Shown: piece by piece, positions 1 through 64,000 of the stretch | Position numbering within the stretch: the stretch's first letter is position 1 | Layout: each line of letters starts with the position of its first letter | Source of the DNA: Candidatus Bathyarchaeia archaeon | GTDB taxonomy: Archaea > Thermoproteota > Bathyarchaeia > Bathyarchaeales > Bathycorpusculaceae | Reading direction: 5' to 3' | NCBI GenBank assembly: GCA_049512935.1 | Contig: JBEKWR010000006.1 | Coordinates: 32,001-96,000 of the forward strand | Length of the DNA: 64,000 bases | The notes under the pieces: model-generated | The model's input: only the letters and a program-made list of their open reading frames with translations | What the model was told of the DNA's origin: nothing | Databases searched by the model: none | Program-made: the position numbers and the translations under genes

Positions 1-694
1 AAGTGTCCTCAGCGAAAGCTCCAGGCTTACCCTGTGAACCCCATTTCGCCTCATGCAGTCTGATGAAAAGATCCATCGCTTCTTTAGCAGAGAACCCTGC
101 TTCGTCAAATCTCTTTAAATCTAAGGTATGACCTGTTTGAATTTTTCTCAGGTAACGATTTAGGTTTTGCCTCAGATTCCGCCTAAAAGTCTTCTTCAAG
201 CTTTCGAATTTTTTCGGCAACTCTACGTAGGGGCATAGATTACAGACTCTTTCTTTCATCTCCAGTTTCAAAGAAGGATCCGCAAATAGCCGTCTTGAAT
301 AACTTGTACTTTCAGGAATTTCTTTTAGTTCAATCCAATCCCAATCTTCGACTCCATTAAGATAATCTATTATGCTCCTTACAACCGCCCTTTCCTTTTT
401 GCAAATGATGAAATTGTTATAGTCAGAATGGCGCGTTCCCAGGAATTCTATTTTCCTAATTGAGCCGAAAGCGGGCAGCTTATACTTGGACAGCATCATT
501 GGGGCGATGCCCAGAACCCGGTTGTTTTCTTCGACTTTCAAGAGAAGAAGTTTTCTTTGCCCACCGAAATGCTTCCACCATGTTGATAACCAATCCAATG
601 TCAAGAAAACGTTGTTGCCAAATCGGTTTTCTTCAAGAACTTGATTCCATTCTTTTCGAACACTCTCAAAGTCGCTAACTTCAGTTACTCTCAC
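1..694 (-). CDS. GNAT-family (CelD/BcsL-like) acetyltransferase, 3' end outside window
   Basis: Not in ORF track. Reads MRVTEVSDFESVRKEWNQVLEENRFGNNVFLTLDWLSTWWKHF from GTG 694 (alternative TTG 706). Paralogue of 5253-6365. Confidence 0.85.
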   Translation of the reverse strand, partial: MRVTEVSDFESVRKEWNQVLEENRFGNNVFLTLDWLSTWWKHFGGQRKLLLLKVEENNRVLGIAPMMLSKYKLPAFGSIRKIEFLGTRHSDYNNFIICKKERAVVRSIIDYLNGVEDWDWIELKEIPESTSYSRRLFADPSLKLEMKERVCNLCPYVELPKKFESLKKTFRRNLRQNLNRYLRKIQTGHTLDLKRFDEAGFSAKEAMDLFIRLHEAKWGSQGKPGAFAEDT

Positions 695-727
695 GCTGCC
701 ATCCAACTCCCGCAACTGTTTGCCAAT

Positions 728-1606
728 TCAATGTTCGCTGAAAATCTGTAGATAAATATTGGCGGCTGTCGCTCGCAAATCGTCTTTTAGGGTTTTGCTT
801 GGAAATTGACTCTTGAAATAACTAAATTCGCCGACTGGAGAAAAACTCGAAATGCCAATTCCCTTTTTTGCCGCTAAGACAATCGCCCCAATTGATTTCG
901 GAGCCAATCCCATCATCTGAGAAACCGCGCTATCCGCCGAGACAGGATCTTCGCTTGACATCACTAAGTTCAACCGTTTAGTGTATTTTCCAACCACTAC
1001 TAAACCGTCAAGAACAACAAGATGAGTCTTAACACTTTCATTTATTGCAACGATGGCATCGTCCAACACTTTGTGATAAATGAACTTATTCTGGTAGGCG
1101 TTGCATCCATAGAAGTTTTTTAGTGCACAACTGATTTTGACAACTTCCATGTACTTCGGCTTAGGAACATTAACGACCAGATCGGCTTCAGAAAAAAGTT
1201 CAGGAATATGAAACTTGAAGTCGCGTCCCCGAATTGTTTTATTAACGACTCTGTACTTCATGTTGCACAGGTTGACCAGAGTCACCCTTTTCTCAGCAGC
1301 CATCTCATCGTACCCAAGCATGCTGAACGCATTTTTGCATGTCATTGCTGAAGCGTCCGATTCAACTACAAGAATTTCTGAAGCGCCCAATTTTTCCCTA
1401 AAAACGTCAATTAAGGCACCAACAAACCGTGGGTCAGTTACCTCGCCAGTTGATGGATGATAGTAGTAGCACATGTTTGGCTTGATTACAATCTTCTTGG
1501 CTTTTTTGCCAAAATCGAATTTGATTAGTTCCAGCGATTCCACGATTGCTTTCTTTAAGAGTTCAGGCTCGGCGCTTTGAGCACGAACAAAACTGACAAG
1601 ACTCAA
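728..1606 (-). CDS. DUF362 family protein
   Basis: IVIKPN...TDPRFV, VVNVPKPK and ALKNFYG motifs. Confidence 0.8.
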   Translation of the reverse strand: MSLVSFVRAQSAEPELLKKAIVESLELIKFDFGKKAKKIVIKPNMCYYYHPSTGEVTDPRFVGALIDVFREKLGASEILVVESDASAMTCKNAFSMLGYDEMAAEKRVTLVNLCNMKYRVVNKTIRGRDFKFHIPELFSEADLVVNVPKPKYMEVVKISCALKNFYGCNAYQNKFIYHKVLDDAIVAINESVKTHLVVLDGLVVVGKYTKRLNLVMSSEDPVSADSAVSQMMGLAPKSIGAIVLAAKKGIGISSFSPVGEFSYFKSQFPSKTLKDDLRATAANIYLQIFSEH

Positions 1607-1630
1607 AACATGTTTCCCCCAGTTTGCTTC

Positions 1631-2620
1631 TTACATCACTGTTTTTGCGTTTCTGTAAGCTGATGATATAGCCTGCAGGCTGCGCATGCTTTCTTCCCCT
1701 GACGGCTGCGGTTGTTTATCCGCTAACAGGCAATTGACGAAATGTTGCAGTTCTAAACTGTATGGATCGTTTTTCCCACGCCCGATTTTTTTCACGATAC
1801 CTTTCAGTATCATGCTTGAAGTGCTTTCGGGAGCCAACCGAACTAATGTGTTTTTAGCTGTGCCGCAAACTTGAATTGATTGAATATAACCTTTTGAAAA
1901 CCAGCCGACTTTTACAGTTGCAACGGGGCCATTCTCAAATTGCAGTATGCATGTTGCTGCGTCGTCTAATTCTGTTCTGAACATGTACTTCAGGTAGCAG
2001 TCCACGGAAGAAACTTGTCCAAAGTACCATATGAACAGGTCTATGAGATGGGAGCCTAAATCCATTAGAGCCCCTCCTCCTACAAGTTCTTTGTTAAGCC
2101 ACCACGAGGGCACTTTGACAGGCCCAACGCTGTCATTTCTCGGGGAAAACGGTCCGCCGCTTATGTTCGTAGCTTCAGCTATTTCCACCTCACCAAAAAA
2201 ACCGTCCGCTATTTGATCATGGACCCTTTTTAGAACTGGGTCAAACCTCATGTCATACCCTACCATTAATCTAACAGAGTTCCTCTTGACCGCAGAGAGA
2301 ATTTTCTCGCCCTCATCCACAGTTCTCGCGAAAGGTTTCTCCAAAAGAATGTGCTTTCCAGCTTCAGCTGATTTCACGGCAGCTTCTTCGTGGAGAAAAT
2401 TGGGCAAACTAATAATGACGCCGGCAATGTCATCATCTTTAAGAAGATCGTCATATTTCTCGAACACCTTCGGAATTCCCAAGTTTCTCGCTCTGCTTCG
2501 CGCTTTCACAGATAGGTCTGCGACAGCCTCGATTCTCGCTGTTTTCAACTTTTTTGAGTTAAGAAGGAGCAATCGTCCTTCGTTTCCGAAACCGATAATT
2601 CCTAAATTAATTTGCTTCAA
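1631..2620 (-). CDS. Gfo/Idh/MocA oxidoreductase
   Basis: GIIGFG Rossmann motif, LLEKP, GGGALMDLGSH. Confidence 0.9.
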   Translation of the reverse strand: MKQINLGIIGFGNEGRLLLLNSKKLKTARIEAVADLSVKARSRARNLGIPKVFEKYDDLLKDDDIAGVIISLPNFLHEEAAVKSAEAGKHILLEKPFARTVDEGEKILSAVKRNSVRLMVGYDMRFDPVLKRVHDQIADGFFGEVEIAEATNISGGPFSPRNDSVGPVKVPSWWLNKELVGGGALMDLGSHLIDLFIWYFGQVSSVDCYLKYMFRTELDDAATCILQFENGPVATVKVGWFSKGYIQSIQVCGTAKNTLVRLAPESTSSMILKGIVKKIGRGKNDPYSLELQHFVNCLLADKQPQPSGEESMRSLQAISSAYRNAKTVM

Positions 2621-2701
2621 AACACGACCTCACGGGCTTTTATTCCAAGATTTTAGAGTTAAACGATTTTTAAATAAAAACTGGTCTTTGAGAGAGACAA
2701 G

Positions 2702-3946
2702 TCAAAAGCTAACTCTCGGAGGACTCCAAGCGCGGCTCTTGTCTCTTAACACATGGACTAAGCCAGAAGGGGATAGGGCGATTCGGAAGAGGAATGGTAA
2801 AGGGTCATTCGCTTCGAACAAGTCATAAAACAAACCGGGTTCGTAAAACTTAAGCCAGTTTACAAGCAACTTTAAGTCGCGAATCTTCCCGTCGGAATTC
2901 CCTGGGAACCCCTTGATTAGACTTACTAGGTAAAAGAGCTCTTGCTCCAATAATCTTCCTTTGACACCTACTTTGTAGTTGAAAGTTCCGTCGGTGTCTC
3001 CGTCCACCGCTATTTTGTAAAGCAAATATGGAAAGTCAACTCCAGCTTTGACTGCAACACAGAGCGATCCCCAGAAACGTGGATTTATCTCCATTAATTT
3101 AGGAATGTTGTCTCGGGGGTCAAGTCTAAACTCAACTTCAGCGATTCCATGCCAATTTAATTTTTCAAGCAGCCTTTCAGCATACATTTTCATGGTTGGA
3201 TCTAATGGAACAGTTTCACGGTAACAACTGTTTCCGCCATTACGTGGCCACGCTCTTTGAACTTTTATGCAGCAAAAGGCTCTCGGTCTTCCTTCGTTGT
3301 ACACTGTGGCGATTGAATAGTTGAACCCTGGAACGTACTCTTGAATTAACGGGTATGGAAAATATTGATGAATGCTGTTGTAGGTCGCGATAAGCTCGGA
3401 AGGAGAGTTAACGAATCCGCCCCGCCTATCGAGGGCGCGATCTTTTTGCCACACCATCGACCAACGTGGCTTAACAACACAGGGATAGCTCATTTCTCTG
3501 GCGGCAACGTTTAGTTCGGCTGAATTCTTCACAAAACGCGTCAGTGGAACTGGAACCCCGTTTTCTTCCGCCAAGTCAAGCGTTGAACGTTTATCAAAAC
3601 ATGTAAGAATCGATTCGTGACTGGGAATTGGCAGCTTAATGTATGGGGTTAACCTGTCTCTGTTTTTGGAGATCGGCATAAGCGACCATTCAGAAAGCGG
3701 AAAAAACACCTCAAACTTTATTTTTTTTACGATTTTTTCTACTGCCTGAAACCAGTCATTTTCAAGGCTAGTCGATGGGACCAAAAACTGTCTGCGGCAA
3801 TACTTAGAAAAACGGGAAGTATGCACAGGAAAACTTGTCATGACCGCCGTGTTTATGTTCTTTTTTTCCAGCGACCTCATGATCGGAAGACAGGTAGGAT
3901 TGTAGCCCTCCGGAATTAAAACGCCGCCGCTTGACATTTTGAGCAC
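2702..3946 (-). CDS. ATP-grasp domain protein
   Basis: YPCVVKP, LIQEYVPG, LMEINPRFWGS. Confidence 0.85.
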   Translation of the reverse strand: MLKMSSGGVLIPEGYNPTCLPIMRSLEKKNINTAVMTSFPVHTSRFSKYCRRQFLVPSTSLENDWFQAVEKIVKKIKFEVFFPLSEWSLMPISKNRDRLTPYIKLPIPSHESILTCFDKRSTLDLAEENGVPVPLTRFVKNSAELNVAAREMSYPCVVKPRWSMVWQKDRALDRRGGFVNSPSELIATYNSIHQYFPYPLIQEYVPGFNYSIATVYNEGRPRAFCCIKVQRAWPRNGGNSCYRETVPLDPTMKMYAERLLEKLNWHGIAEVEFRLDPRDNIPKLMEINPRFWGSLCVAVKAGVDFPYLLYKIAVDGDTDGTFNYKVGVKGRLLEQELFYLVSLIKGFPGNSDGKIRDLKLLVNWLKFYEPGLFYDLFEANDPLPFLFRIALSPSGLVHVLRDKSRAWSPPRVSF

Positions 3947-4094
3947 AACCGATTTGGGGTTTAAGTCAGGTTTTGATTAGCCTATAACCGCTTTTATCTT
4001 CCCACCAAGACATTCTATGCATGCTTCATTCCAACGAGTGACGAGTTCCTTGTCAACGGCTCGGAGACCCAACGTATAGAATTAGACTGTTAAT

Positions 4095-4169
4095 TGGAGC
4101 CAGGGGTCGGATTTGCACCGACATAAACAGCTCTGCAGGCCGTCGCTTTCTTTACTCAGCCACCCCGGC
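4095..4169 (-). tRNA. tRNA-Cys(GCA), copy A
   Basis: Cloverleaf GCCGGGG...CUGCAGA anticodon loop...CCCUGGC-U-CCA; perfect T-stem; D-loop lacks canonical GG. Confidence 0.85.
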
Positions 4170-4435
4170 AAACAAATTTTTTTACTCTGAAAAAACTTGA
4201 CATTTAGCGCTTGAAAAGGTCTGCTTTCAGGGCAGCTTCGGGCTTGCCGTAGTTGTTGTTGATGTTGTTGTTGATGATACAATTGTTTTCGCCGCAAGCC
4301 TCAACGTCTACGGCAGTCTTAACGTCGGGTTGTTGATGATGAAGGACACTTTTCCTTCTTGAAAAAACTCCGGAGTCAAGGCACCTTAAATTGAGCCTTA
4401 CGAATTTGAAGGCCTCTGCTATCACCGCAATTGTT

Positions 4436-5128
4436 TTAGTTTTTTGCAGTAAGAATTGCGTATATCCTGACCGTCGCCCATTTCTCTTTAAACTGAGCAT
4501 CATACTGACCGACATCTGTAACTTCGTAACCATGGCTAGTCAACAACTCAAGCATGGCATTGTAACCTTTAAGATGAATCGAGCGCATAGCCGCGGACTC
4601 CTCAACGAATGGACTTGCCATGGAAGGCGCCTTTTCTATGCTTCTATTAGTCTCCAGAAAGAAGACGCGAGGTTTGTTAACGTCCAACAATTTGCCCATT
4701 AAATCCAGAAAAGACAACTGACAACATAACTCGAAAGCGCCAAGGAGAAGAAATACCGAAAAGCCACGATCTACATCAGATTGAACTTTCAAGTTTTCAT
4801 AAGAAGAAAGTATCCACTTGCCGTCTGGATAGATTTTTCTCAGATCTTTTATGGCTTGGCGGTTATCATCAAAGCCGGTAATTTGGTACCCTGATTTTAA
4901 CAAAGGTCCAGCTAACGGAGAATAACCACAAATTATATCCAAGAAATTATCGCCTGATTTAAGATTTGGCCTAATGATGTCAAAAAGGGTGTCCCCTCTA
5001 AAGCTAACACCTTTAAGATAGGGATACTCGTACCGAGCGGTAATCTTTTTTAAAATTGCCAATGCCGGCTTTTCCAAATGTAAAAATCGCAGAGCCTCAA
5101 AACCCCAATTTTTTATTGTTTGGCTCAC
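4436..5128 (-). CDS. Class I SAM-dependent methyltransferase-like protein
   Basis: FLDIICGY (degenerate motif I), ITGFD. Confidence 0.6.
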   Translation of the reverse strand: MSQTIKNWGFEALRFLHLEKPALAILKKITARYEYPYLKGVSFRGDTLFDIIRPNLKSGDNFLDIICGYSPLAGPLLKSGYQITGFDDNRQAIKDLRKIYPDGKWILSSYENLKVQSDVDRGFSVFLLLGAFELCCQLSFLDLMGKLLDVNKPRVFFLETNRSIEKAPSMASPFVEESAAMRSIHLKGYNAMLELLTSHGYEVTDVGQYDAQFKEKWATVRIYAILTAKN

Positions 5129-5252
5129 TTTGTTTATCTCCTAAAATCACCGATAAATCTTCACTTTTTACTTTGCTTCAAAAATAAATGCCCTTGGACC
5201 TTGCGGCAGCGTTTTTTCGCGAGCCAAATAGCCCAATGGTTTTTTAATTCAA

Positions 5253-6365
5253 TCATTGAATTTTCGCCGTGGAAAGACGTTTTCCAAGACTGTTGATCAG
5301 AGGCGTTAACGAGTCTTTAGTTTTGATAAAGTCGTAGACTACTGGAACTATTCTCTTTTTTATAGCCCTTACTTCCTTGTTGTTCCTTATCAAGGTATTC
5401 CATTGCTGCTTGTAGCTTTCATCGCCTCTCATGAAATCAAATTCTCTTAATCCGTTTTCAATAGAGTTCTTAATCGAGTACAAAAAGAGAATATGGCCTA
5501 CACGATAATCGGAATATTTCGGGTCAAATCCCGTAAGGTAGTTGAACATCTTATTTCTGTACTTGAAAGCGTAAATTGCCGAAACAGGTTCATCATTTAA
5601 TGTTAGAAAGCTCAGATTCAACCAACCCTTTTCAGCGAAAGATCTTGCGACGTTTAGATGGAAATCTCTGAATTTAGGGTCTGAGAAAGCTCCGACGCGT
5701 TCTTCTGACTCCCACTTTATTTGATGTAAATAAAAGAATGTCTTCATTGCCTTGTCAAGAGTATCTAAATTGTTATGAATGCAGAAATTGACTTTGAAAT
5801 CATTTTTTAATCTCTTTTCCCATCTGCGCATGTTTCTACGCCAGTTGGAGCCCAGACCTTGGAAGTAATCTTCAAACTTAGTTGGCAAAATGATGTATGG
5901 GCAAATGTGGAGGTTTCTTTCCGCCAATTTGAGTTTTTTTGTGGAGCAAGCATTGAGGGCCTTTATTGTCTCAGAGTCTTCGGGAACATCTACAAACTCG
6001 ATGCAGTCCCAAGGCAAGGCTTTGCTATTCGCGTAATCCACCATCATCTTTGCACATTCTTCTTTCTGTTCCGTTAAAAGAAAAGTTTGATAGTCAGCTG
6101 CTGGTGTTCCCATGAACTCCATTTTTTTCAATTTGAGACCTGCCAATTTATAACTTGAACTCATTAGAGGGGCTGCAGCAATTAGTTTTCCTTCATCCTT
6201 GACAGTGATCAGGCACAATATTCTATCGTCGCCAAAGTGTTCCCACCAAGTGGAAAGCCACTCCCACGTAAGGAATATGTGGTTATCGCCGCTTCTTTGA
6301 AGAGCATCGTTCCATTCCGTTTTATAGTTCAAAAATTGCCCAAAGGTTAATTCGTCTACCTTCAT
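5253..6365 (-). CDS. GNAT-family (CelD/BcsL-like) acetyltransferase
   Basis: FLTWEWLSTWW, FDFMRGDESYK. Confidence 0.85.
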   Translation of the reverse strand: MKVDELTFGQFLNYKTEWNDALQRSGDNHIFLTWEWLSTWWEHFGDDRILCLITVKDEGKLIAAAPLMSSSYKLAGLKLKKMEFMGTPAADYQTFLLTEQKEECAKMMVDYANSKALPWDCIEFVDVPEDSETIKALNACSTKKLKLAERNLHICPYIILPTKFEDYFQGLGSNWRRNMRRWEKRLKNDFKVNFCIHNNLDTLDKAMKTFFYLHQIKWESEERVGAFSDPKFRDFHLNVARSFAEKGWLNLSFLTLNDEPVSAIYAFKYRNKMFNYLTGFDPKYSDYRVGHILFLYSIKNSIENGLREFDFMRGDESYKQQWNTLIRNNKEVRAIKKRIVPVVYDFIKTKDSLTPLINSLGKRLSTAKIQ

Positions 6366-6393
6366 GCTGTTTTCCTCGCATTAACATTGCTTT

Positions 6394-7557
6394 CTAAATT
6401 TCTGATTTGCAAATTACGTTCAATTCTCCCCGCAAACATTCCTCGTAGATATTGATAGTTATTTCGGCAACTTTGTCCCAAGAGAACTTTTCAGCCCTTC
6501 TTCTCGCCGTGTTCGATAATCTTTCTCTTAAGGGCGGGTCGTCAAGTAACTTTACCATGGCTGAGGCGAGCGCCTGGGGATCACTTGGCGGAACAAGTAA
6601 TCCTCCTTCTCCTAAATACTCGGGAATACCACCGATGTTTGATGCGATAATCGGAGTTGCATTTGCCATTGCCCGCGCGACGACACTGCTTCCCGACACA
6701 CTGACCGTGTTGACTGCCAGGGTGAAAACGCTTTCTTGCATCTTTCGATCGAATTCTGCCTCGCTGATTCTGTTTCCCCAAACGAGCAAATCGGCTACAC
6801 CGAAGTTCATCGCCGCTTTAATCGCTTCATTTTTTTCTGAGTCACTGTAGATGCCATAAATGTGTAAGTGTATCTCCCTGCTTTGATCTCTCAGTATTTT
6901 CATCGATTGCAGAATTGTCCAAAATCCTTTGGCGCTTTTTGGGGATCCAAAGAAGGTAATCTCTTCGCGAGATGTTTTTAGCAGGGGCGGCAATCTTGCT
7001 CCGTGAGGAACTAACCTTATTTTACCTTCCGGGACAGATAAAGAAATCATCTTTCGCTTCATTTCATTTGAGTGAACAATTATTCTGTCGGCTTTTCTGT
7101 ACGACCTACTATAGAAACTGAACTTGTTCAGCGGGTCAATGGAGTGAACTGTGACTACGCGCTTCTTTTCCGAGGGGATAGAAAGAAGCCCGAAAAGCGA
7201 GCTTACTCCAAACGATTGTGACGCGCTTAACTGATAATGAATTATGTCGTCGCTTTTGCATTTTGTCAAGTAAGCGACTCCCCTTAATGATTCAAGGAGC
7301 AAAGAAGTTGCAGAAAGCAACATGTGAAGAGCCCGAGGACTAGAAGCCTTTTCAACCGAGGGTACGTATGAAGGAAAGGAAACAAATTTGCAAACGCTTT
7401 GAAGAAAATTCTTTCTTCCAGAATAGCGGTTGCAGCAGCCGCAATGAGATGAGACCACCTGCCATTCTACCTTGGCGCTTGAGGCATTCTGCAAATTCGC
7501 CGAATAGTTCGCCATCGAGATGTCCTTGTACCAGCAAGTGATCAACGCGACCTTCAT
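6394..7557 (-). CDS. Glycosyltransferase family 4
   Basis: AMANATPIIASNIGGIPE, FSWDKVA GT-B C-terminus. Confidence 0.85.
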   Translation of the reverse strand: MKVALITCWYKDISMANYSANLQNASSAKVEWQVVSSHCGCCNRYSGRKNFLQSVCKFVSFPSYVPSVEKASSPRALHMLLSATSLLLESLRGVAYLTKCKSDDIIHYQLSASQSFGVSSLFGLLSIPSEKKRVVTVHSIDPLNKFSFYSRSYRKADRIIVHSNEMKRKMISLSVPEGKIRLVPHGARLPPLLKTSREEITFFGSPKSAKGFWTILQSMKILRDQSREIHLHIYGIYSDSEKNEAIKAAMNFGVADLLVWGNRISEAEFDRKMQESVFTLAVNTVSVSGSSVVARAMANATPIIASNIGGIPEYLGEGGLLVPPSDPQALASAMVKLLDDPPLRERLSNTARRRAEKFSWDKVAEITINIYEECLRGELNVICKSEI

Positions 7558-7654
7558 GGTAAGTTCAACTCTTCAGGTTAACCTTGACCGAATTTTTCAA
7601 GGGCATTGACCATTCTAACCTCCAACAAATCGATGAGGAATTTATCATTGATGA

Positions 7655-7729
7655 TGGAGCCAGGGGTCAGATTTGCACCGGCGTAAACGGCTCTGCAGGC
7701 CGTCGCTTCCTTTACTCAGCGACCCCGGC
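7655..7729 (-). tRNA. tRNA-Cys(GCA), copy B (possibly degenerate)
   Basis: Near-identical to copy A with encoded CCA; one T-stem mismatch. Confidence 0.75.
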
Positions 7730-7803
7730 TCTTCATCTTGAGCGCTCAGCAATTAAGCTTGGAAAAAACCGCTTTATCATTTGCGGAGCAGATTTCATAA
7801 TAA

Positions 7804-8421
7804 TTAGCTGACAATTGGCGAGGTCATGTTCAACCAAAGGCTTACATAGCGTTGGTCATACTGGAAAGTGTTAGTTGTGTCGTTGAAGATCCACAGTTCA
7901 AAAAACAGGTTTCCATAAAATCCGTTTCTTTGGGAATCCCACGTTATCGTTGTTGAGCTTAGGCTTAACGGGAAACCGTTCAAAATAACGTTTTTCATGT
8001 CGAGTTGGTTAATGTTTTTCAGGTCAGGCATGAAGTAAAAGAAAAAGGAAACATTGATCGGTAATTCTAACGCTTCATTATTGGCTACGCAAAATGAAAT
8101 GTTGCCTAAAGATGGAAGATTGCTGCTTGTTTGGTTGAAACTGTTTGGTGCAGATTGTGTTTGGTTCCTGAATTTTACTTCTATCTGATAGTAAGCAAAG
8201 GATCCTAAATTGTTGTCGACGTCTATGTATAAGGGGTAATTTTGTCCAATTGTACCGTTGTAGGGGTAAGTGGCGTTGTGGTAAGCGCCCAAAATCGATA
8301 ATTCGGTAAGGTGAGTGGTTTGCGGAACTATTGTGAGACGTTGAATAGCAGGCGAAGCGGTGAATAATGCTAAAAACACAGTTACTACAAGTATAAGCGT
8401 TTTGTACTGTTGGGTCGCCAT
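7804..8421 (-). CDS. DUF1616-like membrane-anchored protein
   Basis: N-terminal TM, TELSILG..YP, C-terminal YVSLWLN. Confidence 0.65.
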   Translation of the reverse strand: MATQQYKTLILVVTVFLALFTASPAIQRLTIVPQTTHLTELSILGAYHNATYPYNGTIGQNYPLYIDVDNNLGSFAYYQIEVKFRNQTQSAPNSFNQTSSNLPSLGNISFCVANNEALELPINVSFFFYFMPDLKNINQLDMKNVILNGFPLSLSSTTITWDSQRNGFYGNLFFELWIFNDTTNTFQYDQRYVSLWLNMTSPIVS

Positions 8422-8886
8422 TCAACTTTTCCTGCCTTTCCTGCTTAAAATAAACCAAGCAGCTATTCCAACGCTTAAGACAGCTACAGAACCTATTATC
8501 GACAGAATAACAATTACTAGGTTTTGAGTATCGTTATTGTTGGCGTTTTGTTGTAGGGCTGTTGCTTGGGAAATTAAGCCGCTTAGCTCGTTTTGGCTTT
8601 GAACCGCGTACGTGTAGGCTGAACTGTAATCGTTAGCAGCGTAAGCTAGTTGAGCTTCAGACAGCAATCCTGATGCCTTGTTAAGAGTAGCCGTTAATTG
8701 GTCTACGTTCGCTCCTGCGGCTTGCGCTTGCTTGGTCGCGTCATAACAGCTTTTGAGGGTGTTTTGCGCTGAAATAATCGCTGACTTGGCGTCGTTTGGG
8801 TCGGCGAAGACTTGAGAAGAGAAAAGTGCAGTGGCTACGAAGAGGATCATGATTGCTGCTGCACAAGCTCTTACGCCTTTACTCAA
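8422..8886 (-). CDS. Hypothetical protein with signal peptide and C-terminal TM anchor
   Basis: Hydrophobic N- and C-termini around an Ala/Gln-rich helical core; abuts the next gene. Confidence 0.7.
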   Translation of the reverse strand: MSKGVRACAAAIMILFVATALFSSQVFADPNDAKSAIISAQNTLKSCYDATKQAQAAGANVDQLTATLNKASGLLSEAQLAYAANDYSSAYTYAVQSQNELSGLISQATALQQNANNNDTQNLVIVILSIIGSVAVLSVGIAAWFILSRKGRKS

Positions 8887-8907
8887 AACGCGACACCGCT
8901 GAAAGAA

Positions 8908-9261
8908 TTAGACATCCATTGGTTGTTGCACTGATTCTTCTAGGAATTGCTTGACTGGGCACAAGTTTTCTAGGGCTTTCCTTTTCACTGAAAAATCGTT
9001 AAGGTGCTTTTCCATGGTTTTGCTGCAGCGGGCGTATTCCTTGTAAGCGTCCAAATACTCGTGGCCTTTAACTGTTAATTTGTAGCGTTGATCATGGTTT
9101 TCGAAGGTGATGAGCAAGGCGTCGGTGACTTCGTTTAGGTACCGTTGAAGAACCTTGTAGCTTAGATTTGCTTGATACATTATCTGAGTTTTTTTAGCGT
9201 CTTGACTTGCGACGTTAAGAATGTCAGCTATTATGTCTAGTCTATCTCTATAATTACCCAA
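8908..9261 (-). CDS. Archaeal winged-helix transcriptional regulator
   Basis: RDRLDIIADIL...KKTQIMYQANLS...YKLTVKG. Confidence 0.85.
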   Translation of the reverse strand: MGNYRDRLDIIADILNVASQDAKKTQIMYQANLSYKVLQRYLNEVTDALLITFENHDQRYKLTVKGHEYLDAYKEYARCSKTMEKHLNDFSVKRKALENLCPVKQFLEESVQQPMDV

Positions 9262-9301
9262 GCGATATTTCCCCTGAAAAATTACATAAAATTATTGAAA
9301 C

Positions 9302-9682
9302 TTAGATGTGAAGCCAGCCTCTTCCGTTTTTCTTGAATTGTTGTCTTTCTTTCTTTACTTCAGAATCGGGTTGAAGCCTTTTTCGTTGTGATTTTTGGCT
9401 GGTGATGTTCATTTTTACAAATTTTGTCCATCCGCCAACGTGTGGGTCTGGAGGGATGAATCTTTCGGCGTTTAAGACTTCGTGCTCTTCGAGGATTTCT
9501 TTAAAGTTTAGGGCTTTGAAATCGCGTGTTGCGTGGATTATGGTGCCTTTGTCGACGAAGAGCTGATTATAGTCGTTGAGTGCTATGCCTTCGGCTCTGA
9601 CTTTGTCATCTATCCTTTCGCGCCAGAGCCTTTTCCACTCGACTCTTAACTCTTCGACGAACTCTTTTTGTTTTATGGACAT
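9302..9682 (-). CDS. Hypothetical protein
   Basis: Protein-like ORF; ATG 9682 preferred over the track start. Confidence 0.65.
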   Translation of the reverse strand: MSIKQKEFVEELRVEWKRLWRERIDDKVRAEGIALNDYNQLFVDKGTIIHATRDFKALNFKEILEEHEVLNAERFIPPDPHVGGWTKFVKMNITSQKSQRKRLQPDSEVKKERQQFKKNGRGWLHI

Positions 9683-10108
9683 TGCTACCAAAATCCCTCC
9701 ATGGCAGAAGTGGATTAGAAAAAACAAGTTTAGCCTGTTGTTGTTGACAAAACTATGGTGAGGACTGGTCCTCAAAATAATTAGAGTCTGGACGGCTTAT
9801 TTAAATTGACAGGATAAATTGTTCTATTCTTATCAAAAATTAGGAGTTTTTTTCTGTATCTTATTTCATTTTGTGGGTGATTATGTTATTGATTGCTATA
9901 GAACAAAGCCGTGTTCTTAATAGAAGAATCCTAGGCATGTTGCCTGTGGCGAGTGTGTTGCTGTTTGGAACACGTGTTTCGTTGGTTGAAGCTGCATTAG
10001 TAGGTGAATTTAATGATTCTATTAATGGTTATCCCTTGCTTCTTTACGTGTTTAGCTAGCTTGCAACGTTTAAATTCCACTTTGAGCATTTAGTCAGAAG
10101 GGATTATT

Positions 10109-11290
10109 ATGGCAAGGCAAATTTTTGCTGAAGATGTGTATTCGAAGGGCTTTAGCGGAGTTCAAGAGAACGATACGCTTTCCCGATGTTTAGAAGCGTT
10201 TGAAAAAGGAAGGCCGCCTGTCTTAGCTGTCTTAAATGACAAAGGAAAGTATGAAGGCATGATTACTCGCCGCGCGATTTTAAGGTCAAGATTGGACCTT
10301 AACGCCTCAAAAGTTAAGACGCTCATGAAGACTGCTCCTCCTGTGACTGTTGATTTTTCGCTTAGTAAAATGGCGAAGTTGATGATTGAGAGCGGGTTGA
10401 GGCAGCTTCCGGTTTTTGACAAGAGCAAGCTTTTGGGTTTTGTCACGGATGAGAACATTATTCATGCCGCCGTGATGCTGGAGTGGGGTGCCTCTAAGGT
10501 TGAGACGATTATGACTCGTGCGCCGCACACTCTTGAGGCTGACCGTTCTGTGGGTGCGGTTCTGAGTGTGATGCGTGAATACGGTGTCTCGCATGTTCCG
10601 ATCATGGAGGGCGGGAGGCTTGTGGGCATGATTAGTATTCAGGATATTTTGGAGAATATCTATTGGCCGCAGAGGCGTCAGACGACGGGGGACATTGTTG
10701 GGGAGAAGATTGAGACTTTGAGCGTTGCGGCTAAAGGCATCATGAGTCGGCCTGCGGTTACGGTTGATCCGCAGACGAGTTTGCGGGATGCTGAGAAGGC
10801 GATGCATGATCATGACATTTCCTGTTTGGCGATTACGTCGAACGAGCGGCTTGTGGGTGTTGTGACGAAGCTTGATTTTTTGGAGCCTATCAGCCAGTTG
10901 GAGGTGGCGGAGCGTAAGTTGTCGGTGCAGTTCGGTGTTAAGGAGGTGGAGATTTCGCCTGAGCAGCAGGCTTTCATGATGGAGGAGTTTGACTCGTTCA
11001 CGCGTAAGTATGAGGGCGCGTTCCAGCTGGGCACGTTGTTTGTGTACATGAAGAGTCATGGCAACACGAGTTTGCGTGGGACGCCGATGATTCAGTGTCG
11101 TCTGCAGTTTAGGACGGTTCGGGGCACTTTTGTCAGTGCGAGTGAAGGGTGGGGTGTTGAGCCCACGTTCAAGGTGGCTCTGGAGCGCCTCGACCGTAGG
11201 CTGCTGCGCAGCAAAGAGCTGCTGGCTTACAACCCCAGGTACGCGAGAGACTACCTGCGCAAGATCGGGCTGCCCCAGGAAGAATCATAA
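10109..11290 (+). CDS. Four-CBS-domain protein with C-terminal HPF/RaiA-like domain
   Basis: Repeated CBS motifs (RQLPV, SHVPI, LVGMIS, LVGVVT); C-terminal EGWGVEPTFKVALERLDRRL helix. Confidence 0.8.
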   Translation: MARQIFAEDVYSKGFSGVQENDTLSRCLEAFEKGRPPVLAVLNDKGKYEGMITRRAILRSRLDLNASKVKTLMKTAPPVTVDFSLSKMAKLMIESGLRQLPVFDKSKLLGFVTDENIIHAAVMLEWGASKVETIMTRAPHTLEADRSVGAVLSVMREYGVSHVPIMEGGRLVGMISIQDILENIYWPQRRQTTGDIVGEKIETLSVAAKGIMSRPAVTVDPQTSLRDAEKAMHDHDISCLAITSNERLVGVVTKLDFLEPISQLEVAERKLSVQFGVKEVEISPEQQAFMMEEFDSFTRKYEGAFQLGTLFVYMKSHGNTSLRGTPMIQCRLQFRTVRGTFVSASEGWGVEPTFKVALERLDRRLLRSKELLAYNPRYARDYLRKIGLPQEES

Positions 11291-11450
11291 GCGTAGCCCT
11301 CCCCTTTTTCCCTGTTTGTTTTTAGGCTTGATGCTTTTTGTGTAGGTTTTTGGTTGTAAAAATGGGGGTAGGGGTCGGGTTTCTGGTTTTTTGTGTTTTG
11401 GGTTGCTTTTTTGGTTTAGAGCTTGGATTGGGCTCAGGTTAGGGTTGGGA

Positions 11451-11530
11451 AAGGCTAGAAAAGGTCTAAAAAGGTGTAAAAAGGTTTAAAACGATACGGA
11501 AAGATACAGAACGATACGGAAAGGTGCACC
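11451..11530 (+). repeat. Degenerate 10-bp-period tandem array overlapping a TATA-like box
   Basis: aaggctagaa/aaggtctaaa/aaggtgtaaa/aaggtttaaa/acgatacgga/aagatacaga/acgatacgga/aaggtgcacc. Confidence 0.75.
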
Positions 11531-11534
11531 ATAC

Positions 11535-11939
11535 ATGCCGCTGAATGAGCAAGCAACATTCAAAACCAAACTGCAACGCCACAACAGGCTCACCGTCCCC
11601 AAACTCCTGCGGTGGCGCTACAAAATCGAACCCACCCAACTCCTAAAAGTCACCGTTAAACCGCTCAGCCCGCAGAGCTTCGGCGAAGAAGAAGAATTCC
11701 TCGCCAAAATGGCAGCCGACGGACGCCTCACCGTCCCGAAACTGACCATGGAAATCCTCCAAAAACAAGAAGAAAAAGACCTCACAGGCAGCATCTTCGA
11801 AGTAACAATCAACCCAGCAGACGAAGAGCCAAGCCGCGCCCAACCCTCAGCCGACGCTAGACCCCAAGAAAGCACCGAAACAAAACTCCTCGGCAAAATC
11901 AACGACATCCGAAAAAGCCTCAACAACAAAACCCCATAG
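11535..11939 (+). CDS. Tandem AbrB/SpoVT-like DNA-binding protein
   Basis: Internal repeat NRLTVPKL / GRLTVPKL. Confidence 0.7.
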   Translation: MPLNEQATFKTKLQRHNRLTVPKLLRWRYKIEPTQLLKVTVKPLSPQSFGEEEEFLAKMAADGRLTVPKLTMEILQKQEEKDLTGSIFEVTINPADEEPSRAQPSADARPQESTETKLLGKINDIRKSLNNKTP

Positions 11940-12015
11940 CACTACCCTTCCTCAAAGACCCAGAGAACCAAGTAGGAACCAAACAATTCATCAAAAAGCT
12001 TGGTACTTAGCTAAA

Positions 12016-12060
12016 GAGCTTCGGATGGGAATTGAACCCGTCTATAACAGCTCTGCAGAG
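12016..12060 (-). pseudogene. tRNA-Cys-like 3' remnant
   Basis: Minus strand CUGCAGAGCUGU...GGGUUCAAUUCCC; no intact 5' half. Confidence 0.6.
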
Positions 12061-12100
12061 TTGTCTATTGTTGATGCAAGCGTTTAGGCTTAGTGGTCGT

Positions 12101-12433
12101 TTAGTCTGTCGTTTTTTTTCCCGCTCTCTTGTAGAAGTTCTTCATGTCTTCCTCTAAATCTTCTCTATCGTATTGAGAGACCGTTTTCTTCTGCTTGAAA
12201 TAGTCCATCATCTCTCTAACAGACACGCCAGAGTCCATTGCAGCCCGCTCCAAAGTTATTGATCCATCAGCATAACGTTTCGCCGCGTACTCTTTCTTCC
12301 AGTCCATCACAGCCTTGTAGAGGAGCTTTCTAAGTACAGTTGAGCGGTCTGTTTGCTCCACGCCCTCTATCTTCTTAATGTCCGATACTAAGGTTTCAGG
12401 CAGTCTTGCAGCAACCATCTCTTCCTTCTTCAT
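12101..12433 (-). CDS. UPF0175 family antitoxin
   Basis: RHH-like N-terminus plus YADGSITLERAA; overlaps the PIN gene. Confidence 0.8.
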   Translation of the reverse strand: MKKEEMVAARLPETLVSDIKKIEGVEQTDRSTVLRKLLYKAVMDWKKEYAAKRYADGSITLERAAMDSGVSVREMMDYFKQKKTVSQYDREDLEEDMKNFYKRAGKKTTD

Positions 12434-12948
12434 TTTCTCACCTTCCTAGCCATGTTAATAATCTCAGTTGTAACATCCGTAGATATCCACATCACCTTTG
12501 CCAGTTTAGCAAAGTCTTCAACCAACTCATCGTAATTAATCAGTTTACAAACGAACGCTTCGTACAACACCATAACGGTGCCTCTATACTCCAAATCCCA
12601 ACTCTTCGCAATGGCTCGGGCTTCTTTATCATCGAGTATTATGAGTGCTTTTTCATCTTTTGCAAGAGTTAAAGCTTCAGCCTCGCCTAAACCAATCCTC
12701 ATCTCACCAATTAGCCTCTGCACTGTTTCATCTTGGCTCTCTGTTGGTTCGGTTACTGTGATCCAGCCTTCCTCAATGGCTTTTTCAATTTCTAAAGCAT
12801 CACTGGCGCCAAGCTCCTTTCCTTTGTCCACACTTTCAACCTTCACTGAGTGCGAGATTATGACTGTACCGTAAAGATCCCGTAGCAGTTTTAGCCTTCC
12901 GATCTTAGCTAAACAGATTAACGGTGACGTATTCGATGTTACTTTCAT
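12430..12948 (-). CDS. DUF3368/PIN-domain toxin
   Basis: SNTSPLI, GLGEAEAL, ILDDKEAR. Confidence 0.85.
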   Translation of the reverse strand: MKVTSNTSPLICLAKIGRLKLLRDLYGTVIISHSVKVESVDKGKELGASDALEIEKAIEEGWITVTEPTESQDETVQRLIGEMRIGLGEAEALTLAKDEKALIILDDKEARAIAKSWDLEYRGTVMVLYEAFVCKLINYDELVEDFAKLAKVMWISTDVTTEIINMARKVRK

Positions 12949-12977
12949 ACATTAATTATTGCGAAAATAAGATATTT

Positions 12978-13008
12978 AAATGTTAACAATCTACACAAAT
13001 GTTAACAA
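12978..13008. promoter_or_regulatory. Paired palindromic operator candidates beside the TA promoter
   Basis: AAATGTTAACAA twice (12978-12989, 12997-13008) with palindromic core TGTTAACA, next to a TTTAAATA box on the minus strand. Confidence 0.5.
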
Positions 13009-13027
13009 ACTCATCTAGGCACATTAA

Positions 13028-13051
13028 GAGCGGTGGATGGGAATTGAACCC
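13028..13051 (-). repeat. tRNA T-arm/acceptor remnant, direct repeat of 12016-12039
   Basis: Exact shared 17-mer GGATGGGAATTGAACCC. Confidence 0.7.
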
Positions 13052-13220
13052 ATAAAATTTGGTGGTTCAGGTTTTTGTGAAATTAATAGGTTTTTGACCG
13101 TTGAAAGTGCGGTTTTTTTCAAGCAATATTTATATCAAAAGCGCTGCAATTCGTACCAATTAAACTGTATGTCGCCGCGCACGGTCTGTTCGGTGCGATG
13201 GGAACCCTTGGTGTGAACGT

Positions 13221-14159
13221 ATGCCGTTTAAAACCGTAAAGAAGGATGCGGCAGATGCCTTAACGATAGAATGGGGTTTGCAAGTTAAAAATTACAAGTT
13301 AACCCTTGACAAGAAACGCTGCGTCAGCTGCCAAATATGCAGTTTAGCCTGCCCGAAAGAGGCGATAACAGTGCAGAAGCAGCCTAAAGTTGCGGGGGAA
13401 AAAGCCAAAAGAGCCAAAGTCGACGTTGACTTGGCGAAGTGCAATTTCTGCGGAATCTGCGACGTCACATGCCCCTACGGCGCAATCAGGGTTACTTTGA
13501 ACGACAAGCACGAGCTTAACCTTCTGGCGAAGGACAGCTTTCCACAGCTTGTCAGGGACATAAAAGTTGACACGCGCCACTGCACCAAAGAATGCGTCGA
13601 ATGCGAAACAGCCTGTCCCTTAGGGTTGATAACGGTGTCTAAAGTCGGTTTTGACGGCAAACCAGTGGAAAACGTTGATGCCCTGTCGCCGAGCGCTAAA
13701 GACCGCGTTCAGGTTAGCCTCGCCATCAAAAGCGAGTACTGCCCAACTTGCAGGGTGTGCGAGTTCAAATGCAGCCCAGGCACCATAAAAGTCAAGAAAG
13801 CCTACGACGGCGTAATCGCCATCACACAGGAAAAATGCCCAGAAGGCTGCACAGACTGCCTTGACGTTTGCCCAATCCCAGGCGCGCTTGTTCTCGAAGA
13901 AGACAAGAAAGTTCATGTTAACGATTTGTTCTGCACTTACTGCGGCGCATGCAAAAACGTTTGCCCCGTTCCCGAAGCCCTCATGGTTAAACGCACGGCA
14001 ATACACCACACACCCATCCATTCAGGCGCGTGGAACAAAGCCTTAGAAAGATTAACCTCGCCAGCTGACGCGGCTAAAGAGTTCCGAAGCGTGGCTGGTG
14101 AGAGCAGGCGCAAGGCAGTAGGTAAAAGATTCCCAGCCTTTGAGGAGACGGAAAAATGA
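13221..14159 (+). CDS. Polyferredoxin (FwdF/MvhB-like)
   Basis: Six CxxCxxCxxxC-type 4Fe-4S motifs; directly upstream of hdrA. Confidence 0.9.
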
Positions 14160-14205
14160 GCACATCACAAACTTCCAAAAGATTCAACTTAGAGGAGATA
14201 ATGAA

Positions 14206-16713
14206 ATGAGCAAACCAGAAGCCCCAAAACAACCCGAAACCCAAAAACCAGAAGAACTGCGGATCGGCGTTTTCATCTGCCACTGCGGCATGAACATCGC
14301 AGGAACCGTGGACGTACCATCAGTCGCCGAGTACGCAAGAACCATACCCGACGTAGTCTACGTTAAAGAAAACCGCTACACCTGCGCTGACCCGGGACAA
14401 GAAGAAATCAGAAAAGCAATAAAAGAACAAAAATTGAACCGTGTCGTCGTAGCCGCTTGTAGCCCAAGGATGCATGAGCCAACATTTCGGAAAACCGTAA
14501 GTGAAGCAGGGTTAAATCCCTATGTGTTTGAAATGGCGAACATACGCGAGTTCGCTTCTTGGTGCCATCCCAATGCTCCAAAAGAAGCCACAGCAAAAGC
14601 AAAAGATATCGTAAGGATGGCTGTCGCCAAGGCGAGGCTGCTTAAGCCTCTTGAAACCATGGAGGTTCCTGTAACCAAAAACGCCTTGGTTATCGGCGGC
14701 GGCATTGCCGGCATCAACTCCGCTCTGGATTTGGCGAATATGGGGTTCCAAGTATACCTTGTCGAGAAGAACACGAGCATAGGAGGACACATGGCACAGC
14801 TCGACAAGACTTTTCCGACTTTGGATTGCAGCATATGAATTGAAGGACCTAGGATGGTGGAGGTAAATCGCCATCCTAAGGTCCAAGTAATAACCAATGC
14901 GGACATCCTCAGTGTGGAGGGGTTTGTAGGCAATTTCAAAGTTAAGGTCCGCAAGAACCCAAAGTACGTTGATGCCAAAAAATGTACTGGCTGCGGGGAA
15001 TGCAAAGACGCCTGCCCAATAGAATATCCCAATGAGTGGGATATGAACTTAGGCGTAAGAAAAGCCATCTCCATTCCGTTTGACCAAGCAGTGCCTCTGA
15101 TCTACTCGATAAACAGGGATTACTGCATAGAGTGCTTCAAATGCGTGGATGCCTGTGGTGCGCGTGAAGCCATCAACTTTGACCAAAAGCCCGAAGAAGT
15201 TGAATTGGACGTTGGAGCAATCATTGTAACAACGGGTTGTGACATTTATCTACCATATGATGACGCCACGTACGGCTATGGAAGATACGATAACGTAGTT
15301 ACAGCTTTGGAGTTTGAGAGACTCATCACAGCGGGCGGTCCAACAAGTGGACACGTAGTCCGCTCATCCGATGGAAAGACACCGAAAAGCGTTGCCATCA
15401 TTCAATGCGTCGGTTCAAGGGACGTAAACAAGTACGAATACTGTTCAGGTTTCTGCTGCATGTATGGGCTCAAAGAAGCCATCCTTCTGAAAGAACATTA
15501 CCATGATGACGTGGAAGTCTACATTTTCTACATGGATATGCGCACTCCCGCCAAAGGTTATGAAGAATTCTATCGACGAGCCCGTGAAAAGGGAATTACC
15601 TTCGTCATGGGAAAGCCGTCCCGAATAATGGAAGACCCAAAGACCAAAAATTTGATTATCCGAGCAGAGGACACGAAGCTGGGGCAGCCCATCGAAGTCG
15701 AAGCGGAGATGGTTGTGTTAAGCACAGCCGCCATACCGAGTAAGGGAGCCGAAGAATTGGCCAGCATCCTCCACATAACGCGAGGGTCAGACGGGTTCTT
15801 CATGGAAAGTCACCCGAAACTCAAACCAATGGACACGCCTATGGACGGAGTATTCCTAGCAGGTGCTTGCCAAGGACCAAAGGACATACCCTACAGCGTA
15901 GCCCAAGGAAGCGGCGCGGCTTCAAGAGCTGCCACCATTCTTTCGCAGCCGAAATGGAAGATAGAACCGATTGTCTCCATCGTTGACGTCGCCAAATGCA
16001 GAAACCCGAAAGCAAAGTGCGGTGTATGCGTGAAAAGCTGCCCCTTCGGAGCCATAACCGCGGTTGAGGGGCAACCAGCCCAGATCAACGCAGCTCAGTG
16101 CCATGGCTGCGGAACATGCGTTGCTGAATGCCCACAAGACGCCATAACCCAGATGCACTTTACGGATGAACAAATAACCTCACAAATCAGAGCCGCGCTG
16201 GAAAGGGACCCTGAAGACATTATACTGACGTTTATGTGTAACTGGTGAGGTTACGCCGGCGCGGACCGAGCGGGGACGAGCCGGCTTGAATACCCTCCGA
16301 CGACGAGGGCTATTCGGGTAATGTGCACAGGACGGGTAGACAGAGACTTCGTCATGGAAGCCTTTAGACTGGGAGCCGGAGGCGTATTGATTACCGCCTG
16401 CCATCTTCCCAACGACTGCCACTACATCTCTGGAAACGTCAGGATGAAAGCGCGCATGGATGCCTTAGCTGGCATGCTTCAAAAGCTTGGATTGAGCCCG
16501 CATAGATTCAGGGTTGAGTACGTTTCGTCAGCTGAAGGAGAGAAATTCGTCAGCATCATCAAGGAAATGACTAGTCAAATGCAAGCTTTAGGCAAAGACA
16601 AGATACTCGCGGAAAACGCAAAGCTTCGACCAACCTTAGAGAACATGCTGAAACGCAAAGCAGCCGCCCCAGCCCCTGCAGCTAAACCCGCCGATCAAGC
16701 ACCCGCAAAGTAG
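14206..16713 (+). CDS. hdrA: Selenoprotein HdrA-MvhD(VhuD) fusion, 835 aa, Sec at residues 211 and 681
   Basis: Three track ORFs share one frame, separated only by TGA 14836-14838 ([20 protein letters not shown]) and TGA 16246-16248 ([18 protein letters not shown]). SD GAGGAG precedes ATG 14206; FAD motif VIGGGIAG; QCVGSR; ferredoxin motifs. Confidence 0.93.
14845..14884 (+). promoter_or_regulatory. Stem-loop 6 nt after first in-frame UGA (candidate recoding element)
   Basis: GGACCU-AGGAUGGUG / CGCCAUCCU-A-AGGUCC: 15 bp, one bulged A, 9-nt loop. Confidence 0.65.
16255..16285 (+). promoter_or_regulatory. Stem-loop 6 nt after second in-frame UGA (candidate recoding element)
   Basis: GCCGGC/GCCGGC closing stem, internal tandem GA/GA, GAGCG loop. 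Confidence 0.5.
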
Positions 16714-17033
16714 GCAAAGAATTGGCTCCTGAGCCATTGCGGTTGGGTGGAAGGTTCTTGTGGCAGTATGGGCTGTTCGATACGGATATCTTTAGCCTTG
16801 GCGGTAAGCTCAACACCTAGAGCCTTGACTTTCTGGGTCTTGTCATCTATAATAGCTCACTTTCAACATGTATAATCAACTTATCTTTTTGTGAATTGGC
16901 TAACTGTTAAGAGTCAACTAATGTCAGGAAGTGCCTGCAGATCCTTTCCTCGATTATCTAAAGCACAAGTTTTAAAAACAAATTAAACAATACCAGAATT
17001 TGTCCTCTATTTAATTGCTGAAGGACTGGGAAG

Positions 17034-18215
17034 ATAATCCGATCCAGATGGAAATGCCTCACAATTCTCTGTTTAATACTTATCTTAGTCGCAAGCTTAG
17101 GTTTACCCGCTAAAGTGAAAGCACAATCAAATGGATTAACCCAACAGATTCCGCCGATGGACTTACACCCCGTAACGACTCAGCCTCAGCCTGATGGCGG
17201 CTTCATTAAAGATTGTGGTGTTTCTCAAGACGATGTCTGCAGCTCAAGCTGGATGGTATGGAGGGATTACACGCAGATGGGCAACCCGCTAACTGAGAAA
17301 CTGGAGGGTGGCTTTGGAGAAACCGTCAACGGAACTGAGTTTACTCTGGGCTTCGGTCTAACCTCATTTATTCCTCCACCCCAAGCCCCAAATATTCCGG
17401 TGGGAACGATAAGCCAGACAACAGACAACCCATGCGGAATCTGGATAAGCTGCCAGTACGGAGCATTCCCAATCTGGCTCTACAATGCCACAGACGTGAC
17501 AACAAATTCAGGTCAGGTCACAACAGTCAATGGGTTGCCGAGTGTCACACTTAATGAGACATTCAGCAACATCCAGCTCGACACAGGCGGGCACGGTGAC
17601 TCCACAGTGAATCTTGTTGTAAGCCAACAAATAACTGGTAACGCCACCACCATGATAGCTCAAGTCAATGTCTACGCCGACCTGAGCAACATGCACTTTT
17701 ACCTGCCTGACGGCACAGAGATACCGCAGGGCACCGACTACTCACTTAACCTCCTGTGGATAACTGGATTATCCAATGGAACCGAGTCGGCACAGCTCGG
17801 ATACTTTACTGCTTATCCATATACAATCATCGGGAACTCATTATACTTCATTGTGAACGGCGAAGTAGGCAACATTGCAGGCATAACTTTAAGCGACAAA
17901 TACGTGGAAAGCCAAGGTGCAAATCAAATGTCAAGCCGCCAAGCACAAGTCCAGTTCATAAGCACTAACGCAACTGTGGGTGCACATCGTGCACCAGAGT
18001 GCCTCTGTCTCCAAACGTTCCCAAACCTGACCTACGGAGTTACTACTAGCGTGCAGAGCGACCCCACCATCTACATGAACCATGCATTAATGTCGACTCT
18101 TCCCCTAATCACTCTCATTGTTGTCGTGGCTGTTGTAATTGCTGCATGCGTCGTTCTTTTCCGATATCGAAAAAGATTCAGGAAGGGAGCTAAAAAAATA
18201 AATGCCGAAACTTAA
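17034..18215 (+). CDS. Secreted, C-terminally anchored hypothetical protein (start uncertain)
   Basis: In-frame signal-peptide-like stretch upstream of track start 17115; C-terminal TM plus basic tail. Confidence 0.65.
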   Translation: MIRSRWKCLTILCLILILVASLGLPAKVKAQSNGLTQQIPPMDLHPVTTQPQPDGGFIKDCGVSQDDVCSSSWMVWRDYTQMGNPLTEKLEGGFGETVNGTEFTLGFGLTSFIPPPQAPNIPVGTISQTTDNPCGIWISCQYGAFPIWLYNATDVTTNSGQVTTVNGLPSVTLNETFSNIQLDTGGHGDSTVNLVVSQQITGNATTMIAQVNVYADLSNMHFYLPDGTEIPQGTDYSLNLLWITGLSNGTESAQLGYFTAYPYTIIGNSLYFIVNGEVGNIAGITLSDKYVESQGANQMSSRQAQVQFISTNATVGAHRAPECLCLQTFPNLTYGVTTSVQSDPTIYMNHALMSTLPLITLIVVVAVVIAACVVLFRYRKRFRKGAKKINAET

Positions 18216-18385
18216 TGCTTAATGAAATCCCAAGCTTGTGGCTTGATAGTATTCTGGGACTTTTCTTAATCTAATCATTAAAATCACCCAACGCGCGTTT
18301 CTGAGCGGAATATGTCTATGTTGCCGAGTGAATACAGAAATCGCACTGCGAGAAAAATTATTCAGCAGCTGAAGGCATCAATCGG

Positions 18386-18475
18386 GGCGTCCCACGGCTA
18401 GGCGGTCATAGCATCGGACTTCAAATCCGGTGAGCCCGCAAGGTCTCGGAATCCGATTCCCCTTGGACGCCGCCA
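18386..18475 (+). tRNA. selC: tRNA-Sec(UCA), degenerate copy
   Basis: 90 nt, 4 substitutions vs 19425-19514, three of which break D- and T-stem pairs. Confidence 0.75.
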
Positions 18476-18504
18476 CTATACCACTGCAAAATCTGGCAAG
18501 AAAT

Positions 18505-18942
18505 TCACTTGAAAGGATTTACGACGTTTAGAAAGTTATATTTCTTGAAGTCATCAACATTTTCTGTATAAATGCATTCCACTTTGTCATCTTTGGCTGT
18601 GACCGCCATGGCGCAGTCGAAAATCTTGCCTTTAGTCACTTTCATTTCCTTCGTTAACCTCAAAACGTCCATGACTGCATTCGATGCTGGATTGATCTTC
18701 TCGATTTCGCGGCATTCCCAAAAGTCGAGGCATACATTTACGGCTTCACTTAATTTCATTGGAGACTCCACTCTCTTGGGATTCGTGATTACCGCAAAAA
18801 ATTCATATATCACTTGTGCAGTCAAACATGCATCAAGTTTTCCAGTCATCGCATCCTCAATTACGGCGCTGGCGCGTTTCTGAAAAGGAGATGACTTGTT
18901 ATGGGCGTGAACAAGGATATTGGTGTCAAGTAATGTCTTCGT
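18505..18942 (-). CDS. VapC/PIN toxin lacking a canonical start (ACG)
   Basis: In-frame (T)KTLLDTNILVHAH upstream of first ATG; QVIYEF, IFDC, IYTEN motifs. Confidence 0.7.
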   Translation of the reverse strand, partial: TKTLLDTNILVHAHNKSSPFQKRASAVIEDAMTGKLDACLTAQVIYEFFAVITNPKRVESPMKLSEAVNVCLDFWECREIEKINPASNAVMDVLRLTKEMKVTKGKIFDCAMAVTAKDDKVECIYTENVDDFKKYNFLNVVNPFK

Positions 18943-19168
18943 AGATTTCCTCTCGCGAAAGTTTCCCTTTTATTTTCCCTAAGTCAGGTGGATTCTTAAG
19001 TCTTTTAAGAATTCGGGCTGCTGCATCGCAGCTGCGTGCAATTTCCAATTTGGCTACCCCTTTCTCGACAACCTCGATGCGCAATACGTCGCCTTCAGCT
19101 AGTCCCAGCCGTTCTTGGACTTCGCGTGGGAGGTATACCTTATCTTTATAGAACGTGGTTTCAGTCAT
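18926..19168 (-). CDS. AbrB/MazE-type antitoxin
   Basis: VYLPREVQERLGLAEGDVL; overlaps the PIN gene. Confidence 0.8.
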   Translation of the reverse strand: MTETTFYKDKVYLPREVQERLGLAEGDVLRIEVVEKGVAKLEIARSCDAAARILKRLKNPPDLGKIKGKLSREEIYEDIT

Positions 19169-19424
19169 GCACTCATCATTTACCCAATAAGTTGGGCAAA
19201 ATATAAGCGTTTACCCAAAGACTCACCCAAACCCTTGTGAAAACGAGTAGCAAGAAGCTTGAAAGATTCGATTGAAAGATAAAGCCCGAAGGATAATTAA
19301 TGAACGCTGCAGAAGCTTAAAATGGGTCTACAGCGGTCCAGAGCGGAATATGTTTATTTTGGCGAGTGAATACAGAAATCGCACTTCGAGACAAATTGCT
19401 TCATAGCTGAAAGCACCAGTTGAG

Positions 19425-19514
19425 GGCGTCCCACGGCTAGGTGGTCCTAGCATCGGACTTCAAATCCGGTGAGCCCGCAAGGTCTCGGGGTCCGATTCCC
19501 CTTGGACGCCGCCA
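19425..19514 (+). tRNA. selC: tRNA-Sec(UCA)
   Basis: 90 nt; 9-bp acceptor (one C-U mismatch), 4-bp T-stem, 6-bp D-stem with UGGU loop, 6-bp anticodon stem with CUUCAAA loop, long variable arm, G73, encoded CCA. Confidence 0.95.
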
Positions 19515-19574
19515 TCGCTCACAGTTTCAAAACAGCTCAGAATGAGTTCTCAATAACCAGCATGATGGGCTCGG

Positions 19575-20006
19575 TTGTCACAAGACATAAAAACAATTGA
19601 GGATACCTTACTGGGTATGAAGAGCCGTTCGCTAAAGGGCGAATCCCCGTCTCAGCTGATAGATGCGAGAATCAAGGAGCTTGGCGACTGGCGAGGCGAG
19701 ATGCTCTTACACCTCCGTGCTCTCATCAAGCAAGCCGATCCCGGAATCGTTGAAGAATGGAAGTGGGGGATTCCTGTGTGGTCTCACAATGGATTGGTCT
19801 GCACAGGCGAGACGTACAAGAGCGTCGTGAAGATGACTTTCTCCAAGGGTGCCTCGTTGAAAGACCCCTCGCACCTCTTCAATTCGAGCCTCGAAGGTAA
19901 TACAAGGCGCGCCATTGACTTCCATGAGGGTGACGAGGTTAACGAGAAGGCTCTGATTGCTCTTGTTCGTGCAGCCGTGGCTGCGAATGCCTCGACCCGT
20001 GTCTAG
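19575..20006 (+). CDS. DUF1801 (YdhG-like) protein
   Basis: EEWKWGIPVW, KGASLKDP...LEGNTRRAID. Confidence 0.85.
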   Translation: MSQDIKTIEDTLLGMKSRSLKGESPSQLIDARIKELGDWRGEMLLHLRALIKQADPGIVEEWKWGIPVWSHNGLVCTGETYKSVVKMTFSKGASLKDPSHLFNSSLEGNTRRAIDFHEGDEVNEKALIALVRAAVAANASTRV

Positions 20007-20064
20007 TGTGCCAAACTTCGATAGCTCCCTCTCCTTGCTGAACGGAATGGTCCAGAGGAAGTGA

Positions 20065-21396
20065 TCACGTCACTGTTTTCAAAACGGTGTCTAACCTCTC
20101 TGCTGCTGTGGTGATTTCGTTTTTTTGTATTCCTATGCTGGCGTCGAAGTTGATGTAGGATGAGACGTACTGTGGGCAGCACACTCCGAAATCGTTTTTT
20201 TCCAGCGCTCTTGCGCCGTTGACCCTTGCCGCGTACAAGGCTTTGCCTATTTTCTTGGCGTCTCTTCCATCTAGCGTCATAGCCACGGATATTGGATTGT
20301 AAACATTCAGTATTCGCTGTCCGTGCCTCTCCGCCACCGCCTTGAGGGATGATTCAAGGAACCGCCTGTTTTCTTCCTGCTGGGTTCTCAGCTTCTCGTA
20401 CCCGTCTAATCCTATCGACAGTACGGCTGCTAGGAACTGCGCTATGGGAGCGGCTGTTGCCCTTCCCGCGTAGATTTCAGACACGGCGTCTAGGAATTCT
20501 TCGTTGGGCGCGGCGACTATTGCTCCTCCGACTGGGGTTAGGAAATTCTTGTCTGTGCTCTGGATTATGGCGTCCACGCGTCCTGCGTCGATTGCGCCTC
20601 TTACGAGTTTCATGATTTCGCGGCTCTGCACTCCGAAGGCGTTGTTTATGATATGCGGCACTTTCTTCTCCTGTGCGATCTTTGCGATTTCTTTGATTTT
20701 ATCTGGTTCTCTGGGTGAAAAGAAAGTGGTTGTTGACAGAATCGCGGCGGTATTTTCGTTAACTGCTTTTTCTATCTCTTCTGGGGGAACGTTCACTGCG
20801 TCTCCGCAGACTTCTCCTGCCACTATTCTTTCTTGAAGACCTGCAAGATGAATCGCCTTCAGTGGAGTTTTAAGGTCAATCTGTGGGTAAACAACCTCTT
20901 TTCCCCCAGTTTGGTTTCTTGCGGCGCACAAGGCAAGAGCAAGCGTCATTCCTGTTGCCACAGGAAAAACCACCGCCTTCTTGATGTTTGGAACCCCGAA
21001 CCTTTTCATGGCGTCAGTTGCCAATTTGTTAGCGAAATAATACATGAGAGACCCACCTGCCGCCTTAGGCTGGGCTTCGGTCAGGTCACCTGACCTTCCT
21101 ACCCCATGATGAAATCCAAATGCCAGCTTTGAAACCACTGGAGAAGCAACCCTGCCCTCGCGTTCGCCTAAGAAAACTGCTTTGCTGTCCTTGTCCGAAT
21201 CCATTGCAGACAGCAGATTCAGCAGCGTTTCGATTTGGCTGTCTTTCCAGCCTTCTTTTGGTATTCTTCTTTGCTCGAAAAGTAGTTTTATCGACTGGGA
21301 CTCTGTGCCCAGCACTGTCAAGCCCCTTTCAAGTATGCTCTTTGGGATTGTGTCCTTCAACTTATCAAACGGCAACATAAAACATACCTTTAGCAC
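20065..21396 (-). CDS. spcS: O-phosphoseryl-tRNA(Sec) selenium transferase (SepSecS)
   Basis: GEREGRV, HGVGRSGDL.E.QPKAAG, HIINNAFG, QSTDKNF (PLP lysine), YAGRA. Confidence 0.95.
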   Translation of the reverse strand: MLKVCFMLPFDKLKDTIPKSILERGLTVLGTESQSIKLLFEQRRIPKEGWKDSQIETLLNLLSAMDSDKDSKAVFLGEREGRVASPVVSKLAFGFHHGVGRSGDLTEAQPKAAGGSLMYYFANKLATDAMKRFGVPNIKKAVVFPVATGMTLALALCAARNQTGGKEVVYPQIDLKTPLKAIHLAGLQERIVAGEVCGDAVNVPPEEIEKAVNENTAAILSTTTFFSPREPDKIKEIAKIAQEKKVPHIINNAFGVQSREIMKLVRGAIDAGRVDAIIQSTDKNFLTPVGGAIVAAPNEEFLDAVSEIYAGRATAAPIAQFLAAVLSIGLDGYEKLRTQQEENRRFLESSLKAVAERHGQRILNVYNPISVAMTLDGRDAKKIGKALYAARVNGARALEKNDFGVCCPQYVSSYINFDASIGIQKNEITTAAERLDTVLKTVT

Positions 21397-21549
21397 TGTC
21401 GGGCTCCCGATTTGTCTTTCCCTGTATATAAATTGTTAGTTTTGGCATCGTGGAGTCTGACGCGACTTGACTACATTTGCTGGCATTTAGGGGATGCAAC
21501 CACTTGATAAGCCTTAAATAGCGTTCTCTTGCACAATAAGTATGCAGTG

Positions 21550-21771
21550 ATGGCAATGGGAAGAATAATAATCATAGATGACGATTCTCCCACAACCAGA
21601 GGAAAATTGATAACTTGCCCGATATGCAATGGTACAGGAAAATGCAAACCTTGTAAAGGTACAGGTACTGTTTGGGATAGAAGAGGTCCTTTTATAACAA
21701 ATAATTGCGAGGGCTGCGGTGGAACTGGTAACTGCCCAAGATGTCACGGTGACCGATACATTAGAGTCTAA
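21550..21771 (+). CDS. Small DnaJ-type zinc-finger protein
   Basis: Four CxxCxGx(G) repeats. Confidence 0.75.
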   Translation: MAMGRIIIIDDDSPTTRGKLITCPICNGTGKCKPCKGTGTVWDRRGPFITNNCEGCGGTGNCPRCHGDRYIRV

Positions 21772-21784
21772 CAGGAGTGTTGCA

Positions 21785-21976
21785 TTGGCAAAACCTAAAG
21801 TCATCACTCTCGATCAAATGAAAAACGAATTGTCTAAAACTTATTGTGATGTCCATACGTGCAGTCGAATGGCAGAACTTATTTTTAAAACTGAGGATAA
21901 TGAGTTGTGGCTTTGTTTCTGCAAGAATCATGATCCAAGAAACTGGAAACCAGTCTATCCCACATCTAAGAAATAA
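21785..21976 (+). CDS. Small Cys/His-containing hypothetical protein
   Basis: SD AGGAG before TTG; CxxxxC...CxCxxH. Confidence 0.55.
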   Translation: MAKPKVITLDQMKNELSKTYCDVHTCSRMAELIFKTEDNELWLCFCKNHDPRNWKPVYPTSKK

Positions 21977-22127
21977 CTTGTAAATCTCAAAGCTAAACTT
22001 TGATTATCTAAATATTGTTACTTGTTCGTTAATTCAAACAGGCACACCTCCATTAAACGCCTTTGGCGAGCCCGATGCTCGACACAATTATAAACCCAAG
22101 ACGGCATAGACAACTGGGGAAAACAGG

Positions 22128-24323
22128 GTGTCGCAGAGTTATCCTTACCTGCTTATAATGTGCGGATTGCCTAGTTCAGGAAAGACCACCATCAGCAAAA
22201 ACGTCGCCTCCCTGCTTGAGGACAAACACGAGATATCGACCATGGTCATCAGCTCGGACGATTTTCGGGACATGCTCTCGTACAGCTCCAAAGGATTCAA
22301 GCCTGAGCGGGAAGCGTCGGTGAAGGCTCTTTATGAGAAGGCGATTGCAACTGGTTTGGAAGCTGGTTTTCTCGTCATCAGCGATGACTTAAACTACTAC
22401 AAATCGATGAGGAGCGAGCTTAGGCAGATTGCTAAACGGTCAGGCTCCGACTACGACATTGTCTTTGTTGATACACCCGTTGAGGTAGCCGTCAAATGGA
22501 ACCAAGAACGAGGGTCGCCGATACCGCAGTCCCTCATTGAGGAAATCAATCAGAAACTTGACCCGCCCAAAGGCGACTACAAATGGGACACTCCCCTCGC
22601 CGTTGTCGACCCAAGCAAGCAAAGCTTAGAGGGAATCGCCAGTGCCATCGTTACTGCGGTTCTGAAGAGGCTGGAAAACCCGATTAGGTCCAAGCCCAAA
22701 AAAGTTGTGGAAGACGAGAAATCACTGAGGGCAAGAGGCATTGAGCGGGAAACCCGAAAAGCCATGATGGAGGTCATGACGCGGTACAAGAACCCGGACT
22801 TGGGCATTTCTCTTTCCGCCATCAGAAAAGAAGTGGTGCACAAGGCGCTGGCGGACGGCTTGAAGCCTGTAGATGCGGTCGAATTGTTCCTCAGGGAAGC
22901 CAATGCGGTCGCAAAAAGTTACGCCGTGACTGAAGGCAAGGGCCTCATTCCCGTTCATGTGGGTCTTTTCGGGCATGTTGACCACGGCAAGACAATGATT
23001 GCCCGGCAGCTAACTGAGAAACCTTCGACGGCTGCATTGGACAAGGCACCGGACTCCGCCCGCCGTGGAATGACGCTGGACATGGGCTTCTCCGCTTTCA
23101 CCTTAGGTCCGTACCTGGCTACTCTCGTCGACTTGCCGGGGCACTTCAGCTTGGTCAGGCATGCGGTGGCGGGCGCCAACATAATTGACGCGGCGGTGCT
23201 GGTTGTGTCCGCCGACCTCGGATTGCAGGTTCAGAGCGTGGAGCATTTCGCAATAATCAAAGACGTGGGAATAAAGAATCTTGTAGTTGCCCTCAACAAG
23301 GTTGATTTGGCGTCCAAAGAGAGAATTGATGAAGTCAAGACAAAAGTCAAGCTTCTCCTAAAGGGAACTCCATACGAGAACGCAAAGATTGTGGAGGTCT
23401 CAGCCTTAACTGGCAAGGGAATTGATGAACTCAAACGCGCCTTGCAAGATTCCATCAGTCCACCCATTCGCCAGTGGAATGGCCCGTTCAAGATGCCTAT
23501 CGACCACGCATTCACCATAGCCGGAGTAGGAACTGTCTTAACTGGCACGATTCACCGTGGGAAAGTTAAGGTGAAAGACACCGTTGAAATCAAGCCCATC
23601 GACAAAAAAGGTCAAGTGCGTTCGCTGCGGTCATTCGGCGAGGACAAAGAGGAAGCTATCGCTGGAGACAGGGTAGGCGTCGCCGTCAAAGACCTAAAAC
23701 CTGATGACGCTCACAGGGGTTACGTAGCCGTTTCTCCTGGCTCCATCAGTTCTACCCGCCGAGTGATAATCGAGTTGGAAGTGGACAAGTACTATCTGCG
23801 TCCGTTGACGCCGTACAGCGATGTAGATGTGTTTGTTGGGTCTTATGAAGTGCTGGGAAACGTTGTGCCCGGCGCCGTGGAAGACGGCAAGTTCGTTGTG
23901 AAGCCGTCGGTGAAGGCTCCTGAAAAATGCCTAGTTTACATAGAACTCAGACAACAAGTCGTGGCGGAAAGAGGAGACCACATGCTCTTGATGAACCCTG
24001 GACTCCAAGCCCGCGAATTCCGAATAATCGGCGGAGGAAGAATCACTGAGACAGACAGCAAACTGGAATTCTTCTCAAAAAAGACCAAACAGGGAACTGC
24101 AGGACAAAAAAGAGAAGCCGACGAGTACTCAGTGACGGGTCTCTTTGGCACCTCGGAAGCTGCCTCCAAATTCGTGGGAAAACAAGTTGTTACAGCAACG
24201 GGAGTTACAGGCGAAATCAGGGCTTCGCTGTCATTGGGCGAAGTTTCAGTCAAGTTCAAAGAACCCGTGCACGAAGGCGAAAAAGTATTTCTCTACGTCT
24301 ACAAGAAGTTAAAAATCAAATAG
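22128..24323 (+). CDS. pstK-selB: Fusion of L-seryl-tRNA(Sec) kinase (PSTK) and Sec-specific elongation factor SelB
   Basis: N-terminal GLPSSGKTT, DDLNYYKSMR, NQERG..IP, YKWDTP (PSTK). From about residue 275: GHVDHGKT, RGMTLDMGFSAF, VDLPGH, NKVD, MPIDHAF and a short archaeal/eukaryal-type domain IV (SelB). Confidence 0.95.
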   Translation: MSQSYPYLLIMCGLPSSGKTTISKNVASLLEDKHEISTMVISSDDFRDMLSYSSKGFKPEREASVKALYEKAIATGLEAGFLVISDDLNYYKSMRSELRQIAKRSGSDYDIVFVDTPVEVAVKWNQERGSPIPQSLIEEINQKLDPPKGDYKWDTPLAVVDPSKQSLEGIASAIVTAVLKRLENPIRSKPKKVVEDEKSLRARGIERETRKAMMEVMTRYKNPDLGISLSAIRKEVVHKALADGLKPVDAVELFLREANAVAKSYAVTEGKGLIPVHVGLFGHVDHGKTMIARQLTEKPSTAALDKAPDSARRGMTLDMGFSAFTLGPYLATLVDLPGHFSLVRHAVAGANIIDAAVLVVSADLGLQVQSVEHFAIIKDVGIKNLVVALNKVDLASKERIDEVKTKVKLLLKGTPYENAKIVEVSALTGKGIDELKRALQDSISPPIRQWNGPFKMPIDHAFTIAGVGTVLTGTIHRGKVKVKDTVEIKPIDKKGQVRSLRSFGEDKEEAIAGDRVGVAVKDLKPDDAHRGYVAVSPGSISSTRRVIIELEVDKYYLRPLTPYSDVDVFVGSYEVLGNVVPGAVEDGKFVVKPSVKAPEKCLVYIELRQQVVAERGDHMLLMNPGLQAREFRIIGGGRITETDSKLEFFSKKTKQGTAGQKREADEYSVTGLFGTSEAASKFVGKQVVTATGVTGEIRASLSLGEVSVKFKEPVHEGEKVFLYVYKKLKIK

Positions 24324-24549
24324 CCAGTTTCCTTATACGCCGAATCTCCTTCAGTCAGAAACAACATTTCCGCAGTTTAGCGCTCAAAGTATCGGTGATG
24401 TAAGCATGAGCCTGCATAAGATCGGCAGCATGGAGGTCAGACATCCAAGCGATTGAAACGGTATGACGTCTTAACGGTTTTTTCCATATCAATTAAAATA
24501 TAACTTACGAGCAAGGTTTTCCACAGTATTGATATAGCATTGTCGAAGG

Positions 24550-26694
24550 ATGAGGGAAGGAGACATGAACAAAATAACCAAACCAACCACTGTTATCTTA
24601 ACAGTCTCAATCATAATAGTATTATTGGTGTCCCTTGGAACACTAAACATCTCTCGAGCATTTCAAGCATCTGGTTTAAACGCGAACCTTACGCTTTACG
24701 CTTCTGCAGGCGACCAAAACTCCGGAAGTGACACCGCCCAGGTATATGTCACAGGCGGCACTGGGCCACACTTGACTTTCAACTGGTATGTTAACAGTGA
24801 ATATGTTCAAACGAACTATGGCGATTATGCTTCGGTCGGCGATTACGCGTACGGTTATTTTGATTTCGCGTTTTCCTTCTCGGATCTTAACCTCGGCTCA
24901 AACACCATTTCCTGTGAAGTCACGGACAGCGCTTCCAATGAGGTCACGGCGACTGCAGGTTTCTATTTATACCCTCCACTCTCAGTGACCGTTTCACCTA
25001 ACCCTGAAACTGTAGATTCGGGTCAATCTGCCACGTTTACCGCCGATGTATCAGGCGGTTCAGGGTCTTATTCGTACCAGTGGACTTCTCAAAGTGCCGC
25101 GCCAGTTGGTGGTACGACATCTTCAACGCTTACTTGCACCGCCCCAACTGTTGTGCAAACCACTCAATACGCTGTTTATGTAAAGGTGACCGACGCCCTT
25201 CCCGCCTGCGACGGACTCAGCCTCTGTGATTCTTCTCTCACGCCAAACCTCACAGTTAATCCTCTACCAACCGCCACTGTTTCTCCTGCCAGCGCCAATT
25301 TGGCTGTTGGATCAACTCAGCAATTCAGTGTTCTTTCAGCGAGCGGCGGCACAGGGTCGCTGAGTTATGAATGGTACGTCAACAACCATGACCATGGCAC
25401 CGGTTACGATACTGGTGATTCAGGCCCAATTTACTATTACACTGCCGCACCCGACGACGCTACCTTCACACCAAGCGTTTACGTCGAGGTTACTGACAGC
25501 CTCGGTGGAATTGGCGATTCCAACTATGCAAGCGTAAACGTGAACTCCGCTTCTTCTGTCAGTGTTACTGTTTCTCCAGATCCTTGCACTATGTATGTCG
25601 GAGGCACCCAGACTTTCACGGCTTCAGCCACAGGCGGCACGGGATCCTATACTTACGACTGGTATCTCAACGGCGCTGATACTGGACAAACTGGTTCAAC
25701 TTTCGATTATACTGCTCAAGCAGGAGACGTTAACACTCCACCCAGCATTTACGTAGTCGCATGGGACACCAATCTCAATGGTGGGACATCTAACACTCCC
25801 ACCATAACCGTAAATCCTTTCACCGCAATTGTTTCCCCAAGCGCTTGGACCATGGACGTTGGGCAAGTGCAAACATTCACGGCTTCTGTCTACGGCGGTA
25901 CCCCACCGTTCGATATCGAATGGTACGTCAGCAACAGTTTTTATGGTTCCGACGTCAATGTTCAATCAGGAGGAACGTCTTTTGACTACATTGCTCAATC
26001 CCAGGACACCAGCTATCCACCCAGTATTTATGCCATCGTTACTGACAGCAGTACCCCACAGTTACAGGCTACTTCTAACGTGGCGACAATCACAGTGAGC
26101 TTTGGTCCTGTTAACCAGGCGAGCACAGGAGCGAGCGGCACCGTGCAAGGCGGCTCTGTAACGATAGATGAGTCATCAACAACAGGTGTCTCCGCAACCA
26201 TCTCAACTCCCACAGGAACTCCTCTACCGGACGGCACACAGATTGATGTTAACTCAGCGTCTTACGGAAGCACCCCGCCAGCGGAGGTAACTACACCGCC
26301 GCCCATATCTATAACTGGCGGAGGAACGGCGATCTATTATGATGTTTCGGTTTCACAAGGCGGCGGCGCTCCTTTGGGGTCAAACGTTAATGTTCAAGTA
26401 AGCTTTACCGACCCAAGCATCACCAGCTCAAGCACCATAGCGTATTGGGATGCCTCTACTAGCAGTTGGATTCAAGTGACTCCCACAGTCTTCACAGCTC
26501 CCGACACAATATCCGGCAGCATCCCTGCATCCGCTTTAACAGGAACACCCATCGTAGTAGGCTCTCCACAACCTGTTTTCGTCGCACCCGAATACTCCAT
26601 CGGCGCCCTCCTCGCCGTAATCGCATGCTTCGCAGCCTTCATCGCAATTCGCAAACCACACGCCCCCGCCTTGCTAAACCGCAGCAAATACTAA
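24550..26694 (+). CDS. Cell-surface protein with PKD/Ig-like repeats and PEF-CTERM-like sorting signal
   Basis: Repeated VTVSP...FTA..SGG.G.Y.Y.WY; C-terminal VAPEY-TM-basic tail. Confidence 0.8.
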   Translation: MREGDMNKITKPTTVILTVSIIIVLLVSLGTLNISRAFQASGLNANLTLYASAGDQNSGSDTAQVYVTGGTGPHLTFNWYVNSEYVQTNYGDYASVGDYAYGYFDFAFSFSDLNLGSNTISCEVTDSASNEVTATAGFYLYPPLSVTVSPNPETVDSGQSATFTADVSGGSGSYSYQWTSQSAAPVGGTTSSTLTCTAPTVVQTTQYAVYVKVTDALPACDGLSLCDSSLTPNLTVNPLPTATVSPASANLAVGSTQQFSVLSASGGTGSLSYEWYVNNHDHGTGYDTGDSGPIYYYTAAPDDATFTPSVYVEVTDSLGGIGDSNYASVNVNSASSVSVTVSPDPCTMYVGGTQTFTASATGGTGSYTYDWYLNGADTGQTGSTFDYTAQAGDVNTPPSIYVVAWDTNLNGGTSNTPTITVNPFTAIVSPSAWTMDVGQVQTFTASVYGGTPPFDIEWYVSNSFYGSDVNVQSGGTSFDYIAQSQDTSYPPSIYAIVTDSSTPQLQATSNVATITVSFGPVNQASTGASGTVQGGSVTIDESSTTGVSATISTPTGTPLPDGTQIDVNSASYGSTPPAEVTTPPPISITGGGTAIYYDVSVSQGGGAPLGSNVNVQVSFTDPSITSSSTIAYWDASTSSWIQVTPTVFTAPDTISGSIPASALTGTPIVVGSPQPVFVAPEYSIGALLAVIACFAAFIAIRKPHAPALLNRSKY

Positions 26695-26778
26695 GCTGGC
26701 GCTCGTCACAAAACTCCAAGCAAGTCCTTGAAAACATGCTAAAACGCAATTAAAAACCCATTTTCTTTTTCCCCTGTT

Positions 26779-26982
26779 TTAGGACTTGCTTGTTTTCTTA
26801 AACCATGCTATGCCTATCACGATGACTGTTAGAGCTGCAGCGGCGGCGACTGGGTTGATGCCTGGCGCGGTAATGTAGGTTTCAGCGAGAAGCGCCGCTA
26901 CAGTTATGAGCGAAACCGCGATTACCGTGCCCACGGCGATGGTTTTGTTGCTCACCTTAACGTCAACCTGCCTGTTCTGCAC
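26779..26982 (-). CDS. Small two-TM membrane protein
   Basis: Two hydrophobic helices and a basic tail. Confidence 0.55.
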   Translation of the reverse strand: MQNRQVDVKVSNKTIAVGTVIAVSLITVAALLAETYITAPGINPVAAAAALTVIVIGIAWFKKTSKS

Positions 26983-27112
26983 GGATAAAAAACAGGTTTT
27001 TGATTTAATTCTACGCTTTAGAACAGCATGTTCAGTTAGTAGGACACTTTTGCCCAGAAAGTTTCTTAGGCAAGAAAAATTTTGTTTATAAACGTTTAAA
27101 AGGGAAAAAGGT

Positions 27113-27409
27113 TTAGTCTTCTTCGTCGAATCCGCGGTTTTTGATTTTAAGCTGGTTTTCTTTTTCGCCGATGACTCTGAACCGTTCTGTCAGGTCATGC
27201 TTGTGCAGAAACTTCTTTACAGTTATCTTCACGTACTTCTTGCTTAGTGCTTCGCCTTCGCCTTTCACCGTGACAACTTGCTCTGCCGTGGACACTTCCC
27301 CGCCTGTTTTCTCCTTCAGGAAATCTGACAGCTTCGAAACCAGGTCCTTCTCCTCGTGTTTAAGATCTGACGCGTCGACTTTCATCTCAACAACTTTTGA
27401 TTCACTCAT
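27113..27409 (-). CDS. rpl22e: Ribosomal protein eL22 (L22e) homologue
   Basis: LSKKYVKITVKKFLHKHDLTERFRVI resembles eL22 [26 protein letters not shown]; acidic tail; SD GAGGTGA before ATG 27409. Confidence 0.75.
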   Translation of the reverse strand: MSESKVVEMKVDASDLKHEEKDLVSKLSDFLKEKTGGEVSTAEQVVTVKGEGEALSKKYVKITVKKFLHKHDLTERFRVIGEKENQLKIKNRGFDEED

Positions 27410-27587
27410 ATTCAATTCACCTCGGTTCACGTGCGCCCATAAGCTCATGTTTAGCAATGCATCTCACTAAAGCTTCACTGATAAGTTTTCCGCTGCCAAC
27501 CCACCCGCACATCCAAAAGAAAAGCAACGAAAACGTCAACCTATGCCATTTTGGGTGCAGCACAACCTAGCGGGAAAATGTTGGGGG

Positions 27588-28346
27588 CTAACTCTTTTGG
27601 CTTCTTGTGAAGTACGCGGAAAAAATCGCTAACCTGTCAATGGGGTAGAAAATAAGCATTGAGTAACATTTTGTTTTGCGTACGACGGCTACGGCGCGAA
27701 TCGGGCTGGTCAGCAGCAGCCGAAAACAGTTCACCTTGTCCCTTCCACTGTAGGACGGCAACGAAAGCATGTGTATGCGAAGGTCATGCTGAATGGTCTC
27801 GCCTAAGCCAGCTCTTGTAATATGGTCGGAGACAACGTCTGAGAGGACAACCCACTTGTACCCCGCTTGCCGCATCCGCGCGGGACTGGAAGACTCGCAG
27901 AAACCAAACCGTTTCACGACGTCGGTTCGGCAGAGGTTGTTGTCGACGCTGCGCTTGTCAGGTCTGTTCTGGTACTCGTAAGCGTCAAGCTTGCGCAGCC
28001 TCGGCTCGGTGGAAAGACGTATGCCCTGGACAACGCCGACATGCGGGTCTTTCATGGCTTCAAAGGCTTTGCGCCACCAGTCACGGCTCAAAAGCACGTC
28101 ATGCTCGAAGCTGGCGAAGAGTGGCGTGGAAACGAGGCTCAGCGCCGTCTGCTTGTTAGCCTGTAACCCCCTGCCTCTGTTAAAGTGGACTTCCCAACCG
28201 AACTCCTTAGCGATCTTCACAGTCTGGTCCGTGCTGTGGTCGTCGCTGATGATTTTTCGGTTGACGCACTCGGCAGGTATTACCTCGGAGATTCTTTGAA
28301 GCACGGCTGGCAAAAGTTTTTCACTGTTAAAAGTCCACATAATCAA
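27588..28346 (-). CDS. Glycosyltransferase family 2
   Basis: TFNSE, ISDDHSTD.T, FEHD. Confidence 0.75.
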   Translation of the reverse strand: MIMWTFNSEKLLPAVLQRISEVIPAECVNRKIISDDHSTDQTVKIAKEFGWEVHFNRGRGLQANKQTALSLVSTPLFASFEHDVLLSRDWWRKAFEAMKDPHVGVVQGIRLSTEPRLRKLDAYEYQNRPDKRSVDNNLCRTDVVKRFGFCESSSPARMRQAGYKWVVLSDVVSDHITRAGLGETIQHDLRIHMLSLPSYSGRDKVNCFRLLLTSPIRAVAVVRKTKCYSMLIFYPIDRLAIFSAYFTRSQKS

Positions 28347-28748
28347 GTCGATTTTGCCTATTTTCGCCGTTTCAGAATCACCTGCTTAACGTTTTCCAAA
28401 CTTTTCGGGTTGGACTTTGCTGATAGCAATGGCAAAAAACTTGTATTTATCAGTTGCTAACAAATCGCCAAGTTCACTTTTAACAGGGCGGCAATCTGAA
28501 AGCCGACGCAATCGATGGATTGCTTGTGCTCATCATGCATCGTGAAGAGGGCTCAGCCAACCAAGAAACGTTGACTGTTGCCGTTTTGGTTTTTTCGTCA
28601 GTTCGCCCGTCGAGTCAATATCACCGCCGAAAGGCTCAGTGACTCTAGTGCTCATCATCCAAACCATAAATTGAGCGGCAATCCTTAAGACTGTTACGGC
28701 AGATTTCTTCATCGAAACTTGCAATGGAATATTTTGCAGGTGTTATTC

Positions 28749-29084
28749 TCACTCGTTGTCTAAAATTTCTTGAAGGAGAGGCTTTAACGGAGGTAATTCG
28801 CATTTTGCCGTGTCCCATAGATCTTTGAACTCGACTTTAGGGTATTCATGGGCTAAGAAGTTTCTTGCGGATTTCATTCTTGCCCAGGGAATTTGGTTGT
28901 ATTTCTGTCTTATTTCGAGTGGAATCAGCTTCACGTTTTCGCCTATGAGTAGCAGATTCATGGAAACAGCTTTTATCGCCATTTTGTTTTGGAGGAAGCC
29001 CTCGTATGTCAGGTTTTTAGTGAATTCCTCGACTTCTAAGATCGCTTCAAGAATTTCGTTAATGTACACTTTGAAGTTTTTCAT
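28749..29084 (-). CDS. HepT/DUF86 HEPN ribonuclease toxin
   Basis: IGE, IPW, RNFLAHEY (RX4HxY). Confidence 0.9.
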   Translation of the reverse strand: MKNFKVYINEILEAILEVEEFTKNLTYEGFLQNKMAIKAVSMNLLLIGENVKLIPLEIRQKYNQIPWARMKSARNFLAHEYPKVEFKDLWDTAKCELPPLKPLLQEILDNE

Positions 29085-29374
29085 ACAGTAACTATCTCAT
29101 TTAGAACTTGGTTTTTTATCATCGGCAAAAGAGCGCCTTTTTGTACAAGGTCGATCTTTAATCCCAGTTTCTTTCTGATGAATTGCTGTACCTCAATGAA
29201 CTTATAGAGACCAATCGGCTGCGAAAACGTCACCAATATGTCCAAATCGCTGTTGTTGGTTTGTTGTCCTCGCGAGTAGGAACCAAATATAGCTATCGTG
29301 TCGACCTTGTAGCGCCTTTTGAGCTCTGGCTTGAGTTCCTGCAACTCAGCTTTGAGTTCTTCCAATGATCTCAT
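29081..29374 (-). CDS. MntA-like nucleotidyltransferase antitoxin
   Basis: FGSYSRG....SDLDILV. Confidence 0.9.
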   Translation of the reverse strand: MRSLEELKAELQELKPELKRRYKVDTIAIFGSYSRGQQTNNSDLDILVTFSQPIGLYKFIEVQQFIRKKLGLKIDLVQKGALLPMIKNQVLNEIVTV

Positions 29375-29533
29375 TCCAAGCCACCTTCGGTTAACAGGGT
29401 AATTATTACGTTAACCAATATTTATTTTCGCCTTCGGTGTGTGCGTTTAACGCACTTTATCAGGCAATGCATTTGCGGAGTATTGTTTTTATTTTCCGCA
29501 AGTGTTCTCCCTTTCAAGGAAGTTGATCTGGCT

Positions 29534-30055
29534 ATGGATCTTTTGGAAATCATCCGAAACAGGCGAAGCATAAGAGCCTACAAGAGCGAAGACTTGCCAG
29601 AGGGCACCGTTGAGAAACTTCTTGAAGCCGCAAGGTGGGCGCCTTCAGCTGGAAACGTTCAGCCATGGGCGTTCGTCGTCGCCGCCACACATAACATGAA
29701 GCTAAACCTCTCTGTGGCGGCTTACGGGCAGAAGCAAGTTGAGGAAGCCTCGGTTGTGATCATTGTTTGCGCCGATGAAGCACGCGCGGAAGAAAGTTAC
29801 GGGTTACGGGGAAAGACCCTTTTTTGCTTACAGGATACCGCCGCAGCGATTCAAAACATCCTCCTGTCCGCCCACGCTCTGGGTTTGGGCTCATGCTGGG
29901 TCGGCGCCTTCAAGGAGGAACAAGTGCGGAAAGCGGTGAACGCGCCCAAGAACATGCGACCAGTCGCGTTGATTCCCGTCGGGACCCCTGATGAGACTCC
30001 TGAGGCTCGGGTTAGGCGCCCGTTAAGCGAGATAATGCACAGAGAAACCTTTTGA
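29534..30055 (+). CDS. Nitroreductase family protein
   Basis: RRSIRAY, APSAGNVQPW, GLGSCW. Confidence 0.9.
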   Translation: MDLLEIIRNRRSIRAYKSEDLPEGTVEKLLEAARWAPSAGNVQPWAFVVAATHNMKLNLSVAAYGQKQVEEASVVIIVCADEARAEESYGLRGKTLFCLQDTAAAIQNILLSAHALGLGSCWVGAFKEEQVRKAVNAPKNMRPVALIPVGTPDETPEARVRRPLSEIMHRETF

Positions 30056-30183
30056 CACCAGCCAAAAACGAAAAGTCGAAGCGTCGGCAGAAAAAGCATA
30101 TATGACTTAAACCCCACTCTTCTTGAAAGACACACAGGTGAAACAAGACGGCTTCGTCTAACGCTGAAGAAAACAACAATGAG

Positions 30184-31290
30184 ATGGTGGTTACACCTTG
30201 GGAAGTGAAAGGCAAAGTTGACTATGAACGCCTTATCCGAGAATTCGGCACCCAACCGCTCACCCCCCAGCTTCTTGAAAGAGTGGAAAAGCACACGGGC
30301 AAACTGCACTTGCAGCTTGAGAGGCAAATTTTCTTCAGCCACCGCGACCTAGACACCGTGCTTGACCTCTACGACCAAGGCGTCAAATTCGTTCTTTACA
30401 CGGGCAGAGGACCCTCAGGGCCAGTGCACATCGGGCATCTTGTCCCGTGGATTTTCACCCTTCACATACAACAAAAATTCAATACGCGACTCTACTTCCA
30501 GATGACAGACGACGAAAAATTCTTGATTGATGATGATGCCAACCTCAAGGAAACGGGGAAATACGCCTACGAAAACGCGCTCGACCTCATCGCGCTGGGC
30601 TTCAAACCCGAAAACACCTTCATAATCTACGACACACAAGACATCGACCTCCTCTACGACATCACCCTTGAAGTGGCGAAACGCATCACTTACAGCACGG
30701 CGCGCAGCAGCTTCGGCTTCCAAGACAGTACAAACATCGGCTGGGTAATGTGGCCAGCCATCCAAGCCGCGCCATGTTTCATCCACAAAAAACTCACGGG
30801 CGAAAACGTCCCAGCGCTCATCCCCGCAGCCATCGACCAGGACCCGTACTGGAGAGTAACCCGCGACATAGCCCAGAAACTCGGCTACTACAAACCCGCG
30901 CAAATCCACTGCCGCTTTCTGCCTGGTCTGGGGCAAGGCGGAAAAATGAGCGCGTCAATGCCTGAAACCAGCATTTTCACCATGGACCCGCCTGACGTGG
31001 TTAAGAAGAAGATTTGGAACGCTTTCACAGGCGGCAAGGGGACGGCGGCTGAGCAGCGGAAAGAGGGCGCTGACCCGACGGTGTGCAGCATCTTCCAGTA
31101 CTACTTCTACCTGTTTGAGGAGGACAGCAGCAAGCTTGCGGAGCGGGAACGTCGATGTCGAGGCGGCGAAATTCTGTGCGGCGAATGCAAGAAAGACATC
31201 GCAGAAAAACTCAACCGTTTCCTCGAGCAGCACAGGGAACGACGGGAGAAAGCTAAAGACGTCATCGAACAATACCATATAAAGCGGTAG
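30184..31290 (+). CDS. trpS: Tryptophan--tRNA ligase (archaeal type)
   Basis: VTPWEV, YTGRGPSG..HIGH, DQDPYWR, KMSAS. Confidence 0.97.
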   Translation: MVVTPWEVKGKVDYERLIREFGTQPLTPQLLERVEKHTGKLHLQLERQIFFSHRDLDTVLDLYDQGVKFVLYTGRGPSGPVHIGHLVPWIFTLHIQQKFNTRLYFQMTDDEKFLIDDDANLKETGKYAYENALDLIALGFKPENTFIIYDTQDIDLLYDITLEVAKRITYSTARSSFGFQDSTNIGWVMWPAIQAAPCFIHKKLTGENVPALIPAAIDQDPYWRVTRDIAQKLGYYKPAQIHCRFLPGLGQGGKMSASMPETSIFTMDPPDVVKKKIWNAFTGGKGTAAEQRKEGADPTVCSIFQYYFYLFEEDSSKLAERERRCRGGEILCGECKKDIAEKLNRFLEQHRERREKAKDVIEQYHIKR

Positions 31291-31365
31291 ATGACGGTTC
31301 TTTTCAGGTTTTCAAGCGTGGCGGCTGAAAAGTATTTTAGGCAGGTATGAAAATCATACTAGCAG

Positions 31366-31671
31366 TTGATTTGGATGCAGGAAGAACCTGAAATCGCGGT
31401 TGTCGGAACCAAAGGTCAAATAGTTATCCCGCAGCGAATGCGAAAAGAATTGGCGATCAAGCCCAACACCAAGCTATGCGTGTACAAAAGGGACGATAAA
31501 CTGGTTATCATGAAGCTCGCTGTCTCCCCCTTAGATGATATGAAAGCGCTTTTCAAAGAAATAGACAAACAGAACAGAGGAAAAAAGAAGCCAGCCGAGA
31601 ACGAGATTTTGGAGGATATCCAGCAATATAGACGGGAGAAAAGAGCTAAGGAAAACAAATGCGCCGAGTAG
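31366..31671 (+). CDS. AbrB/MazE-type antitoxin
   Basis: KGQIVIP..MRKEL.I. Confidence 0.85.
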   Translation: MIWMQEEPEIAVVGTKGQIVIPQRMRKELAIKPNTKLCVYKRDDKLVIMKLAVSPLDDMKALFKEIDKQNRGKKKPAENEILEDIQQYRREKRAKENKCAE

Positions 31672-32066
31672 TTGTCGACACAAACGTTCTGGTTTCAGCG
31701 GCTATTTGGGGCGGCAAACCCCGAGAGCTTTTGCTCAAGTTGCTCGAGCACGATGTAGTGATATCTTCACCCCAACTGGTTGCTGAGTTATCTGATGTTC
31801 TTGCTAGGCGCGAATCCCTTGTAGGTAATGTTCAAACAAAACGATTCGTTAGAGATTTTGTGCAACAAGCCGAAATGACGAAAGATACAGCCAGATTCAA
31901 ACTGGTCTTGGATGATCCCGATGACAATGTCATTTTGGATGCTGCTTACTCCGGAAAAGCAGATTACATTGTCACTGGCGATAAGCATCTACTCGCCCTA
32001 AAGGAATTCAAGAATACCCAAATAGTCACTGTCAAGCAAATGCTCAACATCTTGGACGAAACCTGA
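31659..32066 (+). CDS. PIN-domain toxin
   Basis: VVVDTNVLVSA, DPDDN, IVTGDKHLL. Confidence 0.9.
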   Translation: MRRVVVDTNVLVSAAIWGGKPRELLLKLLEHDVVISSPQLVAELSDVLARRESLVGNVQTKRFVRDFVQQAEMTKDTARFKLVLDDPDDNVILDAAYSGKADYIVTGDKHLLALKEFKNTQIVTVKQMLNILDET

Positions 32067-32170
32067 AATGGTCACCGCCATTTTACCTATTAGCGGCGAC
32101 TGGGTCTCACCGGTTAAGATTTAGAAGCGTTCTTACAGGCGTAAAAGGCGCGGCAACGGACCGAAAAAGC

Positions 32171-32291
32171 CGATGGCAAGGCGGCGAATTCAAAAGACAT
32201 CGCAAAAAAACTCAACAAGCTCGTCGAGCAGCACAGGGAACGACGGGAAAAAGCCAAAGACGTCATCGAACAATACCACATAAAACGTTAA
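32171..32291 (+). repeat. Degenerate duplicate of trpS 3' end
   Basis: Matches 31153-31290, e.g. tcgagcagcacagggaacgacggga and aaagacgtcatcgaacaatacca. Confidence 0.9.
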
Positions 32292-32318
32292 CTTCGGCAC
32301 TATGCCCCTTTGGCTCGG

Positions 32319-32687
32319 TTATTTCAGCTCTTCAAGAACTTTTCTAAATTGCAGTTTGAGATTTGGAAGAATTTCCTTTGCTGTCACCCACAAAAGTTCC
32401 TTATCCGCGCTGAAATATTCGTGAGTAAGATCAGTTCGCATATTCCTTAATCGATCATACGGAATGCGGTAGGTGTAGAACAAGTTTCTAATTTGCTTAT
32501 GCTTAGATAAGACGCGTACAGCCTCACCGATATTTCTTACGAGGTCATCAACCGCATAGACCCTTATTTCGTCTTTTAGAAACTGTTCACATGTTAACCC
32601 TTTAGTAATCGCTTCTATTTTCTCAATGTAAAAAATGATTTCTGACAGGTAAAGCAGAGGGCTTCTTTCCAGATGATCTTCACTCAT
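32319..32687 (-). CDS. HepT/DUF86 HEPN toxin
   Basis: IGEA, RTDLTHEY. Confidence 0.85.
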   Translation of the reverse strand: MSEDHLERSPLLYLSEIIFYIEKIEAITKGLTCEQFLKDEIRVYAVDDLVRNIGEAVRVLSKHKQIRNLFYTYRIPYDRLRNMRTDLTHEYFSADKELLWVTAKEILPNLKLQFRKVLEELK

Positions 32688-32995
32688 ACTGGTATCGCTT
32701 CACTGAGCACGTGGTCTTTAATGACTGGATTTAGATATTTCTTTGAGACAACATCTACTTTAACGTGCAGTTTTCTTCTAAGGTAACTTCTAAGACCCGC
32801 CACTAACAGCAGATCTGCCCCCTCAGAATAAGTTACCAGAATGTCAATATCGCTTTTTTCGGTCTGTTCTCCGCGTGCGTAGGACCCAAAAATATCTACG
32901 GTTTCCACCTTGAACCGTTTCTTTAACGTGGGTTTTAATGCCTGAAGCTGCTGTTTCACTTCGTCAAGTGACCTTTGCATGCGAAGTAACTCCAA
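32684..32995 (-). CDS. MntA-like nucleotidyltransferase antitoxin
   Basis: FGSYARGEQ...SDIDILV. Confidence 0.9.
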   Translation of the reverse strand: MELLRMQRSLDEVKQQLQALKPTLKKRFKVETVDIFGSYARGEQTEKSDIDILVTYSEGADLLLVAGLRSYLRRKLHVKVDVVSKKYLNPVIKDHVLSEAIPV

Positions 32996-33108
32996 AGGGT
33001 GCTTAATTACTCTTTTTGAAGCTTTTGCTTCTTTAACTTTATGGATAAAAAACTGTGGCTCTTGACGGCGGATTAGGCATTGGCAACCCCCTTAAGGCGA
33101 ACGATTTT

Positions 33109-33558
33109 TTATGGATACCACGTGTAGTAAGGGGTAGACCGCTGTCTTGTTAGTGCCCCGCCGATGAGCCCTGCAACTGCCGAGACGACGGCTCCTAACG
33201 CTGCAAGAAAGCCGCCTATAATGCCGATAGCTGTTCCCACTAAGCTGCCGAAAGAGCCATGGAGGATGAGACTAAAGAACCCTCCAAGCAGGGCAGCGCC
33301 AGCGAGGGCAAGCACAACAATGACTACTGCGCCAAGCAGCCCAGACAAAAAGCCAGCTATCAAGCCGCGGATGGGTCCTCCCGCTATGGCGCCAGCGGCG
33401 AACCCGCCGATAAACATGCCTACTAAGACGCCGATGAAGGGCAAGAGCACGCCGAGGGGTATGCCTATGATGAGGGATAGGACGAAGCCTGCGAAACCGC
33501 CAAGCAACACTCGGCTGACACTGTTCACCTGTTTCACCGTTGGCTGGGTGAAGACCAA
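33109..33558 (-). CDS. Glycine-rich membrane protein (DUF5518-like)
   Basis: Several Gly-zipper TM helices. Confidence 0.65.
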   Translation of the reverse strand: MVFTQPTVKQVNSVSRVLLGGFAGFVLSLIIGIPLGVLLPFIGVLVGMFIGGFAAGAIAGGPIRGLIAGFLSGLLGAVVIVVLALAGAALLGGFFSLILHGSFGSLVGTAIGIIGGFLAALGAVVSAVAGLIGGALTRQRSTPYYTWYP

Positions 33559-33699
33559 ACTTTAAGATAAACTTTTTCGAAGCAAACCTAAAGCGTCGTG
33601 TTATGCATGCAAATCCTGCCGCGGGTTCTATGCGGCTTCAAAAAGTGTTCTGCCCATAAAGGAAAAGAGAAATAAGCTAACGCGCGACCACTTCATACG

Positions 33700-34260
33700 G
33701 TGATTTATGTGTCTGCTAAAACTCAAGTAAACATATCCTCAGCCACTAGGCTCCTGCATCCGATGCACATCGTCCTGGTTTCATGCGTCGGCAAAGCTGG
33801 CAAACCCAACATCACAACCCTCGCGTGGGCTATGCCGACCTCGATTAACCCGCCGCTTGTCGCCATCAGCCTCGCGCCGACACGGCACTCCCACTTGCTG
33901 ATTGAGGAGTCAGGCGAATTCGTTGTGAACATTCCGACGCTGGAGATACTGCAAGCCGTTTACGCGTGCGGATCATTGACGGGAAGAAGCTTTGACAAAT
34001 TCAAAAAAACAAACCTGACGCCCATGCCAGCCAAAAAGGTGAAGACGCCAGCAATCCGCGAATGCATCGCGCATCTCGAATGCACAGTCGAAGACAAATT
34101 TACCACGGGCGACCACACGGTTTTCGTCGGCAAAATAGTTGAAGCCTACGCTGACCAAGGCGTCTTCACTGAAAGCTATGACCTGAAAAAAGCCCGCATG
34201 CTCTACCATCTGGGCGGCAACAACTTCGCCATACTTGACCCCAAAACCTACAAACCCTAA
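33700..34260 (+). CDS. Flavin reductase-like protein
   Basis: PPLVAIS, EFVVNIP, GDHTVFVG. Confidence 0.9.
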   Translation: MIYVSAKTQVNISSATRLLHPMHIVLVSCVGKAGKPNITTLAWAMPTSINPPLVAISLAPTRHSHLLIEESGEFVVNIPTLEILQAVYACGSLTGRSFDKFKKTNLTPMPAKKVKTPAIRECIAHLECTVEDKFTTGDHTVFVGKIVEAYADQGVFTESYDLKKARMLYHLGGNNFAILDPKTYKP

Positions 34261-34362
34261 GCCACCCAAACCGCAGCGCTTAATTCCAGAGAACCCGTCG
34301 CCAGTGGGTTACGCATTTAAGCATCTACTGCGTTAATCCAAACAGCGAAAAAGTGAGCGGCA

Positions 34363-35268
34363 ATGGCATACGACCGGGAAGAAATTGAGAAATTCCGTTT
34401 ATCAGGGCGGATCCTGCGTGAAACAAGAGAGGAAATGAAAAACCACGTTAAAGAAAACATGCTAATCATCGACGTCTGCGAAAAAACCGAGGCGTTGATC
34501 CGAGCTAAAGGAGGCAAACCCGCTTTCCCCTGCAACGTCAGCATAAACGAGGTAACTGCCCATTACACTTCGCCGCCGGGTGACACGTCGAGGATTCCTG
34601 AGGGCTCCACGGTTAAGGTTGATCTCGGAGTTCAAGTTGACGGATACGTAACCGACACCGCGTTCACGGCATGCTTCAACTCTGAGGGCAGGGCAATGGC
34701 TAACACGGCGGAAGCTGCTTTGAAGGTAGCCATCGAAAACATCCACGGAGACATGGCGCTGGGGAAAATCGGAGGCTTAATAGAGACCACGATTAGAAAC
34801 CGCGGGTTCAAACCCATCTCGAACCTCACTGGGCACTCGGTTGGCAGGTACTTGATTCATGCTGGGCTGTCTATACCTAACGTGGCTGAAACGTTGTCGC
34901 TTGCCAAAGTCAAGGCTGGAGAAGTCTACGCCATTGAACCGTTCGTCACTTTGCCAGATGCCGTTGGCCGCGTTGACGATAGCCCGCAGTATACCATTTA
35001 TCGCCTGCTCAAAGCAAAATCCGTTAAATCTAAATCTGCTAAAAAACTGCTCAAGCACATCGAAGTTAATTTTAGGACTTTGCCGTTTGCTGAAAGGTGG
35101 CTTATCGGCGTTGTTCCCAAAGAGCAACATGGTGCCGCGTTCAAGGAGCTGCTTTCTTCAAAAGCAATAATGAGTTACCCTGTTTTTGTTGAAGTAAGCA
35201 AGAAACCTGTTGCCCAAGCCGAACACACTCTGCTGCTGAACGCTGAAGGCTGCGAAGTCTTAACTTAG
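34363..35268 (+). CDS. map: Methionine aminopeptidase type II
   Basis: AFPCN, AHYT, KVDLG..VDGYVTDTA, NLTGH, AIEPF, QAEHT. Confidence 0.97.
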   Translation: MAYDREEIEKFRLSGRILRETREEMKNHVKENMLIIDVCEKTEALIRAKGGKPAFPCNVSINEVTAHYTSPPGDTSRIPEGSTVKVDLGVQVDGYVTDTAFTACFNSEGRAMANTAEAALKVAIENIHGDMALGKIGGLIETTIRNRGFKPISNLTGHSVGRYLIHAGLSIPNVAETLSLAKVKAGEVYAIEPFVTLPDAVGRVDDSPQYTIYRLLKAKSVKSKSAKKLLKHIEVNFRTLPFAERWLIGVVPKEQHGAAFKELLSSKAIMSYPVFVEVSKKPVAQAEHTLLLNAEGCEVLT

Positions 35269-35277
35269 GCGCCCAAG

Positions 35278-35537
35278 ATGGCTCCCGCTGAAGGGTCAAT
35301 CCTCTACGAGCCCAAGGACATTGAGGATTTAGCCAAGTTTCTTAAGGCTAACAAAGAGAAATACCATGAAATTTGGGTTGTCTTAATCAAAAAGGAGCAT
35401 GCGAACCCTCAGCCTGTTTCTTTCAATGAAGCAGTCAGCACGGCATTACGAGTGGGCTTGTTGACAGCCGAACCAAAACTTTAGATGAGAGTAGGTACGC
35501 TGTTCGCCTCACAAAAAGAAAAAACAAAAAGGCTTAG
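35278..35537 (+). pseudogene. Frameshifted YdeI/OmdA-like N-terminal domain protein
   Basis: EIWVV..KK...EAV, then GLVDSRTKTLDESRYAVRLTKRK continues in another frame after ~35443. Confidence 0.6.
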
Positions 35538-35542
35538 GCGGC

Positions 35543-35998
35543 TTAGACGCCGTAGTTTTTCTCTTTTTCTTTGACTTCCTTGTACACCGCAATTACCATC
35601 TGTTTTCCACCGCATTTGGGGCATGGCGTGTCAAGCTCCTTGTACACGAAGTCTCCGCGTTGAAATTCACGGACGGTTTTGGAGTCGCAGCCTGTGTTGG
35701 TGCACCCGATTGTCGTCATTATTTTTGGGATGTCAATCTTCATTTCTGCAACTTGCCTCCTTGACTGGAAAAGCGTGACTGATGACATGGTTAGGGCGAT
35801 TAAACCGATTATCGCTAAGACTCCTGCGGCTGCATAATCGCCTGATCGGGTTGAGCCGGTTGAAGTTGACGCTGTGTAAGCGAGGTTAACCGCAAGCAGT
35901 AGAGCTATGACGGCGAGCGCCATAACGATTACAACGATCATGGTTATGTAGTTTGAGATTTTTTTGGTGGATGCTGATGTTTGGTCTTTTTGTGCCAT
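35543..35998 (-). CDS. Membrane protein with C-terminal Zn-ribbon
   Basis: Two TMs; CxxxxC...REFQRGDFV...CPKCG; downstream of DUF1512. Confidence 0.75.
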   Translation of the reverse strand: MAQKDQTSASTKKISNYITMIVVIVMALAVIALLLAVNLAYTASTSTGSTRSGDYAAAGVLAIIGLIALTMSSVTLFQSRRQVAEMKIDIPKIMTTIGCTNTGCDSKTVREFQRGDFVYKELDTPCPKCGGKQMVIAVYKEVKEKEKNYGV

Positions 35999-36012
35999 TT
36001 GTCTTGTCCTCC

Positions 36013-37185
36013 TTATTGTCCTACTCCGATGGAGTTGCCGACACCCACGATAATGATTTTGTCGCCTTCCTTGGTGCGCTCCAACACGACGTTTCTAACT
36101 CTTTCAATGACTGGGTCAACCGCATCGTTGATTTCCTTGCGCATCGGCGACACGGCGTCTCCGATGTCCTCCTTGATTATCACAGCGTTGATTGGAATCT
36201 TGTACTTCGTCAGTTTTGCTTCAATCTTGTACTGGTCAACGCCTGGTCCGCCGATTGCCGCGCCGATGCCCTCAGCAACTTCGCCTACCGTTTCGCCTTC
36301 CAGCTTCAAGCCAGCGTCGATCATGATGACCATGCCGATTTTACCCTCGTTTTCCTCAATTACGGCTTCAACTGCGTCGCCTGGTTTGCCGACGTTGCCG
36401 CCTGGGCCTTCAGCTTTTATGACCAATGCGGTGCGTCCTGCAAACGGAACGGTTGCCATGACGCAGTCTTTGTATAGTTTGCGGATTTCGTAGCCGTGCA
36501 TGAGTTTCGCCGCGACCAGCGGTCCTGCGCCGTCGCCGATTGGTTGACCGTACGCGAAGGCTTTAAGTGCGCTTGCATAAGCCTCGGCTTCTTTCATTAT
36601 CATGGGCAGTATCATCTGTATCTGCATTATGACGTAGAGGCTTAGGGTTTTCTTTCCTTGAATGTAGTAGTGCCTTATGACTTTGTAGATGAAGTTCAAC
36701 GCCATGGCAGCTTCTAATGTGTTTTCTAAATTGTTCACCTGAACTTCGTCGCTTGCGGGCGCCATAAGTTTGACTTCGTCTTTCATTCGGTCGTCCCTGA
36801 CGTCGAGGATGTGGTCAAGCTTGTAAACGATGCCTGCAGGGTCCATGTTTTGCGGACCGATCGTGAAGTATTCCAAGAAGCGGTCAACACGGGCAGAAGG
36901 GTCAGAGGTTGGTTTCCCAATTTCCTTTATCGCTTCAATAGTGACTTTTCGCCCTTCCTCTTTGATGTACTTCAGCTTATGAAGCGAGTTCTCTACCTCG
37001 CGGATCATAACGTACATCTGGATTCTTTGACCGTAGAAAATCAAAACTATGAAGAACACGTATGAAAGAAGACTCAAATAAGTCAGCCAGTTGTTTGAGC
37101 TGCCGCCGAGCTGATTTGTAGTTACGGGCAGCGTCGCTACCGACATTACCCGCGCTAGTGCGCCGCTTTCTGGGATAAGACTCAA
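36013..37185 (-). CDS. DUF1512 family protein
   Basis: DPAGI, PIGDGAGP, IDAGLKLEGE, GVGNSIGV. Confidence 0.85.
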   Translation of the reverse strand: MSLIPESGALARVMSVATLPVTTNQLGGSSNNWLTYLSLLSYVFFIVLIFYGQRIQMYVMIREVENSLHKLKYIKEEGRKVTIEAIKEIGKPTSDPSARVDRFLEYFTIGPQNMDPAGIVYKLDHILDVRDDRMKDEVKLMAPASDEVQVNNLENTLEAAMALNFIYKVIRHYYIQGKKTLSLYVIMQIQMILPMIMKEAEAYASALKAFAYGQPIGDGAGPLVAAKLMHGYEIRKLYKDCVMATVPFAGRTALVIKAEGPGGNVGKPGDAVEAVIEENEGKIGMVIMIDAGLKLEGETVGEVAEGIGAAIGGPGVDQYKIEAKLTKYKIPINAVIIKEDIGDAVSPMRKEINDAVDPVIERVRNVVLERTKEGDKIIIVGVGNSIGVGQ

Positions 37186-37267
37186 CTATTACACCACTTC
37201 TCAAAAAACATTAACGGTTAGTTATAAAGCTATGCCAAATCTACCAGTAAAAGTTTAGGGTAAAAAG

Positions 37268-37391
37268 TGGCTGCCAGCTTTCCCAGGTTCACGTGGCCTA
37301 AGACCACACTACAGCTGGAAACGGAACACGGTTTAACTTCTGAGTTCGGAATGGGATCAGGTGGAACCCGTGCCCTTTGACCGGCAAACCA
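37268..37391 (-). rRNA. rrf: 5S rRNA (stand-alone)
   Basis: Minus strand CACCUGAUCCCAUUCCGAACUCAGAAGUUAA; complementary termini. Confidence 0.95.
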
Positions 37392-37485
37392 ACCATTACA
37401 CCTAAACTTTCCTTCATTAACCTTTCGCTTTTGCTTTCCTAAAAGCGGCTTAGGAGGCTGTTTTTTCCGTGGTACCCCCTTGAGT

Positions 37486-38400
37486 TTAATGGAGAAGTGC
37501 GCCTAGATTGCGGGGTAGCTCGTTGCTGTAGTCCGTGAGGCTCAGGGTCTTCATCTTAGTAACGGTGTCCGCAGGAAGCTCCGCAGTAGGTGTCCCAGCC
37601 AAGAGCAGTTTGGTTTCTTGCTCCGTAAATTCCGCTGTCTCACCGACGACGTTGAGGTATGGCTTGTTTTCCGGGCAGGCAGCTTGGCATCGAATGCAGC
37701 CAATGATGCAGTTGTGCCATTCAGGCTTAATCCAGGCTGGAAAGGGGATTTTGCCGTCCTTCTCGTTATGGAATGTGAGGCACCGCTCAGCATGAAGAAG
37801 AAAGCGGTCTGAGGATATGGCGCCAGTCGGGCAGGCGGCTTGGCATAGCTTGCAGTTTCCGCAGCGGTCCATCGTTTTTGCTTCTTGCCAACTGTCGCTT
37901 TCACAGGGCATGTCGGAGTAGACGGCGGTCAAACGCATGAAGCTGCCCATGCCTTGAGCGTAGGTTATGTTGTTTTTCCCGTACATTACCAAGCCGCTTC
38001 GGCTGGCAAGGAGCTTCAACGGAAGCTGAGGCGTAGCAATCTTGTAGCCTTCCTTGCCTACGGCTTCAGCGACCAAACGTTCGATGTGGAGGCGTTTCTC
38101 GTCAAAGGCGGTGTAGGTCGGTGGCAGGATGAAAGACCGCTTTTCTCCTTTCCAGGTGAAAATTGCTTTAGTGATGGGTCGAGGCATGGCGACGATGATT
38201 ATGGATTTTGCGTCTTTTAGTTCGTCTGGAGAGAGAAACTTGAACCTGTCTAAGTAGGTGCGAGCGAATTCCAAATCAAATTCGCCTCGGTCTCGGCGGG
38301 TTTCGATTTCCCGTTGCAACTCGGGCAGGTGGCTTGTTGACACGGTGCGGAACTTGCAGTTTTCTTCTGTCAACTCGCGGAATGCTTCTTTTGCGCTCAT
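37486..38400 (-). CDS. QueG-like 4Fe-4S dicluster protein
   Basis: YGKNN, CGNCKLCQAACPTGA, GCIRCQAACP. Confidence 0.8.
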   Translation of the reverse strand: MSAKEAFRELTEENCKFRTVSTSHLPELQREIETRRDRGEFDLEFARTYLDRFKFLSPDELKDAKSIIIVAMPRPITKAIFTWKGEKRSFILPPTYTAFDEKRLHIERLVAEAVGKEGYKIATPQLPLKLLASRSGLVMYGKNNITYAQGMGSFMRLTAVYSDMPCESDSWQEAKTMDRCGNCKLCQAACPTGAISSDRFLLHAERCLTFHNEKDGKIPFPAWIKPEWHNCIIGCIRCQAACPENKPYLNVVGETAEFTEQETKLLLAGTPTAELPADTVTKMKTLSLTDYSNELPRNLGALLH

Positions 38401-38504
38401 GGGTTTGATTATGCGTTTTTTTGCTTATTTGTTTATGCTTGCCCTCGGCTTGGGCGCAAATTATAAAACAACTTGCCGCCATTAAGGCTGCTGAGGAACA
38501 AGAC

Positions 38505-39116
38505 TTGCCTTCCGCAAGGGCTAGAAAGCAAAGATTAGGCGCAGTTGCAGGAATTTTAACCCCTGTACTTGCGTTTACCTGCATTCTTTTAGCAATAGCT
38601 TCTTACCCCTCCTTCAGCTGGACAAACAATGCGTTAAGCGACTTAGGCGTCATTTCAGGCGTAACTGGACCGCTCTTCAATTTTGGGCTTTACGCAAGCG
38701 GGTTTTTGGGGTTAATCTTTTCGCTCCTCGGCTTATTCACCTATGTCGGGAAAGGCGTTATTGGAAAAGTCGGATCCTTATTCTTCGCGGCGACAACAGT
38801 GGCGCTTATGGCTATCGGCGTTTTTAACGAAAGCTTCTCAGGATGGCACTTTGCTTTTTCCGCTGCGTTCTTTGTTTTGGCTCCCGTTTCATTGTTCATT
38901 ATTACGTGTGCTTTTGTGCTTGAACGTCAAACGCGAATGGCGTTTTTCACTGTTGGAATCGGAGTCATTGCGGCTCTACCCTGGATACTGCAGTTTGCTT
39001 TCAATTACGTGCCAAGCGTTGCTATTCCAGAAACTGTTTCGGGGCTTGCCGTTTCAGCATGGACCATTGCCCTCAGCTACCGAATACTGAAACAAGCCAA
39101 GTTGACTATTTCTTAG
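38505..39116 (+). CDS. DUF998 membrane protein
   Basis: FSWTNNALSDLG, IGVF.E, AIPE. Confidence 0.8.
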   Translation: MPSARARKQRLGAVAGILTPVLAFTCILLAIASYPSFSWTNNALSDLGVISGVTGPLFNFGLYASGFLGLIFSLLGLFTYVGKGVIGKVGSLFFAATTVALMAIGVFNESFSGWHFAFSAAFFVLAPVSLFIITCAFVLERQTRMAFFTVGIGVIAALPWILQFAFNYVPSVAIPETVSGLAVSAWTIALSYRILKQAKLTIS

Positions 39117-40107
39117 TTTTCGAGTCGGCGTCCAAGTACATTTGAGCGCAGCAGTAAGAAGAAAACGAAGTCGTCCAACCCTTGCATTCGGCGTATTTTA
39201 CCGCTTCCTCGCTGGGGAAAGCAACGGCGTCCACCCCGGCTTTCAACGCTAAAACGTCTCCTTCACTGCGAGCTGCGCCTTTGGGTCTCATGCAGCCCAG
39301 AATCAGCGGCGTCTCTGGAAACATCAAACGCGTGACAGCAGCGACTTTGGCTACGTCCGCTGGCGTGGGCGGCGGCGTTTTTTCCATGGCTGTACCGCGT
39401 ATAGGCATGAACGCTATTATCACCAGCGCGGAGGGCTTAACGCTTCTGATCATCTTGAGAGCTTCGAGTTCGCCGTCCAGTTTGCCGTCGTTTAACCCGA
39501 CGATTACGTGGGGCACAAAGTTGCAGCCTGACTTTTCCAAAGCTTCAAGCGAGTCAGCGTAGTCTTGCGGCGTAACATTGAGGTTGAGGGCTTTTCTTAT
39601 TGTTTCAGCGGAGCCGATAACGTCAATTAACGCCGCGTCGACCCCAGCCTTTTTGAGCGCAACGGCACTTTCAAGCGTTACGATTCCTGTGTGAACGAAA
39701 ACTGTCAAGCCGAGCTCCCGCTTAACCCGCTCAAGCGCAGGCGCGAAGCCGTTGAGGGGCACTGAACCGTCAGGCAAGCATCCGCCGCTGACAAGGCAGC
39801 CCACAGCGCCAGCCCTCTTAAGCCTTGAGCATAACTCAAAAAGTTCCTCGGATGAAAGCGCGGGATGCATGGTTTCAAGGACTTTGCCGCCGCAGTGCTT
39901 GCAGTTTAAAGCGCAGAATGTGCCTGTGACAGAAACGGTTGGAAAACTCGTCGGTGATGAACGGTAGTGCTTTGTCTTGTAGTAGGTGAAGCTGGGCGCG
40001 TAGAAACGGATTTGTTTTGGTTTAGGCGTGAAAAAGCCTGAGTCCAGCAGGCTTAACAGTTCTTTTGGGTTTAGTCTCCAGATAACTTCGGGGGTTGGTT
40101 GTGGCAT
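39106..40107 (-). CDS. Radical SAM protein (biotin-synthase-related)
   Basis: CALNCKHC, LVSGGC, VPHV..GL, LGCMRP. Confidence 0.85.
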   Translation of the reverse strand: MPQPTPEVIWRLNPKELLSLLDSGFFTPKPKQIRFYAPSFTYYKTKHYRSSPTSFPTVSVTGTFCALNCKHCGGKVLETMHPALSSEELFELCSRLKRAGAVGCLVSGGCLPDGSVPLNGFAPALERVKRELGLTVFVHTGIVTLESAVALKKAGVDAALIDVIGSAETIRKALNLNVTPQDYADSLEALEKSGCNFVPHVIVGLNDGKLDGELEALKMIRSVKPSALVIIAFMPIRGTAMEKTPPPTPADVAKVAAVTRLMFPETPLILGCMRPKGAARSEGDVLALKAGVDAVAFPSEEAVKYAECKGWTTSFSSYCCAQMYLDADSKTKK

Positions 40108-40175
40108 GCTTTTCAGTGTAAGAGTCCTGTTTCCCCGCTTAATAGCTTAATGTCTTGTGTTCGCTTTTGTCGGTT

Positions 40176-40556
40176 TTATTCGATGTGCCAGCGTTTCGCA
40201 GACTTCACGATTAAGAATACGATGAAGGCAACTATTAGGAATGTGATCAATGCAACCAAGAAGTCGCCGATGCCGAAGGTTTGTTTCGTGACTGTCACTG
40301 CGTATGTTGACAGGTTGTTTAATCCTGGGATAGCCAAGCCTATCGCCGGCATAACGAAGTCTTTGACGAGCGCTTGAACCAACCCGCCTAGATATAGCGC
40401 TAAGACGAAAGCGACGGCTAAGCCTAACACCTTGTATTTTGACAGGAAATCTTTAAACTCGTTCCACAAGCCCATTGGAGGCTGAGCAGGCGGAGCTTTC
40501 TCCACTGCTTCCCTAATTTTTTTTAACTCTGCAAGAATTTCATCGTCAGTTGTCAA
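40176..40556 (-). CDS. mscL: Large-conductance mechanosensitive channel
   Basis: EFKDFL...VLGLAVAF...LVKDFVMP, GDFL. Confidence 0.85.
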   Translation of the reverse strand: MTTDDEILAELKKIREAVEKAPPAQPPMGLWNEFKDFLSKYKVLGLAVAFVLALYLGGLVQALVKDFVMPAIGLAIPGLNNLSTYAVTVTKQTFGIGDFLVALITFLIVAFIVFLIVKSAKRWHIE

Positions 40557-40726
40557 ATTTAAGACCCCTATTCTGATTATTTGTAGATTTAGATTTTAAG
40601 TTTGCGGTTGCCTATCAGCTTTGAACTTTCAGAGTCTGCCCTTGCTCGCTTACTACCAAAATATAAATATCAAGCCGCAGATATTGATTTGAAATGACAC
40701 TTCTAAAGATTTTTTTAGGTTAAATT

Positions 40727-41875
40727 ATGAACCGAAAAGAGCTTGTTAAGTTATTTAAGGATTCATTTAAAGGGTGGTTGGGGCACGGCGCGCCTATACG
40801 GGCAGCTGCCTTGACATTCTTCATTATCCTGCCGTTGCCGTCGCTCTTGCTGATTGCAGTGACTTTTTTTGCGCAGATCTACGGTCAAGGCGCCGCAACC
40901 CAGTATTTGATTCAGCAAATAAGCTCGATTGCAGGACCAGTCGTCGCACAACTATTCAAGGAACTGCTTGCAAGCGCGACGTCGCCTTTCGCAACAGTTT
41001 GGTCAGCCATCACGGCGGTGGGGTTTTCTTTGGCTGGAGGAATCGGTGCCTTCGCGATTTTGAGAGATTCGATGAATGTGATTTGGGAAGTTGAGTTGCC
41101 TAAAACCAAAAAGTTAGCGGTTAGAATTAGGCAAACGATCGGGCCTTTTCTGCTTGTCTCGTCTCTTGGGCTCATCGTTATTGCGGGAACAACCATATCG
41201 ACCGCGGTGTTCAGCGCGATAAAACTCTACTCCATAAATAAAGTCTTAACGCTGATTTCCCTTACGGCAGCACAGATTGTATTGTCGTTCGGTTTGTCAG
41301 CGGTGCTTTTCGCCATAATTTACAAGGTTCTTCCCGACCGAGAAGTACACTGGAGAGACGTGGCGTTTCCAGCGATGATGGCGGGCGTCGCATTCACCGT
41401 AACCAACTACATTCTCGGCACTTACATCCAGACCTTCACAATAACAACCATCATCGGAGCAGCAGGATCTCTAATTATCATCTTGATTTGGATCTACATT
41501 CTAAACCAAATCGTGCTTTTCGGAGCCGAACTTTCAAAAGTTTACGCCACGACATACGGTCCGCACCCGTCAGAACACGTTATAACAGCGACAGAAAAAA
41601 TATTTGATCCTTTGGAGAAGGCTGGAGAAAAAATAGAAGACGCGGTGCTGGGACCTTTGGCTGAATCACCCGAAAAACCAGCCGAGAAAGCCGAGACGCA
41701 ACCCGCCGAAAAACCTGAAGTTCAAGTTGACAAAAAAGAAGAAACGGCTAAAACCGAGGCTTCGCCAGTTGAAAAGAAGCAAAAAGAGGCAGAACCCGAA
41801 AATCTTGATGAGGGCGTGGTGGAAGTCAGCGTTAAAATCAAGCCGCCTCGAAAGAAACGTGAAAGCGAAGAGTAG
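40727..41875 (+). CDS. YihY/BrkB family membrane protein
   Basis: AAALTFF, IYKVLP, GSLIIILIWIY...FGAE. Confidence 0.9.
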   Translation: MNRKELVKLFKDSFKGWLGHGAPIRAAALTFFIILPLPSLLLIAVTFFAQIYGQGAATQYLIQQISSIAGPVVAQLFKELLASATSPFATVWSAITAVGFSLAGGIGAFAILRDSMNVIWEVELPKTKKLAVRIRQTIGPFLLVSSLGLIVIAGTTISTAVFSAIKLYSINKVLTLISLTAAQIVLSFGLSAVLFAIIYKVLPDREVHWRDVAFPAMMAGVAFTVTNYILGTYIQTFTITTIIGAAGSLIIILIWIYILNQIVLFGAELSKVYATTYGPHPSEHVITATEKIFDPLEKAGEKIEDAVLGPLAESPEKPAEKAETQPAEKPEVQVDKKEETAKTEASPVEKKQKEAEPENLDEGVVEVSVKIKPPRKKRESEE

Positions 41876-41876
41876 A

Positions 41877-41954
41877 TGGTGGGCCGAGGCGGATTTGAAC
41901 TGCCGACCTTTCGATTATCAGTCGAACGCTCCAGCCGTGCTGAGCTACCGGCCC
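41877..41954 (-). tRNA. tRNA-Ile(GAT)
   Basis: Cloverleaf, CUGAUAA loop, encoded CCA. Confidence 0.95.
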
Positions 41955-42051
41955 ACCGAATAGAGCACTGAAGTTAAATATTATGTTGGTTTATAAGAAT
42001 TGCCGTAAATCTTTTAATGCAACTCCATTATTGAGTTGTTAGGTCAGGTTT

Positions 42052-42130
42052 GGGCTCGTAGCCTAGCACGGATTAAGGTGTCGGCCTTCGGAGCCGGAGA
42101 TCGTGGGTTCAAATCCCACCGGGCCCGCCA
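42052..42130 (+). tRNA. tRNA-Arg(TCG)
   Basis: Cloverleaf, CUUCGGA loop, encoded CCA. Confidence 0.95.
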
Positions 42131-42334
42131 ATGATTTCTCCAGCTGTCAATTTCTGTTTTTTCGAGAGAGTGAATGCACTTAATTCCGTAATGTTTTTTT
42201 GGGGGGCTCGCGTCATCGACGCGTTTTGGCTTTTCTACGATTGATTTAATTTTGTTCGGTGTTTGTTTTAGCTATGTTTAGCTGTTGATTTAGCGGTTTT
42301 ATAAAGTGATGCAAGGACACGCTTTGAACAGTGG

Positions 42335-43735
42335 TTGGCTGCGAGGTGCCGAATGCTCTGCACTTTATCGCCCGCCAGAGCGGTAGTCCGCGTGTCTGAC
42401 AAGCACATCGTAGAAAAACTAAGCGAAAATTATCCCTTGTTAAGCATCATAGTCGGAGCTGTGCTCGTTTCGGCTTCGGTAGGTCCCTACCAAAACGGCG
42501 ACACTCAATGGGAGTTCGAAGCCGCCTCGGGTGTGCTCAGGTGGGGCATGCCCTACGTTAACAGCTTCGGAAACCTCATGAATCAGCCGCCTCTGGGCTT
42601 CTACACTGAAGCGCTCTTCTTCAAAGCGTTCGGCTTGTCAATCACCACGGGCACGGTGCTGATAGGGCTGTTCGGGCTCGGCTGCATCGTCCTAGTTTAC
42701 AAAATCGGCGAGGCATGGTACGGCAAAACGACGGGTCTGCTGGCTGCCGCGCTTTTCGCGTTTACGCCGTGGGAGCTCGTCCTGTCAAGAAGCTTCCTTA
42801 TCGATACGCAGTGCCTGTTTTTCAGCCTGCTTTATTTGTTCGTGGGAACCGTTGCCGTTCGCAGAGGCTCATTTAAGCTTTTTATGGTTTCTGGGGCTCT
42901 TTTCGCCGCTGCCTTTCTAACGAAGGCATACGCGGTTTTTGCGTTGATTCCGCTGTTGCTGATGCTTGTTCATTATCGACCAAAAAGCATAGGGCGCGCG
43001 TTTGGCTGGCTGGCTGCGTTTTTCTTGCCTGCTATCTTGTCTTCTTTTTTATGGTATCAAGTTGTTTCCGGGCAAGGAATGCTGGCAGCCCTCTTTCAAG
43101 GCGGCGTCGTGACCCATAACGTCAGCGGAGTTGTTCCCACACCATTTTTTGTCGCCAATTTTCTGGAAAATTACGGGCTGGGCTGGTTTTTCCTTGATGC
43201 CGCAGTCTTGTCTTTGCTTGTTTGCGTTGTGTACAGAAAATTCCGAGGGACGCTTTTTTCCGATTTAACCTGCTTGGTAACCATTCTGGCTGTATTGGGC
43301 GTCAACACTTTTTTGGGGGCTGCTCTTAACCTTAAATCGCCCTACCTTGACTCCGTCAAATTTGACTATCAGACTTTGCCGTTCTTTTGCCTGTTGGCGG
43401 CGTCACTAGCCCCCAAGAGCCTTTCAATGCTTAAGTCAGCAAAACTAGACTTGAACCTGAAAAAGCTCAAATTCTCCGTCGGCTTGCTCGGGTTAACGTT
43501 GCTTGCCGCTTCGCTGGCTTTCAACTTCCTTTACATCCACAACTTGTCAACAGCTAACTACTTGCTTTTCAGAGTGGAGCCAAACGTCAACTTGGGCTAC
43601 TCCCTTTTTGACCCCAAATCTCAAAGCGCGCTCAGTCTCCTAACGGTTACGCAATACTTAGGGTTTGCAATCGCGCTTTCTGGACTCGGTTGGGCAGGCA
43701 GAAAAAAACTCCCGTTGCATCCAAGGCAACTTTGA
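42335..43735 (+). CDS. GT-C (ArnT/PMT-like) membrane glycosyltransferase
   Basis: QPPL, multi-TM, AFLTK; start uncertain (GTG 42392 possible). Confidence 0.8.
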   Translation: MAARCRMLCTLSPARAVVRVSDKHIVEKLSENYPLLSIIVGAVLVSASVGPYQNGDTQWEFEAASGVLRWGMPYVNSFGNLMNQPPLGFYTEALFFKAFGLSITTGTVLIGLFGLGCIVLVYKIGEAWYGKTTGLLAAALFAFTPWELVLSRSFLIDTQCLFFSLLYLFVGTVAVRRGSFKLFMVSGALFAAAFLTKAYAVFALIPLLLMLVHYRPKSIGRAFGWLAAFFLPAILSSFLWYQVVSGQGMLAALFQGGVVTHNVSGVVPTPFFVANFLENYGLGWFFLDAAVLSLLVCVVYRKFRGTLFSDLTCLVTILAVLGVNTFLGAALNLKSPYLDSVKFDYQTLPFFCLLAASLAPKSLSMLKSAKLDLNLKKLKFSVGLLGLTLLAASLAFNFLYIHNLSTANYLLFRVEPNVNLGYSLFDPKSQSALSLLTVTQYLGFAIALSGLGWAGRKKLPLHPRQL

Positions 43736-43872
43736 CAAATGGTTTCGATTTGAACAAAACAAGAAAAACTAAAGCTAAAAGACAACAAGAACGTGTCTTC
43801 TTTTCAAAAAAAGGTTCAACAAAAAACTAATTGGGGTTTTGTGAGTTTAGGTTGAGCTTGTTGCGGATTAGC

Positions 43873-43998
43873 TTATAGCCCGTCTACTAGATGGGCTGTT
43901 CCGTCTGGGCAGTAAACACAGCTGCCTTTTTCAACGATGCAGTAGCGTCTGTTGCACTCTTTCATTTGCGAGCATCCGTCGCAGTCTCTTGACAACAT
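43873..43998 (-). CDS. 41-aa Cys-rich microprotein
   Basis: MLSRDCDGCSQMKECNRRYCIVEKGSCVYCPDGTAHLVDGL; SD GGAGG 7 nt upstream. Confidence 0.7.
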   Translation of the reverse strand: MLSRDCDGCSQMKECNRRYCIVEKGSCVYCPDGTAHLVDGL

Positions 43999-44580
43999 TT
44001 CTTTTCCTCCTACGAGTTATCGTGATTTTTATGATTTTTTGGCAGAGGCGCGCTTGCGCATGTTGCAAACTGGCATCCCGCGGATTCGCAGGGTGAGCCT
44101 TTTGCCTCTGATAGAGCCAAGCAGAAGATGGAAAGCCGCTTTTAAAGGTGTTGCAATGGTTGAAGCAAACTCTAAGGGGAAAGTCTTTGGAAACCCTTTC
44201 CCCAAATCTGGCTGGCGCCTTTGCTCTTCAAGCAACTTTTAACCATTTTAGCTTTTAAATCAATTCTTATATAGCCCCAGATGCAGAAACCTAGTGAGGA
44301 GTATGAAGGAGAAAGTTTGGCTTAACGTGACCGCTCCAGCCAGCTAAAAAACAAAACGCTGAAAAGCCCGAGGGAACCACGGGGTGCAATCTTTACCCTT
44401 CAGAAAGCTGCTCCAAAAGGATAGAACAGCATCCGCTATTCTCTCCAACGCATTTCTCATCGACCCAGCAACACCCAAGTGTTCGCTTGTAAACGACGTT
44501 AAATCGCAGACCTTAGTGCTTAGCGGATTGCCAACGGCTCGTTGCGGGTCGGCGAACGTTACCCGCAGGAGGATTAAACT

Positions 44581-46209
44581 GTGAAGAAACTTTTCTGGCT
44601 GCTTTACGTTCTTGTTCCGCTAGCGGTCGCCCTCGGCTTAAGGCTTTACCCTACCCTAACGACGGGGATGCCGTTCTCAACCGACGGGTGGCCGATTATA
44701 AGAAACACCGAGCTCATCATAAAAAACACGCCTGTGCCCTTGAACAGCAACATCTTCGACGGCTACGACAACTTCATGCCTGCAAGCAGCCTTTTTTCAG
44801 CGATCCTCTCTGAAGTGACAGGCGTAGCGCCGATGAACGTCACGGCCCTTGCCATGCCAATAGTCGGCGCCCTTGCCATCCCGATTTTCTACGTCTTAGT
44901 CAACAGAATAACAAGAAACGCCTCCGTTTCCCTCGTAGCCTCAATCCTGCTGGCAACCGCTTTCCCCTGCACCATGTTCACGGCAGGAGTCACGAAGGAA
45001 ACCTACGCCAGCCCACTCTACATTTTGCTGATCCTACTGTTCCTCCTCAAACACGACTGGAAAACAACCGTCCTGTTCTTAACGGTCTCAGCCGCGCTGG
45101 TGTTGTCCCATCAAGTGACAGCCTTCTTAACGTTAGCTGTGTTAACCCTGCTTTCAGTGGGCTTTTGCGTCAGCAGAGCCGACGCGGAGCCAAAGCGCAA
45201 CTCGAACAAATCAAACTTTTTGTACGTGGGTATCCTGTCGACCGTCGCGGGGCTCTACTTTGGGCTCTACGCGAATGCGGCGCTGATCGTTACAGTGACG
45301 CCGAGCGACCTGCTTACGTTAGGCGCCTACGTTATCCTCATAACCGCCGCAACCCTGTATCTGCTGCTGAAACCAGTCAAGCCCGCCAAAACACACGTAA
45401 CCGCCCTTCTCAAATACGCTGTAAGCTTCCTAGTGCCAGCAGGCATCGTGTTTCTGTCAACAAGAATCCCGCTGGTGCCTGGAGCCCCCAAGCTGCCTCT
45501 GCATTATTTCGTTTACGCCACGCCCTTCCTGATTGCGGGACCCTTAATCGTGTACGGGCTAAGCGGGTTGCGGAAAAACAATTTTTCTCTGCTGATTCCA
45601 GTTTTGTGGTTCACAGCCATACTTAGCCCCGCAGTTTACTTGGTTTTCGCCGATGTCCCAAGCGAAACAGTATCGGTCTACAGGTTCCTCGATTTTCTGT
45701 TGCCGCCGATGATAATTCTTATGGCAGCAAGCTTGGGCAAAGTGTACAACTCTAAACCGAGGCGTTTCCATACGGATAAAATCGCGAAGTTTGCTGCTGT
45801 CGCCTTAATTGCAATCATAACTGCCACCAGCACGTTCAGCTTGTATGCCGCTGTCTCTTTGCAGGAGCCTTACCTTGGCTACTTCTGGAGCTACCAGCCC
45901 TCGGAGTACGCTGCGTCCAGCTGGATTGCCCAGAGATGCGGTAATCAAACGGTGACGGGAGACGCGAAAACCCAGTATCTTTTAAGCGGCTACTTTAACG
46001 TGAAAGTCAGCGTGTGGCCAGGTTTGGACTTCTTGGCTGGAAACGGCAGAGACCCGAGCATCCTGTACGTTTACAACGAAATGAAAACGAACGGGTACGT
46101 TCTCTACGGCGGAACCGTTGCGCCCTTGCCTGAAAACTGGACAGATAAACTCACAGACCTCAATGTAGTCTACACAAACAATGAAGTAACTATCTATTTG
46201 GCGCGGTGA
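44581..46209 (+). CDS. Polytopic membrane protein, GT-C-like
   Basis: More than 10 TM helices, N-terminal D-containing loop, soluble C-terminal domain. Confidence 0.65.
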   Translation: MKKLFWLLYVLVPLAVALGLRLYPTLTTGMPFSTDGWPIIRNTELIIKNTPVPLNSNIFDGYDNFMPASSLFSAILSEVTGVAPMNVTALAMPIVGALAIPIFYVLVNRITRNASVSLVASILLATAFPCTMFTAGVTKETYASPLYILLILLFLLKHDWKTTVLFLTVSAALVLSHQVTAFLTLAVLTLLSVGFCVSRADAEPKRNSNKSNFLYVGILSTVAGLYFGLYANAALIVTVTPSDLLTLGAYVILITAATLYLLLKPVKPAKTHVTALLKYAVSFLVPAGIVFLSTRIPLVPGAPKLPLHYFVYATPFLIAGPLIVYGLSGLRKNNFSLLIPVLWFTAILSPAVYLVFADVPSETVSVYRFLDFLLPPMIILMAASLGKVYNSKPRRFHTDKIAKFAAVALIAIITATSTFSLYAAVSLQEPYLGYFWSYQPSEYAASSWIAQRCGNQTVTGDAKTQYLLSGYFNVKVSVWPGLDFLAGNGRDPSILYVYNEMKTNGYVLYGGTVAPLPENWTDKLTDLNVVYTNNEVTIYLAR

Positions 46210-46232
46210 ACGAGGCGTTTCCAGAGAAGTTT

Positions 46233-46862
46233 TTACTCGTCTTCTTCTTCCGCTGGCTCTTCCTGCGGTTCAGCGGTCTCCGCCTTTTGCGCTTCACTTG
46301 ACAGCAACATGTTGATCAGCGCTTTCTGGTCGACTTCCGCCCCCGTACGCCAATCAAGATACAGTTGCCCATTGTCGTCTTGCCCAAGGTAGCCGTAGCG
46401 TATGTAACGGTCGATGTTTAAGCCGATTTTCCAGTTAGGCATTTTTTCGCCGAGAAGTTTTTCAACGTCTTTCCGAGACGCCTGCCCCTTCTTGCTGATG
46501 ATGTACGAGATCGTTATGGCTAAGCCTGCCAGGTCGTCGATGCGCCAGCCGATCAACTTGTCTTTAGTCTGCAGGCCGCCGCGCAGCGCCACGTAGAATC
46601 TTGCCTTGTCCAGCTCCTCCAGCGTCGGCTTCTCAGGCGGTTTTTCCTCTTCGAAAACGGTTTTAACCTGCAGGTCGAGCGGTTTCAGGTAATCGTCAAG
46701 CAAGTCAAGCACTTTAGGGTAGTCTGAGCCTAACGCTTTATGCAGCTCGGAACCTCTTACGCCCGGCTTCTGATGCCTCTTATAGAAAAGCATCTGCGTT
46801 GCCTTCTTGATTTTGCCGCCGTAAACGCCTCTCTTGCTCAATCCCGCTCGCCTCTTTTCCAT
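46233..46862 (-). CDS. Tandem winged-helix (KITE/ScpB/Nse-like) protein
   Basis: Operonic with SMC; IDRYIRYGYL...LYLDWR...E. Confidence 0.55.
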   Translation of the reverse strand: MEKRRAGLSKRGVYGGKIKKATQMLFYKRHQKPGVRGSELHKALGSDYPKVLDLLDDYLKPLDLQVKTVFEEEKPPEKPTLEELDKARFYVALRGGLQTKDKLIGWRIDDLAGLAITISYIISKKGQASRKDVEKLLGEKMPNWKIGLNIDRYIRYGYLGQDDNGQLYLDWRTGAEVDQKALINMLLSSEAQKAETAEPQEEPAEEEDE

Positions 46863-47674
46863 TTCTGCCAGTCTTCACATGAAACGGCGATGGGCACCGA
46901 CGTCGATTGCTGCGTCAAAAGTTCCGTTCTCTGGCGCTCGAACGGCTTTATCAAAACAAGCTCTTCCAAAGTGTCAATCTCCAAGGTCGCGTAACCGTAA
47001 GTGATTAAGAAGCTGGTTAAGAAGGCTCTTTGAACCGTCTGCTCGTAAGTGTCTGCCCCGATGAAGTCCCAGTAGTCGATTTTACCGTCCTGCCCCTTCG
47101 CGGCTGCGCAGTCTTTGAGTTCCTGCCAGTAACAGCTGAGCTCCTCCGAGAATTCCCTGTCGCTTAGGATGCGCTGCTTAATCAACTCGTCCCTGCTTGC
47201 GTAGCTGTTTGAAACTTCCGCGGCTTCGAAGTTTTTCCACCTGTCAACGATGGGCGACAAATTTTCCCAGTAGAGCAGCCCCTGCGCCAAAGTGTTCAGG
47301 CTGACTTGTTCAAACTCAACCAGCGGGTTCCAAGCGCGAAGGAAGAGGTCAACCATTTCCTCCTTGCCGAGCTTCATGATTTTCTCCTCCAGAAGAAACG
47401 GGTCGGTGTAGAGGGCGGTTGAACGCTGCTTTACCCATTCGCTCTGCATCTTGATGACCGTGGCTAAATGATGCAGTGTTTCAGCGTCAAGCTTTAACTC
47501 TTCAGGGTTCTGCCACTGCGGAAAATACTCCTTAATCACCTGGATGATTTCGTCAACGTCCAGCATGAAAGGCTCAACCGAGCGGTTTTCAATGGCGACG
47601 CACATCTCAATTACGCGTTCAAGCCTTTCCCTTCCCAGAACCTTAGAAGCCTTCGCCTTCTTCGCCTTCTGCAT
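46838..47674 (-). CDS. Kleisin (ScpA-like) protein
   Basis: N-terminal VEPFMLDV and C-terminal VQRAFLTSFLITYG resemble kleisin ends; coupled to SMC. Confidence 0.55.
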   Translation of the reverse strand: MQKAKKAKASKVLGRERLERVIEMCVAIENRSVEPFMLDVDEIIQVIKEYFPQWQNPEELKLDAETLHHLATVIKMQSEWVKQRSTALYTDPFLLEEKIMKLGKEEMVDLFLRAWNPLVEFEQVSLNTLAQGLLYWENLSPIVDRWKNFEAAEVSNSYASRDELIKQRILSDREFSEELSCYWQELKDCAAAKGQDGKIDYWDFIGADTYEQTVQRAFLTSFLITYGYATLEIDTLEELVLIKPFERQRTELLTQQSTSVPIAVSCEDWQKWKRGERD

Positions 47675-49599
47675 TAGCCAATTACCTCGCGGACAACTGA
47701 TTTTCCTTCTATGTTCTGAACCGTAATCACGTTGGCGTCCTGCTGGGCGAAAGTAATTTGGCTCGGCGTAATCACCACGTACTGGGCGTTCGCGTCTTTG
47801 ATTGTTGCAAGAAGGATTTTGGCGATCATTTCACGGTTCTTCGGATCCATGTGAATGTCATACTCGTCCACAGCGCGGAAAGGCGACCGTACATGCTGCT
47901 GCAAGGCGAGAAGAAAACTCATGGTTGCGGTGGTTCGTTCGCCGCCGCTTTGGGTATAAGCGTCAAGAGCAATGGGTTTCCCGCCTTTGAACCCCACCAT
48001 GATTTCTAAGCCTGCGGCTTCAATGTCCTGACCGTTAGACAACTGCACTACGCCTGTCGCCGACGTCTGAGTCATTATTCGCTGGTACTCCACGTTTACC
48101 CTTTCAAGAAGGTTCTCCATCACTGTGCGCCATGACTGCATCCGCGTCTTCACTTCTGCAAGCGTCTTCTCACGGTTTTCAGCCACAAGCTGCACCTTTT
48201 CTTTGAGTTCCAAGTAAAGTTTCGAGTACGATTCGTACTGGCGTTCAATGTCCTCTGAAACGTCGGCAAGCGCCGCCAGATGCCCGTCGGTTAGGCGGAT
48301 TTCGTCTTGGATGTCGCCTGCGCTTTTGACGGCTACTATTCGTTCACCTGACTCCTGCGCCTTTTGAACCGCCAAGCTCAAGCTTTCATCGGCTTCCTTC
48401 AGCGACTTTTCGATGTCCTTCAGGTTCACGATGGCGTTGGCGCGTTTAAACTCCAGAAGCGCAAGCTTCACCCGCTGCTCTAACAGTTCATCCGACACTT
48501 TTCCAGCCGACCCTTCCAGACTAGCCATTTCCGCCTGGTTCAGCTTAACCCGCTCGTAAGCGCTGGAGATTTCCAGTTCAGAATTTTTCAGCATAGCCTC
48601 CAAGTTTTCGCTTCGGAGCAGCTTTAGCTGGATTTTGCTAGCTTGGATTGTCTGCTCCACCAGCCTGGTTTCTTCAAGCAGTTGGCTGATTAGCTCCTGC
48701 GTCGATTGGTTCTGGGCGATTTCATGTTCAAGGCTTAATCGCTCATCAAAAACGGCTTTTAAGTTCCCTTTCAAGGTTGCACTCTGATTCTGCTGGCTGC
48801 TCAGCTGGCTGGTTATTTCGCGTTTTTCCTCTTCAATCCTGTTAAGTGAATCCTGGTTCTTGTTAAAGTTCGCCTGCAAACTCTTAAGCGTGCTTTCCCG
48901 TCTTTCAACCTCCGCCCAGGATAATTCCCGATTCAGAAAGCGCCTCTTGATCTGCAGCTGCTTCTTCTCCTGGTATTTGTCGTACTGTTCCCGCCAGTAA
49001 GTGAGCGTCTGCTGCGCCTGCTCCAACAGCTTGGTCACCGACTCCTCCTGGGTGAGAATTCTGGTAAGCTTGGTTTTCGCCTGCACAACGTTTTCGCGGA
49101 AAGGCTCCAAACCGACCGCCGCCTCAACCATCCGCAGTTTTTCAATGTTGCTCAGAACGGTGAACTGCTCAACCATGTTCTGATGCATGATGATGAGCAT
49201 GTTGTTAGGGTCCACGCCGAACCTGCCGAGTAGCCGTTCAACGTCCTGTTTGCTGGCAGCGCGGTTTTCAAGCTCAAACCAGTATTTGCCGTCGCGGCGC
49301 ATTACGCGGGTTAGATAAAGCTGGTCTTTAGGGTACTTTGGCACTGGACGCTTGTTGCCTTGCTTGCCGTTGTCTAAAATAAGGGTGACTCGGGCTTGAT
49401 CTTTGCCCCAACGGATTAAATCGCTCAGTTTCCTTGAGCGTTCCGTGTACGTTTGACCCAGACCGACCGATATGGCGAGCAAAAGCGAGGATTTGCCTGC
49501 GCCGTTGGGTCCGCCGATCACGTTTACGCCCTGTTTGAACGGTACCCTAGCATACTCGTAACTCATGAAATTTTCAAGTATAACTTCCTGGATTAGCAT
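47674..49599 (-). CDS. Short SMC-family ATPase, Smc5/6- or coalescin-like
   Basis: ENFMSY, GPNGAGKSS, coiled coil, QSGGER, PFRAVDEYDIHMD. Confidence 0.9.
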   Translation of the reverse strand: MLIQEVILENFMSYEYARVPFKQGVNVIGGPNGAGKSSLLLAISVGLGQTYTERSRKLSDLIRWGKDQARVTLILDNGKQGNKRPVPKYPKDQLYLTRVMRRDGKYWFELENRAASKQDVERLLGRFGVDPNNMLIIMHQNMVEQFTVLSNIEKLRMVEAAVGLEPFRENVVQAKTKLTRILTQEESVTKLLEQAQQTLTYWREQYDKYQEKKQLQIKRRFLNRELSWAEVERRESTLKSLQANFNKNQDSLNRIEEEKREITSQLSSQQNQSATLKGNLKAVFDERLSLEHEIAQNQSTQELISQLLEETRLVEQTIQASKIQLKLLRSENLEAMLKNSELEISSAYERVKLNQAEMASLEGSAGKVSDELLEQRVKLALLEFKRANAIVNLKDIEKSLKEADESLSLAVQKAQESGERIVAVKSAGDIQDEIRLTDGHLAALADVSEDIERQYESYSKLYLELKEKVQLVAENREKTLAEVKTRMQSWRTVMENLLERVNVEYQRIMTQTSATGVVQLSNGQDIEAAGLEIMVGFKGGKPIALDAYTQSGGERTTATMSFLLALQQHVRSPFRAVDEYDIHMDPKNREMIAKILLATIKDANAQYVVITPSQITFAQQDANVITVQNIEGKSVVREVIG

Positions 49600-49811
49600 T
49601 AACTTTTCTAGGCCTCTAAATTGAGCGTTCCTAACTATTGAAAACCGTGTTATTAAAACAGTTTGACACGTTAGTGCTTAATGCTTCCGTGAACCAGAAC
49701 AGGAATGAATCATCCACCAAGCTTGCCGTGGACGCAGGGTTAAGAATTTCAATGTTGTTTTTGAATTCATAAGTGACTTGTATAAGTCCTTACAATTCAT
49801 CCTCTTAAAAC

Positions 49812-50051
49812 ATGGAAGGAATGATAATGTCGAATCAAGTAACCATCAAGAATAGAAAGGCACTCAGGAACGCGTTGGCTGAAGTGTTCAGTGACAGAAT
49901 CAAAGAGTTGCCAAACGAACTACAGTACATCCTGCTGGATGACTTAGTCACAGCCTTTGAGAATCGCCTGTCAACCTTCACCAAGATCCAATCCAGCCAG
50001 TCCACCATAAACTTTGAGTTGGCAGTTGACAACGAAAAAGTCGTTGCTTAA
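49812..50051 (+). CDS. Small hypothetical protein
   Basis: Protein-like helical ORF downstream of a TATA-like element. Confidence 0.6.
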   Translation: MEGMIMSNQVTIKNRKALRNALAEVFSDRIKELPNELQYILLDDLVTAFENRLSTFTKIQSSQSTINFELAVDNEKVVA

Positions 50052-50198
50052 GAAGCAGCGGCTGCTCTTGCCGTACCAACCTAATGGACAATGGGTTTAC
50101 TGAAAGCATTCGCGTGAAAGGAGCCTCCTTTAGCCATCGAAAGATAGATTGCTTAGAGTCGCAATTGTAAGTCTCTAAGCCCAGAGGGATATTCGAGG

Positions 50199-50621
50199 TT
50201 GAAGTTAAGTTTCAAATGTGAAGTCTTAGCGTTCCTTTTCGGAGCATTAATAATACTTTTAGATTTCGGGGACGACCACACGGGTCCAACCATCGGGAAT
50301 TTAGACACCATTTTCGGACTGAAGCTTTGGCCCATGATGGACGTCATCTACCCGTTAGCCACCATCATCGTTTTCTTGGCTTACGGTCAAGCAAAAGGCA
50401 ACGGAGAATTGAGGTTCAACTCGAAAACCGTGCTGCCTCTGGTAGCGTTCGTGCTGGCGCTCTTCTTAATCAGCATTGACGATGTTTCGAGCGTTCTGAA
50501 CTTGGGATTGACGTTTCCACTGGCATACTGGATAGCGGCGATGTGGCTGTACCCAATCGTCTCGTTTATTGCGTTCTTCAGCTTCGGGCAGGCAAACGAG
50601 CAAGCAAGCAAAACAACATAG
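50199..50621 (+). CDS. Hypothetical four-TM protein
   Basis: Internal repeat (DD...YP.....F..FG). Confidence 0.65.
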   Translation: MKLSFKCEVLAFLFGALIILLDFGDDHTGPTIGNLDTIFGLKLWPMMDVIYPLATIIVFLAYGQAKGNGELRFNSKTVLPLVAFVLALFLISIDDVSSVLNLGLTFPLAYWIAAMWLYPIVSFIAFFSFGQANEQASKTT

Positions 50622-50756
50622 ACGCAATCGACAGTTCGCCGTGACCGCCGTTTTCAGGCTGGCGCGTGAAGGCTTTTTCAAATGGCTGAATATTGATTGT
50701 GAATTAGTAAGCTATAACTTGTTTAAGGGCACAAGAACTTCCAAGTAGGGCGATGC

Positions 50757-51578
50757 TTGTTGCAAACAAAGTTCGGCTCCGCTTCCGAGCCCCTGATTGA
50801 AACGTCTGCGCTCACTAAGCGGTTCGGCTCGGTTCAGGCTTTAACCGAATTGAACCTGCGGGTTATGCCAGGCGAAATTTATGGTTTGCTGGGTCCGAAC
50901 GGCGCAGGCAAAACGACAACGATCAAAACGATCCTTGGCTTGTCAGAGCCCACTTCAGGCTGGGTCAAGGTCTGCAGCTTTGATCCTGTGAAGAGCCCGA
51001 TTGAGGTCAAATCAAGAATCGGTTACGTGGCTGAAAACCCGATAGTTTACGATTCTTTGTCTCCCAGGGACTTCCTGGAGTTTGTGGCTTCCATCAGGAA
51101 AACCGATCAAGCCGCCGTTAACGGGTTAGTCGGACAATTGGCAAGCGCTTTTGACATGGCATCGTACTTCGACTCGCCGATAGCCACCCTTTCGCTCGGG
51201 ATGAAGCAGAAGGTCGCTTTGATCGCTTCGCTTATCCACCAACCCCCCGTGCTTCTGCTTGATGAGCCGCTCAACGGTTTGGACGCTAAGAGCAGCCGCA
51301 TCGTCAAGGAGTTGGTTTCTTTTCACGCTCAGAAAGGCGGCGCAGTCCTGTTCTCAACCCACATCATGCAGGTGGCTGAGCAGGTCTGCACAAGAATAGG
51401 CATAATATACCAGGGCAGAGTGATTGCCGAAGGAACCCTCGAAGAACTGAGAGGCAAAACCGAAGGCGGAGGCGGCACGCTGGAGGAGGTTTTCCTCAAG
51501 TTAACCCACGAGGAGGACGAGGTCGCCGATACGATGAGGATGCTGAGGGAGGCATTCTTCAAGAATGAAGCCAAGTGA
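50757..51578 (+). CDS. ABC transporter ATP-binding protein
   Basis: GPNGAGKTT, LSLGMKQK, LLLDEP. Confidence 0.95.
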   Translation: MLQTKFGSASEPLIETSALTKRFGSVQALTELNLRVMPGEIYGLLGPNGAGKTTTIKTILGLSEPTSGWVKVCSFDPVKSPIEVKSRIGYVAENPIVYDSLSPRDFLEFVASIRKTDQAAVNGLVGQLASAFDMASYFDSPIATLSLGMKQKVALIASLIHQPPVLLLDEPLNGLDAKSSRIVKELVSFHAQKGGAVLFSTHIMQVAEQVCTRIGIIYQGRVIAEGTLEELRGKTEGGGGTLEEVFLKLTHEEDEVADTMRMLREAFFKNEAK

Positions 51579-53187
51579 AGCCTGGCGCCTGAGCAGGATA
51601 CCCTACCGAGAAATGGTTTACCGCTCGCTCGCTGAAGAGAGAGGGCGCATGTGGTGGGGCGCGTTCGGACGCAACCGCCCGGGAAAGGAAGCCCAGGACG
51701 ACTTGGAATTGACCAAGAGGGCGCTTCGAATCGCCAAGTTCGACAAGTCGGTCGTGGCGGTTTTCAACGTTATTGTTTCGCTGGCTCCTTTCGCCTCGCT
51801 TTTTCTCGGCGGCTCAGGGTTCGGGTTGACAAGCGCCATCTCGTTAAGTTTAGCCGTCACCTTCGGGTTCACGACGCTTTACGCGATTCAGACTCTTTCA
51901 TCGTTCATGAGCCCGGAATCTTCAGCGTTACTGTCAACTATGCCTTTGGAACGCGACGATTTCTCGCTTATAACCCTGTTCTCCTTCATCCGATCCTTCG
52001 ACTACATGGTGATAGGCGCAATCATCAGCCAAGTCGCGTTGGTGGCTTACTTAACCGCGTCGCCCACGGCAACCTTGATCATGCTTTTAGCCTCCGCTAT
52101 GAACGCCGTGTTCGCCGTTGCCGTCGCTCTTTGGTTCTCAAGAATTTTCCAGAGGAACATGCTGAGGGGCGGAAGATCGAAAGCCAACACGGCGCTGCGT
52201 TTGTTCTTCATTCTGATGTGGGGCTTGCTGCTTGTCGGCGTGGGCTTCCTCTTCAGCCTGCCATGGTACATCGTGCCCAACCTGCAATCCACGCTGCTCG
52301 GCGCCGGGCACGTTTGGAGTTCGCTTCTGGGTCTTCTTTACCCCTTCACGTCAGGCATAATCATAACGGGCGCAGTTTCCAGCAGCGTGACGTTCGCAAC
52401 CATACTTTTGGCGTGCGCTGCCATGGTGGGTTACGGCTTGCTTGCGGTTTTCGCTGGCAAATGGAGTTTAGGAACGGTGAGGCGCGTGTCGCAGGGAGCC
52501 GGCGTGAACGTTGCTCGGGTTGCGGCGCGGGACTTTTCAGTGAAAACGCGCGGTCCACTGCTGGGCTACGTTTACAAAGACCTCAAGGCGGCTTCCAGAA
52601 ACCCCGCTACCGCCTTCTTCTTTGCCCTGCCCGTCCTTGAAACCGTCATCATAACCCTGCTTGACTCCAACTTCGGAACGTTGCGGACAGTCCTGGTGCT
52701 TGTCGGCACTTCTCTGGGCGGAGTCTTCGCGCTGTTTCTGCCCCTTGCGCTCTTAAGCGCGGAGGGAAAAGGATTGGAGTACACCAAAACCCTCCCGATC
52801 AGCCCCCGCAGAATCGTCGTTCCGAAGGCGTTGATTGCCACGGCGACCTACGTTCCCGTGCCGTTAGCCTTAGCTGTTATATCCCTCTTTAAACCGTTGA
52901 CTTCGCCCGCCGCAATTCTCATACCCGTTTTAACCACGCTGGCGGTGGCTTCAGCAAGCGTCTTTGAAATCAAACTCTTCCTAAGAACAGCCGCGAGCGG
53001 AAAAATAGCCTCAGTCATCAACGACTTCGAAAAACTAACAGTTGGAATGCTCATCATTCTGGTTCCCGAGGTCGCGTATGCCGCAACGTTTCTTGCAACG
53101 TTCAACCACGCTTTCTCCCTTTCGGCTATGGGCGGGGCGGCGCTGGCGGAACTTGCAGTGGCTTTTTACGTGCTTAGGCGGTCTTAG
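51565..53187 (+). CDS. ABC transporter permease
   Basis: About 12 TMs; overlaps the ATPase gene. Confidence 0.8.
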   Translation: MKPSEAWRLSRIPYREMVYRSLAEERGRMWWGAFGRNRPGKEAQDDLELTKRALRIAKFDKSVVAVFNVIVSLAPFASLFLGGSGFGLTSAISLSLAVTFGFTTLYAIQTLSSFMSPESSALLSTMPLERDDFSLITLFSFIRSFDYMVIGAIISQVALVAYLTASPTATLIMLLASAMNAVFAVAVALWFSRIFQRNMLRGGRSKANTALRLFFILMWGLLLVGVGFLFSLPWYIVPNLQSTLLGAGHVWSSLLGLLYPFTSGIIITGAVSSSVTFATILLACAAMVGYGLLAVFAGKWSLGTVRRVSQGAGVNVARVAARDFSVKTRGPLLGYVYKDLKAASRNPATAFFFALPVLETVIITLLDSNFGTLRTVLVLVGTSLGGVFALFLPLALLSAEGKGLEYTKTLPISPRRIVVPKALIATATYVPVPLALAVISLFKPLTSPAAILIPVLTTLAVASASVFEIKLFLRTAASGKIASVINDFEKLTVGMLIILVPEVAYAATFLATFNHAFSLSAMGGAALAELAVAFYVLRRS

Positions 53188-53393
53188 CGGAAGAAAGAGG
53201 CTTGGAACGCCCCGTCAAAGTTGTCTTGACGCGCTGGAACAAACTCGGCTTAGGCGAAGCGAAGGCAAGATATGTTAAATTGCCTGAAAAACTTATATTT
53301 TAAGGCACAAGACTTGTTCGTTTAGGAACTGGTGAATTCAAAACGGCTACAGCCTCAAAACCGCCTTTGCACAAAGGAAAACCGTGATTTTCC

Positions 53394-54158
53394 ATGATTG
53401 ACCAAAGCACAGTTCTCCTATTCATCACTGTGGCGTTAGCAAGCGCGGTTGAGGCAACTGAGGCTCTCACCATCCTTCTGGCAGCGGGCATAACGCGGGG
53501 CTGGCGTTCCACGTTTGAGGGCGCCCTGCTTGCCATTGCCTGTTTAGCCTTAATCGTGTTGGCAGTCGGCACCGCGCTTATTCGCTACGTCCCTCTTTAC
53601 GCCTTGCGAACGGTTGTCGGGATACTGCTGCTTATCTTTGGGTTGCAGTGGCTCACCAAAGCCATCCTCCGCCAGACAGGATTCAAGGCAGCGCATGATG
53701 AACACGACATCTACGACAAGGAGGTGGCAGCCCTCAGCAAGGAGGCAGGCATTCGTGGAAGGCGGGATTCCTTGGCTTTCGCGGTGAGCTTCAAAGGCGT
53801 GCTTCTGGAAGGTATGGAAGTAGTTATGATCGTAATCAGCTTCGGCTTAGCCACCAAAAGCGGTAACCAGCTTGAAACCGCAACGTTAGGAGCCTTTCTC
53901 GGAGTAGCGGTTATGACGGCTGCCGCGGCGGTGATTGCGAAGCCGCTTGCCAGGGTGCCTGAGAACTACATGAAGCTGGGAGTCGGCGACCTGCTGACGA
54001 CTTTCGGGTTGTTCTGGATGGGCGAAGGAGTCGGCGTCCAATGGCCCCTCGGCGACGCGTTCCTGCCTGTGCTATTGGCGATAATCTTCCTGACCACAGT
54101 GGGGTTAATCGCTTACTTCAGGCGGGTTCACAAGAGAGAAATGGAGGCTGCCGCCTAA
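53394..54158 (+). CDS. COG4280-like membrane protein (FTR1/GDT1-related)
   Basis: VEATEALTI and LLEGMEVV repeated ExxE motifs. Confidence 0.75.
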   Translation: MIDQSTVLLFITVALASAVEATEALTILLAAGITRGWRSTFEGALLAIACLALIVLAVGTALIRYVPLYALRTVVGILLLIFGLQWLTKAILRQTGFKAAHDEHDIYDKEVAALSKEAGIRGRRDSLAFAVSFKGVLLEGMEVVMIVISFGLATKSGNQLETATLGAFLGVAVMTAAAAVIAKPLARVPENYMKLGVGDLLTTFGLFWMGEGVGVQWPLGDAFLPVLLAIIFLTTVGLIAYFRRVHKREMEAAA

Positions 54159-54403
54159 TGTCCACCTACAAAACGTCGAGCAAAATCTGGAAAGCCGTCA
54201 AAGGCTTCTTCGGATTTTGGAAGGACTTTCTAGTCGGCGACTCCCCAGTTCTGGCGCTGGGCGCAGTAATCATCTTAGCCGTCGCTTACCTCCTCCGCAG
54301 CTCAGCCGTCTTGGCGCCTGCCGTAGCCGTCGTTTTGGTGCTGGTTCTAATCACGTTTACCGTGTGGCAGAAAACTTGGAAACGACGCCGACTGCGACCT
54401 TAA
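54158..54403 (+). CDS. Small membrane protein coupled to the COG4280 gene
   Basis: TAATG stop/start overlap; FWKDFLVGD plus two TMs. Confidence 0.7.
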   Translation: MSTYKTSSKIWKAVKGFFGFWKDFLVGDSPVLALGAVIILAVAYLLRSSAVLAPAVAVVLVLVLITFTVWQKTWKRRRLRP

Positions 54404-54551
54404 GTGGCGGGGGTTCAGCCTTCAGGTCTTTCCGTTTCAGGTCCTTTTTCTTGGGCTTTCTGCTGGGTCGTTTTTTCGAGTGTTAACGCCCAGTTGGTGA
54501 AGCAGTCCCACAGCAGGCTCGACTCGCTCTGGGTTTCTGTTTCGCCGTTGC

Positions 54552-55367
54552 TCATATGGTCGCCTTGAGGTACCTGTTGAAGAAGTCTAAAGCCATGGTC
54601 CACGCATCTTCAGCTGCGGCTTTGTTGTATGAGGGTCTGTTCTCGTTGAAGAAGGCGTGCTGCGTTCCCTGATAGACCTTCAGTTGAAACGTCTTCTTGT
54701 TCGCAATCATGCTTTCAACCAGCGCCGTGACGCCACAAGTTATCCTCTGGTCCTCCCCAGCGTAGATTCCGAACACGGGACCGCTGATTTTAGCGACGGA
54801 TTCCAACGGTCTAGGGTTCGCGCCGTAGAAAGGAACAGCAGCCTTGAACGGGTACAAAGTTGCAAGCTGGTAAGACAAGCCGCCTCCGAGGCAGAACCCC
54901 GTGATTCCAAGCCGCTCGCCGTCCACGACCTTCAGGCTTTTAGCGTAGTCTACGCAGCACAGAAGGTCCTCCGCCATCGTTTTTTCCGCGGCTTCCCGCC
55001 CTGCAAAGAAAAAGTTCATCACTTTTCGGTCGTTCTCAGGCAGGCTTTCCATGAGCGCTTTCATCGCGGCTGGGTCGTTGCGTTTTTCAGGCGGAACCTG
55101 CCACATGCGCATCATCGCCTTCTCGATTGCTTGCTCGGTCAGGTCTTTTTCTCGGCTGAAAAGGTGCGGAGCGACGGCGACGAAGCCTTGCTGCGCGTAC
55201 CTGTTCGCGACGCCTTTGATCTGCTCGTTGAGCCCCCACGCTTCGTGGACAACAATAATCGCGGGGTAAATGCCTTCGGGTTTGGGGATGGCTACGTAAG
55301 CCGCCATGTCTGCGCCGTCAGGACACTTGAAGGTTACAATTTGGTTAGAGAATTCCATAAAGGTCAA
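54552..55367 (-). CDS. Dienelactone hydrolase family
   Basis: HEAWGL, GFCLGG, HAFFN. Confidence 0.92.
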   Translation of the reverse strand: MTFMEFSNQIVTFKCPDGADMAAYVAIPKPEGIYPAIIVVHEAWGLNEQIKGVANRYAQQGFVAVAPHLFSREKDLTEQAIEKAMMRMWQVPPEKRNDPAAMKALMESLPENDRKVMNFFFAGREAAEKTMAEDLLCCVDYAKSLKVVDGERLGITGFCLGGGLSYQLATLYPFKAAVPFYGANPRPLESVAKISGPVFGIYAGEDQRITCGVTALVESMIANKKTFQLKVYQGTQHAFFNENRPSYNKAAAEDAWTMALDFFNRYLKATI

Positions 55368-55445
55368 ACTAAATTTTTAGCAGGTAAATATTTAACTGTT
55401 CCTACCTCACGAAGAAGCCCAACGGTCCGCTTCGAAACGGATTGG

Positions 55446-56015
55446 TCACTTGGCAATCAAGACAGCCACGTAGCACTTCAAATCATCCCTGTCCAAAAAA
55501 GAAGCAACCTGCAAAGACGTGCCCTCAAGAAAATCCACGAACGTTTCCAGCGGAAAAGCCTTCTTCAACCCAGTCACGACCACGATTCCGCCCGCCGCAA
55601 CCACCCTTTTCAGTTCGCCCAGCGTTTGCGACGGGTCAGGCATGTTCTGAAGCACCGTGAACGTGAAAACGGCGTCGAAAAAGCCGTTGCTGAAAGGCAA
55701 GTGGTCAGCGTCAGCCTGCAAAACGAAAACGTTTCCCGCCATCTTCGCCTCACCTCTGGCTTTAAGCAGCAGCCTACGTGAAACGTCAACAGCCACGACC
55801 ACGCTTGCGCAAGAAGCAACATGGCTGAAAAACAGTCCCGAGCCGCATCCGACATCCAAAACGGCGCCGCCTGCCACCGTGACGTTTTCCAGTGCCGCCC
55901 TGTACTTTGCCCGCTGCTCCTCCGCGTAGCGCTCCTCGTACATGTCAGCCGTCAAATCGTACCGCCGCATCACCCTGCGCTTCTCTCTCCAGCCTGCCAC
56001 GTGGGTTTCCTTCAA
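55446..56015 (-). CDS. Class I SAM methyltransferase
   Basis: VLDVGCGSG, ADADHLPF. Confidence 0.9.
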   Translation of the reverse strand: MKETHVAGWREKRRVMRRYDLTADMYEERYAEEQRAKYRAALENVTVAGGAVLDVGCGSGLFFSHVASCASVVVAVDVSRRLLLKARGEAKMAGNVFVLQADADHLPFSNGFFDAVFTFTVLQNMPDPSQTLGELKRVVAAGGIVVVTGLKKAFPLETFVDFLEGTSLQVASFLDRDDLKCYVAVLIAK

Positions 56016-56063
56016 GAAATCTTATGTACCCAAGCACTGTCTAAAATAGTTGGCTGAAAAACC

Positions 56064-56849
56064 TTGCAACAACCCAACAAACTCAACGTGCTAACCAAAC
56101 CCACGCTGGCACAAGCGGCAGCGCTGATTGAGCGGGCGTTCGCTCAGAGAAGAACCCTCATCGTCGCGGGCACTTGCAGCGTACACTACGTCGGCAGAGC
56201 AAACAGCACGCTTGAAGCTGGCGAACGCATATTAATCATCAAATCTGACGGGTCGCTTCTTGTCCACCGCCCAGTCGGGTACGAACCAGTCAACTGGCAG
56301 CCCTCGGGAAGCATCTTCCACGTCCAAGCCAAAGACGAAAGCCACCTTGAAATCCACGGAGTCAGGCAGAAACCCAGAGAAAACGTCAAAGTAACCTTCA
56401 GCAACATCCTTATGGTTTCAGCCTTAGCATTAGAAGATTCAGGCGAGTTTGTTCTAAACGCATCCGAAGACGACATGCACCGCGCCATCCTTCTTAAACC
56501 AGAACTTCTCGAAGAAGGCTTCAAACCCATCAGTTGGGAAAAGAAAGTTGAGCCAGGCTTTGTGGACGTTTACGGCGAAGACAAGAACGGGCGTCTGGTA
56601 GTTGTTGAGGTTAAGCGGAAAACTGCGGGAAAAGAGGCTGTCTTGCAGCTTTCGCGGTACATTGAGGCGATTAAGGGGAAGGCGAATCGTGAACTGCGCG
56701 GCGTGCTGGTGGCTCCGAGCCTAGGCAAAGATGTTCAGAGGATGCTGGCAACGTTGGGGTTGGAGTTTAAGGCGCTTGACCCTAAACAGTGCGCGGAAGT
56801 GCTGAAAAAGGCAGAGAACACAAGGTTAGAATCTTTCTTTAAAAAATAA
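56064..56849 (+). CDS. nucS: Mismatch endonuclease NucS/EndoMS
   Basis: YVGRA, K.DGSLLVH, PVNWQP, VVVEVKR, QLSRY. Confidence 0.95.
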   Translation: MQQPNKLNVLTKPTLAQAAALIERAFAQRRTLIVAGTCSVHYVGRANSTLEAGERILIIKSDGSLLVHRPVGYEPVNWQPSGSIFHVQAKDESHLEIHGVRQKPRENVKVTFSNILMVSALALEDSGEFVLNASEDDMHRAILLKPELLEEGFKPISWEKKVEPGFVDVYGEDKNGRLVVVEVKRKTAGKEAVLQLSRYIEAIKGKANRELRGVLVAPSLGKDVQRMLATLGLEFKALDPKQCAEVLKKAENTRLESFFKK

Positions 56850-57013
56850 CCATAATTTAATCCGTTTTCAAGAGTTTTTCCCCGCTGTTCAGCCATTTAA
56901 CAATGTCCACGGTTTACATTGATACGTGAATTCGTTAGCGTATGCATTAGCTATCAAATTAAGAAAATAGTAACTTGAGCCGCTTAGGCTGAATCCACTG
57001 TTGATTTTGCGGG

Positions 57014-57475
57014 TTAAGCCCTTGCTCTGTTAGATCCAGTTAACAAACCTGCAAACCCCACAAAAAATACGTAGATGCATGCAATGGAGTAAAAGGCATA
57101 TGGTATCAATAAATCATAAACAAAGGTGCTGGGGCTGTAGAAGTTCGAATAAAAGTCTTGATAATATTCAAGGGCTTCAAAGGTTCTCAACCATTCGCCA
57201 ACAAAGAAACCTGCAAAAAAACCGATGAAGCATGAAACAAAAAGAAGAAACACAACTGACTTTAGTTTCGTAGAAGCGCCTGTTGATCGCCCGAAAAACC
57301 TGAAGACAAAAAAGGGGAACACGGTTGAAAACAGAAGCATAAAGGCGCCATACATCATTGCCCATGCTGGAATTGATAAGTTGAATTGCTCTTGAAAATA
57401 GTAGGGGTCGACGAAAACGCCAGTTGCAAAGGAAAACGAGAACCCGGCAATAGCTACTTTCACTGCCAATTTCAT
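57014..57475 (-). CDS. Phe-rich hypothetical membrane protein
   Basis: Four TMs; resembles 57472-57867. Confidence 0.6.
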   Translation of the reverse strand: MKLAVKVAIAGFSFSFATGVFVDPYYFQEQFNLSIPAWAMMYGAFMLLFSTVFPFFVFRFFGRSTGASTKLKSVVFLLFVSCFIGFFAGFFVGEWLRTFEALEYYQDFYSNFYSPSTFVYDLLIPYAFYSIACIYVFFVGFAGLLTGSNRARA

Positions 57476-57867
57476 GTTGACTCGCCGAGACGTTTTCTTG
57501 CTGCTAACTCTAAAGCGGAGAATTGTACGAAAAAGATGAATAGATATGGGAAGAACAAAGGTATGTAAAAGAAGAAGCTAGGCATAAAAGTTGAAAACAA
57601 GATTTCTAACATGTTGAATTGGATGGCTGAACCTGCAAAATAACCACCTACAGTCGAAAGTAACAGAAAAATAATCGTCACCTTGGAGAGGGCAAAAAAA
57701 GCAGGATTTTTGCCTAACTGGTAGAAGACTATGAAGGGGACAACTATGGTGATGACTTCCATCAAAATGCTAAATGGAAAAAAATAAAAAAAGGCAAAAT
57801 TCGTAACGGAAGTAATGGTAAACGAAAGCAGAAAAGCGACTAAACAGATTTTTTGGCTAAACTGCAT
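57472..57867 (-). CDS. Phe-rich hypothetical membrane protein
   Basis: Four TMs; ATGA overlap with the next gene. Confidence 0.6.
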   Translation of the reverse strand: MQFSQKICLVAFLLSFTITSVTNFAFFYFFPFSILMEVITIVVPFIVFYQLGKNPAFFALSKVTIIFLLLSTVGGYFAGSAIQFNMLEILFSTFMPSFFFYIPLFFPYLFIFFVQFSALELAARKRLGEST

Positions 57868-57977
57868 GTTTGACCAAGTTATCTTTACTGCCTAATTATT
57901 TTTGTGTTTTTCGTCATTTGCCGCCCCGCCAACAAGAAAACCTAGCTCGCCTGTGCCTACATCTTAACGAAGAAAGT

Positions 57978-58020
57978 TGCTGAAAAAGGCGGAGAGCACC
58001 AAGCTTGAATCGTTTTTTAA
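57978..58020 (+). repeat. Degenerate duplicate of nucS 3' end
   Basis: tgctgaaaaaggcggagagcaccaagcttgaatcgtttttt vs 56800-56840 tgctgaaaaaggcagagaacacaaggttagaatctttcttt. Confidence 0.75.
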
Positions 58021-59720
58021 TGATGAGTAACTGTCCCATTTTCGATCCACGTGTTCACGGAAGGGGAATCTAAAATTTGAGCTCCCAAATCCCAGAAGTC
58101 AGTTGCGCCCAAAAAAATGTTCGAGTCAAAAGTGTTGTTGTTGAATTTGGATATTTCCGCGGCATGCTCTTGGCTGGTAACAATGTTGTTTGAAAGAGTG
58201 TTGTTTGAGGCGTTGTCAAGTTGAAGACCTGTGAAAAAATTGTTGACTACGTTATTGCTTAGGTTGTTGAAGTAGGATTCGAATAATTCTACTCCGTAGC
58301 TTCCGCGCTCTGTGCTAAACGTGTTATTGCTTATCTGATTGTAGTTTGATTCATCGTTTATGTTGATTCCCGGCGCGGTTAACCCAAAATCGTTTGATTG
58401 CACGAAGTTGTATGATGAATTTTCAAGGTCTATTGCGGTTATTGCTCCAACGTTTGCAACCTGAGAATTATTCACGATGTTGCAGTCATTTGATAATTGG
58501 AGAAGGATTCCTTTAGGCAAAGAATTGATGAGCGGGTTTTGTAAAGAATTTCCGTCGATGTTGCAGTTGCTCGAATCTGAAATGCTAATGAAGGTGGAAT
58601 CATTTTGTTCAATGTTGTTGTTAAGCACAAGGATGTTGGTTGACGCCTCAACTGAGATGCCTATGTTGCTGTTTTGTGATACGTCATTGTTGGAAACCGT
58701 GCAGCCGCTGGAGAATTGAACCCAGACGCCCTCGTAGCTGCTGGAAATGATGTTGTTGGTGACGGCTGAGTTAACCGTTTTAACTAAGTGTATGCCGCCG
58801 TAGCTGTTGGTTATGTCAAGGTTTTGAACGGTAACGTCGTTGCAGTTCACGAGAATTAGTGCGCCCAAGTTTGGGTAAGAAGCTGAGTCTATCGTCAGTT
58901 GACTCTTGCCGATCAGGTAGTACACTGATTTGCCGTTAACGGTGTTCGATGAGTCAACGTTGTTTAAGAATAAGGAGGGATCGTCACCTGTCGCTCCAAA
59001 GTTGCACGTGTTATTGTACATGCTGTTGTTCCTCAAAGTGTTCCCTGTCGAGGATTCAAGCAGCATCCCGTTGTAACCGTTAAACGCCGTGTTTCCAGTG
59101 ATAAGGTTTTGAGTGGACGAATCTACCAGAACGCCGTAGTTGTTGCCTGAAAGCTGGTTGTCAAAGACCTGGTTGTCTGAGCCGCCGTAAACCCAAACTC
59201 CCTTTCCGCAGTTAACCACCACATTGCCGAAAACTTTGCAGCCTTGAACGTTGAGCAGATGAATGCCTGGAAGCTGGTTGAGCGAAGCAGAGGGCGGCGG
59301 CGCACCCGCGACATTTCGGACCGTGAAACCCGTTATTGTAACGTTGTCACTTTCGACAAGAAAAGTTGGACCCATATTGTTTCCGTCAACAATGGTTGTT
59401 CCGTTATTTTCGCCCTCTAAAGTTAAGGGCTTGTCAACGGTTACGCTTTCAACGTAGAGTCCCTGCTTCACGAAAATCACTGCTCCCGCGGTGGCGTTGC
59501 CCACGGCAGCGCTGATTGTCGGGTAATCGTCAGGGACCGTTATGGTGGGCTTTCCGATTGCTGAAGATTCTTGGGGTGCAACGTTGCCGTTGTCGGAGGT
59601 GGCTGCGGGCGCGGTCGGGCTCTGAGGGCGGCTGCCCTCATGGTTTGAAGTTGCCAGCACCGCCACGGCTGAGAGCAACGTGATAACGCAAACGATTAAC
59701 GCAACAGTTCGCTTATGCAA
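58017..59720 (-). CDS. Secreted parallel beta-helix (NosD/CASH) protein
   Basis: VPDDYPTI, Asn-rich repeats, SNTVNGKSVYY. Confidence 0.9.
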   Translation of the reverse strand: MHKRTVALIVCVITLLSAVAVLATSNHEGSRPQSPTAPAATSDNGNVAPQESSAIGKPTITVPDDYPTISAAVGNATAGAVIFVKQGLYVESVTVDKPLTLEGENNGTTIVDGNNMGPTFLVESDNVTITGFTVRNVAGAPPPSASLNQLPGIHLLNVQGCKVFGNVVVNCGKGVWVYGGSDNQVFDNQLSGNNYGVLVDSSTQNLITGNTAFNGYNGMLLESSTGNTLRNNSMYNNTCNFGATGDDPSLFLNNVDSSNTVNGKSVYYLIGKSQLTIDSASYPNLGALILVNCNDVTVQNLDITNSYGGIHLVKTVNSAVTNNIISSSYEGVWVQFSSGCTVSNNDVSQNSNIGISVEASTNILVLNNNIEQNDSTFISISDSSNCNIDGNSLQNPLINSLPKGILLQLSNDCNIVNNSQVANVGAITAIDLENSSYNFVQSNDFGLTAPGININDESNYNQISNNTFSTERGSYGVELFESYFNNLSNNVVNNFFTGLQLDNASNNTLSNNIVTSQEHAAEISKFNNNTFDSNIFLGATDFWDLGAQILDSPSVNTWIENGTVTHH

Positions 59721-59769
59721 ACTTGGCTCCTCGAATACTTTCCTCCATTAATCCGTAAAAAGGGTTTTC

Positions 59770-59823
59770 GTCAAGGTTCCTTGACTAGCAAAAAACAAGA
59801 CTTAGTCAAGGTTTCTTGACTAA
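59770..59823. promoter_or_regulatory. Two palindromic operator-like sites
   Basis: GTCAAG-GTTC-CTTGAC (59770-59785) and TTAGTCAAG-GTTT-CTTGACTAA (59802-59823). Confidence 0.55.
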
Positions 59824-59831
59824 AACTGACC

Positions 59832-60341
59832 CTAAGGGTTCTTGCCTGGAGCCATGCGCCACGTAGAAACGCTGAATAACGTGAACGCCGAGAGAAAAAG
59901 CAACACCATAATTTTGGTCAGGGCGAACGTTTGGAATGCGGAGATGGCCAGGATCGCGATTGGAAATGGACCGAGCAGCGTGAAAAAGAAGATGGCGACG
60001 GCTACGCCGTATGTTTCCTTGTAGTCTTTGATGCTTCGTTTGCCAAAGTACAACGCTGACAGCCTGCCCATGCCGAAGGTGCATTTTTTGCAGTTGTAGC
60101 AGGGTCGCATGCACCCAAGAAACTTGAGTACGCCGTAGACGCCGATGAGCGCAACAAGAAGGAACACCGCGCCAGCCGCCACGCTGACAAAGAGGAAAGC
60201 CGCAGTGTCCAGTGCAATCCAGAGTGCAAGGGCAAGGTTGCCGATGATGGTGAACGTTTTTGGGAACTCGATTGTCGCCGTTGCTTTTCCCGCTCCGCCG
60301 AGAATATGATTGCCCAGCGATATGAAAGTTTCACTTAGCAT
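59832..60341 (-). CDS. Membrane protein with CxxCxxCxxC motif
   Basis: Four TMs around CMRPCYNCKKC. Confidence 0.65.
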   Translation of the reverse strand: MLSETFISLGNHILGGAGKATATIEFPKTFTIIGNLALALWIALDTAAFLFVSVAAGAVFLLVALIGVYGVLKFLGCMRPCYNCKKCTFGMGRLSALYFGKRSIKDYKETYGVAVAIFFFTLLGPFPIAILAISAFQTFALTKIMVLLFLSAFTLFSVSTWRMAPGKNP

Positions 60342-60504
60342 ATTCCAGCCAAGGATACTGTTAAGTTACCCATTTGACAGAACCTGTTCAACAACTTGTG
60401 ATTACAACTTGAAATACGCAAAATATATAAAGAGATACAATCGTTGTAGTAGCTTGAGCATGCCCTTAGACCAAAGGGCTTGTTTCGTGTGTTAATTGAT
60501 GTAT

Positions 60505-61569
60505 CTATTTAGTTTTTTCTCTTAACTCATCAGGAGTTATTTTTGTTAAGCTAGTACCACAGTTCTTCAAGTATTGGTATAGTTTTTCGCTATTTTCCCC
60601 CAATACTAAGAAATAGTCGCCAGATTTGCCCAATCTAACATCAGTATCAGCTCTAAAATACTTGAAACTGCCTTTTGTAGCGAAAAGGAAATTCGATAAG
60701 TCATCAAAGATTGGCAGGTCTTCAAACAACGTTCTTTCCTCTTTTGTAGCCACACCCGCCAAGGACTCGGTGGGAACAAATACTAATGGTCGCGCAATAA
60801 ATTGGGTCAAATCAATTTCTCGCCTATTGACTGGGGTCATGAACCTCAATATTGCCGTGTTTCCACCTAGTTCATGTACTAAAACTTTTCTCGACCATGG
60901 GAATGCAGAATAAAGTCGTTCAAAGCCTTGTCTGCCAAAATATTCATGCCTTTCTTTTAGTGCCACAATAGTGACTCTGAGTAATAAATCAGCTACTGAA
61001 ATCAAACAATTACAGTTTCCACCCTTGTAAACGACAGATAAGTTTGAAAGGTGAGATATTGCTTCCCAACATGGCGTATGACATGACTCAAAATGGTCAA
61101 CGTAAATTTTTTCAATGTCTTTGTTGCCATACTCATTAAGATAGAAATAGGCAACATTATGTGGGTAACCATTTGTAATTAAGCGTAGAAATTCAACTGG
61201 ATTCTTTGTCTCTGGCTGATCTTGACCGTATATCGATATTGCTGGATTTTTAGCGGGATTGTAGCGAGTAAAATACACGTCAATTCGCTCTATCTCTTCC
61301 TTAAGGCAATCGAGTAATGGCATAAGTATTTGATTCTCACGTTCAGGTGCTAACCGTGAAATATCGTAGGCTTTTAGTACAACTCGTTTTGTTTTAATTC
61401 CGAGTGTATCTAAGGAACTTTTCATACAAGTCGCATAAGCATCATTGAATTTCTTTTCGTTTTTACATGACACGGCAATACCTAGCAATCCTTCAAAAAT
61501 GTTGGGTTTATTGCCTAATTCTGCCTTTACTGAGTCAATGCCTACAGCCACCAAGCAAATGTCATCCAC
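60505..61569 (-). CDS. AT-rich hypothetical protein, possibly DUF3800/RNase H-like fold
   Basis: GIDS, IYVD, ISVADLL acidic motifs. Confidence 0.5.
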   Translation of the reverse strand: MDDICLVAVGIDSVKAELGNKPNIFEGLLGIAVSCKNEKKFNDAYATCMKSSLDTLGIKTKRVVLKAYDISRLAPERENQILMPLLDCLKEEIERIDVYFTRYNPAKNPAISIYGQDQPETKNPVEFLRLITNGYPHNVAYFYLNEYGNKDIEKIYVDHFESCHTPCWEAISHLSNLSVVYKGGNCNCLISVADLLLRVTIVALKERHEYFGRQGFERLYSAFPWSRKVLVHELGGNTAILRFMTPVNRREIDLTQFIARPLVFVPTESLAGVATKEERTLFEDLPIFDDLSNFLFATKGSFKYFRADTDVRLGKSGDYFLVLGENSEKLYQYLKNCGTSLTKITPDELREKTK

Positions 61570-61904
61570 GTTTTAGATTAGTAGGATTTCGCTCTTAATG
61601 TTTTTGTTTATGCTATTTTTACTTTCTGTTTGATTTTTCTTTTGTACTCCTCTTCACTTAGTTAACAGTATCGTATCCTTGGATACCGTTAAGTCTTTTG
61701 TGGTGGCAAGTGGGCTGAATTCAAATGCTGGAAAAACGCCGAAGAAGCAGAGCAAATCGTAACGTCACCCATGAAAAGCTACCAGCAACTCCAACAAAAA
61801 CAAGCAGGGCTCGCAGAAGCCCCATAACCATTTTTTTGGTTCAAAGGCAAGCGCTAACTTTTTATCGATTCGTCATTAAATTAACATGCCGCGGGAGAAC
61901 GCCA

Positions 61905-62510
61905 ATGGATTTCATATCCGATTTAGTCAAAGCCGTCATAGCCTTATTCATAATTGTCGATCCCTTCGGCAACATACCCATCTTTATAGGTTTAACCGAA
62001 AACATTCCCGAAGCACAGATAAAAAAGGTGTACAACACTGCAGTGATTGTTGGAATGGCTTTATTACTAGTTTTCGCCTTTGCAGGAACCGCCATTTTAG
62101 ACATTTTCGGGTTGACGATACCCAGCTTCGAGGTGGCAGGAGGAATTCTGCTCCTAATTATTGCCGTTAGAATAGTGGTCTCAGGTATTCACGAAACGGT
62201 TGAATCTCCAGAAAGTATAGGAGCAGTCCCAATAGCTATTCCGCTTCTCGTTGGGCCCGGAGCCATCACCACAACCATAATTACTCTTCAATCTTACAGT
62301 ACTGAAGGGGCAGCAATTGCAGTTACAATCACAGTTCTCGCCGTTGTGATAGTGCTGTCTTTAACATGGGTTATTCTTAGGTTCATTAACGGCATCCACA
62401 AGGTTTTAGGCAAAACAGGCGCGGTAGTGATAGCCAGAGTTATGGCGCTTCTTATCGCCGCCATCGCAGTCCAGTACATACTGACCGGCGTAACCCACTT
62501 CATAGCCTAA
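61905..62510 (+). CDS. MarC family membrane protein
   Basis: DPFGNIP, AGGILL, PIAIPLLVGPG. Confidence 0.92.
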   Translation: MDFISDLVKAVIALFIIVDPFGNIPIFIGLTENIPEAQIKKVYNTAVIVGMALLLVFAFAGTAILDIFGLTIPSFEVAGGILLLIIAVRIVVSGIHETVESPESIGAVPIAIPLLVGPGAITTTIITLQSYSTEGAAIAVTITVLAVVIVLSLTWVILRFINGIHKVLGKTGAVVIARVMALLIAAIAVQYILTGVTHFIA

Positions 62511-62867
62511 AACGCAAACTGTACAAAACAAACAATTCGCCGGGCGTCGAGCAGGGGCAGTGGGCTGTCTGACATATTACGATTCTTTGCACAACGCTTA
62601 AAAGACGTTTCATTGAGAAATGGAAGTTATGCTCGTTTGGGGATGAGAGAGGGGCTTAAAGTCCACCCGAAGCCGCCCTTAGCTTCCATTCCGCTTCCGT
62701 CAGGAGGGGATTCCTTAGGTTTGTCCATGTTTCGCTTCGGGTTTCTGCGGCTTGGCTTCGGCTTATCCGCTGGACAACCGTGGATAGGGCCTCTTTCCGC
62801 CGTGATATACTGTAGAAATCGTAATATTGGCATGAGGTAATAATGGATATATTAATACTCGCTACAG

Positions 62868-63710
62868 TTGAAAGTCGGCGAGCAAAATGAGTGGAAAAAA
62901 CAGCATCAAACAAGCCGCCGTAATGTTCGAAGAAAAAGCGGATTCACAATTTACGAAGAAGAAAGCGTTGTTTACTTTCAGCAGATTGATGGAGACTTAG
63001 ACGTTTTGCCGCAGCAGTCAGATGCCCCCGACGTAAGCGTAATCATACCCGCCTACAACGAAGAGGAGACCATAGCTGAGGTCCTGCGCAGGATGATCAA
63101 AGTCAGCTGGTCGCTGGGCAACGTGGAAATCATCGTGGTCGACGACGGGTCCTCTGACCGCACCAGAGAAGAGGTCACGGCTTTTCCGCTTGTCAAGTGC
63201 TTCAGCCACGCTGTTAACCGCGGCAAAGGCGCCGCCGTGCGCACCGGCATCGAAAACAGCCATGGCAAAGTCGTTGTAATCAACGACGCGGATTTGGAGT
63301 ACGAGCCTGAGTACCTGCCTATGCTGGTGAAGCCGATTTTGGACGGTTCCAGCGACATCGTTTACGGCAGCAGGTTCAAAGGCGACACGGATGGGATGAG
63401 CTTTTCCCACTACGTTGGGAACTCGGTGCTGTCGCTTATGGCGCGGTTCCTCTACAGCCGAGAAATCACCGACATAATGACTGGGCAAAAGGCGTTCCGC
63501 CGCTCGATTCTGGACGGCGCCAAGCTGCGGGAAGACGGCTTCGCGGTTGAGGTTGAAATGACCTGTGCGGGTTTGAACGCCGGGCGAAGGTTCAAGGAGG
63601 TCCCGATTCCCTACTTGTACAGGCGCCACGGCTACAGCAAAATCGCCAACATGGACGGCGTCAGAAGCTTCATCAAACTAATAACGCTCTTCTTAACGAC
63701 AAACGGCTAA
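62868..63710 (+). CDS. GT2 polyprenol-phosphate glycosyltransferase
   Basis: SVIIPAYNE, VDDGSSD, DADLEY, GSRF; true start probably downstream. Confidence 0.9.
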   Translation: MKVGEQNEWKKQHQTSRRNVRRKSGFTIYEEESVVYFQQIDGDLDVLPQQSDAPDVSVIIPAYNEEETIAEVLRRMIKVSWSLGNVEIIVVDDGSSDRTREEVTAFPLVKCFSHAVNRGKGAAVRTGIENSHGKVVVINDADLEYEPEYLPMLVKPILDGSSDIVYGSRFKGDTDGMSFSHYVGNSVLSLMARFLYSREITDIMTGQKAFRRSILDGAKLREDGFAVEVEMTCAGLNAGRRFKEVPIPYLYRRHGYSKIANMDGVRSFIKLITLFLTTNG

Positions 63711-63815
63711 AACAGGCGCAAAACGGCGCAGCCCTGTCTTCGTGTTTGGTCGCTCTGTCAAGAAGCCTTCTTGGCGAAGGCGCGTTTTTGAAACGGGTGT
63801 CTTCGAGGTCCCACT

Positions 63816-64000
63816 TTGATTCTTTGCTTTACGAGTCACCGTTACGCTCCGCTGGTCGGCGGCTACGATAACCAGATCAGGCTGCTGGCTGAGAACCTGA
63901 GCAGGTTCTTCCCCGTAAAAGTCGTCACGTTCAACCTGACAGGCAGCGTGGCGGCGGAGTCCATCGGCAACGTTCAAGTCTACCGCGTGAAGCCTCAGCT
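63816..64000 (+). CDS. Glycosyltransferase family 4, N-terminal part
   Basis: MILCFTSHRYAPLVGGYDNQIRLLAENL...VKVVT; runs off the window. Confidence 0.7.
   Translation, partial: MILCFTSHRYAPLVGGYDNQIRLLAENLSRFFPVKVVTFNLTGSVAAESIGNVQVYRVKPQ

Follow-up and report, generated by a model that had tools for sequence, protein, structure and literature searches.

The 64,000-nucleotide stretch of Candidatus Bathyarchaeia DNA analyzed here, referred to as the window (contig JBEKWR010000006.1, 32,001-96,000), carries at positions 13221-24323 what is very probably (about 85%) a chromosomal selenocysteine (Sec) system of an already described kind, to which a signal step made of hairpins within the open reading frame (ORF) is a putative addition. 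As the first-pass annotation had proposed, this is a PSTK/SepSecS-type system clustered with its selenoprotein client: the family matches, a tRNA-Sec and the HdrA-MvhD gene all lie within these 11 kb. Going by the established roles of the families, SerRS would charge the tRNA-Sec (19425-19510) with serine, the PSTK half of a PSTK-aSelB fusion protein would phosphorylate the serine, and SepSecS would convert the phosphorylated serine to Sec using selenophosphate from a Cys-type SelD encoded on contig C11. The aSelB half would then bring the Sec-tRNA to two UGA codons of the adjoining HdrA-MvhD gene, each presumably marked as Sec by a coding-sequence hairpin 6 nt on its 3' side. The predicted product is a flavin/iron-sulfur electron-bifurcation module, which would be co-transcribed with a polyferredoxin. 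A signal so placed would follow the bacterial SECIS layout, not that of the UTR element of other archaea.

The enzymes and their clustering are not new to the lineage. Section 3.4.1 and the Fig. 9 legend of Mukai et al. 2022 (PMC8762117) report that Bathyarchaeota have a typical Sec gene cluster, a tRNA-Sec and a PSTK-aSelB fusion; the same three are found in passages of the review PMC9499178, and public records already annotate the proteins of the cluster. The suggestion that a Sec system would be new to Bathyarchaeia therefore falls, and the cluster adds one more genome to a recorded system. The same gene order is found in G187, G382, G370, G229 and G232, and the tRNA-Sec adjoins SepSecS in 6/7 loci. 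So far as these passages describe it, the recorded system resembles the present one in having PSTK and aSelB in one ORF, in the class of the host, and in the grouping of SepSecS, tRNA-Sec and a selenoprotein gene in one cluster. It differs in two respects: the tRNA-Sec of the host genome is duplicated, with one copy apparently decaying, and SepRS-SepCysS, whose presence without SepCysE is the setting invoked for the fusion, was not found in the host genome. Mukai et al. propose that the fusion keeps Sep-tRNA(Sec) out of reach of SepCysS. In the 93% complete host genome no SepRS reached the cut-off (best sepS match 50.3 bits; cut-off 380.65), and no second PF05889-like gene was found beside the single one present, so that the proposed reason for the fusion is not obviously applicable here. 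The words SECIS, hairpin and stem-loop do not occur in the main texts of PMC8762117 and PMC9499178, as distinct from their supplements and figures.

The host assignment holds. Named relatives of the fusion protein, HdrA, SepSecS and the housekeeping TrpRS are labelled Candidatus Bathyarchaeia or Bathyarchaeota. The same flanks are found in a congeneric genome (G187), which shows that the contig is no chimera. Both SepSecS and PSTK-SelB, which had been called at the locus from the letters of the DNA, are borne out by profile searches. SepSecS (O-phosphoseryl-tRNA(Sec) selenium transferase; 20065-21396, minus strand) matches PF05889 over profile positions 1-388 of 389 with an E value of 1.8e-116; its 90% cluster has 153 members; of 40 examined, 20 bear a name, and each of the 14 names listed is that of this enzyme. 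The PSTK-aSelB fusion (22128-24323, plus strand) is 731 aa long without internal stops. Its residues 8-220 match PF08433 (KTI12/PSTK family, E 2.2e-36), a family match from which the kinase is predicted. The second half consists of an EF-Tu-type GTPase and the archaeal SelB domain III (PF21440); residues 276-722 align with residues 20-475 of the 482 residues of Methanococcus maripaludis aSelB (4ac9_A, E 8.3e-75). No bacterial-type C-terminal SECIS-binding extension (winged-helix) was found in the fusion, which has a short archaeal domain IV and 9 residues past the alignment. Among the 120 relatives of the fusion listed, nearly all are ~720-740 aa long with both domains. A selenophosphate source also exists: the SelD on contig C11 is encoded by a 339-aa ORF that scores 233.9 bits with TIGR00476 (cut-off 125). 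It is of the Cys type, and the Cys of its N-terminal loop aligns with the Sec-containing loop of the SelD of another Bathyarchaeial genome (G110).

Of the two tRNA-Sec genes proposed for the cluster, one is intact. The tRNA-Sec(UCA) at 19425-19510 (plus strand) scores 64.5 bits with Rfam, where the gathering score is 47, and is also called by ARAGORN. Its acceptor stem is 9 bp long and contains a single C.U mismatch, the D stem is 6 bp with a loop of 4 nt, and the T stem is 4 bp; the anticodon is UCA, and a G and a DNA-encoded CCA follow the T stem. Its cloverleaf fold has an energy of -42.1 kcal/mol. The other, at 18386-18471 (plus strand), scores 46.7 bits, just below the Rfam threshold, and is not called by ARAGORN. 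It has lost two of four pairs in the T stem and one in the D stem, and does not fold into a cloverleaf; this sequence is best read as a decaying tRNA-Sec duplicate. The supposed tRNA-derived repeats do exist, but amount to one direct duplication of ~180 nt, in which copy A (18295-18475) and copy B (19333-19514), both on the plus strand and each consisting of an upstream region and a tRNA, are 96% identical in the tRNA part and 80% in the upstream part. Copy A is at the place syntenic with the single tRNA-Sec of G187. Between the copies is a small cassette (18505-19168, minus strand) with a PIN-like ORF (18505-18849) and an AbrB/MazE-like antitoxin ORF (18926-19168). As a toxin-antitoxin pair this is weak: the antitoxin ORF reaches 24.5 bits against a cut-off of 24.7, and the PIN-like ORF matches its profile with E 0.088 at positions 31-119 of 120, its N-terminal part missing. 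At this place G187 has the AbrB gene and no PIN gene. The degenerate tRNA-Sec copy and the cassette are a decaying local duplication or insertion, outside the mechanism.

The client gene is preceded by the polyferredoxin gene (13221-14159, plus strand; 312 aa), the first of the operon, whose product has several 4Fe-4S dicluster motifs and matches Fer4_7 (E 4e-17) and related families. It is also found upstream of HdrA in four related loci (L015, L019, L020 and L021). Its 3' end overlaps the stretch preceding the likely ATG of the HdrA frame, which is open from 14140 and probably starts at 14206. The HdrA-MvhD gene (14206-16713, plus strand) has 836 codons, and the single frame 14140-16713 is open given read-through of TGA at 14836-14838 (UGA 1, U233) and 16246-16248 (UGA 2, U703). 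Residues 38-685 of the fused product align with the solved HdrA (5odc_A, E 8e-252) and residues 693-825 with MvhD chains. Sec233 aligns with a Cys of the DCSIC motif in the solved HdrA, and Sec703 with a Cys of the CNWC motif in MvhD homologues. Each UGA is kept in 10/10 orthologues whose contig covers the site, a tandem paralogue (L020, L123) and 21 Cys-type Bathyarchaeial orthologues have Cys at the aligned positions, and the protein sequence is conserved on either side of both. The candidate selenoprotein with two in-frame UGAs, and the conservation expected of it, were thus upheld; on sequence grounds the two UGAs are more than chance and are read as Sec codons. HdrA-MvhD is the sole selenoprotein gene found by a limited TGA scan of the 93% complete genome, which needed at least 40 open codons before the TGA and at least 20 after it, so that a Sec near a protein end would escape. 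Machinery and sole client found therefore sit together, and are probably retained or lost jointly.

A signal for reading UGA as Sec may lie inside the HdrA-MvhD gene itself, right after each UGA, and is possibly new. Hairpin H1 (14845-14884, plus strand) starts 6 nt 3' of UGA 1; its lower stem of 6 bp is followed by a single unpaired A on the 3' side, an upper stem of 7 bp and a loop of ~13 nt. Hairpin H2 (16255-16285, plus strand) starts 6 nt 3' of UGA 2 and has a 6-bp stem of G+C pairs, a short upper helix in which a tandem GA/GA forms a symmetric internal loop, and an apical loop of 5 nt. Each is present in 10/10 Sec-type orthologues. The gene's two lowest windows of synonymous variation (7 orthologues, 836 codons) fall on H1 and H2, where 12/823 and 8/826 windows, respectively, are as low. 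Native folding is matched by 0/1000 synonymous recodings for H1 and 16/1000 for H2, and among 393 filtered in-frame TGAs of the host genome UGA 1 and UGA 2 have the strongest downstream folds. The sole changes in H2 are two synonymous ones in the apical loop of L124. The Sec-type orthologues are closely related (~80-92% nucleotide identity) and true covariation is therefore scarce; the pairing changes seen are one G.U-compatible change, a register shift in the lower stem of H1 in L123, and one broken H1 pair in L076. Similar hairpins are found 3' of Sec codons in three other Bathyarchaeial genes. In the G110 SelD, the hairpin follows the Sec codon at a 6-nt spacer, and 20/1000 synonymous recodings are equally stable. 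In two paralogous UxxC surface proteins of G103 the spacer is 7 nt; none of 1000 recodings is as stable as one copy, but 141/1000 are in the second, which is not significant by energy. The G103 copies differ, as read by eye, by a compensatory U-A to C-G change.

No adjacent hairpin was found in distant homologues that also have two UGAs; therefore a UGA alone brings none. All Sec-positive Bathyarchaeial genomes examined do have the PSTK-aSelB fusion, and the two observations together point to the fusion, or some further partner, as the possible reader of the local hairpin. It counts against the hairpin reading that the aSelB half lacks any domain known to bind such a structure. The general proposal, that Bathyarchaeia read UGA as Sec through in-ORF hairpins 6-7 nt after the UGA, using archaeal machinery and a PSTK-fused factor without a known SECIS-binding domain, is accordingly put forward as tentative, at somewhat less than even odds.

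In another interpretation, H1 and H2 are real RNA elements but act as local stimulators, the true SECIS being located in some other part of the operon or in a UTR of low conservation. A stem-loop has been reported 6 nt downstream of the UGA in some eukaryotic selenoprotein mRNAs. The short archaeal C-terminus of the aSelB half, without bacterial SECIS-binding domains, would fit this interpretation, as would the ~70 nt after the stop codon that the host genome (G000) has in common with its close relative L015. Reviews put archaeal SECIS elements in UTRs, and according to the same literature no archaeal SECIS-binding protein is known. But 6-8 orthologous loci gave no conserved hairpin in either flanking region, 5' or 3', in alignments that a fast-evolving or species-variable element would escape. 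The 3' UTR is not conserved across 7 orthologues, and three of them (L020, L123 and L124) run into T-tracts no more than a few tens of nt after the stop codon. RNAalifold gave merely weak helices of 4-5 bp in the 3' region, and Rfam no SECIS match in the locus. Upstream of 13217, conservation is seen only in L015, except for an A/T-rich box (13115-13140, plus strand) ~80 nt 5' of the polyferredoxin start, with matches of 23-29 nt at 90-100% identity in L019, L021 and L123; the box may be the operon promoter. A local stimulator role with the SECIS elsewhere is thus unlikely, though it retains some weight.

The first-pass annotation also pictured the cluster as a transferable selenium island that would pass from genome to genome with machinery and client, its mobility signalled by toxin-antitoxin modules and tRNA repeats. 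Its distribution is indeed patchy: a full-length SepSecS is found in 12/401 sampled genomes of the class, with 4/40 in the genus of the window and 4/12 in a sister genus, a pattern that repeated loss would explain as well as transfer would. In G324, a congeneric genome without a Sec system, ~29 kb of other sequence separates the CBS-domain gene from TrpRS, toxin-antitoxin genes are found beside and inside the cluster, and the tRNA gene is duplicated. Furthermore, SepSecS identity drops to 74% in G394 and 69% in G217, and that of the fusion to 54% (P0079, taken as that of G394), compared with 86-87% for HdrA-MvhD or TrpRS. Against mobility, the usual signs of an island (an integrase or recombinase, boundary repeats, deviating composition) are not seen. 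GC is 0.455-0.517 over 12-26 kb and 0.41-0.55 over the whole window; a scan of 33 ORFs from 5.2 to 33 kb gave no match to an integrase, transposase or recombinase family; and the direct repeats are internal, bracketing the ~1 kb antitoxin cassette, not the Sec cluster. The flanks are shared with G187, and in G394 and G217 the Sec components are dispersed over the chromosome. The SepSecS proteins of the family are monophyletic (support 100/99), those of three other families falling outside, which fits vertical descent with losses. A mobile island is therefore improbable, and a resident chromosomal system is the preferred reading.

The coding sequence itself could also be constrained for reasons other than recoding. 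Low synonymous variation and strong folding might come from mRNA stability, from codon or GC constraint on a highly conserved iron-sulfur motif, or from the sampling of Sec-type genes that are close relatives. The peptide motifs are very conserved at both sites, and some Cys-type genes fold nearly as well at site 2, where the energies overlap (Cys-type -7.4 to -26.2 kcal/mol, Sec-type -22.9 to -25.9), which counts against the hairpin reading. At site 1, however, the 21 Cys-type orthologues have no comparable structure and their energies (-6.8 to -17.1 kcal/mol) do not overlap those of the Sec type (-20.7 to -27.4). The Cys-type orthologues do not keep the stems although their peptides are nearly identical, the two deepest troughs lie exactly 3' of the two UGAs, genes for unrelated proteins in other Bathyarchaeial families have this layout too, and the distant two-UGA homologues lack it. 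Constraint unrelated to recoding is, on this evidence, a shade more doubtful even than mobility. That the UGAs are ordinary stops in three separate or broken genes, as standard gene callers and the ORF list have it (14140-14838, 14854-16248 and 16321-16713), is scarcely credible for a frame in which both TGAs are in frame and Cys-aligned in all orthologues, a complete Sec machinery adjoins, and the solved HdrA is uninterrupted across site 1.

The Sec system with in-ORF hairpins has likenesses on two sides. With the system of Methanococcales, Methanopyrus and Asgard archaea it has in common the PSTK/SepSecS route, an aSelB with a short C-terminus, a 9/4-type tRNA-Sec, and HdrA and the MvhD/VhuD subunit as selenoproteins. 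There, however, PSTK and SelB are separate, and the SECIS, with a GAA_A bulge or a eukaryote-like core, is in the 3' UTR (in one gene the 5' UTR), whereas the window gene has hairpins within the ORF 3' of its UGAs and no conserved UTR element was found for it. The bacterial SECIS is likewise a coding-region hairpin just 3' of the UGA; the apical loops of H1 and H2 start ~19-20 nt after it. Bacterial HdrA homologues have a hairpin 3' of the same Sec codon, but one that differs from H1 and H2 in sequence and size. The present system also differs from the bacterial one in having archaeal PSTK and SepSecS, not SelA, and an elongation factor without the SECIS-binding domains of bacterial SelB.

If the proposal is correct, a third layout of Sec recoding would exist, with the bacterial position of the signal and the archaeal/eukaryal enzymes. 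In-ORF hairpins would bear on the way in which archaeal aSelB locates its UGA, and the system would offer a natural comparison with bacteria and Asgard archaea. It would also provide a compact pair, a UGA with a hairpin of ~40 nt and the PSTK-aSelB fusion, suited to the existing Methanococcus reporter system. Annotation is affected as well: such genes are split by gene callers, and searches for archaeal selenoproteins based on a UTR SECIS would overlook this class, the Sec-type SelD and the UxxC surface proteins among them. One further gene of the cluster, encoding a DUF1801 protein (19575-20006, plus strand), was not found at this place in the relatives examined and is probably outside the Sec system.

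The selenocysteine (Sec) genes lie at window positions 13221-24323, the window being C6:32001-96000 of G000, a 2.30-Mb genome in 49 contigs that is 93% complete. At one end is a polyferredoxin gene (13221-14159), followed by the HdrA-MvhD frame (14140-16713), whose sole interruptions are TGA codons at 14836 and 16246 (residues U233 and U703). The start of the latter is likely the ATG at 14206, which is preceded by a purine-rich stretch resembling a ribosome binding site. When read through, residues 38-685 align to the solved HdrA (5odc_A, E 8e-252) and residues 693-825 to MvhD chains; the first UGA occupies the position of the Cys in the DCSIC motif of HdrA. The same 11 kb contains a 366-aa ORF, membrane-anchored and without a family match, and two tRNA-Sec-like copies with a small AbrB/PIN cassette between them. 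It also holds a DUF1801 gene, a minus-strand SepSecS with two small ORFs after it, and a 731-aa PSTK-aSelB fusion.

The machinery is that of the PSTK/SepSecS route, as the first-pass annotation had identified it. With 64.5 bits, the intact tRNA-Sec (19425-19510) exceeds the threshold of 47, and it has a 9-bp acceptor stem, a 6-bp D stem and a 4-bp T stem. SepSecS matches PF05889 from end to end. The alignment of the aSelB part of the fusion with its M. maripaludis counterpart stops only a few residues short of either end, and the fusion thus lacks a bacterial-type SECIS-binding extension. A selenophosphate source, the absence of which would have counted against the annotation, is present as SelD on contig C11; it is above the curated cut-off, has DsrE-like and TusA-like ORFs alongside, and carries Cys at the position of Sec in other archaeal SelD proteins. 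In the whole genome, neither a SepRS above the cut-off nor a second SepSecS/SepCysS-like gene was found; hence the published rationale for the fusion, shielding of Sep-tRNA(Sec) from SepCysS, may not apply in G000.

The host was correctly placed in Bathyarchaeia. The named relatives of the fusion, HdrA, SepSecS and TrpRS are labelled Candidatus Bathyarchaeia or Bathyarchaeota, apart from one short contig with a different label, and the relatives of the fusion are 85-86% identical and lie on contigs of up to 2.7 Mb. The Sec system of this group, which had been thought undescribed, is already in the literature. PSTK and aSelB in one ORF in "diverse Bathyarchaeota" are reported by Mukai et al. 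2022 (PMC8762117), and the same statement occurs in a 2022 review (PMC9499178); a tRNA-Sec and a typical Sec gene cluster of Bathyarchaeota are likewise on record there. A Bathyarchaeota SepSecS appears in a paper of 2024, and Sec had been reported for a related crenarchaeal group in 2017. The 90% cluster of SepSecS has 153 members; 20 of the 40 examined are named, and the 14 named members listed all bear the name of this enzyme. The cluster is therefore one more example of the known Bathyarchaeial Sec system.

On comparative grounds, both UGAs of HdrA-MvhD are confidently predicted to be Sec codons. Both are in frame in six related genomes (G187, G370, G229, G232, G217 and G394) and in two metagenome contigs, and one site is kept in each of G382 and the locus L076, where the contigs end inside the gene. 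TGA is retained in 10 of 10 covering orthologues at site 1 and likewise in 10 of 10 at site 2. G229 and G217 have a second, tandem HdrA-MvhD copy with Cys at both positions. A set of 80 HdrA loci, taken from species-representative genomes, includes 21 Bathyarchaeia-like orthologues (identity at least 62% around site 1) with TGC or TGT at site 1; TGA at site 1 combined with Cys at site 2 is seen in many loci that carry an Anaerolineae, Chloroflexota or Deltaproteobacteria label. TGAs apparent in the HdrA match of the genome G110 and the MvhD match of G394 proved to be ordinary gene ends. Family searches of G000 for NiFe-hydrogenase (PF00374) and MvhD (PF02662) returned no additional TGA-interrupted gene. 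In the Sec-positive Bathyarchaeial genome G037, two HdrA homologues (C30:3863-6226 and C3:8127-10502) each appear to have an in-frame TAG, which may be a gene boundary or a site of read-through.

A stable hairpin starts 6 nt past each UGA, H1 at 14845-14884 and H2 at 16255-16285. Both are found in all Sec-type orthologues (those with UGA at the site), with small departures at the loci L123 and L076. In a codon alignment of seven orthologues, synonymous variation over the 836 codons has its two lowest troughs at H1 and H2. When the sequences were recoded synonymously with the peptides kept, none of 1000 recodings was as stable as native H1, and 16 of 1000 were as stable as H2. For the 60 nt following site 1, folding energies are -20.7 to -27.4 kcal/mol in Sec-type genes (n=7), and those of 21 Cys-type orthologues lie between -6.8 and -17.1 kcal/mol; at site 2 the ranges overlap, -22.9 to -25.9 in Sec-type versus -7.4 to -26.2 in Cys-type genes (n=20). 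A crude codon-usage score for locating other selenoprotein genes did not discriminate and was dropped in favor of a competing-ORF filter combined with folding energy. G000 contains 2409 in-frame TGAs that are open on both sides, 393 of which pass the filter, and the HdrA-MvhD sites rank first and second of the 393 by downstream folding. An RNA-level constraint on the coding region, in the form of these hairpins, is well supported, and they may act as the Sec insertion signal. Bacterial HdrA homologues differ in having another hairpin, further downstream, and distant two-UGA homologues from metagenomes (41-58% identical) are without an adjacent hairpin. The third-deepest trough in HdrA-MvhD is at 15508-15550, with 3-4 variants in 11-14 codons. 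The short contigs C41 and C45 supply many of the segments in the TGA scan that are highest in G+C and fold strongly; they seem to differ in composition from the remainder of G000 and so may be binning contaminants.

The same layout recurs in genes of two other Bathyarchaeial families. In G110, a genome of a different family from G000, SelD (locus L022:12994, plus strand, contig C92) has TGA where the G000 SelD has its N-terminal Cys, which makes it a Sec-type selenophosphate synthetase, and a 9-bp hairpin begins 6 nt downstream; this gene adjoins that for PSTK-aSelB. The genome G103, of a third family, has two tandem paralogues (L024:1052-3463, minus strand, contig C27), secreted or membrane-anchored, which are 46% identical over 157 aa spanning an in-frame TGA within a U-x-x-C motif. 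In both, an 11-bp hairpin comes 7 nt after the TGA, and genes for PSTK-aSelB and SepSecS are a few kb away. These UxxC proteins may represent an undescribed selenoprotein family.

Archaeal SECIS elements are placed in UTRs by reviews of 2022, 2024 and 2026. A conserved 3' UTR element was rejected here: RNAalifold on six loci gave two weak helices of 4-5 bp only, and the 3' UTRs of seven aligned loci are T-rich and unrelated. The 5' UTRs yielded no conserved element beyond a promoter-like box of 23-29 nt common to the loci. At a permissive threshold, Rfam found no SECIS family in the locus and 10 related loci, its only matches being tRNA-Sec, a flpD RNA motif and a weak sR40. The flpD motif (L178:2824-2869) scores 51.3 bits against 40 and is found some 275 nt 3' of the second UGA of L178, a distant two-UGA HdrA-MvhD homologue from a metagenome. 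SECIS elements, hairpins and stem-loops go unmentioned in the main texts of two Mukai papers (PMC8762117 and PMC5424206), the figures and supplements of which, among them Fig. 9B of the former and Fig. S3 of the latter, may show such features, and openly accessible texts on SECIS in Bathyarchaeota or Thermoproteota, or with PSTK-SelB, describe no such element. A role of coding-region hairpins as Sec insertion signal is thus, as far as searchable, not in print and possibly new.

The cluster had also been proposed to be a transferable island. This lacks support: its GC content is unremarkable, no mobility gene was seen in the 33 ORFs scanned from 5.2 to 33 kb, its outer flanks are common to G187, and the eight SepSecS of the family form one clade (100/99 support) separate from three other families in a tree of 11 sequences. 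The order polyferredoxin, HdrA-MvhD, tRNA-Sec, SepSecS, fusion is found again in five relatives. Of 401 sampled genomes of the class, 12 have a full-length SepSecS (E below 1e-100), including 4 of 40 in the genus of G000 and 4 of 12 in a sister genus; the other 77 matches, partial and weak, are presumably related PLP enzymes. This pattern fits inheritance with repeated loss. Transfer inside the family is hinted at by G394 and G217, genomes of the same family as G000 whose machinery is divergent. Compared with G000, their SepSecS show 74% and 69% identity, respectively, and the fusion attributed to G394 (P0079) 54%; their HdrA-MvhD and TrpRS (each 86-87%) are as close to G000 as those of other relatives. 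Replacement or faster evolution of the machinery would explain this. The Sec genes are dispersed in both genomes (G394:C1 and G217; loci L016, L018, L123, L124). The two genera cannot be told apart by TrpRS identity, which is therefore unusable as a species proxy. Sec-less genomes of the same genus are too rearranged to delimit insertion ends, both flanks being on one contig only in G324.

The clustering reported by the first-pass annotation is real, but its second tRNA-Sec is best taken as a decaying copy. This copy (18386-18471) differs from the intact one at 4 of 91 positions, has two T-stem pairs and one D-stem pair broken, and falls just under the Rfam threshold. The duplicated unit is about 180 nt long. 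More distant relatives have a single tRNA-Sec abutting the 3' end of SepSecS, and G187 has an AbrB gene between the two; in G000, the syntenic copy is decayed, and the second copy and DUF1801 adjoin SepSecS. We read this as a local duplication with an inserted small antitoxin/PIN cassette, now eroding. The region upstream of tRNA-Sec (18295-18385 and 19333-19424; L019:10729-10911 in a relative) resembles a remnant of MvhD C-terminal coding sequence (43% identity across 65 aa of L019 by tblastn). G229 and G217 retain a Cys-type HdrA-MvhD 3' of the Sec-type copy, in G229 directly before tRNA-Sec. Together, the remnant and the retained copies suggest an ancestral Sec/Cys tandem pair, the Cys copy of which decayed in most genomes. 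On both sides of the cluster are several genes of toxin-antitoxin type, namely UPF0175 with a PIN-like gene, a pair of HepT-like genes and a PIN_3 gene (12101-12948, 28749-29084, 31659-32066 and 32319-32995), the second HepT-like gene (32319-32687) adjoining a nucleotidyltransferase. Two tRNA-Cys(GCA) genes are on the minus strand 3.5 kb apart (4095-4169 and 7655-7729), the second scoring 41.8 bits versus 53.9.

What the first reader, a model, noticed from the sequence alone, without database searches (positions are those of the whole stretch)
22128..24323. Single-polypeptide PSTK-SelB fusion
Seen: one uninterrupted 731-aa ORF with a complete PSTK kinase (about residues 1-265) followed by a complete SelB GTPase (P-loop GHVDHGKT at 282-289). 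Known: these are normally separate proteins acting before and after SepSecS. Inference: the fusion may channel tRNA-Sec from phosphorylation to ribosomal delivery. It raises the question of how the usually dimeric archaeal PSTK is accommodated on an elongation factor, and how premature delivery of Sep-tRNA is avoided.
Basis: partly seen in the sequence, partly recalled or inferred. Interest (0 to 1): 0.88.

Follow-up and report, generated by a model that had tools for sequence, protein, structure and literature searches.

The report
Known PSTK–SelB fusion, selenocysteine gene cluster
This is a real, intact gene that joins the selenocysteine tRNA kinase (PSTK) to the selenocysteine elongation factor (SelB) in one protein, but the fusion was already described in Bathyarchaeota in 2022 and is common in environmental sequence data.

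Summary
Window 22128-24323(+) is one uninterrupted 731-aa ORF. Residues 6-250 align with nearly the whole M. jannaschii PSTK. Residues 276-722 align with all four domains of M. maripaludis SelB. The SelB P-loop is at 282-289. Metagenome contigs from four runs cross the junction without indels.

The novelty claim fails. Mukai et al. [quoted passage not shown] Of the 120 best database relatives, 113 carry both domains.

- The fusion lies in a compact cluster with SepSecS (20065-21396, -) and tRNA-Sec (19425-19510, +).
- An HdrA2-like gene with two in-frame TGA codons lies upstream.
- In a 201-genome sample of the window's class, the fusion and SepSecS occur in the same 5 genomes.
- None of those 5 has SepRS or SepCysS, so the published "shield Sep-tRNASec from SepCysS" rationale does not apply to them.
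- The PSTK module is predicted to form a homodimer through residues 24-81, far from the junction.

Verdict: already known, with no experimental work found in my searches. Interest is low to moderate.

The parts
22128..24323 (+). PSTK-aSelB fusion ORF, 731 aa plus stop, GTG start
22128..22622 (+). PSTK N-terminal kinase domain (about residues 1-165). Holds P-loop G13-x-P-x-S-G-K19-T, D44, D86-D87-x-N89-Y90, W124-N125-x-x-R128 and W153-D154. Predicted homodimer interface at residues 24-81.
22716..22913 (+). PSTK C-terminal helical domain (about residues 197-262; helices 197-220, 223-243 and 247-262), aligned with the C-terminal domain of M. jannaschii PSTK. T209, R210 and R233 are invariant in 47 fusions.
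22914..22946 (+). Junction: a short coil (about residues 263-273) between the last PSTK helix and the first strand of the G domain. The sequence varies but the length is constrained.
22947..23462 (+). SelB GTPase domain (about residues 274-445), with G1 GHVDHGKT at 282-289, DLPGH at 335-339 and NKVD at 390-393
23463..23759 (+). SelB domain II (about residues 446-544), with conserved PIDHAF (457-462) and AGDRVG (512-517)
23760..24053 (+). SelB domain III (about residues 545-642; Pfam aSelB_III at 550-641)
24054..24320 (+). SelB domain IV (about residues 643-731; weak Pfam eEFSec_4th match at 645-723; aligned to the end of 4ac9_A)
20065..21396 (-). SepSecS (O-phosphoseryl-tRNA(Sec) selenium transferase), transcribed divergently from the fusion
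   Evidence: TIGR03531, 483.5 bits against a 224.85 cut-off
19425..19510 (+). tRNA-Sec (anticodon TCA)
   Evidence: RF01852, 64.5 bits against a gathering score of 47
14140..16713 (+). HdrA2-like (HdrA-MvhD/VhuD fusion) selenoprotein gene with in-frame TGA at 14836-14838 and 16246-16248. It indicates that the Sec machinery is used. The true start may be the ATG at 14206.

Best explanation
The ORF is an intact member of the already described PSTK-aSelB fusion class of Bathyarchaeota-type archaea. It is the only PSTK and the only SelB in this genome, and it sits in a compact selenocysteine cluster with SepSecS and tRNA-Sec. The likely mechanism is inferred from the two parent families and was not assayed. 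The N-terminal module (kinase domain plus helical tRNA-binding C-terminal domain) phosphorylates Ser-tRNASec to Sep-tRNASec. SepSecS, encoded next door, converts Sep to Sec using selenophosphate from SelD, which is encoded on another contig. The C-terminal four-domain SelB binds Sec-tRNASec with GTP and delivers it to UGA codons, for example the two in the HdrA2-like gene 5-8 kb upstream. A tether of only about 10 residues, with tightly constrained length, joins the two modules. The kinase module probably dimerises through residues 24-81, which would give a two-armed (PSTK-SelB)2 particle. The fusion most plausibly fixes 1:1 stoichiometry and keeps tRNASec near both its first and its last handler. 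In this lineage it cannot serve to shield Sep-tRNASec from SepCysS, because no SepRS or SepCysS was found.
For: Identity and integrity: searches show full-length alignments to solved PSTK and aSelB, with SelB over the NCBIfam cut-off. In 47 fusions down to 40% identity, D86, D87, N89, Y90, W124, N125, R128, H283, H286, G287, K288, T289, P337 and G338 are invariant. G13, G18, K19, D44, D335 and H339 are at least 90% conserved. In the 110 proteins where both motifs matched my patterns, 109 have PGH and 101 have NKxD, and the P-loop-to-G1 spacing is 259-265 residues (70 of them at 264). No indel at the junction in contigs of 4 runs. Only copy: in the own genome (93% complete) the fusion is the only KTI12/PSTK match above 25 bits and the only SelB over cut-off. 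Pathway context: SepSecS and tRNA-Sec lie beside it; SelD is at G000:C11 (233.9 bits); the HdrA2-like gene read with TGA=U matches model positions 1-658 and 660-774 of 777 on either side of the second TGA. Conserved linkage: SepSecS is adjacent to the fusion in 4 of 4 other fusion-bearing genomes, with tRNA-Sec over cut-off within 2.5 kb of the fusion in 3 of those 4. In a 201-genome class sample SepSecS is over cut-off in exactly the 5 genomes that hold the full-length fusion. Single group: 44 fused PSTK domains fall on one side of a branch with SH-aLRT 100 against 84 standalone PSTK-like proteins (quick tree). Dimer: ipSAE 0.77 against a best control of 0.00; the mark was reached by 20 of 30 solved one-chain pairs and 1 of 23 single chains; runs agree in at least 62% of contacts; partner pLDDT at least 84. 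AF2 model: pLDDT 87.6, pTM 0.66. Prior description: PMC8762117 section 3.4.1.
Against: No enzymatic, binding or expression data exist for this protein. The PSTK part scores 145.1 bits, below NCBIfam's equivalog cut-off of 290.5, so kinase identity rests on alignment to the solved M. jannaschii enzyme, motif conservation and context. The dimer pass may reflect memory of solved PSTK dimers, and my own alignment was used, so the calibration holds only roughly. A pTM of 0.66 does not fix the relative position of the two modules. I could not see coordinates or PAE, so no channel between the active sites is shown. No SECIS was identified downstream of the HdrA2-like gene: the fold of 16714-16830 has z = 0.21 and Rfam gave no hit. 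Absence of SepRS/SepCysS rests on genomes that are 84-98% complete, and zero overlap between 5 and 30 genomes out of 201 is not statistically unusual (about 0.75 expected by chance).
Confidence: 0.9

Rival explanations
1. Published rationale (Mukai et al. 2022): the fusion keeps Sep-tRNASec away from SepCysS in archaea that use the SepRS-SepCysS route to Cys-tRNA but lack the adapter SepCysE. This would prevent Cys being inserted at Sec codons.
For: PMC8762117 section 3.4.1 reports that one Archaeoglobus species has the fusion together with SepRS-SepCysS and no SepCysE. It places some Bathyarchaeota lineages among Sec users with an indirect Cys route but no SepCysE. The review PMC9499178 repeats this. 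SepRS does occur in the window's class: 30 of 201 sampled genomes at E<=1e-60, 29 of them over cut-off.
Against: In the window's genome the best SepRS match is 50.3 bits (cut-off 380.65) and the best SepCysS match is 38.9 bits (cut-off 365.25), while CysRS is present at 508.9 bits. None of the other 4 fusion-bearing genomes has SepRS or SepCysS over cut-off. None of the 5 fusion-bearing genomes is among the 30 SepRS-bearing genomes of the same sample. The review itself notes the hypothesis does not hold for Sifarchaeia. Caveats: incomplete genomes, only five related cases, and SepCysE was not searched. The shield could still explain the origin of the fusion in an ancestor.
Confidence: 0.07
2. 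Artefact: two adjacent genes (pstK and selB) joined by a sequencing or assembly error that removed a stop codon or a frameshift. Mukai et al. report PSTK and aSelB ORFs split by a stop codon in a Sifarchaeia lineage, so such a split form exists.
For: The window comes from a metagenome-type assembly of 49 contigs. Split forms exist elsewhere.
Against: Contigs of 4 runs from 4 studies cross the junction with no indel. 113 of the 120 listed relatives from several independent sources are fused. Fusions down to 40% identity keep the frame, with spacing of 259-265 residues.
Confidence: 0.01
3. The N-terminal module is not an active kinase. It would be a KTI12-like or degenerate tRNA-binding ATPase that only adds tRNASec affinity to SelB, with phosphorylation done by another protein.
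For: Pfam files the module under KTI12. It is below the NCBIfam PSTK cut-off.
Against: Its best PDB match is M. jannaschii PSTK at 101 bits, against 20 bits for a KTI12 structure (6qp0_A). The P-loop and the other conserved kinase-domain positions are invariant or nearly so. No other PSTK-like gene above 25 bits is in the genome, yet SepSecS needs Sep-tRNASec and a two-TGA selenoprotein gene is present.
Confidence: 0.02

Closest known systems
[quoted passage not shown] 2022, Front Genet, PMC8762117, section 3.4.1 and Fig. 9; repeated in Front Microbiol 2022, PMC9499178)
   Same: One ORF with PSTK N-terminal to aSelB. It is part of a Sec gene cluster. The closest named relatives (82-86% identity) are labelled Bathyarchaeota or Bathyarchaeia.
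   Different: Nothing in the architecture differs. In this genome and in the 4 other fusion-bearing genomes of the class sample, no SepRS or SepCysS was found, so the paper's functional rationale does not fit them. I could not see the paper's figures or supplements to check which lineages it sampled.
Standalone archaeal PSTK (M. jannaschii; PDB 3adb, 3a4l)
   Same: Aligns over residues 11-245 of 259, covering both the kinase domain and the C-terminal tRNA-binding domain. A homodimer is predicted.
   Different: Here the C-terminus runs on after about 10 residues into a GTPase. Standalone PSTK-like proteins fall outside the fused group in the tree.
Standalone archaeal SelB (M. maripaludis; PDB 4ac9) and Asgard aSelB of about 460 aa
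   Same: Four-domain alignment, 256 bits. Standalone SelBs, one of them labelled Lokiarchaeia, are 43-45% identical to the SelB part.
   Different: Those proteins start at the G domain and have no N-terminal kinase.
Sifarchaeia pstK-selB pair 'split by a stop codon' (PMC8762117, section 3.4.2)
   Same: Same gene order, PSTK then aSelB.
   Different: There the two are separate ORFs; here there is one uninterrupted frame.
CysN-CysC (EF-Tu-like GTPase fused to APS kinase)
   Same: A translational-type GTPase and a P-loop kinase in one chain. NCBIfam NF004035 gives a weak match of 90.9 bits against a cut-off of 715.
   Different: The domain order is reversed and the score is far below cut-off. SelB-specific domains III and IV and the PSTK C-terminal domain are present here. 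This is an analogy only.

Membership tests
PSTK (L-seryl-tRNA(Sec) kinase) | P-loop GxxxxGK[ST] and conserved kinase-domain acidic and basic positions | tested here: met
   G13-L-P-S-S-G18-K19-T20. In 47 fusions D86, D87, N89, Y90, W124, N125 and R128 are invariant, and D44, G13, G18 and K19 are at least 90% conserved. Which of these are catalytic is recalled, not tested.
PSTK (L-seryl-tRNA(Sec) kinase) | Two-domain layout: kinase domain plus C-terminal helical tRNA (D-arm) binding domain | tested here: met
   Aligns to residues 11-245 of the 259-residue 3adb_A. The AF2 model has helices 197-262. Domain roles are as stated in PMC9499178 (passage).
PSTK (L-seryl-tRNA(Sec) kinase) | Score over the curated NCBIfam equivalog cut-off (TIGR03574) | tested here: not met
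   145.1 bits against a cut-off of 290.5. It is a divergent member, so I file it as PSTK on structure-based alignment, motifs and context, not on the HMM cut-off.
PSTK (L-seryl-tRNA(Sec) kinase) | ATP-dependent phosphorylation of Ser-tRNASec | not testable with these tools
   Needs a biochemical assay.
Archaeal SelB (aSelB / EFSec) | Score over the curated cut-off of TIGR00475 | tested here: met
   280.5 bits against 242.25; 282.4 bits in the genome search.
Archaeal SelB (aSelB / EFSec) | GTPase motifs G1, G3 and G4 | tested here: met
   GHVDHGKT at 282-289, DLPGH at 335-339, NKVD at 390-393. Of the 110 fusions scored, 109 have PGH and 101 have NKxD.
Archaeal SelB (aSelB / EFSec) | Four-domain archaeal architecture | tested here: met
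   Residues 276-722 align with residues 20-475 of the 482-residue 4ac9_A. Pfam aSelB_III scores 25.8 bits against a cut-off of 19.
Archaeal SelB (aSelB / EFSec) | Selective binding of Sec-tRNASec with GTP and delivery to UGA | not testable with these tools
   Only conservation of PIDHAF and AGDRVG was seen. Their role in the aminoacyl pocket is recalled.
PSTK-aSelB fusion class (Mukai et al. 2022) | PSTK and aSelB in a single ORF without a stop between them | tested here: met
PSTK-aSelB fusion class (Mukai et al. 2022) | Belongs to the same sequence group as the other fusions | tested here: met
   All 44 fused PSTK domains used, including this one, fall on one side of a branch with SH-aLRT 100 (quick tree). 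3 fusions were left out by my motif filter.
PSTK-aSelB fusion class (Mukai et al. 2022) | Host has SepRS-SepCysS without SepCysE (the basis of the published rationale, not of the architecture) | tested here: not met
   No SepRS or SepCysS over cut-off in G000 or in G187, G103, G110 and G037. SepCysE was not searched because I had no model accession for it.
CysN-CysC bifunctional enzyme | GTPase N-terminal to APS kinase, and score over cut-off | tested here: not met
   The order is reversed. NF004035 scores 90.9 bits against 715, and apsK scores 31.6 bits against 138.7.

The most novel reading that the evidence does not exclude
The fusion is a single-origin innovation that, in this class, is the only form in which the Sec trait exists. 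It travels as a compact tRNA-Sec / SepSecS / PSTK-SelB module scattered over four families (5 of 201 genomes). It is kept in lineages that have no SepRS or SepCysS. Its purpose would then not be to prevent crosstalk. Instead it would build a dimeric (PSTK-SelB)2 scaffold that, together with SepSecS, holds tRNASec from phosphorylation to ribosomal delivery: a 'selenosome' comparable to the transamidosome and the transsulfursome.
Probability: 0.25. Interest if true: 0.6.

Novelty: already known. Interest (0 to 1): 0.27.

Why it matters
The architecture is already in print, so this window adds another member rather than a discovery. It still matters in three ways.

1. Databases label these proteins only as "selenocysteine-specific elongation factor". 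A genome like this one then looks as if it lacks PSTK.
2. My literature searches found no experimental work on the fusion. How a dimeric kinase and a monomeric elongation factor cooperate on one chain is still open.
3. In this sample the fusion occurs without SepRS or SepCysS. That removes the only published functional rationale for these lineages and points to stoichiometry or channelling with SepSecS instead.

The fused protein is also a compact natural part for work on archaeal and eukaryote-type selenoprotein expression.

Tried and rejected
- **Assembly artefact:** rejected (and homologues).
- **KTI12 rather than PSTK:** rejected.
- **CysNC-like enzyme:** rejected.
- **SECIS search:** Rfam at E<=10 on 16650-17150 gave only chance-level hits to unrelated families. 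The MFE fold of 16714-16830 was no better than shuffles (z = 0.21). No SECIS was identified.
- **RNA evidence:** no RNA holder was listed among the 24 runs, so nothing can be said on expression.
- **Insertion site of the cluster:** a DNA comparison of window 11000-30900 with five same-genus genomes showed synteny only in G187. In G038, G157, G193 and G175 the flanks matched on different contigs or about 45 kb apart, so no clean insertion site could be defined.
- **G138:** it has a 400-aa SelB-like match (39% identity) but no SepSecS and no tRNA-Sec over cut-off. I did not count it as a fusion.
- **AF2 model:** coordinates and PAE were not available to scripts, so inter-domain contacts could not be measured.
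- **Tree:** this is the quick tree because the careful search did not finish in 288 s. The root is at the midpoint only. P0092, P0105 and P0127 were dropped because my junction pattern missed them.
- **Motif count:** 122 stored proteins of 680-780 aa were examined. 110 matched both patterns. 11 fusions missed one pattern (truncated N-termini or variant residues). One (P0282) is the unrelated HdrA-like protein.
- **Supplements:** Supplementary Figures S2 and S3 of PMC8762117 may show which Bathyarchaeota lineages carry SepRS together with the fusion, and could qualify my non-co-occurrence result.
- **What I read of each paper:** PMC8762117, passages and section 3.4 whole. PMC9499178, PMC13188914, PMC11602143 and PMC8211752, passages only. 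The last three did not mention the fusion in the passages shown.
- **Recalled, from no call:** that M. jannaschii PSTK is a homodimer, and that Asp/His/Arg of SelB domain II line the aminoacyl pocket.
Full report
**1. The observation**

Window 22128-24323(+) is a single ORF of 731 codons with a GTG start and no internal stop.

- **Pfam:**
  - KTI12/PSTK-family P-loop kinase at residues 8-220 (E 2.2e-36)
  - EF-Tu-type GTPase at 277-443
  - EF-Tu domain 2 at 468-533
  - archaeal SelB domain III at 550-641
  - a weak eEFSec fourth domain at 645-723
- **NCBIfam:** the C-terminal part is over the curated SelB cut-off (280.5 against 242.25 bits). The N-terminal part has PSTK as its best specific hit but is below cut-off (145.1 against 290.5).
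- **Solved structures:** residues 6-250 align with residues 11-245 of the 259-residue M. jannaschii PSTK chain. Residues 276-722 align with 20-475 of the 482-residue M. maripaludis SelB chain.

**2. The junction is real**

Contigs from four DNA runs (peat and wetland metagenomes, four studies) were laid on 21900-24400. They show no insertion, deletion, joint or loose end. Single contigs bridge the junction in three runs. One of the runs may be the source of the window.

Independent support comes from relatives. Of the 120 best-listed proteins from NCBI, JGI, ENA and Logan, 113 carry both PF08433 and PF00009 in one chain (most are 700-740 aa). Two of the remaining seven are fragments on contigs of about 1.5-1.8 kb, and five are standalone SelBs of about 460 aa.

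In alignments of 15 and 47 fusions reaching down to 40% identity, the frame is kept and the kinase and GTPase motifs are invariant or nearly so. I examined 122 stored proteins of 680-780 aa, and 110 matched both motif patterns. In these the distance from the kinase P-loop to the SelB G1 motif is 259-265 residues, with 70 at 264.

**3. Context**

SepSecS lies divergently upstream at 20065-21396(-) (483.5 bits). tRNA-Sec is at 19425-19510(+).

The own genome (2.30 Mb, 49 contigs, 93% complete) gives the following:

| Search | Result |
|---|---|
| KTI12/PSTK | no other match above 25 bits |
| SelB | no other match over cut-off |
| SelD | present on another contig, 233.9 bits |
| CysRS | present, 508.9 bits |
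| SepRS | best match 50.3 bits, cut-off 380.65 |
| SepCysS | best match 38.9 bits, cut-off 365.25 |

The machinery appears to be in use. ORFs 14140-14838, 14854-16248 and 16321-16713 are one frame interrupted by TGA at 14836-14838 and 16246-16248. Read with TGA=U, the pieces match HdrA2 model positions 1-658 (917 bits) and 660-774 of 777 (135 bits). This is an HdrA-MvhD-type selenoprotein with two Sec codons.

**4. Prior knowledge**

Mukai et al. [quoted passage not shown] They show a typical Bathyarchaeota Sec gene cluster, and they propose that the fusion protects Sep-tRNASec from SepCysS where SepCysE is missing. The review PMC9499178 repeats this.

The closest named relatives of the window's protein (82-86% identity) are labelled Bathyarchaeota or Bathyarchaeia. 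The finding is therefore a further member of a described class.

Full-text searches for PSTK with SelB, fusion and archaea, for "PSTK-SelB", for "PSTK-aSelB"/"aSelB", and for Bathyarchae with selenocysteine and PSTK found no experimental study of the fusion. Subscription journals are not covered by that library.

**5. Distribution**

In 201 genomes drawn from the window's class, a full-length match to the fusion occurs in 5:

| Genome | Relation to the window | Identity |
|---|---|---|
| G000 | own genome | 100% |
| G187 | same genus | 91% |
| G103 | same class | 45% |
| G110 | same order | 43% |
| G037 | same class | 41% |

- All other matches are EF-1alpha or aIF2-gamma-type paralogues.
- SepSecS is over cut-off in exactly these 5 genomes. 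In this sample, every Sec user has the fused form.
- In the four other genomes SepSecS is adjacent to the fusion. It lies directly downstream on the same strand in three, and is divergent in G187 as it is here. tRNA-Sec over cut-off is within 2.5 kb of the fusion in three of the four.
- Within the genus, only 2 of 12 sampled species have the cluster.
- At the level of 50%-identity representatives, 7 of the 9 best hits to the PSTK part are fusions of 704-737 aa. Standalone proteins of 250-270 aa follow.
- In a quick maximum-likelihood tree, 44 fused PSTK domains form one side of a branch with SH-aLRT 100 against 84 standalone sequences (three fusions dropped; midpoint root only). This is compatible with a single origin.

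**6. Test of the published rationale**

SepRS is present in 30 of the same 201 genomes (29 over cut-off), but in none of the 5 fusion-bearing ones. SepCysS is likewise below cut-off in all 5.

The shield-from-SepCysS explanation therefore cannot account for retention of the fusion in these lineages. The caveats are real:

- The genomes are 84-98% complete.
- There are only five related cases.
- Zero overlap is close to the chance expectation of about 0.75.
- SepCysE itself was not searched.
- I could not see the paper's supplements.

**7. How it probably works**

Shown here:

- Both modules are complete.
- The motifs are conserved.
- The fusion is the only copy of each function in a genome that uses Sec.
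- It is linked to SepSecS and tRNA-Sec.

Inferred from the parent families:

- The kinase module makes Sep-tRNASec.
- SepSecS makes Sec-tRNASec.
- The SelB module delivers it.

The AF2 model (47-sequence alignment; pLDDT 87.6, pTM 0.66) places a coil of only about 10 residues (263-273) between the last PSTK helix (247-262) and the first G-domain strand (274-282). Confidence is low only at the PSTK inter-domain linker (about 185-200), the junction, and switch I (304-310).

Two copies of residues 1-265 are predicted to pair symmetrically through residues 24-81:

- ipSAE was 0.77, and the best of three controls was 0.00.
- The mark was reached by 20 of 30 solved one-chain pairs and by 1 of 23 single chains.
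- The runs agree in at least 62% of contacts, and the partner's pLDDT is at least 84.
- Solved PSTK dimers exist, so this pass shows likeness rather than proof.

Premature delivery of Sep-tRNASec is most simply avoided by SelB's own aminoacyl discrimination. The PIDHAF and AGDRVG segments are conserved; their pocket role is recalled, not tested.

**8. Verdict**

The architecture is already known and common.

- The non-co-occurrence with SepRS and SepCysS.
- The one-to-one match between the fusion and SepSecS in the class sample.
- The tight linker-length constraint.
- The predicted dimer geometry.

Noticed in passing
window 14140-16713 (+): HdrA2-like (HdrA fused to an MvhD/VhuD-type domain) gene with two in-frame TGA codons, at 14836-14838 and 16246-16248. 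Read as Sec, it matches the HdrA2 model continuously (positions 1-658 and 660-774 of 777). The second TGA falls in an 'FMCNW-U-GYAGAD' context. No SECIS was identified downstream.
   Followed up: partly
window 19425-19510 (+): In the Rfam alignment the tRNA-Sec has a 9-bp acceptor stem with one non-standard C/U pair at the 8th position, a 4-bp T stem, and a 6-bp D stem with a 4-nt loop. The review PMC9499178 describes a 7-bp D stem as typical for archaea.
   Followed up: partly
protein P0079 (730 aa, on a 3.05 Mb contig; 54% identical to the window's protein): A divergent fusion whose GTPase motifs look degenerate: GHCKHGKT in G1, EMPGN in place of DLPGH, and SKID in place of NKVD. Its kinase motifs are intact. 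It may be a GTPase-impaired variant.
   Followed up: no
window about 11380-11500: A short element of about 40-110 nt that matches dozens of places in the same-genus genomes G038 and G187 at 70-100% identity. It looks like a dispersed repeat of unknown nature.
   Followed up: no
window 21407-22080, including ORFs 21529-21771 and 21719-21976: The spacer between SepSecS and the fusion holds an 80-aa Cys-rich ORF (CxxCxGxG repeats; DUF7895 at 29 bits). In the otherwise syntenic same-genus genome G187 this spacer gave no DNA match, so these small ORFs may not be conserved genes.
   Followed up: partly
window 4095-4169 (-) and 7655-7729 (-): Two tRNA-Cys(GCA) genes lie 3.5 kb apart. The second scores lower in Rfam (41.8 against 53.9 bits).
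   Followed up: no
window 24550-26694 (+): Directly downstream of the fusion is a 714-aa Ser/Thr/Gly-rich protein with an N-terminal and a C-terminal hydrophobic segment and Ig-like repeats (Pfam Ig_3, 3.5e-14). It is probably a surface protein.
   Followed up: no
G138:C283:1604-2485 (locus L026): A 400-aa open frame 39% identical to the G domain and domain II of the SelB part. The genome has no SepSecS and no tRNA-Sec over cut-off. It may be a contaminant contig or a SelB-like paralogue.
   Followed up: no
class sample of 201 genomes: The Sec trait is rare and patchy. It is found in 5 of 201 genomes in four families, and in only 2 of 12 species of the window's genus. This suggests repeated loss or transfer of the compact cluster.
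   Followed up: partly
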